A DNA stretch of 64,000 bases from Gnetum montanum (lineage: Eukaryota; Plantae; Gnetophyta): assembly GCA_015680685.1 (NCBI GenBank), contig MNCI01001077.1, positions 377,627-441,626 of the forward strand, in the 5' to 3' direction. The notes below the pieces were generated by a model that worked only from the letters and a program-made list of their open reading frames with translations, was not told the DNA's origin and made no database searches. The position numbers and the translations under genes are program-made. Positions within the stretch are counted from its first letter, which is position 1; every line of letters begins with the position of its first letter. Positions 1-64,000 of the stretch are shown here, piece by piece.

Positions 1-352
1 TGTGATAATTGTCTTATTTGTTGCTTCTGCCTGCCCATTGCTCTGAGGATAATAACGGGATGAAAACGAATGTTTGATCCCTAGACTATCGCAAAACGTT
101 TTGGTCTCGGCACTGCTAAATTGTGGCCCGTTGTCAGTGATGAGTGTCATGGGAATGCCAAAACGGGTTACAATGTTTTCGAGGATGAAGTGGCACACGT
201 GTTTAGAAGTAGTCTTTCAAAGGGGCGCAGCTTCTACCCATTTCGTGAAATATTCGGTTGCTGTTATGATAAAGCCATGTCCGGCAGAAGATGTGGGTGT
301 TATCGTGCCGATGAGGTCCAGTCCCCACTTCTGGAAGGGCCATGTGATTTGT
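1..352 (-). pseudogene. Integrase catalytic core fragment
   Basis: Minus frame reads WPFQKWGLDLIGTITPTSSAGHGFIITATEYFTKWVEA...TDNGPQF...YPQSNGQAEATNK; near-identical to 29770-30120. Confidence 0.92.
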
Positions 353-487
353 GTTATATTTTTTATGTGTAAATTTTATATTTTTTTTTTGAAAAATTCA
401 AAGCGAATTCGAAAAAGCACGAAAAACGAGGCAAAAAGCAAGAAAAACGGAAAAGCAGCGGTGGTGTCAGCGTCAGCGTCAATGCGC

Positions 488-494
488 TATAAAA
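488..494 (+). promoter_or_regulatory. TATA box of antisense accessory gene (copy 1)
   Basis: CTATAAAAGGGG about 210 bp upstream of ATG 700; homologous CTATATAAAGGGG at ~33240 in copy 2. Confidence 0.65.
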
Positions 495-699
495 GGGGAG
501 AAGGGGTGTCATTTTTTCATTTGACTTTCAGAGCGTGAGCGTAAACTGTGAGCATAACCCCAGCGTAGACGCCAAGCGAAACCACAGCGCAGACGCCGAG
601 CGAAACCCCAGCGTAGATGCCGAGAGAAAACCCCTGTTTACGTCACGCGTAAACCACAGCATAGACGCCGACCAGACGAGCCACGGCGTAGACGCCGAG

Positions 700-3600
700 A
701 TGGCCAGAGGCAAAGAAATAGTAGTCCGAGGATAGAAAGGACCCGAACTGACGTTCGCGGAGGAGAGTGAGGCGATGCTGCAGTGTCTAGCCCGCCCGAG
801 CGTCCCCGCATGGCCCGGATCTTCTGGCAGGTAGGCCTTTGACTCTGTTTTCATTGATTTTTAGCGCCTGTTTTCTTTGTAGCGTAGACAGTTTGCGTAG
901 GGTTTCGGCGTATACACCGAGCATGAAGGGTTTAGAGCAATATATCAGCGTAGACGCCGCGTGTGTTATTTTTAGCATAGACTGTCGCGGCTTCGTTTTT
1001 ACGGTATCTAGCGTAGACGATTGTCGGCGTATATGCTCAGCGTATACGCCGAGCATAAGTCGGATACTTCGCAGCGTAAGTCTGTTCGGCTTAAATTTCT
1101 ATATTATGCACGGCGTAGATAGTTTTTGGTATGCGATTTCTACGCCCAGCGTATACACCCAGCGTAACTGCTTTCGTAGGCCCAGCGTATACGCCGGGCG
1201 TAACTGTTTTCATACGCCCCACGTATACGCTGGGCGTAACTATTTTTCCTACACCCAGCGTATACGCCGAGTGTAACTACTTTCGTACGCCCAGCGTATA
1301 CGCCGAGCGTAACTGTTTTCGTACGCCCAACGTATATGCTGAGTGTAACTATTTTTCCTATGCCCAGCGTATATGCCAAGCGTAACTGCTTTCGTACGCC
1401 CAGCGTAACTATTTTCGTACACCCAGCGTATACATCGAGCGTAACTGTTTTTCCTATGCCCAGCGTATACGCCGAGCATAACAGTTAGAAAAATTTTCTG
1501 CGAATATCTAATTTCCAAAATGACGTTTTCAGTATTGATCTTTGGTGTTGTTTCAATGGCTTGCAGAGACATTGAGCCTCCCCTTCTAGTGATTAAGTTA
1601 GTTGGGGTTTTGACATGGTTTGGTCCTTTGGAGGATGGTGACCCGACCTCGAATTTGGTTGTTGAGCACAATGGGGTCTGGTTCCGGGACGGGGCCAGCG
1701 AATTTTTGGCCTTCTTGCTAGACCATTTCAATGTCGTGGTTTGGTCTCACCTAGGCGAGGATGTGGCATGGAGCATCATTGAGGCCATGTTGCCTGGCGC
1801 GGAGAAGGGCATCAGAATATTTATGGAGGATATTGATGAAAGGCTACTTGTCGCTTAGGGTGTTCCCCCTGGTGGTCCAAGGTCTGCCCGTCCGTTGACA
1901 CATGTGTGGGACCAGCTGCTACGGGGGCCCAACTATATCAACAACACATTGTTCTTAGCTGGCCGCGCGCACACTTTGTTTCAGAATCCCCCCGGCACAG
2001 TATACCGGGTGGAAAGGTAATTTCGTCTTAGCTTTGGTTATTCCTCTCTTTTTCACATTCAAATACTTAATCTCATTTCGACACATGTTTTTGCCTTCCC
2101 GCAGGCCAAAAGTTACACCAGATGGGGCCTACGCGGGCGACGATGGGATTGAATTTGTGCGTACGGCTGTGGAAGTGTTCAAGGTGGGTCCCACCCTTCG
2201 CGGGACCATTTTGGCCCACACTAGGGACGCCATGAAGAACTTCCCCAAGATATTTTCAAAGGCGTTTGCACAATGCGCCGCGCATGGCTGGTTGCATGCC
2301 GACTGGGCCCCTAATGGGCCAATTTTCCCATCTGCTTCTGATCTGGGTAAAACCTCAAAGTCCAACACTAGAAGTAAGTGGCAATGTTTCCTAGATGTCG
2401 TGTTTGGTTTGGTCAATTTCCAAGTGTCAAGCTAATATGAAGGTTTTGGGTTTGCCTTTACAGCTAGCACCACCTCCAGCGGGGATTCCGTTGTGACCGG
2501 GAGGACTGAAACNTTCATTTGACAGATCTGTTTCCCGCTATAGTGCCCGTATTAAGGGTGTTAAAGTAATTTTTGAATTATCACCCCAATTTTTTGCAGA
2601 TTTGTTTGGCGTGCCTACAAGTGTCGTAAAAATCGTTACAGACAGGATGCTTAAAGAAATTGACATGATCCGTGATCTAGAGGAGTGGTTAGGGGTGACC
2701 AAGGGTGCCAAAGGATTCCCAATGCAGGGGAGAACGAAGGTTGAGGAAGTCAACGAGCTTTATCCCCTATTTAGAGCACGTTTGTTTTCAAAGACTCTAT
2801 CACAAGTCAAGAGTCTTGGGGTCGAAGTAGTGCGAGTCATGCGCACTATTCTAGAGGCTAGCGTGCGCTACAACTGGGCTGAATTTTTATTATCAGGAAT
2901 GACCAAAGAGATAGAGCAGTTGCGTTCGAACATAGAGGCGCAATCCCATTTTACCTTTGCTTTCTTCGCCAGCTACATTCGTCGCTTGGCCGAATTTTTG
3001 GTGGTTCGTGGGGAAAACAAATTTGTTTTACGTGATAGGAACCAGCTATCTCACCCTTGGGTGAATCACTTATTCGACACAGCCAAGTCCCAAGGCACCC
3101 CCGAGGGGATTGATGAATCCCTTACGATCACTACGGGTGGATCGTCTGGTCCCTCGCTTCACACACGCGACAATATAGGGTTGGAACCTGATGAAGTACC
3201 CTATACTACAAAGAAGGCGGAGCGGGTGGTCAAGGAAACAATAGGCAAAGTGATGTCCAAGTTGGGGAAGCATGACAGCACGGTTGAGGGAACCAGTGAG
3301 ATTGAGCCGCCCAGAGTAAAGCGGATTCGATTTAAGATTCCTGGTAAACTTCTTATTTTTATCTTACTTTTCTTACAAATAGTTTTAACGGTTACTAGTT
3401 GTATGTATCTGACTTCATTTGTTTTGTATTGAGCAGTCAAGAGACACGATTTGCGGACCATACCAGAGGACGAAGAGTTAACCGACCCAGCGGGAGGAAC
3501 TGAATTGCTGGGGGAGGGAACTGAAGGAACTAGAGGAACAGGAGGAACGGGAGGTACTGAACCCCTAGATGATCAAGCGGAGACTGAAGGAATGTTCAGC

Positions 3601-4995
3601 AGCTTTCTTACAGGGGACCTTGAGCTTGGAGACCCCTCGACGCAGGAAGAGATCAGAGGGAACGGTATCTCTCTTTACTCAGTTATGTAGCCTAATATAT
3701 TCCTGGATTACTTTATTGTGAATTTTTTGTTTGACTCAGAGGAGAGCGAGACCATCCCAGAGAAGGAGTCAGAGATCCCCCCCAAAGTGCCTCCCAAGGT
3801 TAGCGGCTCACGCACTGATGGACCTTTTACTTGGATGGAAATGCCAAGTAAAAGGGATTTCGTAGTTGGGGTGGCCGAAGAGGTTGTCGAGTGGATCGAA
3901 GGGATCAATCATGACATAGGTATGGATGCGTCCAAATATTTTTACTATGTTAGAGTTTGATGCTCAATTCTATTTGTTCTAACGTTTGTCTTTTCCCTGT
4001 GGACAGGTGCCCAACTGAGGTGGGATCCATCCGAACCTGTCAATATGGAGAGTTTGCCTACACTTTCTCCTGAAGTTGAACAAGTGCCCAGACCTGTTTA
4101 CGAAGAGGTAGCAGAGGGCTTCGTTCACAATGCCAAAGTGATATGGACGTGTAGGCGCTGCATTGAACAATTGTGGCTCCAAATTCAGGTGAAAGAGAAG
4201 GAGAATTCTGAATTGTCAACGAAATGTGATGATCTGAAGGCCTGGTATGAGTTCGCCGCAACTAAATTAAGCAATGATCGCTCTTGGCGGACCTCTGAGG
4301 TTACGTATACAAGGTATTGGAACCTACTCAATTTCCATGCGAGGCTGATACAGAGACTAGGAGAGCGCAGGGCCCAAATTGATTTGCTGAATACAAAATG
4401 CCAAGATTGGAAGGCTTTCACCTCCAAAGTACGTAAATCGGGGTAAGATGAGAAGAACCACAAACACCAGTAGAAGAAGTCGCTAAAATAAGTATCTATT
4501 GAGAAGCGATAGTTAGAAATGTTTGTGGAGGGTCTTGGTCTACGCTCTGCCTTTGACACATTCTCCCAAAACACAATTGTAGAGATGGAATCTCCTAAAC
4601 GACGGATTACGATAGCCTCTGGGGAGGTGTCGGTGGGTGAGTTCTCTTTGAAACGTCCCACCTGGTTAGATGTTGACAAGGGGAAGGCTCTGGCAGATAT
4701 TGACTTGGGTCTCAATGGGACGGACTGGGCAAGTATTTCTGAAGAGGAGATCCTACGGTGACTTGAATTCGGCTTGGGGGGACCTCCTATGGTAAGCGTT
4801 TTGTCTTTTTGGATTTAATTGATTTGACTAATGTTTGGAATCATATCATTCGCTCATTTTTTGTGTTGATTATTTCCTCTTTGGTCTTTTCAGGATGAAG
4901 GCAGGGATGAGACTGGAGAAGTTCTCCCCAGTGGAACAGGGGCCTCTGATGCTGGTGGGCCCAAGGAGGACGATCCTCATGCCCCAGACGTTTAG
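700..4995 (+). pseudogene. Antisense 8-exon accessory gene, copy 1: degenerate FCP1/NIF-like domain + plant-transposon-type domain + acidic tract + coiled coil
   Basis: Exons 700-830, 1567-2016, 2105-2373, 2464-3343, 3437-3664, 3740-3919, 4007-4791, 4894-4995. All introns are GT-AG and phases match wherever checkable (exon 4 contains an N gap). A few in-frame stops (e.g. 733, 1856, 4444, 4471, 4510, 4759). Exons 1 and 2 have the same lengths (131, 450 bp) in copy 2. Confidence 0.85.
1141..1480. repeat. ~36-bp tandem repeat (~9-10 copies) built on palindrome GCGTATACGC, in intron 1
   Basis: Units TACGCCCAGCGTATACGCCGAGCGTAACTGTTTTCG at 1141, 1177, 1213, 1250... Confidence 0.9.
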
Positions 4996-5220
4996 CATTT
5001 TAGCATTTTTCGTTTTTCGATTTATACTGAAACTGTAACTTGAACATTATGAAATGAACAGAGATGGTTGATTGTATGTAATAACATGCATATATATATA
5101 TATATATATTTGTTGTTGATTTTGGGTTTAACATGGCATAGAAAAGTAAAATTTTTTGGTTCGTTTTCTGTTTTAAGTGCAATACAGGAAGCGATTATAA
5201 AAGTAGAACGAAAAGCAATT

Positions 5221-5535
5221 ACTAGTTTATGGCCATTTCAAGCCCCATGCATAGTTTATGACCATCTCGGGCCTCATGCGTAGTTTATGGCCATCTCGGG
5301 CCTCATGCGTAGTTTATGGCCATTTTGGGCCCCATGCGTAATCAAGGGATGTTTTGGAGGACGCGGATAGATTTCTCGGCTAATCGATCATTGCTGATCG
5401 TGGCTAGTTTTATGTCGTTGCGGACATGATAGTTTAGTGTCATTTCGGACCGGGAGTGGAATTTAATTATTTTTCCTATTTTATCGTAGTTTAGTGTCAT
5501 TTCGGACTTTTTATAGTTTAACGTCATTTCGGACT
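5221..5535. repeat. Motif array TAGTTTA(N)..GYC..TYGG(A/G)C between PR stop and accessory-gene 3' end
   Basis: Four 29-bp units TAGTTTATGGCCATCTCGGGCCTCATGCG (5221-5340) and four TAGTTTAGTGTCATTTCGGAC-type units (5405-5535). Confidence 0.85.
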
Positions 5536-5548
5536 AAGAGTGGCAGTA

Positions 5549-8500
5549 TCACTTCAGTAATTTTTTGATCTTTTTCGTTTTAATGTTAGATGATGTTTCA
5601 ATAGGTATGATCCGATACTCAGCGTCACCTTCGCTGATTACATTAAACGGTAATTCGGCCCAAGGGACCTCTGATGGAATGTCTTTTATGTTAGCACTTT
5701 CAGCTATTTCAATGTCCGTAGGGAGCTCTATATCAGTTTTTATTCGAGGGGGCACAGACGTTTCTGTTTGAGGAAGCTTTTGTTCCACGTCAGAAGATTT
5801 ACTGCTTACCGATGATTGTAGATCTTCATTATTTTGGCTAGGCTTTTCAAGTTCGATTTTCAAGCCTTGGTCCATGTCCACATGCGATGAGATAATAGGA
5901 GTAACTGCTTCGGCACGTATGACGATTTCTCTGCCTTCATAAGGCAGATGAATTTCCTGATGGATAGGGGAAGAGACAGCTCTCAGTTGGGCTAGCTAGG
6001 GTCTTCCTAATATTAGGTTGAACCCTGGCATCTCGTCCACTACTAGGAATTCAGTAGATGTCAGGAATTGATCTCCCACTATAAAGTCTAAGGTTATCGA
6101 GCTTTTCACCATTACGCATGACCCACTGAATGACTTTAAACATGTAGTCGTGGCTGGTTTAAGTAGTTCAGTAAGCCCTAGTTGCTCGATAATGTGGTAC
6201 GGCACGACGTTTGTTGCAGCCCCATCGTCTACATGGACCCTATGTATTTTAAATTGGTTTACACAGATTGTTATGAACATAGGAGCTATTGTCACCTCCT
6301 TCGTTCTTTTATCGACCTTGATGCTGTCGTCATGAAAGTTTAGAGGCTTAAGAGTAGTTCCATGAGGTGAGAACATCACCGCATGGATGGAGGGTTCGTT
6401 TGGGGGTAAATCCTCGCTCACCGGGATTGATGTTAACATGCACACTAGAGCTTCCCGATGCATTTGAGATGTTAATACTAAGTCATACAAGCTCAGTGAA
6501 GTGTTTTTTTGTTTTAATGCTTGCATGACTTGTGTCAAGGCGGCTGCGAATTTTTCACTGTTGGGGGTGTTTCTATTGGTGCTGATTGGATCCATTAGAC
6601 CCAACAGTTTTATCACCTGTCTTGTTGGTTTGTCAGTTTTCGGAGCTGTCATTTCGGATGATTGATGTTTTTTAGATGACTCACCTTCATTGCCTGTGCT
6701 TGGTTGATCGGTAGATGATGACATGGGCATGGAATTGACGGGAGTGGGCTTCGGTGGCCCCAGAGCTAACCCTTGGCACTCTCTCTCCATACGTTCACGC
6801 GCGAGTCTATCTCCGGGACGTTCTCGCGTGTGGCGTGGAGGTGCCGTTGGTTTTGGCATTTCGGGTTACCCTGGGAGTTTAACCACATATGGGATTGGAT
6901 GGGGTGATGCTTGTACTGTTGGATGTGCTTGGTTAGAGGGCCGGACAGGTAGCCTAACGACGTAGGGCTTGGGTTGGCGTTGTGTTTGTGACATAGGGGC
7001 TTGGTAGTCATCAGTACCTTTGGGTGTTCTAATGACAAATGGGGTTGGTTTCGGCAAAGGTTGGACCTCCGATGTTGGAGTGGCTGAGGGTACTTGGACC
7101 ACAAAAGGAGCAGGCTGGTTATGCGGAGTTTGTGCGTTTAGGGGAGTGACGGGAGGGACACGCACCACATATGGCCTGTCGCGTGTCGCGGTGTTAGGTA
7201 TGGCCACTGTCGGGGGTATCTGAACGACATACGGTTGTTGTAAAGGATGAGACAGCCGGGGTGCGGGTGTAGACGCAGGGACAGGTGGGTGAACTACGAA
7301 AGGTTTGTTAGACGTTTGCTGCGTATATTCGGGAGATGTGGCATTAATGTAAGATGGCTCAGAATCGTTGTCAAGGCAGACTGTACTGATGGTGTATGAC
7401 ACCTCTTTAATGTTTAAAGGGTCTTTATAGATCCCCATAGCTTGATTTTGCGGCTGAATAGGGTTTGCTTTGTCGAAGGTGATTTGTCCTTCATCAATCA
7501 TTCGCTGTAGGTCCTGATTCAAGGTGAAACAGTAATCTGTTCCGTGCTCGTTTCATTGATGATAATCACAAAAGCGATCCACCCTGAAGCCTTTAGGTAC
7601 AGGAGGCTCATCCAGAGTTGCTAGGCTTGGGTTCTGAATGAGTTGACAGAATCGATCATGTCTCTGGATGGGCGCAGGAGATAACTATTTATACTGCATT
7701 AAACCAACCTTTAGGAGCTGATCAAAAAGCAGGGATGGCTTCATGGGCAAGGGTGTATATTGAGAGGGTTCTTTCCTCTCAAAATTGCGTGTGCGGTTCG
7801 CTGGATTATTCTGTGACGATGATTCTTGTACAATCGTCGGAGTTGGTTTGTTGTAATTAGCAGGGGTTTGCGGCGGCCTAGTTGGTTGTTGTGCCCCTGC
7901 TATCGATGCTATGGTCATTTTAGCCTTTTCTTTATCTTTTTTAGCATGTTGATTTTTAAAGGCTATGTAGGCCGGGTCGTTGCTGTTTTGTCCTGCCTCT
8001 TCTATATTTTTAATTTGCTAGAAGGCTTGGTTGAGATTGAGCGCGTTTAGATAGTACAGCTTGGATTTAAAGAAATCGTTGACGGCCCCTTTCAAAATAG
8101 TGAGCAGGTATGTCTGGGAGATTTTCTTGTGCAGCTCATTAAGGGCTGCGCTCCACCTCTGGATAAATTTCTGGACCAGTTCAAGCGGTATCTGCTTGAC
8201 CTGAATGAGGCTGTCTAGTGTGGCCTCAGGTTTCAGGTTATATTTGAACCTGGTCACGAATTGGTGTAGTAGGTTCTCCAAGGAGGAAACAGAGTTTCTT
8301 GGGAGCGCCCTATACCAATCGAGTGCTCTCCCCGAGAGGGACATGGGAAACACGCGAAGAATTGCATGGGGCCATACTTATAGCAGTGCGCACTCTAACC
8401 TGAACGTTATTAAATGCGCGTTAGGATCTGTCTCCCCATTGTACTTGGTTAGCGTAGGTAGGGAGATGCCTGTGGGCAGAGTTAAAGGCGGGACGGAAGA

Positions 8501-9698
8501 GCTGATGGGGTCATCGTTATAGAAGTCTAATACCTTCAACTCCCCGTCAGCGGCTATCTTGAGACGTTTTACCTCGTCGGTTAATTCCTGCATCATTCTT
8601 TTAGCATCTGCCCAATGCTGAGCATTTGGGAGCATGGCGGTTTGGGCTTGTGGCACGCTGTATGAGTTAGACTGTTGAACGGTGGATTGGAAGGCTGAAA
8701 GTTACGTTGTTGGTGGTTGCATTTGTGGGAAGTGTACAGTAGGTGGCACTAGGGGCAATACATTATAAAGAGGAGGCTGTTGCTGCTATGGTCGCAGTTG
8801 TGCCTGGGGCACATGAGCTGGTGGCAACGTGTAGGGTGGTACGTAGTGGTGGGGGATCTATTGCGACGTCATGCCTATCATTGGCCATTGCCCGACCATG
8901 TTGTATGAGGGGGCTCCTTGTTGGGTTACGACAGTGAAAGGGGGTGTGTGCATTTGGACATGCGGGATGTAGTGGGCAGATGTGGACATGGGTATAACAT
9001 GTGGTATTCTTACCACTTGGGATTGGAATGTCACTCCCATGTTACTGTGAGGTGGCGGTGCTTGTGAGGATGAACCCATAGCTATAAAAGGGAAGGAGTT
9101 GGGCAAAGGGTTGCCCTGGGGAGGGACCTGGGCTGACGCGGATGTTTCTTGTAACGACGCTTGAGTGTGGGAAGAGTTAGGGGGTTGGAGGGGTATGACC
9201 TCCCCTGCGTCTGGGTTAAATATGGGGTTCATGTGGTTATGTGGACTAAGAGTATGATAGGAGTCTTCGTGCTCAGATTGGGCAGCGAATTCGTCCTCTT
9301 CGTCCCGTTGTGGATCTGCCGTAATTTGGTCTAGCGATTGGCTCCTGTGAAAAAGGAGCTGCGCAAAGAGTTCCGAGAATTGTTCTGGAATGGGGATTAC
9401 ATCGTATGGGGAAGGGATGAATTCATATCCCCCTTTGTAAAATATTTCAAATTGCCTTTTTACTTCCATTTCAGCCCGATCAACTGCCAGGCCAGCTTGC
9501 ATCTTAATGCAGATGAAGTTATACTCATCTTGGGTTATAACGTTGGCAGCAGGGTCTCTCCCTTGCAACCTCAACGACCGACGGGGCCCCACTGTGGATT
9601 TCCCTCCCATATGTTGTGTGACAGATTGCTGGGCAGCCGTTGTGTCTGAGATGTTAACGTTCTAGGTAGTAGCAGCGGTGAAGTTCATGGGATTCATG
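5549..9698 (-). pseudogene. gag-protease of element 1
   Basis: Gag core KYNGETDPNAHL...FPMSLSGRALDWYRALP...FVTRFKYNL; FCDYH-x3-H-x4-C knuckle (~7530-7575); protease VHVDDGAATNVVP...FNLILGRP; scattered stops; own stop at 5549. Confidence 0.9.
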
Positions 9699-10012
9699 AT
9701 GATAGACGTTTTGAGTGTGCAAGATTGATGTATTGGATAATGTAGTGTATGCGACTGGTGTAGACGAATCTATAGGGTAAGTATGCAGTGTAAACGTCGG
9801 CGTAAGTATGCAGCGTAAACGCTGGCATCAGTATGCAGCGTAAACGCTGGCGTAAGTATGTAGCGTAAACGTTGGCGTAAGTGTGCAGCGTATACGCTAG
9901 GGTTTATGTGCAGCATATACGCTGAAGAATCGAAAACGTAGACAACGGGGCAGCAAAAACGTTGATAAGCGTAGACGCTGAGGAGCGTGCAGTCAAACTG
10001 TTTAAGCGGAGG

Positions 10013-10029
10013 CCCTCCTTCTAGCGCCA
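10013..10029 (-). promoter_or_regulatory. Primer binding site, complementary to the 3' end of plant tRNA-Asn(GUU)
   Basis: TGGCGCTAGAAGGAGGG 5 nt inside the LTR end; plant tRNA-Asn ends ...CCCTCCTTCTAGCG-CCA (recalled, not searched). Confidence 0.8.
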
Positions 10030-10034
10030 AATTC

Positions 10035-11281
10035 TGTACCACCTGAAATCGTCGATCCTTGGCTAGAACGGGAAACAGAGACCGTGGGATCGCAGGGCGA
10101 GGACAGAAGACCCCACATTCGCCTAAGGGCATGCTGAAATGCACGAAGGTAGGGTACCTTGGGTGGTCCGCACGCGGATCAGACAAGGATTTCCCTGAGT
10201 GCCACCGAAGTGTTATACGCTGGGTTATGCGTAAACGGAGCGTAAATAGTGAAACAGGCGTAGATAGAACGTAAGCGTAAAGGACGTAAACAGAGTAGGG
10301 CGTAAACAGCGTAAACAAATATAGGCACAACGTAAGCGCATACAGGCGTGGACAGCGTAAACAGATGTAGGGTGTAAGCAAAAGTAAACGGTGTAAATAG
10401 TGGGCGTATGCGGGCGCAAACAGAGCGTGAACTTAAACAGGCATAAACGAAGCGTGGGCCAAATTAATGTAAAACTATAAAAGAACTTTCAACAAAGGTA
10501 AATAGTAGATTACAGAGTCAAAATGTTGTGCACCGGTCTAACGCAGTCGTGTAGGAACACAAGGCGGACGTAAAGCCCTGGTGGACGTAGGGACGCAACT
10601 GGTTAGCACGGTAGGCGGAGCACGGATTGTGCTTAGCGTACAGGACTTCCAGCGTAAGCGTAAGCGTAAAGGGGTTTCTGCAACGTAATTGCTCTACGTC
10701 TGCTCTAGTAAAATTTTTCTGACCTTAAAAATGCGGAAAACTGGGCTATTTATAGGGGTAGGGTTACTAGGAAAAGCGGACTGGGAGACACGTGGCGTAT
10801 AGACCGGGCGTTTACAATTTAGAAAGATGGTATACACTGGGTGTATACACTACAACAGGCCGGCGTATACGCTGGGTGTATACGCCGGGCGTGTACGCTG
10901 GGCGTAGACGCTGGGCGGATGTTGGCGTATACGCCGGGGCGTATACACTGATGGATGCTGGACGTCGACTTGCTTCAATTCTTGCTCCTGTTGCACCTGC
11001 TGAGCGTGCGTGTGAGACGTGTATGCAGAGTGTCGTGCGTAGACGCTGGGCGTGGATGCTGGGCGTAGACGCTGGGCATGGACGCTGAGCATGGATGCTG
11101 GGCGTGGATGCTGGGCGTGGACGCTGGGCGTATACATTGGCTCAACACTTAGTAAAAACCAGGTGTTTGATTCTCAAAATTTCCCGGTGTGACTTCAAAT
11201 GTAGCCAAAGTCATCTGTGGGTCATGGGGATCTGCTTTTTGTCAGACAAATGCTAAACTCAAAGATTTTTGTGGTGTTTCA
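10035..11281 (-). repeat. 5' LTR of element 1 (family A)
   Basis: Termini TGAAACACCAC...GGTACA on minus; TATA (CTATAAATAG) ~10746-10755; homologous to 27217-28408, 40471-41649, 19830-21365, 49058-50997. Confidence 0.92.
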
Positions 11282-11619
11282 AATGGTGCAAGGTCTGTCC
11301 ATGAAAATAGCGATAAAAGTAATATGACATATTTCCCTAGCAGAACATGCAACCATAACAGGTAAGACAATGGAACCCCACTTGTGCTATGAAAGGGTAC
11401 AACATTATCCATGATCACCCAAACCCTTATAATGGTGCAAGATCTGTCTCTGACAATGGCGATAAGGGTAATATTACAAACTCCCATAGCGTAACTAGCA
11501 TAGGTAGGTATCAACACCTAGTGCAGTGCACATTTTCAAAACAAATACAAATTATAGCAAAATGATAGAGAAAATGACCTAACGCATATATCACACAAGG
11601 AAGGTGAAGAACTACTTAC

Positions 11620-11738
11620 TAGGTGAGTGGAGTAGCCTCCCAAGTTTCGACTCGCACCTTTGAAATTTGCCCCAGAATTTCCTGTACTTCATCAATCCTA
11701 GCCAACTTGGTGTGTTTGCATTCAGTCTTTGGTGCCAT
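11620..11738 (-). pseudogene. Exon 1 of antisense accessory gene (family B, outer element)
   Basis: MAPKTECKHTKLARIDEVQEILGQISKVRVETWEATPLT followed by a phase-2 GTAAGT donor; TATA-like TATAAG ~11850; homologous to 41752-41870 and 55006-55115. Confidence 0.7.
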
Positions 11739-12389
11739 TGGTATGTCGAAATAACCTTTACGAAATCGTTAACTTACACTTTCCTTCTACTTTAGCCTAA
11801 ATCAACAACACTACGCTTGTAGTTGACCTTGAGGACGAGCCATATACTTATAAGTGTGATGGTGAAAACTTGCTATTTTTATTGCCAATCAGTGCAGAAC
11901 CTTCTCAAAGTATAGTAATGTCAGTTTGACATGAAGCGTAAATATCACCTCATTAATCACATAGATATCACATTAATTATAGTCCAAAAAGATCCTAAAC
12001 TAACGCATAGCTTATCATCTCGTAATCTGATCACATTAATTATGGTCTGCAACGATCCTAAATTAGCTATTTTTCCATTCTAGACATACCACATTATACT
12101 TTTAGCTGTATTTTATGAGGACTTTAAGCTAGCACCTAGGAAACCTTTCTTGCTCTTTTCTTACAAACTTTGTATATTGTAACGGTCTACTAAGATGTTA
12201 AACTGGTAGCCTTTTAACATATACCTCTAAAGCCTTATATCATTTCATCATGCTGACAAAAACAACTTAACTACTTTCTTTCTTGGCAATTTTGAAAGTC
12301 AATTTGCAATTGGACAAAGCTTTTCTTGCAGCCCTAGCCCTAACAAGCCTATACAGGGAAACCTTTAAACAACCTAATCTTGCAATGAT

Positions 12390-15300
12390 AGGAACCAACT
12401 CCTCCTCCTGTGACATAACCATAGCAACCTCAGAACCATCCCTAGACTAGCCAAAAGATTTGGTCCAAACCCTAGACCTAGAGGTTGGTGATGTGACTGA
12501 GGATCCCCTCACTGAGGTCTTTGTGGTTACACATAAAGGATACAGCAAAACTTTGAAGTTCAGTTCTCTCCTTGACCAAAAAATATAGAATGACATGTCT
12601 CAAGTTCTCCAAGATAACGTTGTGGTGTTCGCATGGTCATACGAAGACATGCTGGGTTTAGACCCATGACTAATACAACACAACATTGTGTTAGACCTGC
12701 ATATCAAAGTGGCTAAATAGAGAGCATGGAAGATTAACCCTGAAATTGCATTGGTAGTGTGTGATAAAATCACTAAGCTATATCGAGCTGGTTTTATCTG
12801 TGTGGTTGATTACTCAGGTTAGGTGTCAAACATCATTTTTGTTTCTAAGAAAATGGGAGGAATATGCATCTATATAGACTTCTACGATCTGAACAAGGTA
12901 ACAGTTAAATACAATTTCCCATTACCAAGTATTGACCAACTTATCGATACAACAGTTGGACATGCATTACTATCCTTTACGGATGGGTTTTCAAGATACA
13001 ATCAAATCCGTATCAACCAAGAACATCAACTAACTACAACTTTCATGACCCCCTGGGGAACTTTCTGTTATAGCATGATGTCTTTTAGGCTAAAAAATGC
13101 TGGAGCAACTTATCAGCATGCGATGACGTACATCTTTAATGATTATCTCTTAGAAAGATTGAACGACTATGTAGATGACATAGCTTTTAAATTTAGGAAG
13201 TCAGTAGATCACCCAGAGGATTTATAGTTAATCCTTAAACGATGTCTCAGGCATGACCTATGACTCAACCTAAGAAGATGTGTGTTTAGAGTTAAAATTG
13301 GATGCATGTTGGGGTTTTTATTATTGGAGGTTAGCATATAAGTTGACCCTGACAAGGTTAGGGCCATTGTTAACTTGTCACTGCCTACAAACCTCAAATA
13401 ATTGCATGGGTTTCAAGGTAGGTTATTATTTATCAGAAGGTTCATCTCAAAGTTGATAGAAAATTTACATCCCATGTAGCATCTACTCTAGTAGGGGATT
13501 AACTTTAAATGGACCGAGGATTGTCAGCATGCTTTTGATGACGTAAATAAAGAGTCGTTACATTTGCCAATGATTTTCCTGCCACAAAGGGATCAACCCT
13601 TCTACATCTACCTGGAAAGTTTAGATATTTCCATAGCTATGTTTTTGTGTCAAAAGAGGGATGATGGATCAGAAATCCCCATCTATTATCTACGTCATGC
13701 TCTATTTTCATACAAAATGAGGTACAATGAAGTGGAGCGTAACTACTTGGCATTGGTTTTCACACTTAAGAAATGTAGATACTATCTTTCCTGTAGCTAA
13801 GTTAACATAATTTGCAAGAATAATATTCTATGGGTAATCACATATAATTTATATGAGAGTATTAAATAGCCTGATGGAAAGCCATCGCAGTAGAATTTTA
13901 CTTACACTACGTTGGCCAATCTTCTACGGAAGGCCAAGCGATAGCCGACCAACTTATTGCATCACGTATTAACGATCAGGCGATGATAAAGCCTAAATTT
14001 ATAGATGAACATGTACATATTTTAAGCCCTATATCAATAGGCCTCAAAGCAACATTACACTTTGATGGAGCTTTGACTACCAGAGGCGGTAATGCCACCG
14101 CTATCATCATGCTTCTCCCTAAGGATGTTCGCCCATTGGCTTACTACCTAGAATTTCCCTGTACAAATAATGTGGCAGAATATGAAGGGCTTCTCAGGGT
14201 ACTATTAGCAACTAGAGAACTAAATGTTCAGCACCTGGCAATCCAGGGTGATTTAATGCTCGTTGTCAATCAGATCACAGAAGTCTACACCTAAAAAGTT
14301 GTGCATCTGCAGCCCTCTTGCGATATGGCTAATGACCTTTTGAAATAATTTACAATGACTGATGTCTGACACATGCCACATAGCAAGAACACTATAGCTG
14401 ATGCACTAGCTATGTTAGCTTTAAATGTGCCACCACATTTGTTCGCCACCTTACTTACTTTAATGATCGAATGTATAGATCTTATCAGCTAACCAGTGCA
14501 AATCTCTTCTTTAAGTGTGGAGGGAACACCAAAATGGTATGACAACATTAAAACCTACCTTCTACGTGGAGAACCATCACACAAGTTGACATATGCATAG
14601 AAGGATGCAATCTACAAGTGTGCTAGACAATATGTCATCATTAGAGACAACACTCTATGTAGGTGCTCCTTTGATGGGATATTGTTAACCTACGTTAATA
14701 AAAACTAAGCACAAAGGATAGTTAGTGAAGTCCATGAGGGACTATGTGGAGGACACATAGCCCTGGGAGCCATGGCCACTAAAATCAGATGCTTAGGGTA
14801 TTACAGGCCATACATGGAATGAGATTGCCTTACCAAAGTTAATACATGTGTCACATTCTAGTGTAACGAAAATCTAATACAAGTGTCACCAACTAAGTTG
14901 CATACCACATAGATCACTTGGCCATTCCAACGATGGGGGTTAGATATCATAGGTCCCATCACACCGAAGTCTTCCACAGGACATAGTTTTATTATCACCA
15001 CCACTGAGTACTTCATGAAATGGTTCCATGCTATTCCCCTACGAAAGACTACATCTCAACATATTTTCCATTTTATCTTGGATAACATAGTAACAAGGTT
15101 TGTGCTTACCATGACTATTGTGACCAAAAATGGCCAACAATTTAGTAGTACCAAAACCAAATCTTTCTGCAATAAACTTGGTATTAAGCAATCTTTTTCC
15201 TCACCATATTACCTACAAGAAAATGATCAAGTGGAAGTAATAAACAAGGTGGTTATCAATTTACTAAAAAGGATGCTCAGCAGAAACAAGAAACAATGGC

Positions 15301-15776
15301 ATGAGCAAATCCTCTATGTGCTATGGGCCTATTGTATGACATGCAGAATAGCTACGGGTAGGACACCATGTAGCCTGGTCTATGGATCTGAAGCAGTGTT
15401 TTCCCTTGAACTAAAGGTTGCCTCACTATGGATGGTCCTCTCCATGGTTACAAATGAGACTCAATACAATGAGTCCAGGATCATGGATCTAGACTCAGTG
15501 GAGGAGAACTACATATAGACACTTAACAACATCAAAAAATATCAGGATAGGAAAAGGCAGAAGCATCATCGCAACCTGTATCAGCAACTGATCAAGAAAG
15601 GAGACTTGGTCCTTAAATCCATTCGTGAAGCATTGAACAAATTATTTGCATGATGGGAATGCTGCTTCCTAGTTTTCAACGCATATGACAACGAAGCATT
15701 CAAGCTAGCAGACATCAATGACAATGAGCTTGCAAACCCAATGAGTCATATGTACCTAAAGCAGTACCACATTTAG
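12390..15776 (+). pseudogene. pol: RT - RNase H - archaeal-type RNase H - integrase (degenerate)
   Basis: FPLPSIDQLID, DGFSRYNQI, YVDDI; LHFDGA...CTNNVAEYEGL...QGD; VHEGLCGGH, WGLDIIGP, LWAY; many stops; start approximate. Confidence 0.92.
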
Positions 15777-15808
15777 ACGTTAGCTTAGCTAGAATACAAG
15801 GTAATACA

Positions 15809-17061
15809 TGAAACACCATGAAATTTTGACACCTTGATGATTCAGCAAAGTCTCAAGGCTTAGACAAATATTTTCAACAAGTGGCACATCTCAGCAAGTT
15901 TTCATTTTTCTTTCGACTAAGGACCTACTACGCTACTCTACGTAGCTCAACGTAGTAGACTCCAGGAGAAAAAAATAGCACAAGGGATGCACAACAACAA
16001 CACTTTAATTTCACAAGCTAGCCATGTTCAAAAATCATAACTTTTTCCATACTACGTTGTGTTACGCTATGCAGCGTAATGCAACGTAATGCAAGCAACA
16101 CGATTGACTTAGCCACAGCAACAAAGATAACGAAATTTAGGTAGTAGCATTCATTACGCCACAATACACTATCTAGCGTATCACAACATAGTCATGGGAC
16201 AATTTATTTAGTGGAAGAGACAAGGTCAAATGACTGGTCTTCTTAAAGGATGGTTACGCTATACTATGCTTCAAAGAGTAACACAGTGTACCGCCACAAG
16301 ATTCAATTATGGCACATCAAGTCAATGGCATTTTGTGGGTCTAAGACACATATCATCTAAATTGCATTTTTCTCCTAACCCTAATCTTATAAATACCCTA
16401 GCAGAAAACACTCAAAGGGTTGGCAATTTTTTGACAGTGTTGGCAAAAAATTGGTGAGATGATGAGAAAGATTTGGTAATAGAAGAGCATCAACGGTGAC
16501 AGAGAGAACCTTTTGATCAGAGATTCCAAGTTAGCAGACACTTTTCTTCGAGCTTGACTCCCTTATAGCTAGATTGGCTAGAACAAGGTACATTGGCCTT
16601 TGCTTTTTTAATCTCTAATTAGCTTCTTGTTGGTAGCAGACACTTCATCCAAATCGAAGTCTCTTGTAAATCCCATTGTATTCACCATATTTATCTATAA
16701 GGTAGATCCCAGATCTCAGGATCATGCATGTTCCAAATTCAATTCATTGCACCCTATTTACATTGAATTCTACAATAATTTCATATAATTTACATCACCT
16801 TCATTGCCTTTGAGATCTAATCTTGGAGCAGATCTTGTTTTCTCATAAATCGATAATATACTTGCATATCAAATCGTCACCTCGTTATATGATCATTAAA
16901 AAATTTACTAGACTAAGTAAGTCCCTGTCTGATCAACAAGACCATTTAGGAAACCTTATATTAATTTTCTCTAGCATGACCCTTGTGTGGATCCAAGGTT
17001 AAAACTGTGTACATGAAAATCTCCTCAGTGTTTCCAGCAACTGACATTTTCTCTCGTTACA
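15809..17061 (+). repeat. 5' LTR of element 3
   Basis: TGAAACACC...CGTTACA; TATAAATA ~16388; aligns with 59625-59983 + 61444-62326. Confidence 0.93.
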
Positions 17062-17067
17062 ATTTTT

Positions 17068-17081
17068 TGGCGCTAGAAGGA
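17068..17081 (+). promoter_or_regulatory. PBS (tRNA-Asn type)
   Basis: TGGCGCTAGAAGGA just after the LTR. Confidence 0.8.
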
Positions 17082-17316
17082 TGGCTTGAACCTTCGATCT
17101 ACGTTTCATGGGTAGTATTGTAAGCTATCTATACCCATTATTGACTAACGTAAATGTGATACCTCAATGGTTTTTTACGTGATTTTGTGATATAGATCGG
17201 TTTCCCTGATGATTCCTCTGGATTCCATCAGGATAGAAAGCCCACTTTTGCCTTTATCTAGTTTTCACCTTTTTGATCTCTATCCTTGTTATCATTACCC
17301 TCTAGCTGCGTAGAAA

Positions 17317-20300
17317 ATGGCTACATCAACCACCACTATTGACACTACTAGCTTCGAACATCCCTAGACACTACAAGTTACACCCACTGTTGTCAAAACA
17401 CCAATAAGTCCAGTGCGGCCATGCTGGTCCCTCAGGATTCAAAATAAAGAGCTTGAGGGACACGCTCAGTGCAAGGAAAACTAAAACTTCATATGTGCCA
17501 AGCTGATGGTGAATCTTCCTATGTATCCCCAAGAACTCAAATAGAAACATGAATACGAGTTTATATACTACAATGAGAAGGAGTTCATTCCTTCACCTAA
17601 TGCCTCCATACCCCTGACGGACCAGCAATAGAGGCTTTTGGACCAACTGTTAATGGCCAAGACATCAACAAAATAATGAGATGAGATGTTTTGTGATGAA
17701 GCATCCCACAATGGGTAGGAGGACTTAGATTCCCACTCTGAGGGAGGTAGTCATGCTAGCTTGTCATGGCTCCTCCCTCCATAGCGTCCCATGTAAACCC
17801 GCTATTTATGGTCACAATGTCGTTATCATTGACTACCATTGACGATGTGGTGCATGCATCCTATCAGCATTTATTCTCTCCAACTACCCTCCCAAGTGGT
17901 ATTCCTTCATAGAACATTCCTCCATAGTCACAGTTAGCTAATCCATATCATTGCATACTTGTGCCTACGTCACCGTATGTGCACACAGTGCCTACTTTGC
18001 AATTACGCATAGCTCCTACATTCATCCTAGCTTACACGACAGGACCTTCCACTACTGCATGGTGGGCTCCAAATACATCACCCCCTATTGTGCATCCTAC
18101 GTAGATGTCCCATCTCACTCATAATCAACACCAAGTCTCAAAACTAGTAAATTCGAATGCAAGGTCATTGTCTATGCCCCAGTCTAAGTAAACAATGTAC
18201 CCTATGGCAAAATCGACCATAGTTGCCCCTCCTGCACCATCGATAGGTTGGTGGATGACATAGGAGGTATCACTTAAATGGAAAGTTCTAACTACATTGC
18301 TCATAGGCCATGCTACTGCCCCTATCCCACCACCCATCTTGGCTCCCCCTGCTATTCCACAACCAACCTCTTTGTTCTCAGGCCTGGATGAAGCCTTCCA
18401 GCTTATCCAAACCCTTACCGAGGAGGTTAAACATCTCAAGGCTATCCGTTCTGACATAATACAGGTCATGGATTTCTAGCATGAAGATCCTATCAGTCCA
18501 ATAGTACCCATTTTATCGTTACCTCTTGGGATGCCACTTCCCCATTTTACAAAATATAATGGGGAAGGTGATCCCAATGTCCATCTACTTACCTATAGGT
18601 TAGAGTCATTATTGCTGTAACAATGGCCACATACCATCATCCATGTATTTTCTATGTCCCTAACGGGTAAAGATTTTGATTGGTATCGTGCACTTCCACT
18701 CTCTTCCATCTCAACCTTGGAAGAGCTGCTAACTCAGTTCATGACCCATTTCAAATACAACCTAAAACAAGAAGTCATACTGGACCAGTTAATGGGAGTT
18801 AAGCAAGATCTAGTTGACCTAGTCCAAAATTTTATATAGTGGTGGAGTGCCACCTTGAATGAAATCCATGAACCCATTGTGGAGGCCCATTTTTTGGCAA
18901 TCTTCAATGGGGCAGTTAATGACTTTATTAAGTGTAAACTATATTATCTTGCTCCCTGCTCCCTCATCCAAGCCTTCTCTTAGACTAAAAGGATTAAATA
19001 TGCAGTAGAGGCTAGCAAAGACCTAGCATATGTGGTCTATAAAAATTCCCACAACAAGAGCAAGGACAAGGGCAAAGCTGCAACAACAATAGTAGTAGCC
19101 ATGGCCAAAGGGGCCAAAGAAAAAACTAACAAAAAAGTACCTATGGTGCCTGTTGAGGCCACAACTAGGTCAAACATTGCTAATTAAGAAATAGCACCCG
19201 CCCTTGAGGCTTCCCCACAACCGAAGCCTAATTTTGAGCATAAAGGTCACTAAAAATATAGGGCTCTACCTGTAAAGCCTTTAGAACTTCTGAAGAAACT
19301 ACTAGGAATTGGCCACATCCAACACAAAATAGTGTCACGAGGATGCTCTAAAGCATCACAGAAGGCAATGTGAGCTACTCAAGAACCCCTCATTGGCCCT
19401 GCCTAACGAGCTTCTAGTCCCTAAGAACTTTAAGTTGGATCATTTTTGTGACTACCACCAACTGTGTGGTCATGACACAGATTACTGCTAGGTGTTTAAA
19501 GATGACATTCAACACATGATCAACCAAGGTAAGTTGATCCTAGATAGTAGTAGTGTAGTTTATCTAGAAAACCAGTTCATGCATGTGTACCAAAACCCAC
19601 TAAATGCAAATAACGTAGGGTACAGTATCAATGTAGTGAGCATGGAAAGTGATGGCTAGGAATAGCCAAAGAAATCCTTTGTGTTGCATGTGCCTCCTCG
19701 CCCAACTTAGAAGACAAGCCCGTCAACATCGATGGGTGCGACTCAGCGACAACCTTTTGTCCTCCGAGTCCTATCTCATACTTTTGTTTCATAGCCAACT
19801 GTCGGTAAAACCATAGCTCAGCCCGCACCTATACCGTCCTAAATCGTCGATCTCTGGCTAGAATGAAATAGAAACCTAGAGATCTCTAGACACACACAGA
19901 AGACCCTACCTTCTCTTGAGGGTGAGTTCGAATTAACGAAGGCAGAGTACCTTGAGTGGTCCACACGTGGATCAGGCAAGGATTTCTCCGAATGTACACC
20001 GATGTACTGTATGCTGGGTTATATGTAAATGGCGTAACAAATGTAAAATGAAGCGTAAATGTACAGGAGCGTAAGTAGTAAACGTACAACAATGAATGAA
20101 AAAATGTAATAGATTTTAGCAAAGAAATGTAGCAATATTATTGCGAAATGAAAGTTACAATGCACCGGTCTAACGCAGTTGTGAATTTAACATAAGGAAG
20201 ACGAATAGCCCTAGTGGATGCAAGGATGATTGTGTGCTAGGTTCAACTGCAGGCACAGCATAAAGGTTGTATGCTCAACATGCAGAGTTGAGGTCTAGCA

Positions 20301-22620
20301 TACAGGGTTTTAGCTCTAGTTTCTTAGCGTCTCTGTTTCTTTGTTTTTCTCTGGTTTTTACTCAAACATTGCCAACCCCCTGGTCTAGTGAAAAATTGGG
20401 GTTTTTATACAAGTTTAGACGTGGAACTCGGGTTTTGAGAGGGGAGGATTGGCTGTGGAGTGCTGGACTCTAGGGTCGGGTGACATGTGGTGCATTGACC
20501 AAGTGCGAAAGAATGAAATTTTACAAGTATACAGCGTGCTGCATGCCAGCATATACCGCTGTACGCTAGTGTATACATGCTGGACGTATGACCTTGGCAT
20601 ATAGATTTGATCAAAGAAAAACAAGTCTTTCAGCCTTCAAATTTGAATTCGGATGGCATGAAGATGCTTCCTATAGATGTTCAGCTTGGTTGACCTTGAT
20701 GTCACACTGGTTGTACACTTTGTACATGTTGGGCATATATGCTAGGCATATACATTGGGAATGTAGGGTGGGCGTATATGCTGGGCATGTAGGATGGGCA
20801 TATATGCTGGGCATGTAGGGTGTACATGCTTAGCGTATGAACCCCAAAATGCATGATGTCAACATCTGATGAGTGCTCTATTCATGTGAGTTGATGCTTT
20901 GTACAAAGTCTTGCTCTATAGTGTTTTTTCCATGCCATCTTTGGGGGTTGCATATTGGGCGTATATGCCAGTCATACATGCTGAGTGTACATGTGAGCCG
21001 TGTATGTTGGGCATGTACGCTGTGAATGCATACTTGGGCATATACGCTGGGAATGCATACTTGGGCGTATACGCTGGGAATGCATACTTGGGCGTATACG
21101 TTGGGAATGCATACTTGGGTGTATACGTTGGGCATATACATTAAGAATGCATACTTAGTGAAGACTAAGTATCTGCAGCTCCAAAGTTGCCATTTTTTGA
21201 TAGCAGATGTCGCCGTGGTCATCTGCGGGTCCTAGGGAACTGTTAAGTCTGACTCTGCTTGAAGCTGTCTGTGGGGCCCTCAGGCTTTAGTGATGCTGGG
21301 GAACATCATGACTTAGCTTGATTATTGTTGGAGAAGTACTAAGCTCAAAATTTTGTGGTGTTTCAGCACCCACACCTAGGGAACCCTTTGTCATCAGGGT
21401 GCCAAAGTCGTTAGTTGCTCCTGCTATGCAGGTGCAAATCTCTAAGTCAACACCCCAACCAAAACCTACCAGGAAAAGAGAAGGGCTTATGATAGATAAC
21501 ACATCCAAGGATCGCCTTACACTAGGATTTGCTAAGCCTACACCCCTCACCTCAATGCCCTTTGCCCCACCTTCTTCTGAAAAAGGTGAAATTACGCAAA
21601 CACGATCATCTTCTCCCTGCCCAAGAAAATGAAATCCTCAATCAAAAACAATTCCTCTCGTACAGATCCATGTCCTGGGATGAATGGAAGAGGATAAGGG
21701 TAACAAACAACCAGACTGTGGGCATGATCTCCTCGATCCGTTTACACAAGTTAGGTAGGCTCTTAAACAAAAAAATACAATGCTAAACATCTATGACTTG
21801 TTGATGACATCACAAAAGCATAGTGAAGCCATGGTACACATGTTAACATCCATACCCGTGGACGAGAGCTTGCCAGAAGCTGAAAAAAAAATCTATTCAA
21901 TTATGCTTCCTCCCATTGTTGAACAACCATGGTCTTCCCAATTGACATTTCATGATGAGTCCATTAAGGATGACCCAGAAAAGGGTCAAGTAACAACAGC
22001 ACCTGTGTTCATCACTATCCAGGTCAGCCAGTATAGGATCCGGAGAGTACACATAGATGATGGGACCGTTGCCAACGTCATTCCATTCCCCATCATGGAA
22101 AAACTAGATTTTCTCGACTAGATCAATCCCATAAAAATGTCATGTTTGAAGTAATTTAACAGGGCATGAGTACAATTTAAGGGAACAATACACATCAACT
22201 TTGTAGGAGGGGATGAATTCCCCACAAACGTAGTGTTTATCATCATCGAGGAGATGCCCTGCTTCAACTTAATCTTAGGAAGGTCTTGGTTAGCTTAGTT
22301 AAGGGTAATCTCATCACCCATTCAATAAGAGATTCACTTGCCTTATGCAGAAGGGGAAGTGATCATCCATGGTGATAAGATTACCCTTGAAGCGGTTAAC
22401 AACCTGGAAATTGAATAGGGTTCACAGGTTGAAATCCTCAAAGATCAAACCCCTATCCCAACAATTGAACAGGTTGACATAGTGTCCAATGAAAGCTTGA
22501 CTTGGGCTAAATTACCCTTCTAGAGAGAAGATGGTAACGTAGAGGAATGTTGTAATAAGCCTTCTCATCCATACAAATCATTGAACCTAAAAATGGTTAA
22601 TATATAGCTACAGAGCTAGC
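17317..22620 (+). pseudogene. gag-protease of element 3, interrupted by solo LTR 19830-21365
   Basis: KYNGEGDPNVHL, SLTGKDFDWYRALP, FCDYHQLCGHDTDYC, VHIDDGTVANVIP, FNLILGRSWL; many stops; end approximate. Confidence 0.88.
19830..21365 (-). mobile_element. Solo LTR, family A-related
   Basis: TGAAACACCAC...GGTATA termini on minus, perfect TSD GCACC (19825-19829 / 21366-21370), no PBS or PPT; 24-bp repeats at 21027-21140. Confidence 0.92.
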
Positions 22621-23009
22621 AAATGAACATATTTGTGTGACATGTTATATTAGTCCACATTGTTTACTATTACAGAATTTATGCTCTTTCTGGTTGCATT
22701 ATTCTTGTTATGCTTTTTCATACACACCTTGGCCCGAAATGGCCTTAAACTAGTTACGGCCTACTACAACTTAAAATTGGAAATTCTATTTATCCCTGTA
22801 CGCATACGATGGCCTAACCCCAAATGGCCTTAAACTATTAGTGGCCCATAGTGGCCTAAAATGTGATACACTTCCCTTCATAAAATCAAAAATCAAAATG
22901 TTATTTTACAATCACATTGACCAAAGAACGTTACTTTTTATTCCCTTTCATTACAACAAAATGTTGGCGAATGTCATCATGCTACACATCCCTTTTTTTA
23001 CCACATCCA

Positions 23010-26000
23010 TCTACATCATTTGACTCCACCTCCACCTCATGAGGATCTTCCTCATAACGATCTTCTTTGCATTGTGTCCCTTCATGGGGGCGATTCTCTC
23101 TATGGGGATCCTCCTCATGAGGATCCTATTAATGAAGATGATCATCTCTGTGGGGCTCTTTCTCATGGGGACCCTCTTCATGAGGGCCATCATCTCCATG
23201 ATTCTCCTCTTCATGTTGATCCTACAATTGACATGAAACAAACATTTGCGTTGCCATCGAAATCACGCACAGGAATGATACAACTGTAACATAGCTTACC
23301 TTTGAGGGTCTTGCTTCGACCGAAAAAGGAATCTATTCCAAGATGACTAACAGGTATTGCATAATCTCATCCTTAGTGAGCTCAGCCCAAACACCATCTC
23401 CTAGATTAGTGCTAGCCTTTGCCTTTCCTTTTTCCACAAGAGTCCACTAGGGTGGTTTAGGAAAGAAGGAAGGGATAGTAATCTCCCCACCAAGGAGGGT
23501 TATCTCTCTTTCAGGGGAAGCACTCACTGTCACTTGCTCCTGAAACTTTTCATACACTCTAGAAGCACCAATGACATTGAGGAATAGCCAGAGAGACTGT
23601 GCTTCAACTGCAGAATCCCTGTAATGTTGGTGGTAGGCAACACATTCTTATTTATACATGTGCTTATTCTCTTTCTATTCCTATCCCCATTCTTGGACCC
23701 TCACATTAAAATCCTTCTAGTCTTGGCTCTTCTGGGCTAGGAGATCTATTTGTATCCATTGCTCAATGAGCTCACAGTTAGCTTGGATTTTCTTCCTGAT
23801 GACTGCCCAATAATAGGCGTAGTCAATCACAGTTATCCACCAATTCTAGTGATTGGTGTCTCAAGCTTGTAGAAATTCGTTTCGAGACTCAAGGTCTACA
23901 ACCCTAGCAGTCAGGGCCATTTTCTCTTTTCCCTCTTTCTACAATCTCTTCTATAGATCTTTGTTGATGTTTTGAGACTCCCATAGAGAATGGGTCGAGT
24001 GTAATGCAAATTTATGCATCTCATCGTAAAGACCGTGTGGCACTTCGGTAACCTTTGGTGAAGATTCAGGGGCAGTGTCTATGTCAATGGGCTCTTTGGA
24101 ATTCCATTTGAGGTGAGATCCTATAACAAAATAGTTAGACAATAGTTAGACATGACAAGAATAATGTAATGTCATAATTTCAACAATTCTTGTGTAACAA
24201 TAGTGACGTATCGATCTCAAGATCGATTTGCTCTAAGCGATCAATCATGTCATTCACAATGGCCTCCATAAAGGCGAATTTGTGAGGAGCCTCACCGTAA
24301 TGTTGAGTTGGGGTTGCTGACAAAGGTACACCACTATTATTAGAAGTGCCTACTACACAAACAAAAGGAGTTAAACATAGCAAAGTAGAAAAGGGAAATT
24401 GAGATGTTACAACAACAAAAAGATCCAATTCAAAAAGTCCCCAAGGGTAATAGTAGGAGGATTGCCCTCCGAGCAAAGGTTAAACTCACCAGCGACAAAC
24501 TACTCCTCCTTTTCTGGCTCATCCAAAAAGACCTCACCATCCTCTACACCTGTGTCCCCTTCAAGCACAAGAGCCTATGTGCTACTTACATTGTTAACCG
24601 GGGCCTACGTTTCCAAAACTGTGGCCCCTTCCCCATGCTGCAAGACTATGGTTCCTATTTCAAGGGTTAGTTCCTCTACATCTTTCCCTTTTCTTGTTAA
24701 ACACATCAAAATTAATAAAACAATACAAAAAATAAAACCTTACTCATTTCCCACAAGCACTACACAACACAACAATGTTTGTATGTAGTGTAACGTACAT
24801 AAACTAGGGGATGACTCCTATGAAACTTAATTCACAGTTTCCTCACCTCTTCACCAATCAGGCTAGGAGACTCTATAGCTGGACGACATTTTTTTTGCTA
24901 AACCGATGAAGCTACTATTTTTGCTGCTAGGTGATTTCCCCTCAATGCACTACCGGTGTAAGGAGGGGATGCCCCACCAATGTTGTCTTGGCCTCAGATG
25001 GGAGGTGCCACCCGATCCTTAGTCATTAGTAAAAATGATTCCTCGATACCTTCAGGAGGATCTTGGGATTGGAGGCTGTAGAAAACCTAAGAAATCCATG
25101 GTTTGTAAATCTATTTATGATCTTACTACACCTAGACTCCATCCCTGCGAACAACCAAGAATTCAGAAAAATGCCATAAACATGCTAAGAACAAGGAAAA
25201 GTGCATGTTAAAACGAGTCTCAAGCTTCTTACGGAGTTGGAGCATTTTAGCTTGTAGACCTTTAGCAAAGTTCTTGGACCAATTATACCATGTCCCCTCC
25301 TCCATAGCCTCCCACATAATCCAAGTTGGCTCTATGCCAAGGATTCTTTCTTGAAAGAGTAGCTTGGGAAAAGCACGAGCTCGGAAGAGGGGATAAATGG
25401 TATTAGCCACCTCTAGCTTGATTTTATCAGCCAAGATGCCTTTTGGTTCCTTCTTAACACCTAGACACTCCTCTATGTATTTCTAATAATTAGAACCTAT
25501 CTTTAATCTTTCTTCCATTGGGAGAACATCAGAAGGAACACCAAAAAAGTTAATAAATAGTTGAGCGTTAATATCAAAACTCACGTGGACATTACGCATG
25601 CATGTATGAAGATGCTCGGCTTCTTCGCTGAAGGAGTCAACTAGGGCCAACATTTTAGCTACTGTGAAACTGAAGGTTATAGCTATAAATAGCTCCATTT
25701 GTCCAGAATCCCAGAGGTTATTGGTTATGGTGACTGGGGAAACTCTGTGGCAAAGCCAACGTTGTGCTTCATTTATGTCACCATAACAGAAGAAGACACT
25801 GGCTGCCTCATGCCCAGAAGCTACCACCATGACCTTCAATGATTTCTTAACTTTAAACATAAAACAATAGGTTAGAGAAAATAACAAAATAACAAAATCA
25901 TATACATTGTTCTCATTTTGTAGGGTCACATAGTTGATCAACGTAGCATAACTTACCATGTCCAAAGGGCAAAGGAAATGGTGGGATGCTTTTCTCCTAC

Positions 26001-26760
26001 ACTTTGTCAACGGTGATGGCATGATACAAAGTCCACCCCTTATCTAGCCATCCAGATTCTCTACACTTGGTAAAGAATTTGGCATAATGAATAAGGTAGT
26101 GTTGGATTTCAAATCCTAGTTATCCTAGGACACCAGCATGCACATTATGAATGGAAGTAAATTCCTTTATGGATATTTCAGACATAGTTAACATGTCCTT
26201 ATCACCTTGCAGATCATTCACATTGATAAAAAGCCTATGCCAAAGAATATAGAAAATTCATTATACCTAATGCAAAATTAGCCAATAGTTAACACATCAT
26301 AATACCTTGAAAGGACTTACCCGCTAGCATAGTACACGAGGCCAGATGGGTTTTGAAAATAGGTTGTGAGATGATGAGCTATTGAACAACATTTAGTAGG
26401 CATGATAACAGTTAAACCTGGGCATCTCACAGATCTAAGATAAGCACCTCAAACCCTTGATGCTCTGTTCACGATCCCTTCTACCTATGACTTCGATTGA
26501 CCCATCCAATAGGAATGTTAAAATACTCTGTGATGATCCAACCAGCAGCGTTTCTAGGATGATATTGGCCATTTCAGCTAACAGATGTGACCAAATAATC
26601 ATGCTAAAATTATGCAACAAAAACTATAGAAACTCCCATGTGCCCTTCCAGAACCAAACCACCTCTCCCCCTACATAAGCATGGGGAGAAGGAACATTAG
26701 CCATGGGGACATTTAAGCAGCATAGAATGCCCACAATGTCCAAAATGATTAGGACAGGCC
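23010..26760 (-). pseudogene. Antisense accessory gene copy 3 (family B), exon 2 to last exon; exon 1 displaced to 41752-41870
   Basis: VLIILDIVGIL, VVWFWKGTWEFL*FLLHNFSMIIWSHL, FQNPSGLVY; LFINFFGVP, YPLFRARAFPK, WYNWSKNF; His/Glu/Pro-rich last exon; CTTAC (GTAAG donor) sites at 26316, 25951, 23295; ends approximate. Confidence 0.8.
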
Positions 26761-27216
26761 TTTGTGTGACACTTTACAATAAAATGCACTAACATTAGAA
26801 AAGAAGTTTAGACATACCAACAATGCTGCAACAAAAAAAAGAGCTCACAAGAATCTGCTAGCAACACTGAGGTTCTCATTACCTTGACTCCCAGAAAATC
26901 ATAGGTTACACTAGAAGTGCATTACCAAAACCACCTAAACCCTTGAGATGGTGCAAGGTCTATCTCTGACAATGGTGATAAAGGTAGCACCGCATATTTT
27001 CCTAGTGTAACAAACAACCATTACGGGCAAGGCAACGAAGCCCCATTTGCACTGCGAAAAGGTACAACACCTAGACTCTTGAGCAGTTACGTACTGTGTT
27101 TGTAGAATATTATCCAAGATCACCCAAACCCTTGTGACGATACAAGGTCTGTCTCTGACAATGGTGATAGGGGTAATATTACAAGCTCTAGTAGCTTAAC
27201 TAGTACAGGCAAGTAT

Positions 27217-28408
27217 TGTATCGTCCGAAATCATCGATCTACGGCTGGAAGGAAATAGAGGCTGTGGGATAACAGGATGCGCATAGAAGACCCTACCTTC
27301 ACTTGAGGGCGAGCCAGAATGAACGAAGGTAGAGTACCTTGGGTGGTCCGCACATGGATCAGACAAGGATTTTCCCAAACGTACACCAAAGTTCTATATG
27401 CTGGGTTATATGTAAATGGCGTAACAGGCGTAAATCAGAGCGTTAATAGTGTAATCGATGAAAACAGAGCGTAACGTAAATGAGGGAAAATAGAATAAAT
27501 GCAACAATTAATGCAAACTGTAAATGATTTTGGGAAGAAAATGTAACAATGAAATTATAGAATGAAAGCACAATGCACCGGTCTAATGCAGTTGTGACTG
27601 GAACACAAGGCGGATGAAAAGCCTTGGTGGATGCAAGGATGATTGTGGCTAGTTCACACTATAGGCACAGCGTAGAGGCTGTATGCTCAATGTACAGGGT
27701 TGTCCAGGGTAAAAGGTTTTGTGCTCTGGTTCGCAGCATCTCTACTCTCTGGTGTGCCCTGGGAATTTTTGCCAACCAACGTGGGTCTAGTGCAAAAATT
27801 GGGCTTTTATACAGTGTTTTGACGGTGGACTCGGGTTGGGAGACACATGGAGCATTGACCGGGTGCAAGAGCGTAAAATTTACAAGTGTACAATATGTTA
27901 CATTTGCTGGGCGTATACGTTGAGTGTATACACTATATCAGGTGAGTGTAGACTCTGGGCATATACGCTGGGCATATACACTGGAGGTGCTGGGCATATG
28001 CGAACTTGGACGTAGATGTCGTGGATGCTAGCGTACACGTTGATGGTTGCTGGCGTATACACTGATGGTTGCTAGCATGTACCAAGTCTTGTTCTGCAGT
28101 GTTGTCTCCATGCCATCTCTAGGGATTTTATTGTCGGGTGTATGCATCTGTTTTATGTTGCTGGGCGTACATGGAGGCGTGTACGCTGGACGTCTACACT
28201 GGGCATCTAAGCTGGGTGCATACGCTGTGAACTTGAGTGTAGACGCTGGGCGTATACGCTGAGAATGTACACTTGGGAATATACGCTGACACTGCATACT
28301 TAGTGAAAATTAAGCATCTGATCTCTGAAGTTGCCATGTGTGACACCAAATGTAACTGTGGTTGTCTGTGGGTTCCAAGGACCTGTTTGGTGTTGGACAA
28401 GTACTAAG
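27217..28408 (-). repeat. 3' LTR of element 2 (first ~22 bp and PPT missing)
   Basis: Aligns to 40471-41627; similarity stops at GTACTAAG (28408). Confidence 0.9.
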
Positions 28409-28899
28409 AAAATTTGTTTTGATCACGTACTCATGCTCAAGTGCTACATTGTGTCTTGCAACTGCTTGAAAGTGTTACAGTCCACAACAGTATGCTCGAA
28501 GTTTTGAGTGTACTGGGTGTATCAGACATGTGGCTGAGTAGAGTGTGTCAGTGAGTAGATAGAGAGTGTATCAGGAGATGGTGATGTACTAACGAATGGT
28601 TCGATTTAGTTTTACCATGTGTGCTGTGAACATTGTCCCATATTGCTGCTTGTGATGAAGTGCATTCTTGTGCGGAAACCTCTAGGTGTCATCCTGCAAA
28701 CATGACTCCAAGGAGACAAGAAAACCATGAGTGAATAAATGATCCTAGACTTACATAGCTATAGATGGAACAAAGATGCTGAAGGAGATTTCAGGCACTA
28801 TATACAAATGGTAGCAACATTGGTAGGATCATCTGATGGTGAGCGATGCAGTGATGAAGTTTGAATGTGCCGGCGGATTGAGGAACCAGAGATGAACTT

Positions 28900-29220
28900 A
28901 CCAGTTTATAGTCTTGGCGGACTATCATGGGTTAGTTTTATGTCGTAACCCATTGGACATTGCCCATTTAGCATCGTGGTGGATGTTGCATTGCCAGTTT
29001 CTAGTCTTAGCGAACCATAAAGAGGAAAACTAGTTTATAGTCTTAGCGGACTCTGACGAGTGTGACTGTGGCAGTTTACTGTCATGCTAGACGGGCACTA
29101 GTTTATCGTCATTGCAGACACAGTGTGATATCAGTTTATCGTCATGATGCTGGGACGAGCTGTGGTATCAGTTTTAAGTCATGATCTAGGACTATTCTAT
29201 GGTATCAATTTATAGTCGCA
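28900..29220. repeat. Motif array downstream of integrase (family A)
   Basis: ~10 units YAGTTTAT-x-GTC-x3-GCGGAC at 30-40 bp spacing with dissimilar spacers. Confidence 0.8.
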
Positions 29221-29252
29221 ATTCCAGGTCTCGCACGTACCTAAGCTTGTAC

Positions 29253-32200
29253 TCAAATGTAGAACAGTTTTAGGAACAGGTGGTTGGTTGGATTGGCAAG
29301 CTCATTTCCTTTCATATTAGCTAACTTGAATGCTCTATTGTCAAATGCTTTGGTGACCAAGTAAGGCCCTTCCCTATTGGTTGAGAATTTATCCGGGTGT
29401 TCCCGAACGGCCTTAAGTACAAGGTTGCCTTCTTTAATAGGGCGCTTATGGATGTCGTGTCGGTGTCGTTGCCATTGTTGTTTTTGATACCATTCGATCT
29501 AATCGAGTGCACATATAAGTTCCTTCTCCACCGAGTCTAGGTCAATGATGCGTAGATCATTATTTTGTCCTTCGTCGAGAAGTCCGGAAAGTGTGATCCT
29601 TAAAGATGGTACCCATAATTCCAAAGGTAAAACAACTTCTGAACCATAAAGAAGACTATATGGTGTTTTTCCTGTTGAAGTTCGATGTGTAGTACGGTAT
29701 GCCCACAATGCGTGTATCAATTGTTCGTGCCACTTTCTCTTGCTTTGGGTAAGCATCCTCTTAAGTATTGCAATAATCATTTTGTTCATTGCCTCTGCTT
29801 GCGCATTGCTCTGAGGATAGTAAGGGGATGAAAACGAGTGTTTGATCCCTAGACTTTCACAAAAGGTTTTGGTCTCAGCATTGCTAAATTGTGGCCCGTT
29901 GTCAGTGATGATTGTCATGGGAATGTCAAAGGGGGTTACAATGTTTTCAAGAATGAAATTGCATACATGTTTAGATGTAGTTTTTCGAAGGGGAGCAGCT
30001 TCTACCCACTTCATGAAATATTCGGTTGCGGTTATGATGAAACTATGCCCTGCGGAAGATGAGAGTGTTATTGGGCCAATGAGGTCCAATCCCCACTTTT
30101 GAAAGGGCCACATGATTTGTGTTTTATGCAACTCATTTGGTGGGACATGGATTAGATTGCTATGTTTTTGACAAGTGATACATGTTTTAGCCTTGGAGAG
30201 ACAGTCGTATTCCATGTGTGGCCAATAATAGCCTAAGCGTCTGATCTTTGTTGCCATGGCTTTTGGTGCTATATGTCCTCCAAATAGTCCATCATGTACT
30301 TGTTCGACGATGGTTTGGGCATTGGTACTACCAACGCATGTTAGAAATATGCCTTCATAAGATCTATGACATAATATGTCCCCTACCAGGGTATACTTCT
30401 TAGAACATTTTCATACTGCATCATTTTGTGCATTTGTTAGATGTCGTGATGTTTTTCCACGTAGAAGGTATTCTTTTATGTCATCATACCATTCTATCAC
30501 GCGTGTTGTACTAACAAATGCAATCGGCAGCATGTCAAGAGTATCGGTTATTGGTTCGGCACAACTGGTTATAGAGCTTGGTAATGCATGGAACGCGTCT
30601 GGTGATATGTTTAATGCTAATGTGGCTAACGCATCCACGATGGTGTTATCATTTCTAGAAACGTGTTGCACATTGATGTTTTCAAATCACCTCATTAGGT
30701 GTTTTCTAGGTCGCAGTATGGTTGTAAATGTTGGGCTTTGCATGTATAAACATCTGTGATTTGGTTTAAAACTAGTTGTGAGTCTCCTCTGTCCACAAGC
30801 CATGTGATGTCTAGAGTCAATGCTACCGCGAGACCTCTAAGGAGACCTTCGTACTTTGCTATGTTGTTGGTACAATGAAAGTTGAAATGATAAGCAAAGG
30901 GTCGGATTTCCTCGTAGGGATAGGTGATGACAGCGGCTGCACTTCCCCCTCAAGAGGTGGATGCTCCATCAAAGTTTAGAATGGCATCGTAGTGGTTGGG
31001 AACTATGTCTATTGCACTTATATTCTCATCGAGGAATTCTGGCTCTATTATCGCTTGATTGTGCATTGGTGACGTGGCCATTTGACTTGCTATGGCTTGA
31101 CCTTTAACTGATGATTGCGCTATGTAGTGCAGGTAAAATTTAGCTATCATGGCTTTCCAGTGGGCTATTCGACTTGTTTCATAAATGTTTCCTATGATGT
31201 CCCTAAGCACATTATCCTTGAAAATTATATTAACTTGGTTACGGAAGAGGTAATGTCGCCATTTTCTTAAAGAAAAGACCAAAGCTAAACAGGACCTCTC
31301 CACATCGTTATACTTTTTCTTGTGGGCAACTAATGCATGGCTTAAGTAATATACAGGGACTTAGGTTCCATCATCTTGTTTTTGGCAAAGCATAGATGCG
31401 ATTGACAAATCTAAAGTAGCGAGGTAGATGTAAAATAGTTTATCGTTTTGAGGTGGATAAACCGTGGGTAATCGGGAAAGGGCCATTTTAATGTTATCGA
31501 ATGCTTCTTGACACTACAGAGTCCATTCAAAATGGATGTTTTTGCATAACAGGTGGTTCATAGGTTTTAGTTTGTCTATCAGTTTTTCTACGAAGCGCCT
31601 GATAAATTGTAATCTACCTTGTAGACCTCGAAGTTCGGTAAGGTTGCTTGGTGGTTTTAGGCTTGCTATGGCCTTAACCTTATCAAGGTCTACTCGTATC
31701 CCTACTTCTGAGGCTATAAATCCAAGCATTTTTCTTGTCTTGATGTTGAAGACACATTTTTGTGGGTTGAGTCTCAATTCATACTTTAAACAATGTTTTA
31801 ATACTAGGTCAAGGTCTTGTATATGTTATTCTGATGTTTTTGACTTAACCACAATGTCGTCTACATAGTCGTTGAGCGAGTGTAACATGTAATCACTAAA
31901 GATGAATGTCATCGCTCTTTGATACATGGCCCTATAATTTTGAGGGTTTTAGGGCATCATTGTGTAACAAAAGGTTTCCCATGGTGTCATAAAGGTTATC
32001 CGAAGCTGATGTTCTAGGTTGATGCATATTTGATTGTATCCCGAGAAGCCGTCCATAAAAGATAATAGTGCGTGCCTAGTGGTCGAGTCAACAAGTTGAT
32101 CGATGTTGGGTAGAGGAAAATCATCTTTTATGGTTGCAACATTTAAATCCTAGAAGTCAATGCATAAGCAAACACTTCCGTTCTTCTTTGGAACAATGAC

Positions 32201-32851
32201 CATGTTGGATACCCACTCGGCGTAATCAACAACCCGGATGAAACCAGCCGGATAAAGTTTGGTGATCTCATTACGAACTGCCAATGCCACTTCAGGTTTA
32301 ACCTTTCATGCATTTTGTTTTACCGGTATTAATTTTGGATCAAGGATAATGTTGTGCTAGATAATTCGAGGCTCTAACCCAGGCATGTTTGTGTAAGACC
32401 AAGCGAATGCTTTCATATTTTCCCTAAGCACGTCTTCAATGTTTTTGGCTAGTTGTGGTTTTAGTAATGTGCTTAATTTTAGTATTTTAATTTCCCCATC
32501 GGGCATGGTTATTGGGGTTTCTTTCAACGGGTCTTTGGTGATATTTTTGGCTTCTATGTCAAGGGATTTTGTCATACTTTTATACTTGTCTATTGTTTGT
32601 TGTGTTGAGGCTATGACTGCATCGTCCGTTGATGAACATAAGTGGATGAGGTTTATGCTGATGTCCCTTGCAATTTTGTCGTATGGTCCATCGATAATTA
32701 ATGATTTGATTAAGTGCTGGAAATCCATCAGGCTTGCTCCTACCAATAAACAGAGAGCTGAATGAGCTAATGGGTATCGTTCTATGTTCTTTGGTAATTT
32801 TAGATTATGTGTACATGCATGATGATGGATTATCGTCACACCAGGACACAT
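29253..32851 (-). pseudogene. pol: RT - RH - aRH - INT of element 2 (degenerate)
   Basis: AFAWSYTNMPGL, FPLPNIDQLVD, MDGFSGYNQI, YVDDIVV, RLNPQKCVF, LNFDGASTS, CTNNIAKYEGL, WGLDLIGP, TDNGPQF. Confidence 0.93.
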
Positions 32852-33030
32852 GGCAGTTTAAGGCCATACCGGGTTGTGGGTGGTAGTTTAATGCCTTACC
32901 GGGCCAAATGTAAGCCGCAGGTGGCAGTTTAAGGCCTTACCAGGCTGTAATGGGTTCGTATGTGGCAGTTTAAGGCCGTACCAGGCTATAATGGCAATTT
33001 AAGGCCATATCGGGCTGTGGGTGGCAGTTC
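32850..33030. repeat. ~30-bp tandem motif array between RT start and accessory-gene promoter
   Basis: ~6 units TGGCAGTTTAAGGCCATACCGGGCTGT. Confidence 0.88.
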
Positions 33031-33239
33031 ACGTTGGAATGTTAGGTGTAAATGCCTGGAATGGGGTTCACAGGGGAACCGGAATGTAGTAATTTCTGTT
33101 TTATTTTAGATATATATATTTTTTTATCATTTTTTGGGCAAAATTCGGCGAAAAAATAAGTAAAAAGGCAAAAAGTGGCAAAAAAGTAGCAAACCGGGAG
33201 GCGGCGACATAAGCGACGGTGGCAGCGATGACGGAGTGC

Positions 33240-33247
33240 TATATAAA
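33240..33247 (+). promoter_or_regulatory. TATA box of antisense accessory gene (copy 2)
   Basis: TATATAAA followed by a G-run, positionally homologous to 488-494. Confidence 0.65.
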
Positions 33248-33520
33248 GGGGGGGGGAAGGCTTCATTTGTTACATTGCATTTCAAGGTGTAACATCTGAG
33301 TGAGCATATGTGTAAACTACGAAACTCAGCATAAGCATAAACCGAAACCCTAGCATAGACGCCGAGCGATGAAACCCCAACGTAGATGCCAAGCGATGAA
33401 ACCCCAGCGTAGACGCCAACGAGTAAACCCCAGCGTTGACACCAAGTGTAGAAGGTCAAGCATAGGCGTACAGAGTTTCAACCTTGAGCGTAAGCTGTCA
33501 ATCCCAGCATAGACGTCGAG

Positions 33521-36500
33521 ATGGGCAAAGGCAAGGAAGTGGAAGGGCAGGGGAGGAAGGGTTTGGACTTGACCATCGCAGAGGAGAGCGAAGCCATGCT
33601 GTAGTGCCTACCCAAGCCAAGGATTTTGTCATGGCCTGGGTCATCACACAGGTAGGCTCTGATCTTGCCTCCGTTAGTCATTTTTTCTTGTGCATGTTTC
33701 GTAGTGTAGACAGTCTCGTAGGGGGCTTCGGTGTATACGCCGAGCATAGAGAGTTAGTGTAGAGGGTTTTCGGCGTATACGCCTATCGTAGAGAGTTAGC
33801 GTAGAGGGTTTTCGACGTATACCTCGAGCATAGATTCACAGCATAACGTCTTGATAGCATAGACTATCAGCGTAATCCATTTTATCAGTGCACAGTGTAA
33901 ACACTTTCCTTGCAAGTAGTGTAGATGATTGCATTAGCGTAAACTACGGTGTAATAAGTTTCCTATGCACGAAGTTTTGTTTTATCAGCATAGGTTTCTA
34001 TTTTATCAGCGTAGACAATCTACGTTGTGATGGCGTATACGCTAAGGGTTTCTACAGTGTATACGCTGAGCATGAAGGGTTGATCCTTTCCAAGTGTGGT
34101 ACAGTGTAGACGTATTTTTCATGTTTTCAGCATAAACTATTTGTTCAGTGTCAAGCGTAGACCATTTACACTGGAGGCTCCTACAGTGTATACGTTGAGG
34201 GTTTCTAGCGCGTATACGCTGAGCATAAACAGTTCGGCTAGCGGCGTAAACAGTTCGTTGTCAATATAAATAGTTGACGGCATATACACTGGGTTAAGTA
34301 GCGTATACGCTGAGAGTAAACAATTAGCCATTTTTTCAGGTGTTGGTCTACGATGTGAACTTTTGATTTTCAGGTCATTTTAATGCATGGCTAATTTATT
34401 GTCACATCCTGATTGCTTGCAGGGATAGTAAGTGTTTTCTCCTTATTGTTGAGCTCATTGGGGTGCTAACATGGTTTGGCCCCATTCAGGCTGATGAGCC
34501 TACCCCGGATCTAACTGTAGACAACAATGGGGTCTAGTTTAGAGAAGGTGTGTGTGAATTCTTGGCCTTCATGCTAGACAACTTCGAAGTGGCAATCTGG
34601 TCATAGCTAAGTGAATTGGTGGCGCGAGGTGTGCTTGAGGCGATGTTGCCGAGAGCTGGGGAGGGTGTCATGGTCTTCATAGAAGACATTGATGAGGGGT
34701 CGTTTGTTAACAAGGATGGTTCTACCCATGGGCCCAGGTCTACACGCCCGTTAGCGCATGTGTGGGCACAGTTGCCACGAGGGTTGGACTACCTCAACAA
34801 CACTCTATTCATAGCTGCACGTGCGCTCATGCTGTTTTAGAATCCACCTGGCACCGTGTACCAGGTGGACAGGTAGGACCATTTAAGTTTATTGTTTCTC
34901 TTCGCCGTTTGGTATTTGCTTCTATTTTGACATCCATTTTTAAGGTTAACCTGGACGGGATGTGCGTTGAAGATGAAGGACTTGTCCTTGCTCGCACCTC
35001 TCTAGAGGCTTTTATGGTAGGTCCCACCCTTCGTGGAACTGTGTTAGGCCCAACGAAGGGTGCTATCGTTCATTTTCATAAATAGTTCTGTAGAGCATTT
35101 GCGATGTGAAAAGCTCGTGGATGGCTGCATGAAGACTGGTCAGACAATGGGGCAGTCTTCCTTCTTGACTCTTGCAGTAGATCCAAGTCCAGCACTAATG
35201 GTAAATGACAAAATTTCCTAGATGTGTTAACGTGTTTGTTTAACTACTGAGAGTTATATTGATATGACAATATCAAATTGCATTTGTAGTCGATGTACCT
35301 CCTAGTGGGGACCCTGTCACAACTGGGTGAACTGAGATAACCCTGTCAATGATGTTTGGGGAGGTGACTAAGGCTCAAAAGTGGTTGTGTAACCATGTCC
35401 CGTCATCTATTGTTCATTGCTTAGACAATGTCGGCCTTATGGAGCTGTTCACGACGCCAAGTCCTGATGTATCTATAGCAAAAATGATCGGGATCGTGGA
35501 TTCCTTTAATGATTCTGTCTCCTACTATAGCACCTGGATTAAGGGTGTTAAGGTAGTTTTCCATCTATCGCCTGAATTCTTTTCAGACTTATTTGGTGTA
35601 CCGGTAGATGGCATAAGTGTAGTTTTAGACAGGGCTCATAAAGAGCTCCAAACGGTGCGTGAATTGGAGGACTGGTTGGGTGTGGCCAAGGGTGCCAAGG
35701 GATTTCCGATGCAGGGGAAAGCAAAGGTTGAGGAGGTAAATGAACTGTATCCCCTATTTAGGTCACGAGTATTCCCCAAAACCCTTTCCTAGGTATGGAG
35801 TCTTGGGGTTGAGGCTATACGTGTCATGCGAACTATCCTGGAAACTAGTATGCGCTATAATTGGGCCCAATTTTTGTTGTCGAGCATGCACAAGGAGATA
35901 GTGTGATTACGCTCGAATGTTGAAGCGTAGTCCCACTTCACCTTTTCCTTCTTCGCTAGTTACCTTCATCTCTTTGCCAAGTTTCTGGTAGTCTGCACGA
36001 ACAACAAGTTTGTTCTACGAGATCGGGGCCAACTATCCCGCCCATGGATCAACCACTTGTTTGAAATAGCCAAGTCCCAAGATGCTCCTGAGGGCATTGA
36101 TGAGTCCATGTCTATTACGACCGGGGGATCATCGGATACCTTGATTCACACTAACGATAGTTTGGGATTAGAGCCAAATGATGTGCCTCTCACTGCAAGA
36201 AGAGCTGAGCAGGTTTTCAAAGAAACTGTTAAGCAGGTTTCTCAGAGCTGAAAAGACACGAATGCCCAACTGGGGAAGTTTCGAATGTGAGCAAGCCACG
36301 GGTGAAGCGTATACGATTCAAGATGCCTGGTAAGTAGACATAGCCCGCTTATTGCTTTATTATTTTCATTTTGCTCATAATTTTTTCTTCAATCGCTGAG
36401 ATGTCACTGATGTCTTTGGATTGATTTGAGAAGTGAGGAGGCAGGTGTTAGAAACTATTACTGAGGAGGAGGAGACCAACACAGGGTGGAATAATGAAGA

Positions 36501-38013
36501 GGAAAATGTGGAGAAGGATTAGGGAGGAGGAATAGAGGAGTTAAAGGAAAACACCATAGAAACTAAGCCGTTGGATGATCAGGGTGGTGTCGACCAAATG
36601 TTTAGCAGCTTTCTCAAGGAAAATCTGGACTTAGGGAATCCCCCAAAAGGTGACATGGAGCATGGTATGTTTTCTTTTTATTTTACTTTATATTGCTTCG
36701 TTAGTTGTCATTTGTATGATCTTTTATTTTCATGTTTTCATGTCTTCTAGACGAAGGCAGCGAAACTAGGACGGTGTGCTTAGACGTATTCATGAAGATG
36801 GTTCCCCCTGAGAGGACCGTGGAGGTTAGTTCATCCCACACCTGTGAGCCATTTACTTTGACAGAAATGCCAAGTAAGATGGATTTTGTGGCTGGAATTG
36901 CAGAAGAAGTTGTCGAATGGATTTAGGAGGTCCACCTTGAAATAGGTATAATGTTTTTAAATCGTTCGTCATTTTAGGATGCCACACCCTATTTCTGTTA
37001 TCTTAACGTTTGATCTTTTCGTATGCATAGGTGCCAAGTTGAGGTGCGATCCCTCTGAGATAGTCAGCATAGAGAGTTTACCGACACTATCCCCAGAAGT
37101 GGAGCAGGTGCCAAGACCTATTTATGATGAGGTGGCGGAAGGCCTAGTACACAACGCCAAGTCACTATGGACTTGTAGGCGTTCTGTTGAACAGTTGTGG
37201 TTGTAGATCCAGGCAAGAGAAAAGGAAGTCTTCGAGTTGTCGGTTGAATGTGACGATCTTAAGGGTCGATACGAGTTCGCCGCTACCAAACTAAGCGGTA
37301 ATTACTCTTGGTAAACGTCCGAGGTTACGTATACGAGATATTGGAATCTACTAAATCATCATGCATCGCTGACTTGGAGAATGGTAGTGTAAAGCCCAAA
37401 TTGATCTCCTGAACCTCAAATGTCAAGATTGAAAAGCCTTCAGTTCCAAGGTTTGCAAGTGGGGTCAGGATGAGAAGAATCACAAACATCACTACAAGAA
37501 GTCGTTAAAAGAAGTGTCCATTGAAAAGCGGTAACTAGAAATGTTTGTGGAGGGTTTGGGTTTACGCTCTGCCTTTGATACTTTTGCCAAAAACACAACT
37601 GTTGAGATGGAGTCACCTACAAGGGTGATTACAACTGCTATTGGGGAAGTGTCTGTTGGTGAGTTTCCTCTGAAATGTCCTATCTGGTCAGCTGTTGACA
37701 AGGGAAAGGCCTTGGCAGACGTTGACTTAGGCCTTGATGAGACAGATTGGACTAGTGTCTCAGAAGAGGAAATCCTTTGTCGGTTGGAATTTGGCTTAGG
37801 GGGATCTCCTATGGTAAGCATTTTGTCATTATGAAATTGATTTGCTAAATAACATTTGAAATTTTGGCCCTCTCTTGTTCTTATATTGGTTGTCTCATTT
37901 TGTATTTTCAAGATGAAGGTGGTGACGATGCCCAAGAAGTTGGCCCTAGTGGAGTGGGGGCCCCTAACGCCGGTGGATCTAAAGGGGATGATCCTCCCTT
38001 CCCAGATGCTTAG
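33521..38013 (+). pseudogene. Antisense accessory gene copy 2 (family A)
   Basis: Exon 1 33521-33651, exon 2 34423-34872, same donor/acceptor positions as copy 1; LIVELIGVLTWFGP...FREGVCEFLAFMLDNFEVAIWS; GVAKGAKGFPMQG...YPLFRSRVFPK; ends PDA*. Confidence 0.85.
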
Positions 38014-38484
38014 TTTTTAGTTTTTCCTTTGGAACTATGCTGACTCAAATTGACACGGGAATTGTAAATTGAAAATTTTGAGATGGACGGAAACAGTTGA
38101 CACTTATAATTGTACAGCATTGCATGTAAAAAAATTTTTTTGTTGATTTTGAGTTTGATTGCACACATGACACGACAATGTAAAATATTTTGGTTCATTA
38201 TATTTTTTATTTTTTGTTTTAAGTTTAATGTGCAGATGTAATTATAAATCATAATGATAAACGAAAGAGGAAAACAAAGTACAAGTGAGTGATCTCGGTT
38301 GTAAACAAGTAACATTTCGAGCCCCAATTGTAAACAAGTAATATTTCGAATAACGTGGGTGGGTTTCTCGGTTGACCGACCATTTTTTTATCGTGGCTAG
38401 TTTTATGTTGTTGCGGACATGATAGTTTAGCATCATTTCAGACATGTTGTAGTTTAGCGTCATTTCGGACGGGTTGAGATGGTA

Positions 38485-40215
38485 TTACTTCAATAGTTTT
38501 TTGATTTTTTTCTTTTTAATGTTAGGCGATGTGTCAATGGGTATGATTCTATATTCAGCGTCCCCTTTGCTGATTATGTTGAACGGTAATTCGGCCCAAG
38601 GGACGTCTGATGGAGTGGTTCTTGCGTCAATGTTTTCGTGTGTTTCAGTATTCGTTGTGAGTTCTGAGTTAGTTTCTAATTGAGGAAGTATCTATATAGT
38701 GTCAGGCGCAGGTGTTTCTATTTTTGGTTTGGATAAATTTTGTTTTGTGTTTAAAGGATTGACGCCTACCGGTTGTTGTTCGTTTACATTTTGTTGTTTA
38801 GGTTCTTCGAGCTTGACCTATGAGCCTTAGTCCGTGTCGATGTATGATGAAATGATGGGATTAGCAGCCTCCCCATAAATGATGATTTCACCACCTTCAT
38901 AAGGTAGGTGAATCTCCTGGTATATAGGGGATGAAACCACTTTCAATTAGGCTAACCAGGGTCTTCCTAATATTAGGTTGAATCCTGGCATTTCATCGAC
39001 CACTACAAAGTCGACAGACATGGGAAATTGGTCTTCTGCTATGAAGTCTAAGGTTACTATGCCTTTGACCATCACGCGTGACCTGCTGAATGATTTTAAA
39101 CATGTAGTTGTGGTTGGTTTGATTAACTCCGTCAACCCTAGTTGTTCAACGATGGGGTATGGTACTACGTTTGTGGCAGCCCTATCATCTACATGGACCC
39201 TATGTATTTTGAACTGATTTATGCATATCATTATGAACATGGGGGCTATTGTTATCTTCCCTATTTTCTTGTCCACCTTGATGTTATCATTGTGGAAGCT
39301 TAGCGGTTTGGGAATTGCCCCGTGGGGTGAGTACATTACCGCATGAATGGAGGGTTCATTTGGAGGCAAGTCCTTGCTTACTAGGATCGACGTTAGCATT
39401 AGTACCAAAGCTTCATGATGTGTTTGGGATGTTAGAAATAAGTCATACAAGCTTAACAAAGTTTTCTTTTCTTTGAGTGCTTGTGTGACCTATGTTAAAG
39501 TCATTGCCAAATATCTACTATTGGATGTGTTTGCATCAGCAGTGACTGGGTCCATTGGCCCCAACAGTTTTATTTCATGCTTCATTGGTCTGTCGTTTTT
39601 TCTTGGAGCCATTGTTTTAGAGGTATCAGTGTTTTTTGATGGTTCACCCTCGTTACCTATGTTTTGTTGACTATTAGGTGGTGTCATGGGTACGGCGTTA
39701 AGTGGGGTGGGTTTAAGTGGCCCTACAGCTAACCGTTGATGCTCCTTCTCCAAGCGTTCACGCGTAAGCTTATCCACTAAGCGTTCTCTTGTGTGGCGTG
39801 GAGGTGGAGCTGGTCTTGGAGCTTTGGGTTACCTTGGGATTCATACCACATATGGAGCCAGGTGAGGTTGTAGTTAGATAGTTAGATGTGGTTGGGAAGA
39901 AGTTTGGTTGGACACCGTCACCCTAGGACACTGCGTATGTGAGGTGGAGGCTTGGTAAACATTAGGACTTGCAAATGTCCTAACAACGTATGGGGTTTGT
40001 CTAGGCTAAGGGTGGACCTCCATTATTGCAACTATTGGTGGCACTTGGACTATGAAAGGGGCAAGTCGAGTAGGAGGGGTTAATAGATTTGGGGTAATGA
40101 CAGTGGGAGGTACGTGCACTACATACGATTTTTGTGAGGTGGATGATGGTTGAGGCATGGATGCAGATGGAGTGGGAGGAACATGGTCTACAACATAAAT
40201 GTGGGATGTAAACAA
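38485..40215 (-). pseudogene. Protease and Pro-rich gag-PR spacer of element 2 (gag core deleted)
   Basis: VHVDDRAATNVVP...FNLILGRPWLA; collinear with 5549-7340, then jumps directly to the 5' UTR. Confidence 0.88.
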
Positions 40216-40448
40216 GGTTACGGCGTATAGAGTGTAGCATGTACAAATAGTAGTGTAGATGCTGGGAGACTTATGGATGGAAGTGTTTGAACTGAACAGC
40301 GTAGATGCTGGATAATTTGCAGCTTAGGTTTTACACTAAGCAACGTAAACATTGGGAGGATTTCAGAAGGAAGCTGCGTATGGTCGGCGGCGTAAACGCT
40401 CAGAAGTGTAAATGCTGGAAAGCTTGCAGGTAAGGTTTTAGGCAGAGG

Positions 40449-40465
40449 CCCTCCTTCTAGCGCCA
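40449..40465 (-). promoter_or_regulatory. PBS (tRNA-Asn type)
   Basis: TGGCGCTAGAAGGAGGG. Confidence 0.8.
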
Positions 40466-40470
40466 ATTTT

Positions 40471-41649
40471 TATACCATCTGAAATCGTCGATCTCTAGCT
40501 GGAAGGAAATAGAGGCCGTGGGATCACAGGATGCGCACAGAAGACCCTACCTTCGCCTGAGGATGAGCCGGAATGAACAAAGGTAGAGTACATTGGGTGG
40601 TCCGCACGTGGATCAGACAAGGATTTCCCCAAACGTACACCAAAGTTCTATATTCTGGGTTATATGTAAATGGCGTAACAGGCGTAAATCAAAGTGTTAA
40701 TAGTGTAACCGATGCAAACAGAGCGTAACGTAAACAAGAAAAAATAGAATACATGCAACAATTAATGCAAACTGTAAATGATTCTGGGAAGAAACTGTAA
40801 CAATGAAATTATAGAATGAAAGCACAATGCACCGGTCTAACGTAGTTGTGACTGAAACATAAGGCGGATGAAAAGCCCCAGTGGATGTAAGGATGATTGT
40901 GGCTGGTTCACACTATAGGCACAACGTAGAGGCTGTATTCTCAACGTACAGGGTTGTCCATCATAAAAGGTTTTGTGCTCTGGTTCATAGCGCTCTACTC
41001 TCTAGTGTGCTCTTGGAATTTTTGCCAATCGACCTGGGACTAGTGCAAAAATTGAGCTTTTATACAGGGTTTTGACGGTGGACTCGGGTTGGGAGACACG
41101 TGGCGTGTTGACTGGGTGCAAGAGCGTAAAATTTATAAGTGTACAATATGTTACATTTGCTAGGCGTATACGTTGAGCGTATATGCTATATCAAGTGAGC
41201 GTAGACTCTGGGCGTATATGCTGGAGCTGCTGGGCATATGCGAATTTGGGCGTAGATGTCGTGGACGCTGGCGTATACGCTGGGCGTATATGCTGATGGT
41301 TGCTGGCATGTACCAAGTCTTGTTCTACAGTGCTGTCTCCATGCCATCTCTAGGGATTTTATTGTTGGGCGTATGCATCTGTTGTATGTTGCTGGGCGTA
41401 CATGTGAGGCATGTACGTTGGACGTCTACACTGGGCACATACGCTGTGAACTTGAGCGTAGATGCTAGGCGTATACGCTGAGAATGTACACTTGGGCGTA
41501 TACGCTGAGACTGCATACTTAGTGAAAATTAAGCATCTGATCTCCGAAGTTGCCATGTGTGACACCAAATGTAACTATGGTTGTCTGTGGGTCCCAGGGA
41601 CTTGTTTGGTGTTGGACAAGTACTAAGCTCCAGATTTTGTGGTGTTTTA
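40471..41649 (-). repeat. 5' LTR of element 2
   Basis: TAAAACACCAC...GGTATA (mutated TG/CA termini); aligns to 27217-28408. Confidence 0.9.
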
Positions 41650-41751
41650 GGTATTAGTACCCAACATAGTGCACATCTTTAGAAAAAATACAATGACGAT
41701 GCCATGACAGCTAAAACAACAATAAGATAGGGAAGGTGAAAAACAACTTAC

Positions 41752-41870
41752 TAGGCAAGTGGAGTAGCCTCCTGAGTTTCAACCCATGCCTTCAAAATTC
41801 TCCGCAAGCTTTCTTGTACTTCATCAATCCTAGCCAACTTGGCATGTTTGCATTTGATCTTCAGTGTCAT
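41752..41870 (-). pseudogene. Exon 1 of accessory gene copy 3
   Basis: MTLKIKCKHAKLARIDEVQESLRRILKAWVETQEATPLA + GTAAG donor; homologous to 11620-11738. Confidence 0.7.
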
Positions 41871-42637
41871 GGTTACGCTTGTATAATCTTCACAAAATCA
41901 TCTACTTATGCTTTCTCTCTGCCTTAGCCTAGCTCAACCTCATGATGTTTATAGTTTACTTTGAGGATGACCCATCTACTTATAAAGTGATGGTGAAATT
42001 TTTCTATTTTCATGTCCGATTAATGCAGAACTTTCCCGAAATGCAGGCATGTTAGTTCCACATGAAGCATAAAGATCGCACCATTAATCTTGTAGATATC
42101 ACATTAATGGTAGTCCAAAAAAACCCTAAACTAACACATAGCTTATCATCTCGTAATTTGGTCACATTAACTATAGTCTGCAAAAAATAAAATAAAACAT
42201 AAATTAGCTATCTCGTCATGCTAGACATGCCATGTTATACCTTTCATCATAGTCTGCGAAAACCTTATGCTTTCACCTAGGAAACCTGGCTCATTTTTTT
42301 CTTACAAGCTATGTATATTATAATGGTTTACTAAGACCTTAAATTGGCAACCTTTTCTGACATGTACCTTTAAAACCTTCTATCATTTCACCATGTTGAC
42401 AAAAATAATGTAACAAGTTCCATTCTTGGTGATTTTGTAGGTCAGTTGGAAAATGGACAAAGCTTTACTTGCACCCGTTGCCCTAATAGGCCCATACGGG
42501 GAAACTTTTAGACATACTAATCTTATAATGATAGGAACTATTGCCCTCTACTATGACATAACCATAGCAGCCTTGGAAGCATCCCTAGACTAGCCAGAAC
42601 ATTTGGCCCAAACCTTACACCTAGAGGCTGGTGATGT

Positions 42638-43761
42638 TGAAACACCCCAAAAAATTCAAAGTCATTCTTGCTTCACCCGGCCTTACAATCTACATAGCAC
42701 CATGATAGTTCTTCGGGAGGAGAATGCTGTCAGTTCAGGCTGGCTAGTTTGGAAAATTTTCTACTTTGGGTATGAACAAGCTCTACGGGTTACATTGCTT
42801 GTCCACCTAAGTAGCTTGCCTAACCAACAACCTACTTAGAAATGGTGCACCGAGTTGGCAACAACATTTTGGATGCATGAAATTTTTCTTTACGTTTTCT
42901 AAGTCATGAAGTCTACTATGCTATGCTACGCCCCCTATGTAGCATAGCAAGCTTTAGAAAGAAACTGTAGAACGAAGTGCCACGCTACGCTATGAGGCAT
43001 AGCGTAGCATGACAATAGCCATATAACCAGTTCCCTCGCTCAACCTTAAGTCCTTCAACAATGTCCTTTATCGTCAAGAAGTGGTGGACCATGTTTGCTG
43101 CTACGCTACGCTAAGCTACATGGTGCAACAAGGCATAGCAATCCTATGGAAAAGACAGAAGGTAGCTCAAATTGTAAAAACAGCAAGTTTACGAGTCCCA
43201 TGGAAGCAAAGTTTGCAAATCGGCAAGGTTTTCGTGACTAAGGCTAGTCACGACTAAGGCCAGTTAGCATTTTCAGCTGGCATTTTATTCCATCCTCCTT
43301 CTACCACCTTGGTAGAATCCCTACACTATCAACCCCCAAGTTCGAGCCCAAGCGTGCAACCTATTTTGCTCGCACATCCTAGTTACTCTCAGGATCTCTG
43401 CACTCCACCACGCTATGCAATCGACTGTATTCACCTTGATAGAGAAAAGTTGTAGCTTCAGAGCTGTACATTTTTCTAACTACATTTTACTTTGTTTCCT
43501 ACTTATTATTGCATTTTGCACTATTTTTCCTGCTTTATTTACTTTCAAACATTACTTTGCATTTTCGTTCCCATTTTCAAAACTATATGTTGGAAAAGGC
43601 TATATAGATGTCAATTAAGTCTCTATCTGATCAACTAGACCGTTTAGGGTGCCCCATATTTGCACCCACCTAGCACGACCCTCCCTTAGGTATGGGGTTG
43701 AAACTGTCTTACCCGATGACCCTTCGGTGTTTTCTAGCCATCGACATTTTCGATCGCTATA
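42638..43761 (+). repeat. 5' LTR of element 4
   Basis: TGAAACACC...CGCTATA followed by PBS; U5 homologous to other LTR ends. Confidence 0.85.
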
Positions 43762-43767
43762 GTTTTC

Positions 43768-43784
43768 TGGTGCTAGAAGGAGGG
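43768..43784 (+). promoter_or_regulatory. PBS (tRNA-Asn type, one mismatch)
   Basis: TGGTGCTAGAAGGAGGG. Confidence 0.78.
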
Positions 43785-43889
43785 CCATTTGGTGCCTTTT
43801 CCACATGTCACGGTAGTTCTATGAGCCTTTTGCATCCTAATATCCATAAGAATAAATGTGATACCCTTTTGTGGTTGTTTACACTTTGT

Positions 43890-44600
43890 GTGGTGTAGAT
43901 CGGTCACCTCGACGGTTCCTTGGGAGCCCTACAAAACACAAAGACTCTAATCACTAGCTAACTAGCTCATCTTATGGTAGTCTTGCATGCATTCCATACC
44001 CCATCTCATGTGGTATAGAGTGGTTCCTTTGATGGTCTCTTAGGGATCCTGCGAGATGCAAAGCCTTCCTGATTGCTAGTTAGCTTGTTCGTCTTATGGT
44101 TGTCTCGCATGCACATTGTACCCCATCTTCCATGGTACAGAGCCGTCACTTTGACGGTCCCTTCGAGATCCTAGGAGACACAAAGCCTTGTTGATCACTA
44201 ATTAGCTTGTCCATCTTATGGTTTTCTTGCATGCACTTTGTACCTCATCTCATGTGGTATAGAGTGGTTGCTTCAACGGTCCCTTGAGGATCCTGCAAGA
44301 TGCAAAGCCTTTTTGATCGCTAGTTAGCTTGCCCATCTTATGGTTGTCTTACATGCACTTTGTACCCCATCTCTCATGGTATATGGAGGTTGCTTCGATG
44401 ATCCCTTAGGGATCCTACAAGATGCAAAGCCTTCTCAGTTTCTAGCTAGCTTTCCCATATTACGGTAGTCTTGCATGCATTCTGCACCCTATCGTGCACT
44501 AGCATAAATGTGACATCCATTTGTGGTTGTTTACGCCTTGTGTGGTGTAGGTCAGTCGCCTTGATGGTTCCTCTAGAATCTGCAAGACGTAAAGCCTTCC
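43890..44600. repeat. ~122-bp tandem repeat (~5.5 copies) in 5' UTR of element 4
   Basis: Units TGGTATAGAGTGGTTGCTTCGACGGTCCCTTGGGATCCTGCAAGATGCAAAGCCTT...ACCCCATCTC near 43890, 44010, 44133, 44255, 44377, 44543. Confidence 0.9.
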
Positions 44601-44683
44601 TTTTTTTTATTTTCCATTTTCCTTGTTCATTCACACTCTTTTGCATAATTTTTTCTCTTTCTTGCATAACTACTTACTTAACA

Positions 44684-47600
44684 ATGGCTTCCACAACTAC
44701 CATTGCTAACACCTTCAATGTGGAGATGCCTGTCATGGTTCAAGGCACCACTGGTGCCGAACAACTACTAAACCCAATGTTGGAAACACGTCGATCCCTC
44801 AAGATCCAAAATCGAGGACCTAAGTGTAATGACGAAAAATTTCGGTCTCTAGAAATACTGAGCGAAGTCCTATGTACATAGTTCCAACCACGAATTCTTG
44901 TGAGGGCCATGTTGGAGAAAACAAATCCAAGGTGCCATGAACGGTCTTGTTGATCAGATAGGAACTTACTTAATCAACAAATTTTGTAATAATTGGATCA
45001 CGAGATGACAATTTTGAGCATCCAACAAGGATGACACCTTTCAAGAAGGACCGAAGGAGCTCGATTCCCAATCTGACGAGGTTGATCAATTCAACCCCAT
45101 TCCTGTCCCTCCTACCTGGTCCTTCTGGGCCAACCCACTGTCTATCACCGCTCCCTTTGTCATCACCCCTACGCTATAGCAGCCTACGACCATAACTACA
45201 ATGGGTAGCCATGCCACATACTTGGCGTATCATCACACTTATTCCCTAATTGCACTCATAGCAACTATGCCACCGCAAACTATTTATCAGCACATCCCTA
45301 TAGTGTGCAACATGCCTATCACGGCTACCCTACTACATGTCCATTCTATACATATTCTGCAACTGCACATAACTACTATGCTAGTTCCTATGTATGCATC
45401 TATTCCACACACTGTGGCGGTCCCAGGCCCGTCCACATGATGGACCCCGTTCGCCTCTTCGTCTATTCTACAACGATCGCAGATGTCTCACTACATTCAC
45501 CCTCAGACCTACCCAACCCTACAAATGGTACATCCTGGCATGAGGCCATGGTCTATCCCATTAGCAACCCAAACATTATATCCGGCGACTCAACCCGCTA
45601 TCACCTCTCTGACAATACCACCCACTAGTTGGTGGATAATGCAAGGAGCACCTTTAGCAGGGGCGGTCCCAATAGCATCATCGATAGGTTGACCTGCCAC
45701 TGCCACCATGCCGCATGTGGGAGTTTCCTATGCAATCCCTCAGCCATCTACAACATTGTCAGGTCTGGACCAAGCGTTTTAGCTCATCTAGACCCTAACT
45801 AAGGAAGTAAAACACCTCAAAGCTGTTGGGTCTGATATGGTACAAGTCATGGACTTTTATCAGGATGACCCTGTCAACCCTGTAATCCCTACTTTGATAT
45901 TACCATTTGGGATGTCTCTCCTGCACTTCATGAAGTATGACAGGGAAGGGAATCCCAATACACATCTCGTCACTTTCTAGTCGGAGTCTTTCCTATTGCA
46001 AAAATGGCCACATACAATCATTTGCTTCTTCATCATGTTCCTAGTTGGGAAAGCCCTAGATTGGTACCATGCATTGCCACATTCATCCATTTCAACTTTG
46101 GAAGAACTCTTGACCCAGTTTGTGACACAATTCAAATACAACTTGAAGCTAGAAACCACATTGGATCAGTTTATGAGCATGAAACAAGACCCACTAGAAC
46201 CAGTCAAAAAATTCATTCAACATTGGAGCACGACCCTTAATGAAATCCGTGAGCCCATCGTGGAGGCTCACTTATTAGCCATCTTTAACGGTGCAGTGAA
46301 TTACTTTATCAAGTCCAAATTGTATTATCTCGCTCCACGCTCTCTTAGCCAAGCTTTCGCTTAGACTAAAAGCATACAATACGTGGCTGATGGAAGCAAA
46401 GACCCTGTCTACACCACTTACAAGAACAACTTTGCAAAAAGGGATAAGTGTAAGGCCCCAACATCCACAGTGGTTGTTGTGGCAACCAAGGCTAAGCCCA
46501 AATCAAGCAACAGCGGAAGCAAGAATAATAAGAAACTAGCCATACCTACAGCTAACTCTGCGGCCAATTTGGGCCAAGCACCACAACCTACCACACATGC
46601 ACCCGAGGCATCTGCATATACTAAACCCAACTTTGAGCACAAAGATCATTCAAAATACATCCCACTGCCTCTCAAACCTTTAGAACTACTGAAGCAACTG
46701 TTGGCAATGGGATACATCCAACACAAGCAGATGTCAGAGGAAGAAAACTTGAGACATCAACGCTACTACGAGCTTCTTAGGAATCCCTCTTTGGCCCTAC
46801 CCAATCAGCCTCCAGTTCCTAGGGGTTTTAGGCTAGATAGGTTTTGTGACTACCACCAACTATGTGGTCACATCACAGATTATTTTCTATCATTGCAGGA
46901 TGACATCCAAAGATTAATTAACCTAGGAAAGCTGGTGCTGGATGAAAGAAACCTAGTATGCCCTAAAAATCAATCTATGTATGTCTAGAAAAATTCCCTC
47001 AATGCTAATAACATCGGTTACATAATCATTGACATCAATATTGACAATGATCCTAGGCCACCCTTCTAGTCATTTTTGATTCGTGTGCCTCAGCGTAGTG
47101 CACCAATACCACCAGTGGTTGGTCCAACCTCGTACCCACCCTTCATCCTGAAATTCCCAGCACAGGCATCTACCTATGCACCACCTATTGGCAAGGTCAT
47201 ACAACCCTGTCAATTAACACCTCTAGCTCCATTCATCATCAGGGGACCAACATCTTCAACAATCCCCATCCCATGCAATGACATTAAATAGCCTCCTCGC
47301 TCCACAAGGAGAGAAGCCCACTTGGTGGGTAAGATGTCAAAGGTATCTCTAAGCCTACGCATTCATCCCTCATATTTACACCTTCATCACCAAAGATGAA
47401 GGTCAACACGATTACACAGCCTGCATTACCTTGCCAACAAGGATCTGAACCTAGGTCCGATATCATCTTTCCTCAAGAGATTCGTCTTCTAGGATGAATC
47501 GAAGAGGAGGGAAGTGTCAAACAGGTAGGCGGCCAAGATTTCTTGGACGCCCTCACCTAGATCAAGCAAGCCCTAAAGCAGAAAAATACTACATTGTGCT

Positions 47601-48454
47601 TGTACGACCTAGTCATGACATCTGTATCTCATCGAGAGGCTCTAGTCTGCATGTTAACAGCGATTCCAGTCAACGAGAACATGCCAGCGGAAGATGGAGC
47701 GATCCACTCGGTAATGCTTCCCTCTGTACCCATAGAGTCTGCAACACCTCAATTAATTTTTTGTAATGACACCATTAGGAAAAATCCCAAAGGGGGTCAA
47801 GTGACTACAACACCTCTCTTTACCACAATTCGGGTTGGCCAACACCAGATCTGAATGGTACACATTGATGATGGGGCTACCATGAAGTTCATTCCCTTCC
47901 CTATAGTGGACAAGTTGCGATTGGTCATCCAGATCAAACCAACAATGACATCATGTCTAAGGTCATTCAACGGGGCATACATCTTGGCGAAGGGCATGGT
48001 TCACATAAACTTCGTAGTAGGGGACCAGTTCCCCATAGATGCAACATTCATCGTAGTCGAAGAAATGCCTGGGTTTAACTTGATCTTGGGGAGATCATGG
48101 TTAGTGCAACTCAAGGCTGTCTCCTCACCTATACACCAGGAAATCCACTTATCATATGTAGGTACAGAGGTGGTAATCCGTGGTGACGAAGTGGCAATGC
48201 AAGAAATCAATAATGTAGGCATGGAATAGGGTTCAGAAGTTACAACCTCTGAGGATGAAGTGCCTATTCATGCATACATTAATCATGCAGCAGGAGGATC
48301 GGTCCAGTGAACCGACCCTCAAATCGAAAACTCATGGGTTGAGTTGCCCTTCCAAAAGATGGACAATGATATGAACAGGGGCCCTGGTGAAACATCTCAA
48401 CCTTATGTTCTGATCAACCCACGATGGGTCAAGAAGCAATTGCACATAGCGTAG
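44684..48454 (+). pseudogene. gag-protease of element 4
   Basis: GKALDWYHALPHSSISTLEELLTQFVTQFKYNL, FCDYHQLCGHITDY, VHIDDGATMKFIP, FNLILGRSWL; stop at 48452. Confidence 0.9.
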
Positions 48455-49057
48455 TGGCCCTATGGCTTCTCACTTGATCACTATCCTTGTACATTTATCG
48501 TTTCCTTGCCTTCTTAGTATGTTAACCGTTCGGCATGCTACGTAATGGCCCAGAATGACCTAAAACTAGCATTGTTGCCTTATGGCTTTGTTAACAACCT
48601 ACCTCTTTTGGCATTGACCTGAAATGTCCTAAATCTAGAACTATCACTTGTCACTTTAATTTTTCATGTAATTGCCTAAAATGGCCAAAAATTAGCAATG
48701 GCCCGAGATGGCCTAAAACTAGCATATAAAAGCATGAAAACTCTACATAGTACACAAGTTAATACAAAATCAATTTCCTTTCTGAATTTTTTCATTTCAT
48801 TCAAAATTTTCACCTATTGGAAATGTTGCAAAATTTTTGAAAAAAAAAGATGGAAAATCCCATGTTGTCATGGGTTTTTTGCAACGCCTTCACCATTTGC
48901 CTCTGCTTCATCTACTTGTGGATCACCCGCTTCTGCATTACCCTCTATCGATCCTACATTCCCTCTCCCCGCAGGGCTCACACCCTTATCTGGAGCCTGC
49001 ACCACAAGAATGAAGTAGTTAGCTATGACAAAAAACATGGTAGATGCAAGCTACAAC

Positions 49058-50997
49058 TGAAACACCACAAAATTCAGAGCTTAGCACTTCTCCAACAAGA
49101 ATCAAGCTAAGTCATGATGCTCCCTAGCATGACTGAAGTTTGAGGACCTCATAGGTAGCTTCAAACAGAGTCAAAATAAGCAAGAAATGGTTCACTGTAA
49201 TCCAAAAAAGATACAATAAAATCTAGCATCAAACTTGGCAGCTCTTGAGCTCAAAATACTTGGTCTTCACTAAGTATGCATACTGTACGTTGGCCTATAC
49301 ATGCCCACCGTACAGCCCAGCGTACAGAAAATTTTGGACCCCAAAATGGGTCAAAACATGCCATAATTAAGTGTCTGGATCCTAGAAGACCTTCCCCAAG
49401 GTCCCTAACAACTCTCAGGCACTTGAAAATCAAATTTTGGGCTCCAAATGATGGTCTTTCATTCCTGTACGCCCAGCGTGTAGCCAGCGTATAACAAGTT
49501 TTGGGCCCCAAAAATGAGTCAAAACATGCCATAATTGAGCATTTGGACCCCCTATGATGTTCCCCAAGGTTCCCAATAGCTCTTAGGTACTTAAAAATCA
49601 AAGTTTGGGCTCCAAATATTGGTCTTTTATTCCTGTATGCCGAGCGTATATGCCTAGCGTGGAGCCAGCGTAGAGCAAATTTTGGGCAAAAGAAATGAGT
49701 TAAAACATGCCAAAATTGAGTGTTTGGACCCCTCCAAGACCTTCCCCAAGGTCTCCAGTAGCTCTCAAACACTTGAAAATCAAATTTTGGGCTCCAAATA
49801 ATGGTCTTTCATTCCTATACGCCCAGCCTATACGCCCAGCATGTAGCCAGCGTAGAGCAAATTTTAGGCCCCAAAAATGAGTTAAAACATGCTAGAATTG
49901 AGTGTTTGGACCCCACAAGACCTTCCCCAATGTCCCCAATAGCTCTCAGGCACTTGAAAATCAAATTTTGGGCTCCAAATTATGCTCTTGCATTCCTGTA
50001 CGCCTAGACTATACACCTAGCATGCAACCAGCGTAGAGCAACTTTTGGGCCCAAAAAATGAGTCAAAAAATGCTAGAATTGAGTGCTTGGACAACCCAGG
50101 ACCTTCAACAGGGTTCCCAGTAGCTCTCAGGCATCCAAAAGTTAATTGTTTACCTTAAAATGAAGCATTTTCATGTGTGTACGCTGGGTACATTTCCCAT
50201 GTACGCTGGCATGCTGTACGCTAGCATCCATGTAAGCCGGCATCCTATACGCTGGCATCCTGTACACTGGCATCCATGTACGCTGACATGTTATACACTA
50301 GCATGCTATATGTTGGAATCTTGTAGGCTGGCATCCATGTACACTGGCATCCATGTCATCTGACCCAAAATCCTCTCACCCACGACCAGTCATACCCTTC
50401 CAGATCCAAATCCAACGCCCAAAAACCTGATAAAAACCCCAATTTTTCACTAGACCAAGGGGGAAATTTTGGGGAAACTGGGGGAGAAAAAAATAGAGAT
50501 GCTGAAAAAATTAGAGAAAAAAATCGTATATGCTAGACTTTGACCCTGCACGCTGAGCATACAGCCTTCACGTTGTGCCTGCAGTCCAAACCAGTATACC
50601 CTCTTCCCTCCGCATCACCAGGGCTCTTCATCCACCTTATGTTAGACCCACAACTGCGTCTAGATCGGTGCATTGTAATTTTTATTACGCAATACTATTG
50701 CTGCATTTTTGGACAAGATTTGTTATATTGTTCATTCTTGTGTGCTTACTATTTACATTCTTGTACGTTTATGCTCAGTTTTACATCTGCTACACCATTT
50801 ACATATAACCCAGAGTACAATATATCGGTGTACGTTTGGGGAAATCCTTGCCTGATCTGCGTGTGGACCATTCAAGGTACTCTACCTTCGTTAATTCTAG
50901 CTTGGCCTCAAGTGAAGGTAGGGTCTTTTGTGTGTGTCTAGATATCTCCAGGTTTCTGTTTCATTCCAGCCGGAGGTCGACAATTTTGGACGGTACA
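49058..50997 (+). mobile_element. Solo LTR, family A-related
   Basis: TGAAACACCAC...GGTACA, perfect TSD ACAAC (49053-49057 / 50998-51002); closest to 19830-21365. Confidence 0.93.
49330..50135. repeat. ~180-bp tandem repeat (~4.5 copies) inside solo LTR
   Basis: Units TTTTGGGCCCCAAAAATGAGTCAAAACATGC...CACTTGAAAATCAAATTTTGGGCTCCAAAT...CCAGCGTAGAGCAA starting ~49332, 49499, 49680, 49862, 50044. Confidence 0.92.
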
Positions 50998-53900
50998 ACA
51001 ACATACCATGAAAGTGACTAACTTGAGAGGAGCCTACGCCAGTCTCAAGGGGTATCTAGTCTAGAACAAGCTTGAGGTGATGCCAAATCTCCTCTATTGA
51101 AATATCCATCCAACGGCCATCGCTGGGTTCAACATTTGCTACAACAACCTTCTCCCATTCCATTTTCGTCCATTGTAGAGGTTCCATGGAAAGGGAAGTA
51201 GTTGTGGCCTCTCCCGTAGGAAGGTTCACCCTCAAGTCAGAAGATTCTGTGACCTTCACCCACTCTTTAAACTTAGCATAGGCCTCAGAAGTGCCGATCA
51301 CCTTCATGAATGATTCATACATGAATGCCTCCATAGCAACGTCTCTGAATAGTTTTTGATGGGTCTCATTCTCCAACTTGTACATATGTTTATGGTTTCT
51401 CTGGGTTTTCCCCCATCCAAATATCTTAGCACTGATGTCTTTCATGTCTTGGCACTTCTAGGCCAACAAGCCCATCTACCTTTGTTGTTCGACTATCTCA
51501 CAGGTGGATTCAATGTTCTAATGAATGATGATCCAAAACCTAACATAGTCATCTATAGCCCTCTACCAATCGACTGGGTCAAGGTTGCGGTTTATAAGAA
51601 AAACGTTCCTCAACCTAAGATTCTCCACCTCGGTAGCCAAGTCGACCTCTCTCTGCTCAGGCATGCCTAAATTCCCACAGAGAGCATTTCGAGTTCAAGA
51701 CACACTTATAAGCCTCATTAAACATATGACAAGATACCTCAGTCACATCAGGCGAGAGTGTGGGCACTGCGCCAACCTTCATAGGTTGTGCTAGGTCCCA
51801 CTTAAGATGAGAGGCTATTTAACACATGGATCATAGTAATCACATTAGCATAGCATAATCAACAAACTTGAAAGCTTCAATGTAGCAACATAAGGGCAGT
51901 TAACATTGATACTTACCCGCATGAGGGTCCACTTGTTGAAGGCGCTTGATCATATCGTCAACAAGTCCCTGCATGAACGTAAACTTGTCATGGACATTGT
52001 CCCACAACTCTATATGAAGCGAAGGAGATCCCGCAGTGTCAGCAGTGACACTTGGTACACGATTAAGTATGTTAGCAATAACCAAAACGAACTATGATGA
52101 GGTAGATGTCTCACAAACTCACTGGTGCCTGACTGCGGTCTTTCTTCTTATTGAGGCAAGATGACCATGGTAGCCATGGTAAAGGGCCCTTGCAAATCCA
52201 TGTAAGTCCCTTCCTCATGTGCTGATGCCTTTCCTTTAATAACACTAATATCTTTTTTATTTTTGGAGGGAACCTCTTCATTGTTAGGAAAAGACTGCCT
52301 AATAACAAGAGCCCCTGCCCTAGAAACAGAAGCTTTATTATTCCTAACCTATGCCCTTTCCTTCGAAACTTAGGCCTCTACATCTTTATTCATCACCACC
52401 GTACTAAGGGTTGGCACTTCTTCATCACCTTCTCCTTCATCTTCTTCTTCCTCTGCTAAGCAAAAAAGGCATGTTTGTGTCAATTCAAAACAAGCTAGTT
52501 CAAAATAGATGCTACGCTACACTGCACAACATAGCATAGCAAACTATAATAAAATAAGCATTATACAAAAATTCTTACCAATGGGGGGTTGCATCCATTG
52601 TAGCTTAAGCCATAGTCTCTGCCCCTCTTCTTCACGATAGCTTTCCCTGGCTGGGGGAGGTCTCTTCCTTCGCAGCTCCCTGGGCATAGTCTCAACTATG
52701 AGACGTTCACCCAATATCATGCTATGAGCTATAACATGGGGCATCTCTCCTATACTGTCCTGGCCGCGAGCGCTGCGAACTGCTAGACATTTAGTCATTA
52801 TAGAAAATGACTCCCTGACCATTTCAAAGGATCCTGGGCTTGCATAGTTTGGAGGACCTGCCAAATCCATGACTTGGGAATCTGGTCGTGGTCTACCATG
52901 GACCAGAATCCATCCTCCTGGACCACTAGGAACTCCATGAATCACTTTAAACAGCATATGTAGAAGGCATAGTGTATGTTAGAGTGGGACTCTAACATAG
53001 GAATTCAGCGTAGTTGTAATGGGCCTCCTCCTCCATGACTTCCCGCATTACCTAGGCCTGCTCAAGCCCTAGGAAATTTCCTTTGATGAGCAGTTAAGGA
53101 AATGCATGGGCACGAAAGACCAGGTATATCCCCATGCCAAGGCCATTCTTAAGCTTTCAATGGGGAACCCTTTTCACTCCTTGGAGAGCCTCAGCCACTC
53201 CTCAATATGCTGCTTCTATAGGATCAAGTCCTATTTTCCCTTCGATACTACATGGGTGTCATCGGTAGGAACACCTAACAGATCCGCAAACAGTTGGTCA
53301 TTGATGTCAATGACCACCCGCATGCCCTGCACGTACGTGTGAAAATGGCCAACCTTCCTAGAGAAGGAGTTGACTAGGGAAAGCATCTCACCAGAAGAGA
53401 CTCGTAGGTTCGATGCCATAAATAGATCCATAAGCCTTGTCCTTCAGACTTTCATGAGCAAAGAGTCTAGGGCCCCTCATTCTAACTAGCTTTGGCTCAT
53501 CACTACTTCACCATATTTGAAGTAGATGTTTGCTCCCTACCTCTTGGCTGTTACCACCATCACCTCACGAGGCTTCTTCGCCATTGCAAAAATTTTCACA
53601 AAACACACTTATCCTAACAATGCAGAAAAAAAAAGATTACAAAAAGAACTAAGCATGTGGCACCTACCTTTTGACCCACTAGGTCTATACAATAATGGGA
53701 ATAGTGGGAGTTCAACTGCTAGAACTGCTTCAAGCATGACCTATTTGAAAGGTTCTTTCCACTCCTTGTCCAACCAACCCTTCATCCTACACCAATTATA
53801 GAATGGTGTGAGTGTGCATAGGTAAGTATGGTATTCTTCCTTGCACTAACCAATCACGTCCACCCATAGGCTCTTGGAGAGGAAAATTCCTGTAGGGCTA

Positions 53901-55332
53901 GCTTTATCGTAGTCAGCAGATCTGGTTGATCGTGAACCATGTCATCATCAATGTAGAACCTGGTGACAAACACACATTATTAGCATTCAGCCAGGTATAG
54001 TCAGCATCACATAAGAAAGCAAAACAAAGATGCAAAAATCACCCACCAGCACAATAGATGGTCCCCTATGGATTCTGAAAGTGCGTCGCGATGTGACATG
54101 CGAGGTAAAATGTGTCATACATGTGATAGCACTGGTATTCCGGCATGTCCTAGATCTAGGCTAAATGCCTCAACCCTGTTGGGTGTTGGCTAGACCTCCC
54201 TCCCTACCCGCTCATGGTCGTCTCATTGAAAAGATATCTTAGGATGCCTCGATTTGCCCCTGGAAGCATGACCTCTATTCTGTTAGAGGCCTATGTCTCA
54301 TCTAAGGAAGACCAAACAATCACACTATAGTGGTTGAGAACGAATTTCAAGAACTCTCATGCCCTTCCCTGAACCAAACTACTCAATCTCCCACACATAT
54401 TGGGGGAGGAGGAGCATTGGCCATAGGTCTGCTAACATGGCACAAGACCCCTCCAATGCTCAAAATGATTAGCCTAGACCTTGGCCTTGCCTTGCACAAT
54501 GCAATCAAAAAATGTTGCCTTCAAAGATGAATGTAATACACATGCAACGTAGCAGTGTCTAGCAGTCCATAAATATAGCATCGCATAACCCTCCATCCAT
54601 ACATATCATAGCAAAGGTGTGAAAGCCTAGCATAGCGAAAACATGCAAATAGCTCAGTGTAGTAGTATAACAATTGGTGACATGCCCAAACAAAACCTGT
54701 GACGTGATGCCGCATCGCACATTACCAAACCCTCCCAAGGGTTTTATGTTACAACAAGCCAAGGTCAAACAACTTAAATTGCCTCAGCCCCACAAGCATG
54801 ACAACCGCAATGGTAGTAGTTCCAGCGGCCTTACAACGAAACCTTTGCACATCAGCCATGACCAGAAAAAGGGCCACAACGATCCAAAGGCTAAAACAAC
54901 TTGGCCGCAGAAAACACATATAGAAAAACAAATACGACACAAAACTAGAGAAGAGAACAGAAAAAGATGCAAAACGAAAAGAGTGAAGGAACCATGAAAA
55001 CTTACTGGGTGAATGGTGTGCCCTCTCGCGCCAGAATTCATGCTTGTGGCATGCATCTCAGAGCCTTTTTTGCCTCCTCAACCTTCAAAAGCACCAAATG
55101 ACTCTTAGGAGCCATGGCTCTCCATGGAGATTTATGACCTTTGCTATAGAAATTCATCTTTCTAGTTGATCAACACAACTACTCTGTTCTCCAAAATCAT
55201 CTTATGCTTCGATGAGGGTTCTATGCTCTTATGGTGGAAATAGTGAAATTACCCGGGTTTAACCCCTATTTATAGCCACAAGGGAAAGATGAGGAAACTT
55301 ACCTCTTTCTCTCTTCGATTAATGCGGAAAAT

Positions 55333-58066
55333 TTCATGACCCCCTAGGCAACTTTTTGTTATGCCATGATGCCCTTCGAGATAAAAAATGCCAGAGCAAC
55401 TTATCAACGTGCCATGACATATATCTTTAGTGATTACCTCTTAGAGAGATTGAAAGACTACGTAGATGACATAGCTATTAAATCTAAGAAGTTGGAAGAT
55501 CACCCAAAGGACCTAAAGTTAATCCTTAAGAAATGTCTTAGGCATGACCTGCAGCTCAACCCAAAAATATGTGTATTCAGAGTCAAACTAGATGCATGTT
55601 GGGGTTTGTAGTATCGAAGGCTGGCATACAAGTCGACCCTAACAATGTTAAGACCATCATTAACCTAACACCACCTACAAACCTCAAGGAATTATGTGGG
55701 TTGCAAGGTAGGTAGCAGTTTATTAGGATGTTCATCTTGAAGTTGACAGATAAATTACATCTTATGCAACATTTTCTCAATAAGGGGGTTAACTTTCAAT
55801 GGATTGAGGATTGCCAGCATGCCTTTGACAACCTAAAGAAAGAGCTACTACATTTGCCAATGGTTTTTCCACCACAAAGGGATCAACCTTTCTACATCTA
55901 CCTGGTAAGCTGAGATGTGTCCATAGCTGTATTATTGTGTTGAAAGAGAGACGATGGGTCAGAAATCCCTATCTATTATCCAAGTCACGCTCTATTTACA
56001 TACAAAATGAGGTACAATGAAGTAGAGCATAACCTTTTGGCATTGGTTTTTGCACTCAAAAAATCTAAACACTATATTTTTCATAGCTAGGTTAACATAA
56101 TTTGCAAAAACAATATTCTGCAGGCCATCACAAATAATTTATATGAGAGCAGTAGGATAGCCCACTAAAAAGCCATCATAGCAGAATTTGACTTGCACTA
56201 TGTTGGCCAATCTTCCACGAAAGGCCAAGTGATAGCTGACCAACTTGTAACATCACCTATTAGTGATCAGGCCACGATAGAGCCTAAGTTTCTTAATGAA
56301 CATGTACATAGTTTAATCCCTATATTAATAGGCCTCGAAGTGACGTTATACTTTGATGGAGCTTTGACTACCAAAGGCGGCAGTGCCACCATTGTCATTA
56401 CACTTTCCCTTGATGATTTTCACCCATTGGCTTACCACCTAGCATTTCCTTATACAAACAATGTGGCAAAATATGAGGGGCTCCTCAAGGGATTATTGGT
56501 AGCCAAAGAACTAAATGTCCAACACCTAGCAATTTGAGGTGATTCGATGATTATCGTCAGTCAAATCACAAAATTCTATGATTGCAAGACTATGCATTTG
56601 CAACTCTATTGCGATATGGCTAAAGATATTCTAAAATAATTCATAACAACTGACGTCCAGAACATGCCACATAATGAGAACACCATAGCTAATGCACTAG
56701 CTATGCTGGCTTTAAACGTGCCACCACATTTGTTTGCCACCTCACCTACTTTAATGATGGAATGTATAGATCCTGTCAAACAAGTGGCACAAATCTCTTC
56801 CTTATGTGTAGAAGGAACATTAGAATGGTATGACAACATTAAAACCTACCTTCTACATGGCGAACCACCATATGAGTTAACACCTACACAAAAAGATGCA
56901 ATCCGCAAGCCTGCTAGAAAATATATCATCATCGGAGATAGTACTCTATGTAGGCACTCTTTCGATGGCATATTGTTGACCTACATTAATAATGACCAAG
57001 CACAAAGGATAGTTAGCTAAGTCCATGAAGGCCTATGTGGAGGACACATAGCCCTGGGAGCCATGGTCGCTAAAATCAGACACTTAGGATATTACTGGCC
57101 ATACATGGAATGAGATTGCCTTACCAAAGTTAATACATCTGATAGATGCCAGCTTTATGCAATTTTGATACACATGTCACCAACTAAATTGCATACTACA
57201 CAAATCACTTGGCCATTTCAATTATGGGTATTAGACATCATAGGCCCCATCACGCCTAAGTCTTCCATAGGACACAACTTTATTAACATTGCCACTGAGT
57301 ATTTCATGAAGTAGGTTGAGGCTATTTCCCTCCAAAAGACTAGGTCTTAACAGGTCTGCCATTTTATCTTGGACAACATAGTAACTAGGTTTGGGCTTCC
57401 CATGACTATTGTGACCGAAAATGGGCCACAATTTAGTAGTAGAAAAACCAAATCTTTCTGCAATAACCTTGGTATTAAGCAATCTTTTCCTTCATCTTAT
57501 TACCTGAAAGAAAATGGTCAAGAAGAAGCAACAAACAAGGTGGTTATCAATTTACTCAAAAATATGCTTAGCAACAACAAGAAATGATGGCATGAAAAAA
57601 TCCTCTACGTGCTATGGGCCTATCATACGACATATAGAACAGCTACCAGTAGGACACCCTACAGCCTATTCTACGGATCTAAAGCAGTGTTGCCCCTTGA
57701 ACTATAGGTTCCCTCACTATGGATGGTCCTCTCCATGGTTATAAATGAGACTCAAAACAATGAGTCTAGGATCATGGATCTAAATTCAGTGGAGGAGAAA
57801 TGCATCCAGACACTCGACAACATCGAAAAATATCAGGATAGAAAGAAGTAGACACATCATCGCAACTTGCATCAACAACTAATTAAGAAGGGAGACTTGG
57901 TTCTTCGGCCATTCATGAACTAGTGACAAAATTCTCTGCAAGCTAGGAAGGCCCCTTCTTGGTCATAAATGCATATGGCAATGAAGCATTCAGGCTAGTG
58001 GATAGCAACGACAACGAACTTCCAAATCCGGTGAACCACAAGTATCTAAAGCAGTACCACATTTAG
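55333..58066 (+). pseudogene. pol of element 3 (RT C-terminal part - RH - aRH - INT)
   Basis: Collinear with 13041-15776 from FMTP onward; YVDDI, LYFDGA, TNNVAKYEGL, TENGPQF. Confidence 0.92.
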
Positions 58067-58097
58067 ATGATAGCCCAGATTAAACACAAGGTAACAA

Positions 58098-58460
58098 ACA
58101 TCCACTACAATATAAAACTAGCAATGTTGTACACATCCATAATGATGTTAAACTAACATTTATTGCACGCATTCGCCATAATGTTAACCTGACATAGCTT
58201 TTGACCATATGCCACGATGTAAAACTAGCATAGTAAGCATCTGTACGCTGAGATGTTAAACTAGCATAGACTTATCCCTAGGTCATGACACAAAATTGAC
58301 ATCCAGAGCATGGTCTGCTAGGATCATAAACTAGCCCTTAAGCCATCTGCTACGATGTAAAACTAGCATGCTTCAGTCTGCCCAGGCTTTAAAATGGGAC
58401 CATGGTTTGCTGGGACTTAAAATAAGCAACAAAGGTCTATCAAGACTTAAAATTGGAATC
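58098..58460. repeat. Motif array downstream of integrase (family B)
   Basis: ~12 units TCYGC-x3-GA-x2-3-AAACTAG with variable spacers. Confidence 0.82.
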
Positions 58461-59611
58461 TACCAACAAAAAATCCATGAAGCAAGCGAGCCTAATCATT
58501 CTTGCATGAAATCCCTATTAGACAAAGTGGGTAGGACATTGGAATAGACACAACTCTTCCACCCTCCTAGCATCCTACTAATTCCTTGGATATGCTGAAA
58601 GGCATACGACTGAACCCTCAGAGATGCTGCTACAACGGCCACTTAGCAATTGCAACTCTTTGGGTCAGCTTCTCCACTTAGAGCCCCAAGGATACCATGG
58701 TCACCAATAGCCTTGGCTACCTCTAGCCATCATTGCCACTAGATCTTCACTTAGCAAATTCATCTAACTGGCTTCTTGTCTAGTCAGATGGATAAGATAA
58801 ATCTGGCTCTTGACGGCGAATTCTTGAGCTATGGTGTCAACAAAGGGACTTGTGCTTCTTTCTATGGTTCCTTCTTCATGTCTTGCACTCTCCCTTTTTC
58901 TCCTAATGGCACTTGTTTCAATAGTCTCCCCAGTGATTAGGATGACTGCTTTTGTTCTCTGTTCTTTGTTACGTTTTGTAGGTTACTTGCTACGATAGCG
59001 TTATTCAAAAATGTTTTCTCTAGGGGGCTGAGGTGTCAATGTTCTGAGCTTCCTACAAAGTGAAAACCCCACCTTTCCCCCACTAGACACCTTACCTTAC
59101 TTTCTCCTTGCCTTACAATCGCTCTTACCTTCTCCTCCTGTTGGTATAGAATGAGAGTGTACAGGAAGTCTTTCGTACATGAATAACCATCATGTTCATG
59201 AAATGTCGTAACGCAACTTTTCTCATGGAAAGCATATAAATTTTAAAAAAATTTGAAAAGCTAGGAAAAATGGATGAAACACAACTCGTCCAAGTCATAT
59301 GGGAGTAACACAACTTGTCCAAGCAAGCCCCGCATATACGGTACAATAGCGTAACCTCTTGGGAAAACACCTACGAGATGATGTCTAATAACATGTTTGT
59401 GAAGTATCCTACTCACGCTTGAGTCTTCCCCAAACCTCCCTTCCTCATAACTATAAAATCCTTCCCTGCTTCTTGTGTTTCCACCTTTGCACTTCTAGGC
59501 TTGACAGGGCAACATCCGAGCAGAAGCCGATGGACGATGTTGGCGTCTCTGCCTCTATGATGTTTTGCATTCTTTGTCGATGTCTCTCAGACAAGCCCTC
59601 CAAATGTCAAC

Positions 59612-59620
59612 AAAGAGGGG
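59612..59620 (+). promoter_or_regulatory. Polypurine tract of element 3
   Basis: AAAGAGGGG-CCAT immediately before LTR TG; identical at 63954-63962. Confidence 0.85.
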
Positions 59621-59624
59621 CCAT

Positions 59625-62326
59625 TGAAACATTATTAAATTTCAAGACCTCGATGATTCAGCAAAGTCTCGAGGCGTAGGCAAGGATTTTCAACAAGTGG
59701 TACATCTTAGCAAGTTTTCTTTTATTTTTGGCTACGGGCCTGCTACGCTATGCTACATAGCTCAGCGTAGTAGACTTCAGGAGAAAAGAATAGCATAAGG
59801 GATGTGTAGTAAAAACACTTCAATTTTACAAGTTAGCCATGTTTAGAAATATTAACTTTTTCCATACTACACCATGTTACGCTATGCAGCGTAACGCAAG
59901 TAGCACGGTTGACTTAGCCACAACAACAAAGATAATGAAATTCAGGTAGTAGTAGTCATTACGCCACAATACGCTATACAACGTGAAATAGCGTAAAAAA
60001 TTGCGAGTCGGCCTTAGGCAAAGATTCGCAATTCAGGCAAGGGCGCATGCTAGAATTCCAGAAGGGGGATTAAGATAGAGCAACACCAAGAGGCGCGCAG
60101 CATCGAATCCTCGACTTCTTGTGCAAATTCCTAATCTTTCTATGCTTTTTCTATTTACGCTATATCATGCAACGTAGCGTAATGGCGCTTAGTGTGATTT
60201 TGCCTAAACATAGTCTAGCATCAGAAGGATAGTTACTCCGGCATAAGGAGGAGCTTGAGCTGCGTAATATGCGACTTCTTGTGCATTTTGCTAAGTCTTT
60301 TGTTCAAAGCCAGGTATACGCTATGTTACACACGGTAGTGTAATAAGCTCCAGAACAGTCAAAGACAAAGTCTAAGAAAGTGTGACTGCTCATCATATGC
60401 TCATAACGCAATGCAGCATGTTATAGCATATTGCGTCGCCAGGCTAAACATTGTTTACACTTCACTATGCGCAGCTGCGTAAGCGAGCGTAAAACAACTT
60501 GAATACATTGTTTCCATGTTACATTACGCTCATACATGCAACACAGCGTGAATGAGAGTAATATGACCCAAAGACAGTTGAGACAGGCCCGACGTGCATC
60601 TCTTCTTCACACGCACAATACACGAACGAGCGTATTGTGCGTAGTCATGAAGTTGACGCAAAAATGGGCAAACCAACAGTCCCTGAAAAACTTGGAACAC
60701 ACGTCATCAGGGTTGCACCTATTCCGCGGAGCGTCGCAGCCTATAAATATCCCGGTTGACAAAGATACAAGGGTTGGCAAATCAGAGAAGCAAAGGCATT
60801 TTTCTGAGCACTAGAGCACTTATCACCTTTGAGCAGAGATACAGAGAGCAGCGCTTTAGCAATTGTTGACAGCATCACCTTGCGGTAGAAATAGAGCACA
60901 GTTCGCTTCGAGCATCGGCAACAGGAGTAATCGTTCTGCTGGGAAGACTCTATTGGCCAGAAATAGTTGATCGGTAGACGTCAGAGCTTAACCTTCCTTG
61001 CATCCCAGCTTTACCCCTCGAGGTAGATCAGACTTTTGCCTGGACCGTTTTGCTTGTTGTTTTGTGCTTGGTTCACATCGAGTAATTGGGGATTCCCCAG
61101 TGTAATTTCTCATACAAAATATACATTTTTCAAGTCAAAGCATAGATCTTGAAACTACGTGTTTCTCTTATGTCAGCCTCCTCTTATCATATTTAACATT
61201 ATCATCATTGCAATTCGTCTACATCATTTTCCCCTCGTTTTTACGATCCCTCGAATAAGATTGTTTCACGAGATATTCATCGGTTTACTGATTAGTAAGT
61301 CCCTGTCTAATCGACAAGACCGTTCAGGGCGCCGCGGATTCGTTTTTCCAGCATAGCCCTCGCACGGATCCGTGGTTAAAACTGTGTACGCGGAATTTGT
61401 TCAGTATTTTCCAACTGCCAACGTTTTCCGTCGTTACACAACGTATCACAACATAGTTGCAGGATAGTTAATTCAGTGCAAGAGACAAGGTTAAATGAAT
61501 GGTCTTCTTAAAGGGTGGTTACGCTATACTAAGCTTCAAAGGGTAACACAGCGTAGTGCCACAAGCTTCAATTACGGAACATCAACTCAATGGCATTTTA
61601 TGGGCCCAAGACATGCATCATCTAAACCACATTTTTTTCCTAACCCTAATCTTATAAATACCCCAGGGGACAATGCTCAAAGCATTGGCAATTTTTGGAC
61701 AGTGTTGGCAGAAAATTAGCGAGACAATGAGAAAGAGTTGGCAATAGAAGAGCATCGATGGTGATAGAGAGAAGCTTTTGATCAGAGATTCCAAGTTAGC
61801 AGACACTTTGCTTCGAGCCTGACTCCATTGCTTCTAGATTTTCTAGAACAAGGTAGATTGGCCTTTTCTTATTTCATCTCTAATTAGCTTCTTGTTGGTG
61901 GTGGACACTTTGTCCAAACCAAGGTCTGCTTGTAAATCCCATTATATTCACCATATTTATCTATAATGTAGATCCCACATCTCGGGATCATGCATGTTCC
62001 AAATTCAATTCATTGCACCTTGTTTACATTGAATTCTACAATAATTTCATATAATTTACATCACCTTCATTACCTTCAAGATCCGATCTTGGAGCAGATC
62101 TTGTTTTCTTGTAAATTGATAATATACTTGCATATCAAATCATTGCCTCATTATACGATCATTAAGAAATTTACTGACTATGTAAGTCTTTGTCTGATTG
62201 ACAAGACCATTCAGGGCACCTTGGATTCATTTTCTCTAGCACAGCCCTCAAGCGGATCCGAGGTTAAAACTCTGTATAGGGAAATCTCCTCGGTGTTTCC
62301 AGCAACAGAAATTTTCCTTCATTACA
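59625..62326 (+). repeat. 3' LTR of element 3 (split by solo LTR 59984-61438)
   Basis: TGAAACATT...CATTACA; aligns to 15809-17061. Confidence 0.92.
59984..61438 (+). mobile_element. Solo LTR, family D
   Basis: TGAAATAGC...CGTTACA, perfect TSD CAACG (59979-59983 / 61439-61443), CTATAAATA ~60741, U5 homologous to family B. Confidence 0.92.
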
Positions 62327-64000
62327 ATACATGTCCGCTATGATGTAAAACTGGTAGTGTTGTAACAAATGTCCGCTATGATGTAAAACTGGTAGTGTTG
62401 TACACATCTACTTTTGACGATGTAAAATTGGCATTTTTTGCATGTGTTCGCCACGATGCTAAACTGACAAGGCTTTTGACTATCCGCCATGACGTAAAAC
62501 TGGCAAGGTAAGCATCCTTCTACTAAGATGTTAAACTAGCAAAAACTTGTCCCTGGTTCATAACACAAAATTGACACCCGCAGCATAGTCCTCTAGGATC
62601 ATAAACTAGCTCTTCCACTATTCGCTATGACATAAAACTAGCACAGTTCGGTCTACCCAGAATTTAAATAGGGACCATGGTCTGCTGGAACTTAAAACTA
62701 GCAATGATGGTCTACCAGGACCTAAAAATGGGATCTACCAATAGACCATCCATGAAACAAGTGGGCTTGAACATTTTTTCATGACATCCCCATTAGACAA
62801 AACTAGTAGGGCATTGGAACATATGCAACACTGCTACCCCTAGCATTCTATTCATTCCTCGAATATGTCGAAGGGCATACTACTGACCCCTTCGAGATGT
62901 CACCACAATGGTGAATCAGCAATTGCAAATCTCGAGGTTAGCATCACTAGTTGGAGCCTCAAGAAAACTATGATCAACCATAGCCTTGGTTCCTCTAGTT
63001 GTCACCACCATCAAGGTCTGGCTTCCAAGATTCATTTGACTAGCTCTTTGCCTAGTGAGATGGATAAGATGAACCTAGCTATCGACAGCAAATTCCTGAG
63101 CCATGATGTCAACAAAGGAAACCTTATCTTTTTTACTGCAGTTCCCTTTTTATGATGCACTCCCCTTTCTGCTTCAGATGACACTTATTTCAACAGCCTC
63201 GCTAGTGGTTAGGATAGTTTCTTTCATTCTTTGTTCTTTGTTGCATTTTGAAGGTTACTTGCTACAATAGTGTTGTTCAAAGATGCATTCACTAGGAGGG
63301 TGAGGCGTCATAGTGTTCCGAGGTGGCTGCTCGGACTAGCTGGACTACTTCAGAGTGCTGACCCTGCCTTTCCCCTCAAGATACCTTACCTTACTTTTTA
63401 CCTCTCTTATTCTTGCAACTACCCTTACTTGCTCCTCCCATTTGTACAAAAGATGTATACATACAAGGAGCCTTTCGCACATGATAGCCATCATGTCTAT
63501 GAACCGGCGTAATGCAACTCACCTCATGGAATGCATCTGTAGGTAGGTTAAAACCCTGTATAGAGATAACACAAAAAAAAATTAAAAAAGTAGGGAAATC
63601 TAGGAAAAATGGATGAAACAAAATGTGTCCAGGCCATATAGACATAACACAACTTTCCCAGGAATGTCCCAGATATATAGTGCAACAGCATAACCTCTCA
63701 TGAAAAGACCAGTGAGAAGTTATCTAATAACATGTTTACAAGGTATCCTGCTTACACTTGAGTCTTCCCCAAACCTCTCTCCCTCACACTTGTAAAATCC
63801 CTCTTCTAATCCTTATACTCCCAACCTTCATACTTCAAAGTTTGATAGAGAAACATCTGAGCAGCTGCCAATGAATGATGTTGGCATCTTTACCTCTGTG
63901 GTGTTTTCACATTCTTTGTTGAAATCTCTCGGGCAAGCCCTCCAAGTGTCAACAAAGAGGGGCCATTGAAACACCATCAAATTTTGAGACCTCGATGATT
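62327..64000 (+). mobile_element. 3' segment of outer family-B element: motif array 62330-62735, 3' non-coding region, PPT 63954-63962, start of 3' LTR at 63967
   Basis: Collinear with 58098-59660. Confidence 0.9.

Follow-up and report, generated by a model that had tools for sequence, protein, structure and literature searches.

A predicted catalytically inactive NIF/FCP1-like exon in an antisense accessory gene of Tat-clade LTR retrotransposons from Gnetum montanum

The window, that is, the whole 64-kb stretch of Gnetum montanum DNA analyzed here, consists of Ty3/gypsy LTR retrotransposons, decayed and nested in one another. Gag, protease (PR), reverse transcriptase (RT), RNase H (RH), a second RNase H (RVT_3) and integrase (INT) domains were recovered by a Pfam scan of the window frames, the input being 127 of 130 stop-to-stop frames of at least 82 aa plus one shorter piece, with four frames of the intron-1 repeat omitted. 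In three pol regions RVT_3, an additional archaeal-type RNase H (aRH), sits between RT_RNaseH and rve. Passages of PMC6317226 and PMC10508981 give a second RNase H between RH and INT as the mark of the Tat clade, and the elements were assigned to this clade on that basis. The integrase has 74 matches at E ≤ 1e-40, the named ones being from seed plants, with a conifer protein at the top; as these matches are only 33–54% identical, the element lineage appears to have no close annotated relative.

Two families, A and B, with integrases 59% identical, are present in the window, and a map built from the window’s own domains gives the same order in both: LTR, primer-binding site, gag and protease, next an antisense gene, and then RT–RH–aRH–INT. 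This accessory gene has PR on one side and RT (or INT) on the other in each of the four cases within the window (Table 1). The full order is seen in element 2; its two LTRs share 91.2% identity, and its 5-bp target duplication contains one mismatch. The spacer between gag–PR and RT–RH–INT in this element is about 5.7 kb long; gag–PR is likewise split from pol in Ogre, according to sections of PMC4408406, which describe an intron between PR and RT. In the window elements the PR–RT spacer accommodates a whole gene.

Table 1. Positions of retrotransposon parts, accessory-gene parts and NIF-like exon copies within the window
Feature	Position	Strand	Remarks
Integrase, element 1	1..354	-	domain map
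TATA-like box, tandem-repeat 5' leader, ATG, exon 1	488..830	+	box at 488, ATG at 700; promoter role inferred
Intron 1	831..1566	+	GT..AG; 36-bp tandem array; 12 copies of the palindrome GCGTAnACGC
Exon 2, copy 1: NIF/FCP1-like HAD domain	about 1567..2016	+	phase-2 introns on both sides; acceptor ends at 1566, donor starts at 2017
Motif I site, copy 1	1595..1603	+	Lys-x-Val; Glu-x-Val in most family-A copies; Asp-x-Asn in relatives
Motif II Ser	1745..1747	+	present in 4/4 copies
In-frame stop, copy 1	1856..1858	+	private to decayed copy 1
Motif III site	1889..1891	+	Arg in 4/4 copies; Lys in 83/85 aligned relatives
Motif IV site, copy 1	1958..1963	+	Ala-Gly; Asp-Asp in relatives (82/85, 74/85)
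Predicted exons 3–8	2105..4995	+	predicted from sequence; stop codon 4993–4995; one intron (3342–3436) spliced in RNA
Gag and protease, element 1	5400..8700	-	domain map
5' LTR, element 1	10030..11282	-	primer-binding site at 10029; 10 palindrome copies
NIF exon copy 3 (family B)	about 26320–26770	-	tblastn E 3e-13; motif I Asp-x-Val; stops and frameshift
Element 2 (family A)	27216..41650	-	LTR, partial gag–PR, antisense gene, RT–RH–aRH–INT, LTR
NIF exon copy 2 (family A, element 2)	about 34423–34873	+	tblastn E 3e-54
NIF exon copy 4 (family B)	about 54040–54490	-	tblastn E 2e-13; motif I Ser-x-Gly; stops and frameshift

In element 2 (32700–33240 and 38400–38500), the start of pol is found about 5.7 kb past the stop of gag–PR, back to back with the TATA box of the accessory gene, and an acceptor-like site is located near 32742. 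Expression of this pol may involve splicing that removes the entire antisense gene, or a promoter of its own. Element 1 is devoid of RT, RNase H and aRH, with a gap at 355 to ~400, its integrase adjoining the accessory promoter; this is either a private deletion or the state of a non-autonomous subfamily.

In element 1 the accessory gene is antisense to the element and has about eight exons, the predicted protein being about 1,000 aa long. Exon 1 (43 codons) has one stop in copy 1, and its pN/pS against copy 2 is 0.29. Predicted exons 3–8 encode a helical segment, a central domain (about 300 aa), an acidic linker that includes a basic stretch, a coiled-coil-like exon and an acidic tail. For the central exon there is no useful match in Pfam (none at E ≤ 5) or PDB, and none in a word-indexed protein search, the latter being a weak negative; the central domain may resemble PMD-type domains, and a PMD-like DNA-binding role can be suggested for it only tentatively. 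Exon 3 was considered as the tail of the NIF domain and ruled out, as it scores below zero against the profile of the relatives. Some 50 codons of copy 2 are replaced in copy 1 by one N, at 2513, through either an assembly gap or a deletion.

Three RNA runs contain 67–470 reads from related copies, none of them at least 99% alike to copy 1. The intron at about 3342–3436 (GT..AG) is spliced in three reads of run X20, and the joint is absent from the DNA run. At either end of exon 2 no splice joint was seen in the RNA runs, the depth there being low (0–4.4). Run X17 is strongly one-sided over exon 7, and the direction fits the accessory strand if the library is stranded in the usual way. At 3890–4490 the depth in X17 reaches 150, far above the rest of the gene, with 84 molecules starting at 4403; this peak may reflect a shorter transcript or a few amplified molecules.

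Exon 2 was interpreted in the first-pass annotation as a captured NIF/FCP1-like HAD domain that has lost its activity, and the peptide quoted there is indeed encoded on the plus strand, at 1568–2017. Four copies of this exon, from the two families, are present in the window, and all of them are broken by stops. The profile of the copies, scanned against 1.84 billion proteins, yielded 168 matches at E ≤ 0.001, the best one at 2.3e-10, and Pfam NIF is carried by 49 of the best 50 of these 168. No match was obtained at E ≤ 1e-10, so the element’s own family is absent from this protein library. The named relatives are proteins from Helianthus (annotated ‘FCP1 domain, HAD superfamily’), Sphagnum, Cyanidiococcus, Creolimax and Tarenaya; of 20 clusters checked, 15 are nameless. 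In the reverse direction, a profile of 85 NIF matches assigns 72, 60, 54 and 40 bits to the four copies, compared to at most 0.6 for 1,000 shuffles, these scores leaning high because the 85 proteins were found with the copies themselves. HMMER comparison of single copies with PF03031, suggested in the first-pass annotation, gave a divided result: NIF is the top Pfam match for three of the four copies (18.6, 20.5 and 12.1 bits for copies 1, 2 and 4; no match for copy 3), but all are below the cut-off of 21.8. A phmmer search of PDB with exon 2 gave no matches, a word-indexed protein search with the NIF alignment gave none among longer proteins (a weak negative), and no relatives were found in scans of metagenome and viral contigs.

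All four HAD motifs are in register in the alignment of the copies with 85 mostly short relatives. An AlphaFold2 model built on the deep alignment has pLDDT 88 and matches CTDNEP1 and Scp1 in Foldseek (E 1.7e-5), this model being partly circular because its alignment consists of NIF proteins. A control model from the element copies only has pLDDT 55 (residues 1–88 at 55–78, the C-terminal half below 50), and Scp1 and CTDNEP1 are again ranked first by Foldseek (E 2.4e-3). Comparison of this element-only model with 48,161 chains by VIA also places Scp1 first (116 aligned residues, rmsd 3.4, Z 7.5, a value that VIA itself classes as common), and most of the lower ranks are taken by HAD proteins. 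The models show the Rossmannoid fold of HAD proteins, in which motif I is followed by a beta-hairpin flap, the element-only model being confident for residues 1–88 only. Hence the NIF/FCP1-like HAD origin claimed initially is borne out by the profile search, the reciprocal profile, Foldseek and VIA, and the structural comparison proposed along with it returns Scp1 and CTDNEP1 as the best matches even when the model is built from the element copies.

At motif I the relatives carry Asp-x-Asn rather than Asp-x-Asp (Asp in 80 of 85, Asn in 75 of 85), which points to the DxN subfamily of FCP1-homology/NIF HAD proteins (PF03031) as the source of the domain. Judged by sequence, the nearest relatives are this DxN...DD subfamily and not Fcp1 or Scp1 themselves. 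The copies are similar to these proteins in the order of motifs over about 140 residues and in the predicted fold, with identity of 15–27%, but the relatives keep the Asp, the Lys and the Asp-Asp pair, and the copies do not. As described in passages of PMC13216928, fungal Tim50 has a NIF domain with neither the DxDxT motif nor activity, and the candidate pseudophosphatases include a NIF group of fungi that S. pombe possesses. We infer that the latter group belongs to the same DxN subfamily.

The nearest solved folds are those of Scp1/CTDSP1, CTDNEP1, Fcp1, UBLCP1 and Tim50. The element domain differs from Scp1-type proteins by the absence of DxDxT, of the motif-IV acids and of the pocket Tyr, and by being part of a retrotransposon protein. 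The suggestion, made at the outset, that the domain is a decoy binding the phosphorylated Pol II CTD, and so shielding it or tethering polymerase to the element, agrees with the best structural matches being the CTD-type phosphatases Scp1 and CTDNEP1, and with the description of the Scp1 catalytic aspartates as unnecessary for substrate binding in a passage of PMC7281111. However, the closest sequences belong to the DxN subfamily, for which no tested CTD role was found in the literature; its nearest sequences in PDB are UBLCP1 and Scp1-type proteins, with no closer structure, and thus Scp1 is simply the nearest solved fold. Besides, six residues past the motif-II Thr (which we take to be Thr152 in Scp1 numbering, so that this offset corresponds to Tyr158) CTDNEP1 has Tyr, while 72 of the 85 relatives have Asn and the four copies have Val, Val, Met or a stop. 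Within the Scp1 proline pocket as listed in a section of PMC7281111 (Phe106, Val118, Leu155, Tyr158, Arg178), this Tyr, mapped by the motif-II offset, is the sole residue that was mapped, and it is absent both in the relatives and in the copies. With the closest relatives being of the DxN type and the pocket Tyr absent, we consider a CTD decoy highly unlikely.

In Fcp1, as far as described in parts of PMC4436666, the first Asp is the nucleophile and the second one, the general base, Asp297 and Asp298 hold Mg, and Thr243 and Lys280 hold phosphate. In copies 1–4 the nucleophile position is occupied by Lys, Glu, Asp and Ser, respectively, and the +2 position, by Val, Ile, Val and Gly, so that neither the Asp nucleophile with Asp at +2 nor, at motif IV, the acidic Mg-binding pair is found: the latter reads AG, AA, AH and AC, with Ala at the first site in all four copies. 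The motif-I words of the other copies and the pairs AG, AA and AC were given correctly in the first-pass annotation; AH in copy 3 is read beyond a frameshift. The statement that the motif-I Asp survives only in family B holds for copy 3 and fails for copy 4, which has Ser.

To separate decay of single copies from the state of the family, DNA contigs of four runs were considered (four organism labels, three studies, 866–1,315 contigs each, over 1562–1995), covering family A at ≥80% likeness and majority letters only, with family B represented by its two copies; contig depth was not read as copy number. There are 32 majority differences, and none of them changes the +2 site or motifs II, III and IV. 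The Lys at motif I is private to copy 1, being Glu in copy 2 and in 99–100% of the contig depth in all four runs, and the stop at 1856–1858, to which the first-pass annotation does not refer, is missing from 98–99% of the depth. Motif IV reads Ala-Gly in the contigs. Since the Lys and the stop are private decay of copy 1, while the loss of acids is common to all four runs, the latter is family-wide, in line with the replacement of the motif-IV DD proposed earlier. Based on the motifs, the NIF-like domain is predicted, with high confidence, to be catalytically inactive. Alternatively, the domain could still be enzymatic, its mechanism or substrate having changed and the nucleophile being Glu in family A or Asp in copy 3; this would be consistent with the acid that most family-A copies, and copy 3 too, retain at motif I, and some degenerate phosphatases retain activity (as noted in part of PMC13216928). 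But a hydrophobic residue or Gly occupies the general acid/base site, no copy has either of the motif-IV metal ligands, and the nucleophile site of copy 4 is Ser, so that the probability of retained catalysis seems very slight.

Exon 2 is under purifying selection. Between copies 1 and 2 (141 codons), pS is 0.64, pN 0.22 and pN/pS 0.34 (95% interval 0.24–0.45), the differences by codon position being 0.32/0.14/0.50; for copies 3 and 4 pN/pS is 0.45–0.49. Other accessory exons have pN/pS of 0.16–0.38, and the integrase, 0.16. The dN/dS of exon 2, about 0.17, is similar to that of the protease-side region (0.17) and slightly above that of the integrase (0.11) and the later exons; the exon-2 ratio is rough because dS is near saturation (1.47). 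Later neutral decay could only have raised this ratio.

The possibility that the exon is a neutral passenger, a piece of a host gene decaying in the PR–RT spacer with apparent selection caused by RNA-level or overlapping constraints, finds some agreement in the stops of all window copies, in the small amount of RNA over exon 2 and in an antisense frame sharing the third positions, whose pN/pS is also low (0.51, 0.40–0.66); the NIF frame is nevertheless the lowest of the six. Against it stand the third-position bias, the absence of indels across 150 codons between copies 1 and 2, the conservation of splice sites and phase, the private nature of the copy-1 stop, and the presence of the exon in two families with such diverged integrases. 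The passenger reading is largely refuted already, and we give it hardly any credence; the NIF-like domain is very probably needed by the element.

The four copies form one clade both in FastTree (159 rows, support 99) and in IQ-TREE (55 rows, support 100), which indicates one capture. This clade is on a long branch, with no supported sister group in either tree. The domain is likely to have been captured from the host, as assumed from the start, although the trees support no sister group that would point to a donor, from land plants or elsewhere.

A more serious alternative is that the domain serves only as a scaffold or spacer, selection keeping the fold for folding or oligomerization of the larger protein and the old pocket being empty. 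The core hydrophobic residues (Leu6, Gly13, Leu15, Phe46, Trp59, Leu110) are kept, while many surface positions conserved in the relatives are lost, and the amino acid identity of the exon between the families is just 36–40%. Pro41, Asn66, Cys92 and Lys136, also conserved in the relatives and lost in the copies, fit plain scaffold drift. On the contrary, the motif-II Ser, the motif-III Arg and the first Ala of motif IV, retained in all four copies of the two families, look like a pocket that has been reshaped yet is constrained. With the acids lost and Ser and a basic residue kept, such a pocket suits phosphate binding without metal or turnover. A mere scaffold is therefore considered unlikely, and the domain probably has a partner or ligand to bind, beyond its role in maintaining a fold.

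The window contains 73 sites of the palindrome GCGTAnACGC, or 129 strand matches compared to 3.5 by chance, a flattering figure because the pattern was chosen after the repeats had been seen. The sites fall in 556–1486, 9777–11131, 27216–28408, 33344–34310 and 40299–41520, nearly all of them in LTRs and leaders of family A or in the accessory gene, where they occupy its 5' region and first intron; none is found in pol, and none of the 73 is in the family-B regions of the window. These repeats are candidate binding sites.

Taken together, we moderately favor an explanation in which the acid-less, selected NIF/HAD exon of this Tat-element accessory gene provides a regulator that acts in trans with a binding module devoid of catalysis. 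A single uptake of the exon, as a module with phase-2 introns at both ends, would have preceded the split of families A and B. The backward orientation would keep the introns from splicing in the genomic RNA that is copied, and would also allow the gene’s own promoter to survive. The pocket, with Ser and a basic residue and without Mg-binding acids, may bind a phosphorylated or other anionic ligand uncleaved. The weakest steps are the last two: the whole protein would enter the nucleus and keep the element transcribed against silencing, and in family A it would be guided by the palindromic repeat in LTRs, the leader, its own promoter and the first intron. Anti-silencing or trans-activation as the job of the protein is thus suggested tentatively. 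It is rather doubtful that the full scheme applies, in which a distinct Tat lineage is equipped with an anti-silencing or trans-activating system of its own, the protein binding palindromes in the LTRs and its own promoter and the inactivated HAD domain reading or shielding a phosphorylated host chromatin or transcription factor. If true, this Tat system would parallel, by convergence, the pairing of PMD and phosphatase-type domains in host genes.

Such pairing is known from PMD proteins, which, according to portions of 10.1101/2024.09.27.615353 and PMC7156037, recognize a palindromic motif, counteract Polycomb, and are found paired with or fused to phosphatase domains of the PP7 type; PMD relatives are encoded by Gypsy elements (passages of PMC5418596, PMC7156037 and 10.1101/2024.09.27.615353). 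In the VANDAL transposons, VANC has its targets in tandem repeats (PMC5735166). VANC and MAIN/MAIL1/MAIL2 with PP7L are thus element-encoded or element-related regulators using short repeated or palindromic motifs, and their likeness to the window gene is one of analogy only. PP7L, for its part, is not known to be an active phosphatase.

Among Tat elements, the closest parallels are Ogre and Retand, whose extra ORFs contain PMD, coiled-coil and Transposase_28 domains, which likewise have aRH between RH and INT (sections of PMC6317226, PMC4408406 and PMC11963269), and in which, as there described, an antisense accessory gene has a coiled-coil-like end, as here. The extra ORFs of Tat elements are known before gag or after pol (the same sections, and PMC7264820), whereas the window gene, with its roughly seven introns, is placed between PR and RT and carries a HAD domain near its start. 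In maize Grande, antisense genes have their own promoter (PMC7264820). A captured AlkB/2-ODD domain is described for orchid Ogre-like elements in passages of PMC9289625. In each case an enzyme domain, taken from the host in orchids and probably so here, has become established in a family of Tat retrotransposons, but the orchid AlkB, by those passages, keeps its cofactor residues and is active, whereas the NIF exon has lost the catalytic residues and stands much further from any donor.

The REXdb eORF table has 12 domains and does not include NIF, but its 1e-10 cut-off would miss the element domain; nor does the term appear in the main text of PMC9289625, PMC11963269 or PMC13468544. No report of a NIF/HAD pseudoenzyme or of an intron-rich PR–RT gene in LTR elements was found in the open-access literature. 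Captured domains in Tat accessory genes are already known, and what appears to be new here is the NIF/HAD pseudoenzyme and the position of the gene between PR and RT. According to a 2020 review (PMC7264820), most extra antisense genes of plant LTR retrotransposons have no recognizable source. The window gene makes the question of origin and job testable, as it has a traceable module, a change from enzyme to pseudoenzyme under selection, a new position and candidate target repeats. It also suggests a hidden class of intron-rich accessory genes, which surveys based on ORF length and domain thresholds would miss.

Some further arrangements were observed. A family-B LTR at 16177–17068 follows a pol and is in turn followed by a primer-binding site and gag, forming a tandem three-LTR arrangement, and solo LTRs resembling family A are inserted in family-B elements (19830–21366, 49057–51000). 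Among the relatives, five proteins (P0003 from Helianthus, P0005, P0008, P0009 and P0016) have two NIF domains each, the second one with degraded motifs (DxG, ExD, DxS; DT, EN, DN), and DUF724 is present in two of these five. As judged from such motifs, pseudo-NIF domains arise independently in host genes.

Follow-up and report, generated by a model that had tools for sequence, protein, structure and literature searches.

Among the closest described counterparts of the gene analysed here are the extra open reading frames (ORFs) of Tat-lineage plant retrotransposons, which encode a plant mobile domain (PMD) and a coiled coil (PMC4408406). In Tat lineages III, IV (Ogre) and V, whose elements bear an additional RNase H (aRH), these ORFs are either antisense and 3' of pol, as in III and V, or sense and 5' of gag; they match PF10536 and show a globular domain followed by long helices (Ustyantsev 2015, PMC4408406). 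The antisense TRP28/SMC-like ORFs of Retand and gene23 of Grande have an apparent promoter of their own, long helices and tandem arrays nearby in elements ordered RT-RH-aRH-INT, and nuclear localisation has been demonstrated for gene23 (PMC11963269, PMC7264820). VANC proteins, from VANDAL elements (MULE DNA transposons of dicots), derive from a spliced accessory gene and carry DUF1985 and a coiled-coil region (VANC21, PDB 9LNK); a short motif is amplified in their cognate non-coding DNA, and binding and demethylation have been shown. PMD-C is described as resembling the DUF1985 domain of VANC (bioRxiv 2024.09.27.615353, PMC13547354). In the Arabidopsis MAIL3 / MAIN-MAIL1-PP7L group, MAIL3 is a host gene whose phosphatase-type domain is of PP7 type, i.e. 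of the PPP family (PMC7156037).

In the window, which is the whole 64-kb stretch of DNA analysed, positions 2464-4791 are exons 4-7 of an eight-exon accessory gene carried by Tat/Ogre-like Ty3/gypsy elements on the strand opposite to gag-pol. The gene is present in four copies (A, B, C and D), all now broken, and its predicted protein has ~1060 residues. It has in common with the Tat PMD ORFs the aRH-bearing hosts, a globular domain followed by long predicted helices and, with those of III and V, the antisense strand, and with the Retand and Grande ORFs the antisense orientation, an apparent own promoter, long helices, nearby tandem arrays and the RT-RH-aRH-INT order. It differs from the Tat PMD ORFs in its site between protease (PR) and reverse transcriptase (RT), its seven introns, its N-terminal degenerate FCP1-like domain and the lack of a PF10536 match. 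The features are as follows.

4-357, minus strand: integrase core of element A (PF00665, E 4.5e-16; self-BLAST match to the B integrase)
487-500, plus strand: TATA-like box preceding accessory gene A (pattern scan; putative promoter)
700-830, plus strand: exon 1, coding part from the ATG (pN/pS against B 0.30)
831-1566: intron 1, with a 36-bp tandem array rich in RGCGTA (candidate binding sites)
1567-2016, plus strand: exon 2, degenerate NIF/FCP1-like (HAD-type) domain lacking DxDxT (dN/dS 0.17)
2105-2373, plus strand: exon 3, flanked by GT-AG introns (intron 2 joint in one relative's contig)
2464-3343, plus strand: exon 4, with an assembly gap at 2513
2515-3114, plus strand: conserved globular domain in exon 4, a candidate remote PMD/DUF1985-type fold
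3310-3342, plus strand: basic patch PRVKRIRFKIP, a nuclear localisation signal predicted from sequence
3437-3664, plus strand: exon 5, acidic low-complexity linker
3740-3919, plus strand: exon 6, acidic beginning, then an amphipathic helix (pN/pS 0.41)
4007-4791, plus strand: exon 7, with two long helices predicted ahead of a conserved alpha/beta C-terminal part
4894-4995, plus strand: exon 8, acidic tail and stop (splice joint of intron 7 present in RNA reads as well as contigs)
5549-9700, minus strand: decayed gag-protease of element A, 5' end approximate (Retrotrans_gag E 1.9e-7, Asp_protease_2 E 0.006)
10012-11281, minus strand: primer-binding site (ending at 10029) and 5' LTR of element A
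23000-26770 (approximate ends), minus strand: accessory gene copy C, downstream of a plus-strand gag-PR; exon 1 not located
27217-41649, minus strand: complete element B, of 14.4 kb (its LTRs agree at 91% of 1157 aligned bases)
33521-38013, plus strand: accessory gene copy B, flanked by gag-PR (~40200-38490, minus) and RT-RH-aRH-INT (~32750-29255, minus)
48870-54500 (approximate ends), minus strand: accessory gene copy D, between PR (47855-48229, plus) and RT

The host elements are Tat-lineage Ty3/gypsy retrotransposons of the order RT-RH-aRH-INT. Element B, bounded by a 5-bp target duplication with one mismatch, has its pol domains in the order RVT_1, RT_RNaseH_2, RVT_3 and rve, the additional RNase H being present; in element D, RT_RNaseH_2 is likewise followed by RVT_3, and the integrase was recognised by alignment to that of B. 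Gene order around the accessory gene is intact in element B, where the PR-RT spacer of ~5.7 kb contains the complete antisense gene, and pol is partly deleted in A and D: in A the integrase core directly adjoins the accessory-gene promoter, RT-RH-aRH having been deleted, and in D the RT is 5'-truncated, starting at ~55330 (plus). The gene occupies the PR/RT interval in three families: copies B and D are flanked by PR and RT, and in C and A these neighbours recur but are interrupted or deleted. As in Ogre, gag-PR ends in stops, non-pol DNA precedes RT, and aRH lies between RH and INT. The primer-binding site, identical in sequence in four elements, differs from that of Ogre (tRNA-Arg) and corresponds, we presume, to tRNA-Asn. 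Related elements in the window are inserted in matching spacer DNA of other elements, and a solo LTR (49057-50997) lies inside the last intron of copy D.

All seven introns of copy A have GT-AG ends. In RNA runs chosen by species label, splice joints occur in relatives of A for four of six testable introns, introns 4 and 5 among them, and in relatives of B for two of seven. Two of the joints were seen in run X13 alone, whose RNA status is a guess. No joint of exon 1 to exon 2 was observed in reads or contigs of relatives. No joint is listed for run X16, which covers intron 6 ~40-60 deep, i.e. unspliced; its first mates are mostly minus over gene A, and in run X17 a minus excess of first mates extends to PR and RT of element B. 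No PR-to-RT joint was seen in four runs of low depth. Pattern scanning found TATA-like boxes at corresponding sites in B (33239, plus) and D (55275, minus). Copy A is a pseudogene with seven in-frame stops, five in exon 7 and two further upstream, and its exon 4 is incomplete, since the N at 2513 marks a gap in the assembly, where a relative's contig carries 162 letters and copy B has ~60 more residues.

Exon 4 was under purifying selection as strong as that on the protease: dN/dS between A and B is 0.11 on 197 codons of its core, against 0.09 for the protease control and 1.03, 2.09 and 0.80 for shifted-frame controls. The value for exon 7b is 0.08, and exon 7 segments give pN/pS of 0.18 and 0.15, while exon 5 (0.50) is the least constrained of the ten A/B segments. 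For exon 4, pN/pS is 0.24 between A and B and 0.52-0.55 between families, whose exon-4 proteins are 33-36% identical and whose synonymous sites are saturated.

The initial annotation had described a conserved exon-4 block, a basic patch, a Glu/Asp-rich exon and a heptad-like segment, and this observation as a whole is confirmed, with every named motif in its place. Exon 4 of A carries VIFELSPQFFADLFGVP (2566-2616), LEEWLGV (2677-2697), YPLFRAR (2761-2781) and YNW (2869-2877); the basic patch occurs in A and also in B (~36297-36329), and the acidic exon contains 25% D+E in A and 27% in B. Conservation of the block is indeed far above chance (Smith-Waterman z = 28-162 in 5/5 pairs tested against 300 shuffles; globular domain 34-72% identical among copies), but there are four copies rather than three: the one previously called C (RRKRPP, ~52652-52675) is copy D, and the additional copy C (~26770-23000, minus strand) also carries the block. 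Exon 7 (z = 25-56 in 3/3 pairs, 300 shuffles), with KEKENSELSTKCDDLK from 4192 and RAQIDLL from 4369, does contain the heptad-like segment, though as two predicted helices with a break rather than one. AlphaFold2 places them at residues 28-86 and 93-144 of the exon (59 and 52 residues; ~4090-4266 and ~4285-4440; pLDDT ~46-77). By a home-made heptad score, only A and B stand out, their values being reached by 2/100 and 0/100 shuffles, as against 21/100 in C and 44/100 in the shorter piece of D. At moderate model confidence, the helices lie C-terminal to the globular domain, as does the coiled coil of the PMD extra ORFs; a structure search with the exon-7 model returned generic long-helix matches only, at E of at least 0.11. 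The conserved, non-helical (alpha/beta) part that follows (~4516-4755), found in all four copies, is not named in the initial annotation. No membrane helix was found, the highest 19-residue hydropathy being 1.29 in A, 1.55 in B and 1.84 in the decayed C.

Assignment of the exon-4 domain to the PMD, Athila ORF1 or plant transposon protein families, as earlier suggested, fails at the profile level: PF10536, PF03078 and PF20167 do not match exon 4 of A, B or C, and PF10536 gives no row at E<=10 for A, B, C or D pieces, HMMER filters hiding most matches weaker than ~0.1. DUF1985/VANC (PF09331) has no Pfam match at gathering score, and Athila ORF1 (PF03078), PF20167 and Transposase_28 (PF04195) appear neither among the Pfam matches nor among the Atlas families listed. 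Exon 4 of A or B matches no Pfam family at all, and that of C gives one unrelated weak match. Word-index protein searches found no homologue, a profile search of 1.84 billion protein representatives returned none at E<=0.001, and PDB sequences gave chance rows only (the best, at E 0.045, fell on a His-tag stretch, and a row for MED26 at E 1.4 was dismissed). A related-locus scan with exon 4 was empty in metagenome and viral contigs, where the integrase found two short loci and none, respectively.

The language-model comparison (Atlas), in which scores below 0.9 are leads only and both queries count as one source of evidence, gives DUF1985 as the best-scoring named family (0.84, 81% of members) and PMD at 0.82 (rank 15 of 30, carried by 18% of members). 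These are the only named families among the neighbours listed, which are all from Streptophyta; the top match (0.90) is a cluster without a name. The ten best family-bearing matches all have a common family or clan, an agreement also reached by a third of shuffled proteins. The exon-4 model, built from three sequences (pLDDT 35), is predicted as mostly helical with one beta-hairpin before LFGVP, in the order helices, hairpin, helix, GVP and, further on, the NW helix, which we take to fit the PMD/DUF1985 motif order. Its Foldseek and VIA rows, which were generic helical matches, were set aside; 9LNK is outside the rows listed, which is uninformative at this pLDDT. As a lead, the language-model signal speaks for DUF1985/PMD rather than for Athila ORF1 or PF20167, and together with the architecture it points to the PMD/DUF1985/VANC group.

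Exon 2 matches PF03031 with E 1.6e-3 in A and 4.2e-4 in B (18.6 and 20.5 bits, both under the gathering cut-off of 21.8), and the DxDx(T/V) catalytic motif is absent, the site reading IKLVGV (A), VELIGV (B) and LDIVGI (C). The comparison with MAIL3 made in the initial annotation thus holds as an analogy, not as homology: a PMD-type and a phosphatase-type domain may be paired in both, but MAIL3 is a host gene of PP7 type, whereas here a sub-threshold, N-terminal HAD/NIF-like domain lacking DxDxT sits in a retrotransposon.

Intron 1 of A contains 33 copies of RGCGTA against 2.3 in dinucleotide shuffles, a motif picked post hoc after inspection of these same sequences. Its density is 13-45 per kb in the six A/B promoter, intron-1, 5'UTR and LTR regions tested and 0.2-1.1 per kb in four A/B coding regions. 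CpG o/e in element A is 1.16-1.69 in non-coding DNA (1.69 in intron 1) versus 0.67-0.70 in coding DNA, a ratio that RGCGTA, containing CpG, raises by itself. Near the C and D genes the motif is scarce or absent (0 in 801 bp upstream of D), so that the amplification of a short motif in non-coding DNA known from VANC is found in families A and B only. Tat elements in general often contain tandem repeats (PMC11963269).

The idea of a transposon chromatin protein is made plausible by the selected, spliced gene and its layout, although the named family profiles do not match. We tentatively favour, at somewhat less than even probability, a nuclear, VANC-like anti-silencing factor that binds a short motif in the element's non-coding DNA. 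The antisense orientation would let introns survive retrotransposition, and a promoter upstream of exon 1, with the TATA-like box at 487, would drive the mRNA. The basic patch may bring the protein into the nucleus, where the exon-4 domain could bind DNA through a remote PMD/DUF1985-type fold; the helices of exon 7 would oligomerise the protein, which might thereby read clustered sites, and the degenerate FCP1-like domain may serve as a non-catalytic adaptor. In its complete form, a seven-intron antisense fusion of a pseudo-CTD-phosphatase with a remote PMD/VANC fold that recognises the LTR/intron motif for sequence-specific anti-silencing, converging on VANC and MAIL3, the proposal is rather unlikely. 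With VANC, whose binding and demethylation have been shown experimentally, the gene has in common its splicing, a predicted coiled-coil region and, in families A and B, the amplified short motif; no sequence match to VANC was found.

A nuclear protein that assists the life cycle but does not counter silencing, i.e. a transcriptional activator, a splicing or export factor for PR-RT-junction RNA or an integration-targeting factor, its exon-4 domain PMD-like or not, is possible but on the unlikely side. FCP1/SCP proteins contact RNA polymerase II, a contact which the acidic regions and FCP1-like domain would suit, and the selection, basic and acidic parts and helices fit equally well, as does the insertion of related elements in matching spacer DNA. 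Such regulatory roles have been proposed for antisense extra ORFs (PMC7264820, PMC11963269). By itself, however, this explanation does not predict one motif accumulating across separate non-coding regions, and the named Atlas neighbours are VANC/MAIN-type families. It is improbable that the element restrains itself, with a protein promoting silencing or condensation or an antisense transcript dampening genomic RNA, and so limits copy number. Transposon silencing is released in MAIN/MAIL1 mutants (PMC5418596) and regulation by antisense RNA is discussed in PMC7264820, but amino-acid selection at protease strength excludes an RNA-only role, and MAIN/MAIL1 are reported to oppose Polycomb silencing at direct targets (bioRxiv 2024.09.27.615353). 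We give a similarly small chance to exon 4 being a new fold, probably still nuclear, that resembles PMD, DUF1985 and Athila ORF1 motifs by coincidence: the empty alignment-based searches and the unnamed top Atlas cluster agree with it, yet the Atlas matches listed include no named family other than DUF1985 and PMD, and empty searches are expected because annotation seldom covers the proteins of spliced genes that lie in repeats. Very improbable, finally, is a neutral passenger (captured host gene or nested element), which introns, the FCP1-like domain and four broken copies might suggest as past capture of genomic DNA but which is largely refuted by the selection analysis and by the one position kept across such divergent families, or an env-like membrane protein, given the low hydropathy, the lack of a transmembrane helix and the antisense PR-RT site, env-like ORFs being sense and 3' of pol (PMC7264820).

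For the PR-RT position, the intron content and the degenerate FCP1-like fusion we found no description in the main-text literature; the supplements of PMC6317226 and PMC4408406 could list similar genes. A published survey considered unspliced ORFs of at least 250 codons up- or downstream of the polyprotein (PMC6317226), and such surveys would miss or fragment a gene of this kind, so that spliced PR-RT spacer genes may have been overlooked as a class. What the additional ORFs of plant gypsy elements do has yet to be settled (PMC7264820, PMC4408406). Here this family provides a protein constrained as strongly as the protease, relatives that are expressed and a motif that may be its target, so that the anti-silencing idea can be tested directly. 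If the exon-4 fold is PMD-like, it would also bear on whether retrotransposon or host PMDs arose first (PMC5418596).

The stretch 2464-4791 covers exons 4-7 of a gene that has eight exons and runs antisense to gag-pol, and every motif named for it in the initial annotation is present there. All seven introns of copy A have GT-AG ends and phases that join in frame. Judged from a relative's contig, 162 letters are absent at the N (2513) of copy A; once these are counted, the product reaches ~1060 residues. Copy A carries seven in-frame stops. The copies of this accessory gene (A to D; D was called C in the initial annotation) and the one complete host element are:

700-830, 1567-2016, 2105-2373, 2464-3343, plus strand, exons 1-4 of gene A (gene model)
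3437-3664, 3740-3919, 4007-4791, 4894-4995, plus strand, exons 5-8 of gene A (gene model)
33521-38013, plus strand, accessory gene, copy B
about 26770-23000, minus strand, accessory gene, copy C
about 54500-48870, minus strand, accessory gene, copy D
27217-41649, minus strand, complete element B (its LTRs share 91% identity across 1157 aligned bases, and one position of the 5-bp target duplication is mismatched)

By self-BLAST, the window consists of nested, decayed Ty3/gypsy elements. Four elements have a single primer-binding sequence in common, which we take to be a match to tRNA-Asn. In copies B and D the accessory gene lies between protease and reverse transcriptase (RT). In copy C the gene comes after gag-protease, and beyond it lies DNA found ahead of RT at other places in the window. 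Element A lacks RT, RNase H and additional RNase H, so that integrase adjoins the accessory-gene promoter. The antisense orientation of the accessory gene would account for the persistence of its introns in an RNA-copied element. In element B (38490-32750, minus), gag-protease ends in stops and RT begins ~5.7 kb further on, the entire antisense gene occupying the gap; pol may be expressed via a giant Ogre-type intron or from a promoter of its own that stands back-to-back with this gene. No protease-to-RT joint was seen in the reads, at low depth. The Pfam order of pol domains, RT, RNase H, additional RNase H and integrase, is also that of Ogre and Retand in the accessible text of PMC6317226.

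Several further features of the elements were observed. Deletions that begin beside the accessory-gene promoter in elements A (360-400) and D (55300-55330) removed RT and both RNase H domains in A and the 5' part of RT in D, leaving the accessory gene whole. Elements A (10035-11281) and B (27217-41649) are each inserted in matching spacer upstream of RT in elements of another family, 11283-12494 matching 26948-27216 plus 41731-42637 by self-BLAST, which hints at a common insertion preference. A single LTR (16177-17085) follows pol (12628-15800) and directly adjoins a primer-binding site and then gag, giving a tandem layout of three-LTR-like type. Solo LTRs akin to those of A and B lie at 19832-21366 and 49057-50997, both flanked by perfect 5-bp target duplications; the second is within the last intron of gene D and contains a 181-bp tandem array. 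The 5' leader of element D (43968-44493) holds a 122-bp tandem array lacking the A/B motif. The protease motif reads HVDDG or HIDDG, compared with the usual D(S/T)G, at 6230-6250, 22050-22075, 39190-39210 and 47855-47885.

The coding sequence bears marks of selection. Exon-4 proteins are 72% identical between A and B and 33-36% in other pairs (z = 28-162 against shuffles). All 10 segments compared between A and B have pN/pS below 1 (0.15-0.50; stop-bearing codons dropped, synonymous sites saturated in five), exon 7b being among the most constrained at 0.15. In the exon-4 core dN/dS amounts to 0.11, at the end of exon 7 to 0.08 and in protease to 0.09, against 0.80-2.09 in four off-frame controls. 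The C-terminal part of exon 7 (4516-4755; RITI...W..V.KGKA...W..IS.EEI) is conserved in all four copies, and no known match to it was found. Splicing was seen in reads and contigs of relatives, mostly 85-95% alike. Relatives of A show joints at four of six introns within 1520-5080: introns 2 and 5 are each joined in a single contig, intron 4 in a contig plus three oligo-dT reads and intron 7 in a contig plus one read, the contigs all coming from sequencing run X13, whose RNA status is a guess. No joint for introns 3 and 6 was found among these sequences, and intron 6 is covered unspliced in run X16. For B, two of seven introns show joints, intron 7 in five reads and one contig, and intron 4 in one contig with eight letters between. 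No raw read matches copy A at ≥99%, hence expression is demonstrated for the family, not for copy A itself.

The initial annotation had likened exon 4 to plant transposon-protein families, a likeness that profiles do not bear out: Pfam lists no family at all for A or B, and for C one unrelated weak family and no other. Homologues of exon 4 were found neither in word-index protein searches or PDB sequences nor among 1.84 billion representative proteins, and its fold model (pLDDT 35) renders fold searches void. Its neighbours in the Atlas, a language-model protein-cluster neighbourhood, are Streptophyta clusters only (unnamed 0.90, DUF1985 0.84, plant mobile domain (PMD) 0.82), scores that the tool itself rates as leads. 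Together with the element type, these neighbours point to a plant host. The predicted order of helix, beta-hairpin, helix, LFGVP and, further on, the NW helix presumably fits PMD and DUF1985 motifs. A common fold of PMD-C, DUF1985 and VANC, the anti-silencing proteins of VANDAL transposons, is reported in the accessible text of bioRxiv 2024.09.27.615353 and PMC13547354. We consider the exon-4 protein probably a remote relative of this group, without placing it in any of these families; a fold unrelated to PMD-type families is improbable.

Elsewhere in the protein, exon 4 of both A and B closes with a basic patch, to which D has a counterpart. For exon 7, AlphaFold2 (six rows) predicts long helices at residues 28-86 and 93-144 (pLDDT about 46-77), followed by an alpha/beta C-terminal end of low confidence; structural matches are generic. 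Exon 2 gives a sub-threshold NIF/FCP1 match. Its product lacks DxDxT yet is under selection (A/B dN/dS 0.17), and is hence likely a pseudo-enzyme. The parallel drawn earlier with MAIL3 is an analogy only; the phosphatase family of MAIL3, according to the accessible text of PMC7156037, is a different one.

As to function, we tentatively favor a nuclear, oligomeric, motif-binding anti-silencing factor, a VANC-like role. The candidate motif RGCGTA, chosen after inspecting these very sequences, is present in 33 copies within intron 1 of A, where dinucleotide shuffles give 2.3, and in another 33 within the A 5'UTR plus LTR (shuffles 3.0). The three matching regions of B hold 15-23 copies apiece (shuffles 1.0-1.5), but four coding regions, 3.4-4.2 kb long, contain 1-4 each. 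The rich regions are mutually non-homologous, which leaves the enrichment unexplained by one amplification event. Against an anti-silencing factor, however, stand the post hoc choice, the weakness or absence of the motif near genes C and D, and the tandem arrays common in Tat elements anyway (PMC11963269, accessible text). Other nuclear helper roles are somewhat less likely than anti-silencing, and self-restraint of the element is improbable. A passenger or env-like gene is very improbable; a search for transmembrane segments in A and B found none.

Published Tat extra ORFs encode PMD or Tr28 plus a coiled coil and lie 3' antisense or 5' sense (PMC4408406, PMC7264820, PMC9289625, PMC5418596, PMC1702500; accessible text), whereas the gene described here lies between protease and RT. 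Within the literature consulted, mostly open-access titles and passages, we found neither an extra gene in this position nor a fusion with an FCP1-like domain described for any plant retrotransposon. Altogether, it is well supported that the accessory gene is real and belongs with the Tat accessory ORFs, in a variant form.

Follow-up and report, generated by a model that had tools for sequence, protein, structure and literature searches.

The window, which is the whole stretch of 64,000 nucleotides of Gnetum montanum DNA analysed here, contains decayed plant Ty3/gypsy LTR retrotransposons nested in one another. Pfam places their domains in the order gag, protease, RT (RVT_1), RT_RNaseH, additional RNase H (RVT_3) and integrase (rve). 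This is the gag-PR-RT-RH-INT order of Ty3/gypsy OTA/Tat elements plus the additional RNase H (aRH), which is described as the defining mark of the Tat clade (PMC6317226); as laid out in that source, the placement of aRH in the window elements agrees with Ogre/Retand and disagrees with TatI-III. The closest integrase relatives are seed-plant proteins with 44-52% identity. Judged by domain content, the elements are plant Tat-type gypsy LTR retrotransposons. Self-comparison and tblastn separate two families, one comprising copies C, D and E on the + strand and the other copies A and B on the - strand. In both families the primer-binding site starts TGGCGCTAGAAGG (window 17064-17082 and 40445-40464), which we take to be complementary to tRNA-Asn. 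Thousands of contigs resembling the array stretch of copy D are present in four DNA runs (three organism labels), so the family is abundant.

The element layout runs LTR, gag-PR, stop, array, antisense accessory gene of several kb, array, separate pol ORF, stop, array, 3' UTR and LTR. The features that frame the arrays are as follows.

12250..15776, + strand: pol ORF of copy D (RT-RH-aRH-INT), decayed; its own in-frame ATG stands 50 nt past the start of the last unit's AAACU
29253..32851, - strand: decayed pol ORF of copy B, with its ATG 8 nt past the start of the last unit's AAACU
62735..63966, + strand: 3' UTR of copy D, ending at the polypurine tract; the 3' LTR of D begins at about 63967
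15809..62326, + strand: nested 46.5-kb insertion between same-family LTRs (15809-17063 and 59625-62326)
15804..15808, + strand: left copy of the target-site duplication ATACA, inside the 32-nt gap from the D integrase stop to the first unit
62327..62331, + strand: right copy of the target-site duplication ATACA
33239..37833, + strand: antisense accessory gene region in the PR-RT interval of copy B; a TATA-like box at 33239 is followed by ORF pieces
1445-4814 (+), 23336-26761 (-) and 51059-54356 (-): other antisense gene regions

The LTR at 59625-62326 itself contains a solo LTR at about 59980-61438. In copy B, the gap from PR to pol measures 5632 nt, holds 106 ATGs and contains the antisense gene with its TATA-like box. 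Pol has an in-frame ATG of its own, at a distance from the last unit of the pre-RT array of 8 nt in B and 50-52 nt in D and C, and a crude scan near the end of PR found no conserved splice donor in three of the four copies.

Tandem arrays of one short motif occupy the three junctions of this layout.

62332..62731, + strand: post-integrase array of copy D, 12 coremin-like units (hairpin plus AAACU), 2 of them degenerate
11981..12207, + strand: pre-RT array of copy D, 3 units; absent from the initial annotation
58099..58455, + strand: post-integrase array of copy E, orthologous to that of D at 62332..62731; begins 32 nt past the INT stop (58066)
28900..29193, - strand: post-integrase array of copy B, which belongs to the second family; loops of 9-10 nt occur in two of its 9 units
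32852..33016, - strand: pre-RT array of copy B, 5 units in which the second stem pair is the C-G variant
38396..38471, - strand: post-protease array of copy B; begins 13 nt past the gag-PR stop (38485)
5221..5535, - strand: post-protease arrays of copy A, 4 + 4 units; begin 13 nt past the gag-PR stop (5549)
22731..22865, + strand: post-protease array of copy C
42112..42348, + strand: pre-RT array of copy C, orthologous to the pre-RT array of D; absent from the initial annotation
48547..48723, + strand: post-protease array of copy E

The motif is present at all eight regions where the initial annotation had reported it, and the two pre-RT arrays at 11981-12207 and 42112-42348 had been overlooked. 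Post-integrase arrays begin 32-59 nt after the integrase stops, and the post-protease arrays of A and B 13 nt after the gag-PR stop; window scans found no motif units in LTRs or leader. The repeat at 62330-62735 had been described as lying after INT. It directly follows an LTR in the present DNA, and it comes after INT only once the insertion at 15809-62326 is removed. With the insertion taken out, the distance from the D integrase stop (15776) to the array is 32 nt, the same as in copy E; because removal of the ATACA-flanked insertion restores the gap of copy E, 62332-62731 is the post-integrase array of D. It holds 10 recognisable and 2 degenerate units at a spacing of 29-38 bp, and its first two units are a recent exact 38-bp duplication.

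Each unit opens with an arm of 4 bases and a loop of 6, continues with the complement of the arm and two variable bases, and closes with AAACT. The halves of the motif do recur as the bipartite element noted earlier, in which the inverted-repeat relation of the halves had gone unrecognised. A weight matrix trained on the arrays returned 45 matches of at least 15 bits compared with 0.13 in shuffles, a partly circular result in that non-seed matches account for only 7 of the 45. The published hexaloop rule for xrRNA-C, the exoribonuclease-resistant RNA class based on the viral coremin motif, is matched at 19 window sites against a null mean of 0.2 (maximum 3 in 40 shuffles), and tetraloop versions of the rule gave 0 window matches. 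All 19 sites fall within arrays and are element-sense, in line with the single orientation reported before. The shared orientation fails to discriminate between a DNA and an RNA reading, because the VANC motifs described in PMC5735166 are also arrayed in one orientation. An Rfam scan of the window with E up to 1 gave no match, so no hammerhead or other catalogued RNA family is present.

Among units of one array, core identity amounts to 0.58-0.60 (shuffled 0.25). For the spacers the corresponding figure in copy B is 0.29, against 0.27 after shuffling; in copy D it is 0.36, against 0.25 after shuffling with a 97.5th percentile of 0.31. The spacers are thus nearly unrelated, with some trace of shared descent remaining in D. 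The earlier claim that the motif is kept and the spacers are unrelated after INT therefore holds within arrays. It fails between copies: in the post-integrase arrays of D and E, 135/173 core positions, 84/109 spacer positions and 842/1118 positions of the downstream UTR are identical, such that spacers are as conserved as motifs, the outcome named beforehand as counting against a binding-site array, in a comparison of one sister copy in which both copies are old. Among 40 listed common differences between the DNA runs and copy D (there are 186 further ones), 22 lie in the array; 11 of these 22 hit constrained positions, and 10 of the 11 shift towards pairing or the motif. The motif deviations of D are, to judge from these differences, mostly private decay, and the D-E comparison is diluted because of it. 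Contigs of other copies in the DNA runs jump between units, which fits gain and loss of units. The original argument that plain slippage is insufficient is supported, in favour of selection on a motif.

Stem-pair counts were made on 52 of the 55 window units, three with longer loops or misregister being left out. The outer stem pair is Watson-Crick in 25 of the 52 (13.5 expected by permutation), and in 44 it is complementary as to purine-pyrimidine class (26.4 expected by permutation). The latter measure is immune to CpG decay, because decay from C-G to T-A cannot interchange the purine-first and pyrimidine-first classes; both counts overstate independence, as the units are related by duplication. 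A fifth stem pair has no support either in the window (15/52 vs 12.6) or in the metagenome units considered below (75/364 vs 96).

According to the parts of the coremin literature available to us (PMC6546385, PMC10520033, PMC10321173), xrRNA-C needs a hairpin of 3-4 bp that is closed by a pyrimidine-purine pair and in which structure counts more than sequence. Its loop reads YGAD or YGNNAD, the AACUA spacer is essential, and a hairpin 2 of at least 2 bp has to follow this spacer directly. The hexaloop type is YGNNAD (PMC10520033); within the spacer, A16-A20 are essential, and two variable bases precede AAACUA (PMC6546385, PMC10520033). The window units share with the xrRNA-C of Dilweg et al. 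(2019, 2023) the 3-4 bp hairpin, the C-G closing pair, the YGNNAD loop, the two variable bases and AAACU(A). The three inner pairs of hairpin 1 are retained in 37 of the 55 window units, and the YGNNAD loop in 25, or in 37 if CpG-type G-to-A changes are allowed. Covariation is seen at two of the stem pairs. The second stem pair is T-A in 34 and C-G in 13 of the 52 units, a tolerated swap that corresponds to the U-A to C-G rescue mutant of coremin (PMC6546385). The fourth pair, described as dispensable in viral coremin, of which tandem copies are also known (PMC6546385, PMC10520033, PMC10321173), is the one often broken in the window. The loops CGAAAU and CGAGAU, both present in the window, are reported as Xrn1-resistant in vitro (PMC10520033). 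Sites just past stop codons and in intergenic positions are a further common feature.

This is in contrast to known xrRNA-C with regard to the LTR retrotransposon host, the number of up to 12 units and the occurrence at three junctions. The window units also differ in that a distinct hairpin 2 is not above chance (31/55 vs 36.3 shuffled; small hairpins are common by chance and the copies are decayed) and in that position 20 is frequently G. The spacer ends in AACUA in 31 and in AACUG in 13 of the 55 units, and the conservation of AAACU is partly a selection effect because it served as search anchor. The coremin of BNYVV needs A20, where A20U kills and A20C works; A20G is absent from the mutants reported in the texts available to us. 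The rules for hairpin, loop and AAACU are passed together by 19 of the 55 window units, and by 14 with A20 included; the units at 38455, 5519 and 22747 are examples that satisfy every rule. Of the 9 units scored in the post-integrase array of copy D, no more than 2 pass the rules for hairpin, loop and AAACU, and each of these has G-U pairs and G20. A candidate swap of loop position 2 and position 20 from G-A to A-G gave a weak signal confounded by CpG decay and cluster structure and is not put forward here. Taken together, the arrays are real and look like RNA structures rather than DNA sites, and the window units probably work like xrRNA-C, as a variant of it. The motif may have been captured from a virus or may be convergent, either being compatible with an element of 20 nt.

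The recurrence of the motif elsewhere was studied by comparing a three-unit degenerate pattern with metagenome contigs, which yielded 91 stretches in 89 loci, or 88 loci in 37 similarity clusters after one duplicate was dropped. The likeness of these loci to the window is confined to the motif. The outer pair, which lies outside the search pattern, is Watson-Crick in 265 of 364 unique metagenome units compared with 117 expected; within-cluster permutation averaged 185.5 and never exceeded 206 in 2000 rounds, and with one unit per cluster the count is 20.7/37 against 9.3 expected. It is the strongest covarying column pair of the metagenome units. The YGNNAD loop is present in 180 of the 364 units, the pattern having fixed only the loop A. 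As in the window, hairpin 2 is not enriched in the metagenome loci (339/461 vs 318.7 shuffled, maximum 342).

Pfam was applied to 150 of the 189 long ORFs of the metagenome loci and, in 19 loci, to 251 shorter ORFs as well. For most loci no gene could be assigned. Genes for RdRp or picorna-like capsid stand beside the arrays in L017, L031 and L051, where the arrays lie between ORFs. In viral contigs, the real pattern found 7 stretches and a reversed-tail control 1; these contigs contribute L090, L093 and L096, and L092 is the same contig as L017. The arrays of L090 and L093 begin 10 nt past the RdRp stop. An integrase scan of the viral contigs gave no match. The period in L031 and L093 is 27-28 nt, so that a separate hairpin 2 between units lacks room. 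The uncultured RNA-virus contigs L017, L031, L051, L090, L093 and L096 are noted in their own right as carrying intergenic tandem hexaloop coremin arrays.

Among the 8 metagenome loci with a retroelement domain, 4 have the array in sense, 3 have it in antisense and 1 has arrays on both strands. In L041, seven near-identical coremin-like units (445-660, - strand) occupy the 3' UTR, 75 nt behind an intact RT ORF of 1126 aa with a LINE-like build. On the evidence of its ORF, L041 represents a second class of retroelement that carries the motif, and it is the sole clean case among the metagenome retroelement loci.

Two groups of largely non-coding loci were also observed. L003, L004, L005, L027, L052, L054, L065, L068 and L077 share a repeat, several kb long and non-coding, along which up to 17 coremin-like units are spread; it is possibly a non-autonomous element or a non-coding RNA; its host is eukaryotic, because one copy adjoins a BRCA2-like gene. 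The L008 cluster comprises 37 loci (e.g. L037, L069, L074, L076) that are mostly non-coding, with unit arrays ending in AAACUG. Some of its contigs have arrays on both strands, as inverted repeats or assembly chimeras might produce.

Both families have the antisense gene, which probably contains introns, in the PR-RT interval. Its ORF pieces are homologous among copies A, B, C and E, and the accessory proteins of the two families are only ~34-37% identical. Besides an orphan domain and another conserved piece, the gene encodes a piece weakly resembling NIF/FCP1 (E 0.0012, below the cut-off). A word search found no homologue of the accessory protein, which was assigned to no confident family. 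A cadherin match among representatives was judged spurious, Atlas matches of 0.82-0.86 to plant hypothetical and DUF1985 clusters serve as leads only, and the structure model, with a pLDDT of 41.6, is unusable.

These features suggest that the hairpin-AAACU units match xrRNA-C and bring the host's 5'-to-3' exoribonuclease (in plants, XRN4) to a halt on the sense RNA; we put the probability of this reading at about 0.65. Decapped or cut retrotransposon RNA would be digested by XRN up to an array and no further. A plausible trigger is the 5.6-kb stretch that stays untranslated past the gag-PR stop; another is double-stranded RNA arising through the antisense gene. Stable fragments would then start at each array, one just upstream of pol and one a non-coding 3' RNA. 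Tandem units would add redundancy, the hairpin of the next unit may substitute for hairpin 2, and gain and loss of units through slippage or template switching would leave drifting spacers. A wider proposal, by analogy with viral subgenomic RNAs, is that a plant Tat-type lineage expresses pol in the same manner, XRN4 trimming the RNA to a coremin-type roadblock before the pol ATG as other roadblocks leave a stable non-coding 3' RNA, and that elements of the coremin type would, if so, belong to the general cis equipment of eukaryotic mobile DNA, LTR and LINE-like elements included, and not to viruses alone. We regard this proposal as speculative and rather doubtful. Translated subgenomic RNAs arising from intergenic viral xrRNAs are discussed in PMC10520033. 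The weak step of the pol-expression route is translation, since an uncapped fragment that starts with a ribosome-stalling element makes no obvious mRNA. Splicing as in Ogre is a possible alternative route to pol.

The same RNA fold could act mainly on translation, by stalling scanning or post-termination ribosomes past the stops and before pol, and in this way limit pol or free the RNA for packaging. Hexaloop variants of xrRNA-C are reported to stall scanning ribosomes in reticulocyte and wheat-germ extracts (PMC10520033), and the arrays adjoin stop codons and the pol ATG. Scanning ribosomes are rare in 3' UTRs, however, and the post-INT array has no downstream ORF, so that we consider a mainly translational role unlikely; it needs the same fold and is therefore compatible with XRN stalling. 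The neighbourhood of the 5' end is where packaging signals are normally situated, and scans of the LTRs and leader yielded no unit, which speaks against units serving as RNA docking sites for Gag or a host protein in packaging or export of the long unspliced RNA, with a convergent likeness to coremin. The sense-only, multi-copy, hairpin-based units would suit such docking, and convergence is conceivable for a motif of only ~20 nt, but the fit reaches mutationally defined details (loop positions 1, 2, 5 and 6; the pyrimidine-purine closing pair; the essential AACU; the dispensable fourth pair). The alternative offered initially, a packaging or export signal, pointed in the right direction as to the RNA level, and packaging or export itself is decidedly unlikely.

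The preferred suggestion of the initial annotation had been a set of sites for the accessory protein, comparable to VANC. In this case the arrays would be double-stranded DNA sites at which the antisense accessory protein acts in anti-silencing, as VANC21 does in VANDAL elements (Hosaka et al. 2017, PMC5735166), and the two systems do have in common tandem same-orientation motifs in non-coding parts and an extra protein encoded by the element; an inverted repeat could also suit a dimer. The VANC motifs, as that source describes them, are sequence-fixed, family-specific DNA sites of 8-9 bp in DNA transposons. The window motif, in contrast, is a covarying hairpin common to families and to RNA viruses: its stem bases change yet stay complementary, the spacing of its arms is 6, 9 or 10 nt, and it obeys xrRNA-C rules. 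Its occurrence spans two families with accessory proteins of ~35% identity, for which no family or VANC likeness was detected, and extends to RNA viruses, which have no DNA stage. A VANC-type model is accordingly unlikely for the arrays, and we hold the DNA-site explanation to be very improbable. The lowest probability, a slight one, goes to an ordinary, functionless hypervariable tandem repeat of the Tat/Ogre-type non-coding region. Tandem arrays are common and family-specific in the pol-3'LTR regions of Retand according to PMC11963269, and the equal conservation of core and spacers between D and E is what such a repeat would give. It is hard to reconcile with one motif at three junctions of two families with non-aligning spacers, with the covariation and the recurrence in RNA viruses, and with the fixed stop-codon distances of 13 nt and 32 nt.

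The elements otherwise resemble published Tat/Retand elements in being Ty3/gypsy with an archaeal-type RNase H between RH and INT, and in having long non-coding regions, antisense extra ORFs and tandem arrays adjoining pol. PMC11963269 describes the published arrays as specific to a family and their function as unknown, whereas the window motif is common to families and junctions. The antisense gene of the window lies between PR and RT, in contrast to the published one between pol and the 3' LTR; a gene at the former place was not found in the Tat descriptions as far as these were available. In Ogre elements the intron is located between PR and RT. Similar to the window elements, Ogre with its intron has non-coding sequence separating gag-PR from RT-RH-aRH-INT, as described in PMC12786077. 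The window elements differ from Ogre in the gap of 5.6 kb with 106 ATGs and an antisense gene, and in a pol with its own in-frame ATG.

A literature search, mostly outside subscription journals and of texts without supplements, found no paper linking coremin or xrRNA-C to retrotransposons, and the 2025 review of plant LTR elements (PMC12786077), in the sections available to us, mentions Xrn1 only for yeast Ty1. Tandem arrays in Tat/Retand are already known; within the scope of this search, the coremin match in a retrotransposon appears to be new. If the XRN-stalling reading is true, exoribonuclease-resistant RNAs extend from viruses to retrotransposons, and a frameshift-free expression of a pol ORF 5.6 kb behind the gag-PR stop is suggested. 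The loci also supply hundreds of natural covarying variants for a motif for which the coremin papers, in the parts available to us, give no solved structure. The function of a Tat/Retand-type array becomes directly testable, because the array maps to an RNA element with published, cheap in vitro assays.

We also note two other kinds of repeat in the window. Long-period tandem repeats of 122 bp and 181 bp occur within LTR-like insertions (43968-44493 and 49317-50133). A second repeat family is built on a short palindrome and is present in LTRs and upstream of the antisense gene.

556-669, 1137-1486 and 33344-33834: GCGTATACGC-like palindrome repeats
near 10862-11131, 20726-21132 and 50197-50356: GCGTATACGC-like palindrome repeats in LTRs

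As an array of DNA-binding sites, these palindrome repeats are a better candidate than the hairpin-AAACU motif.
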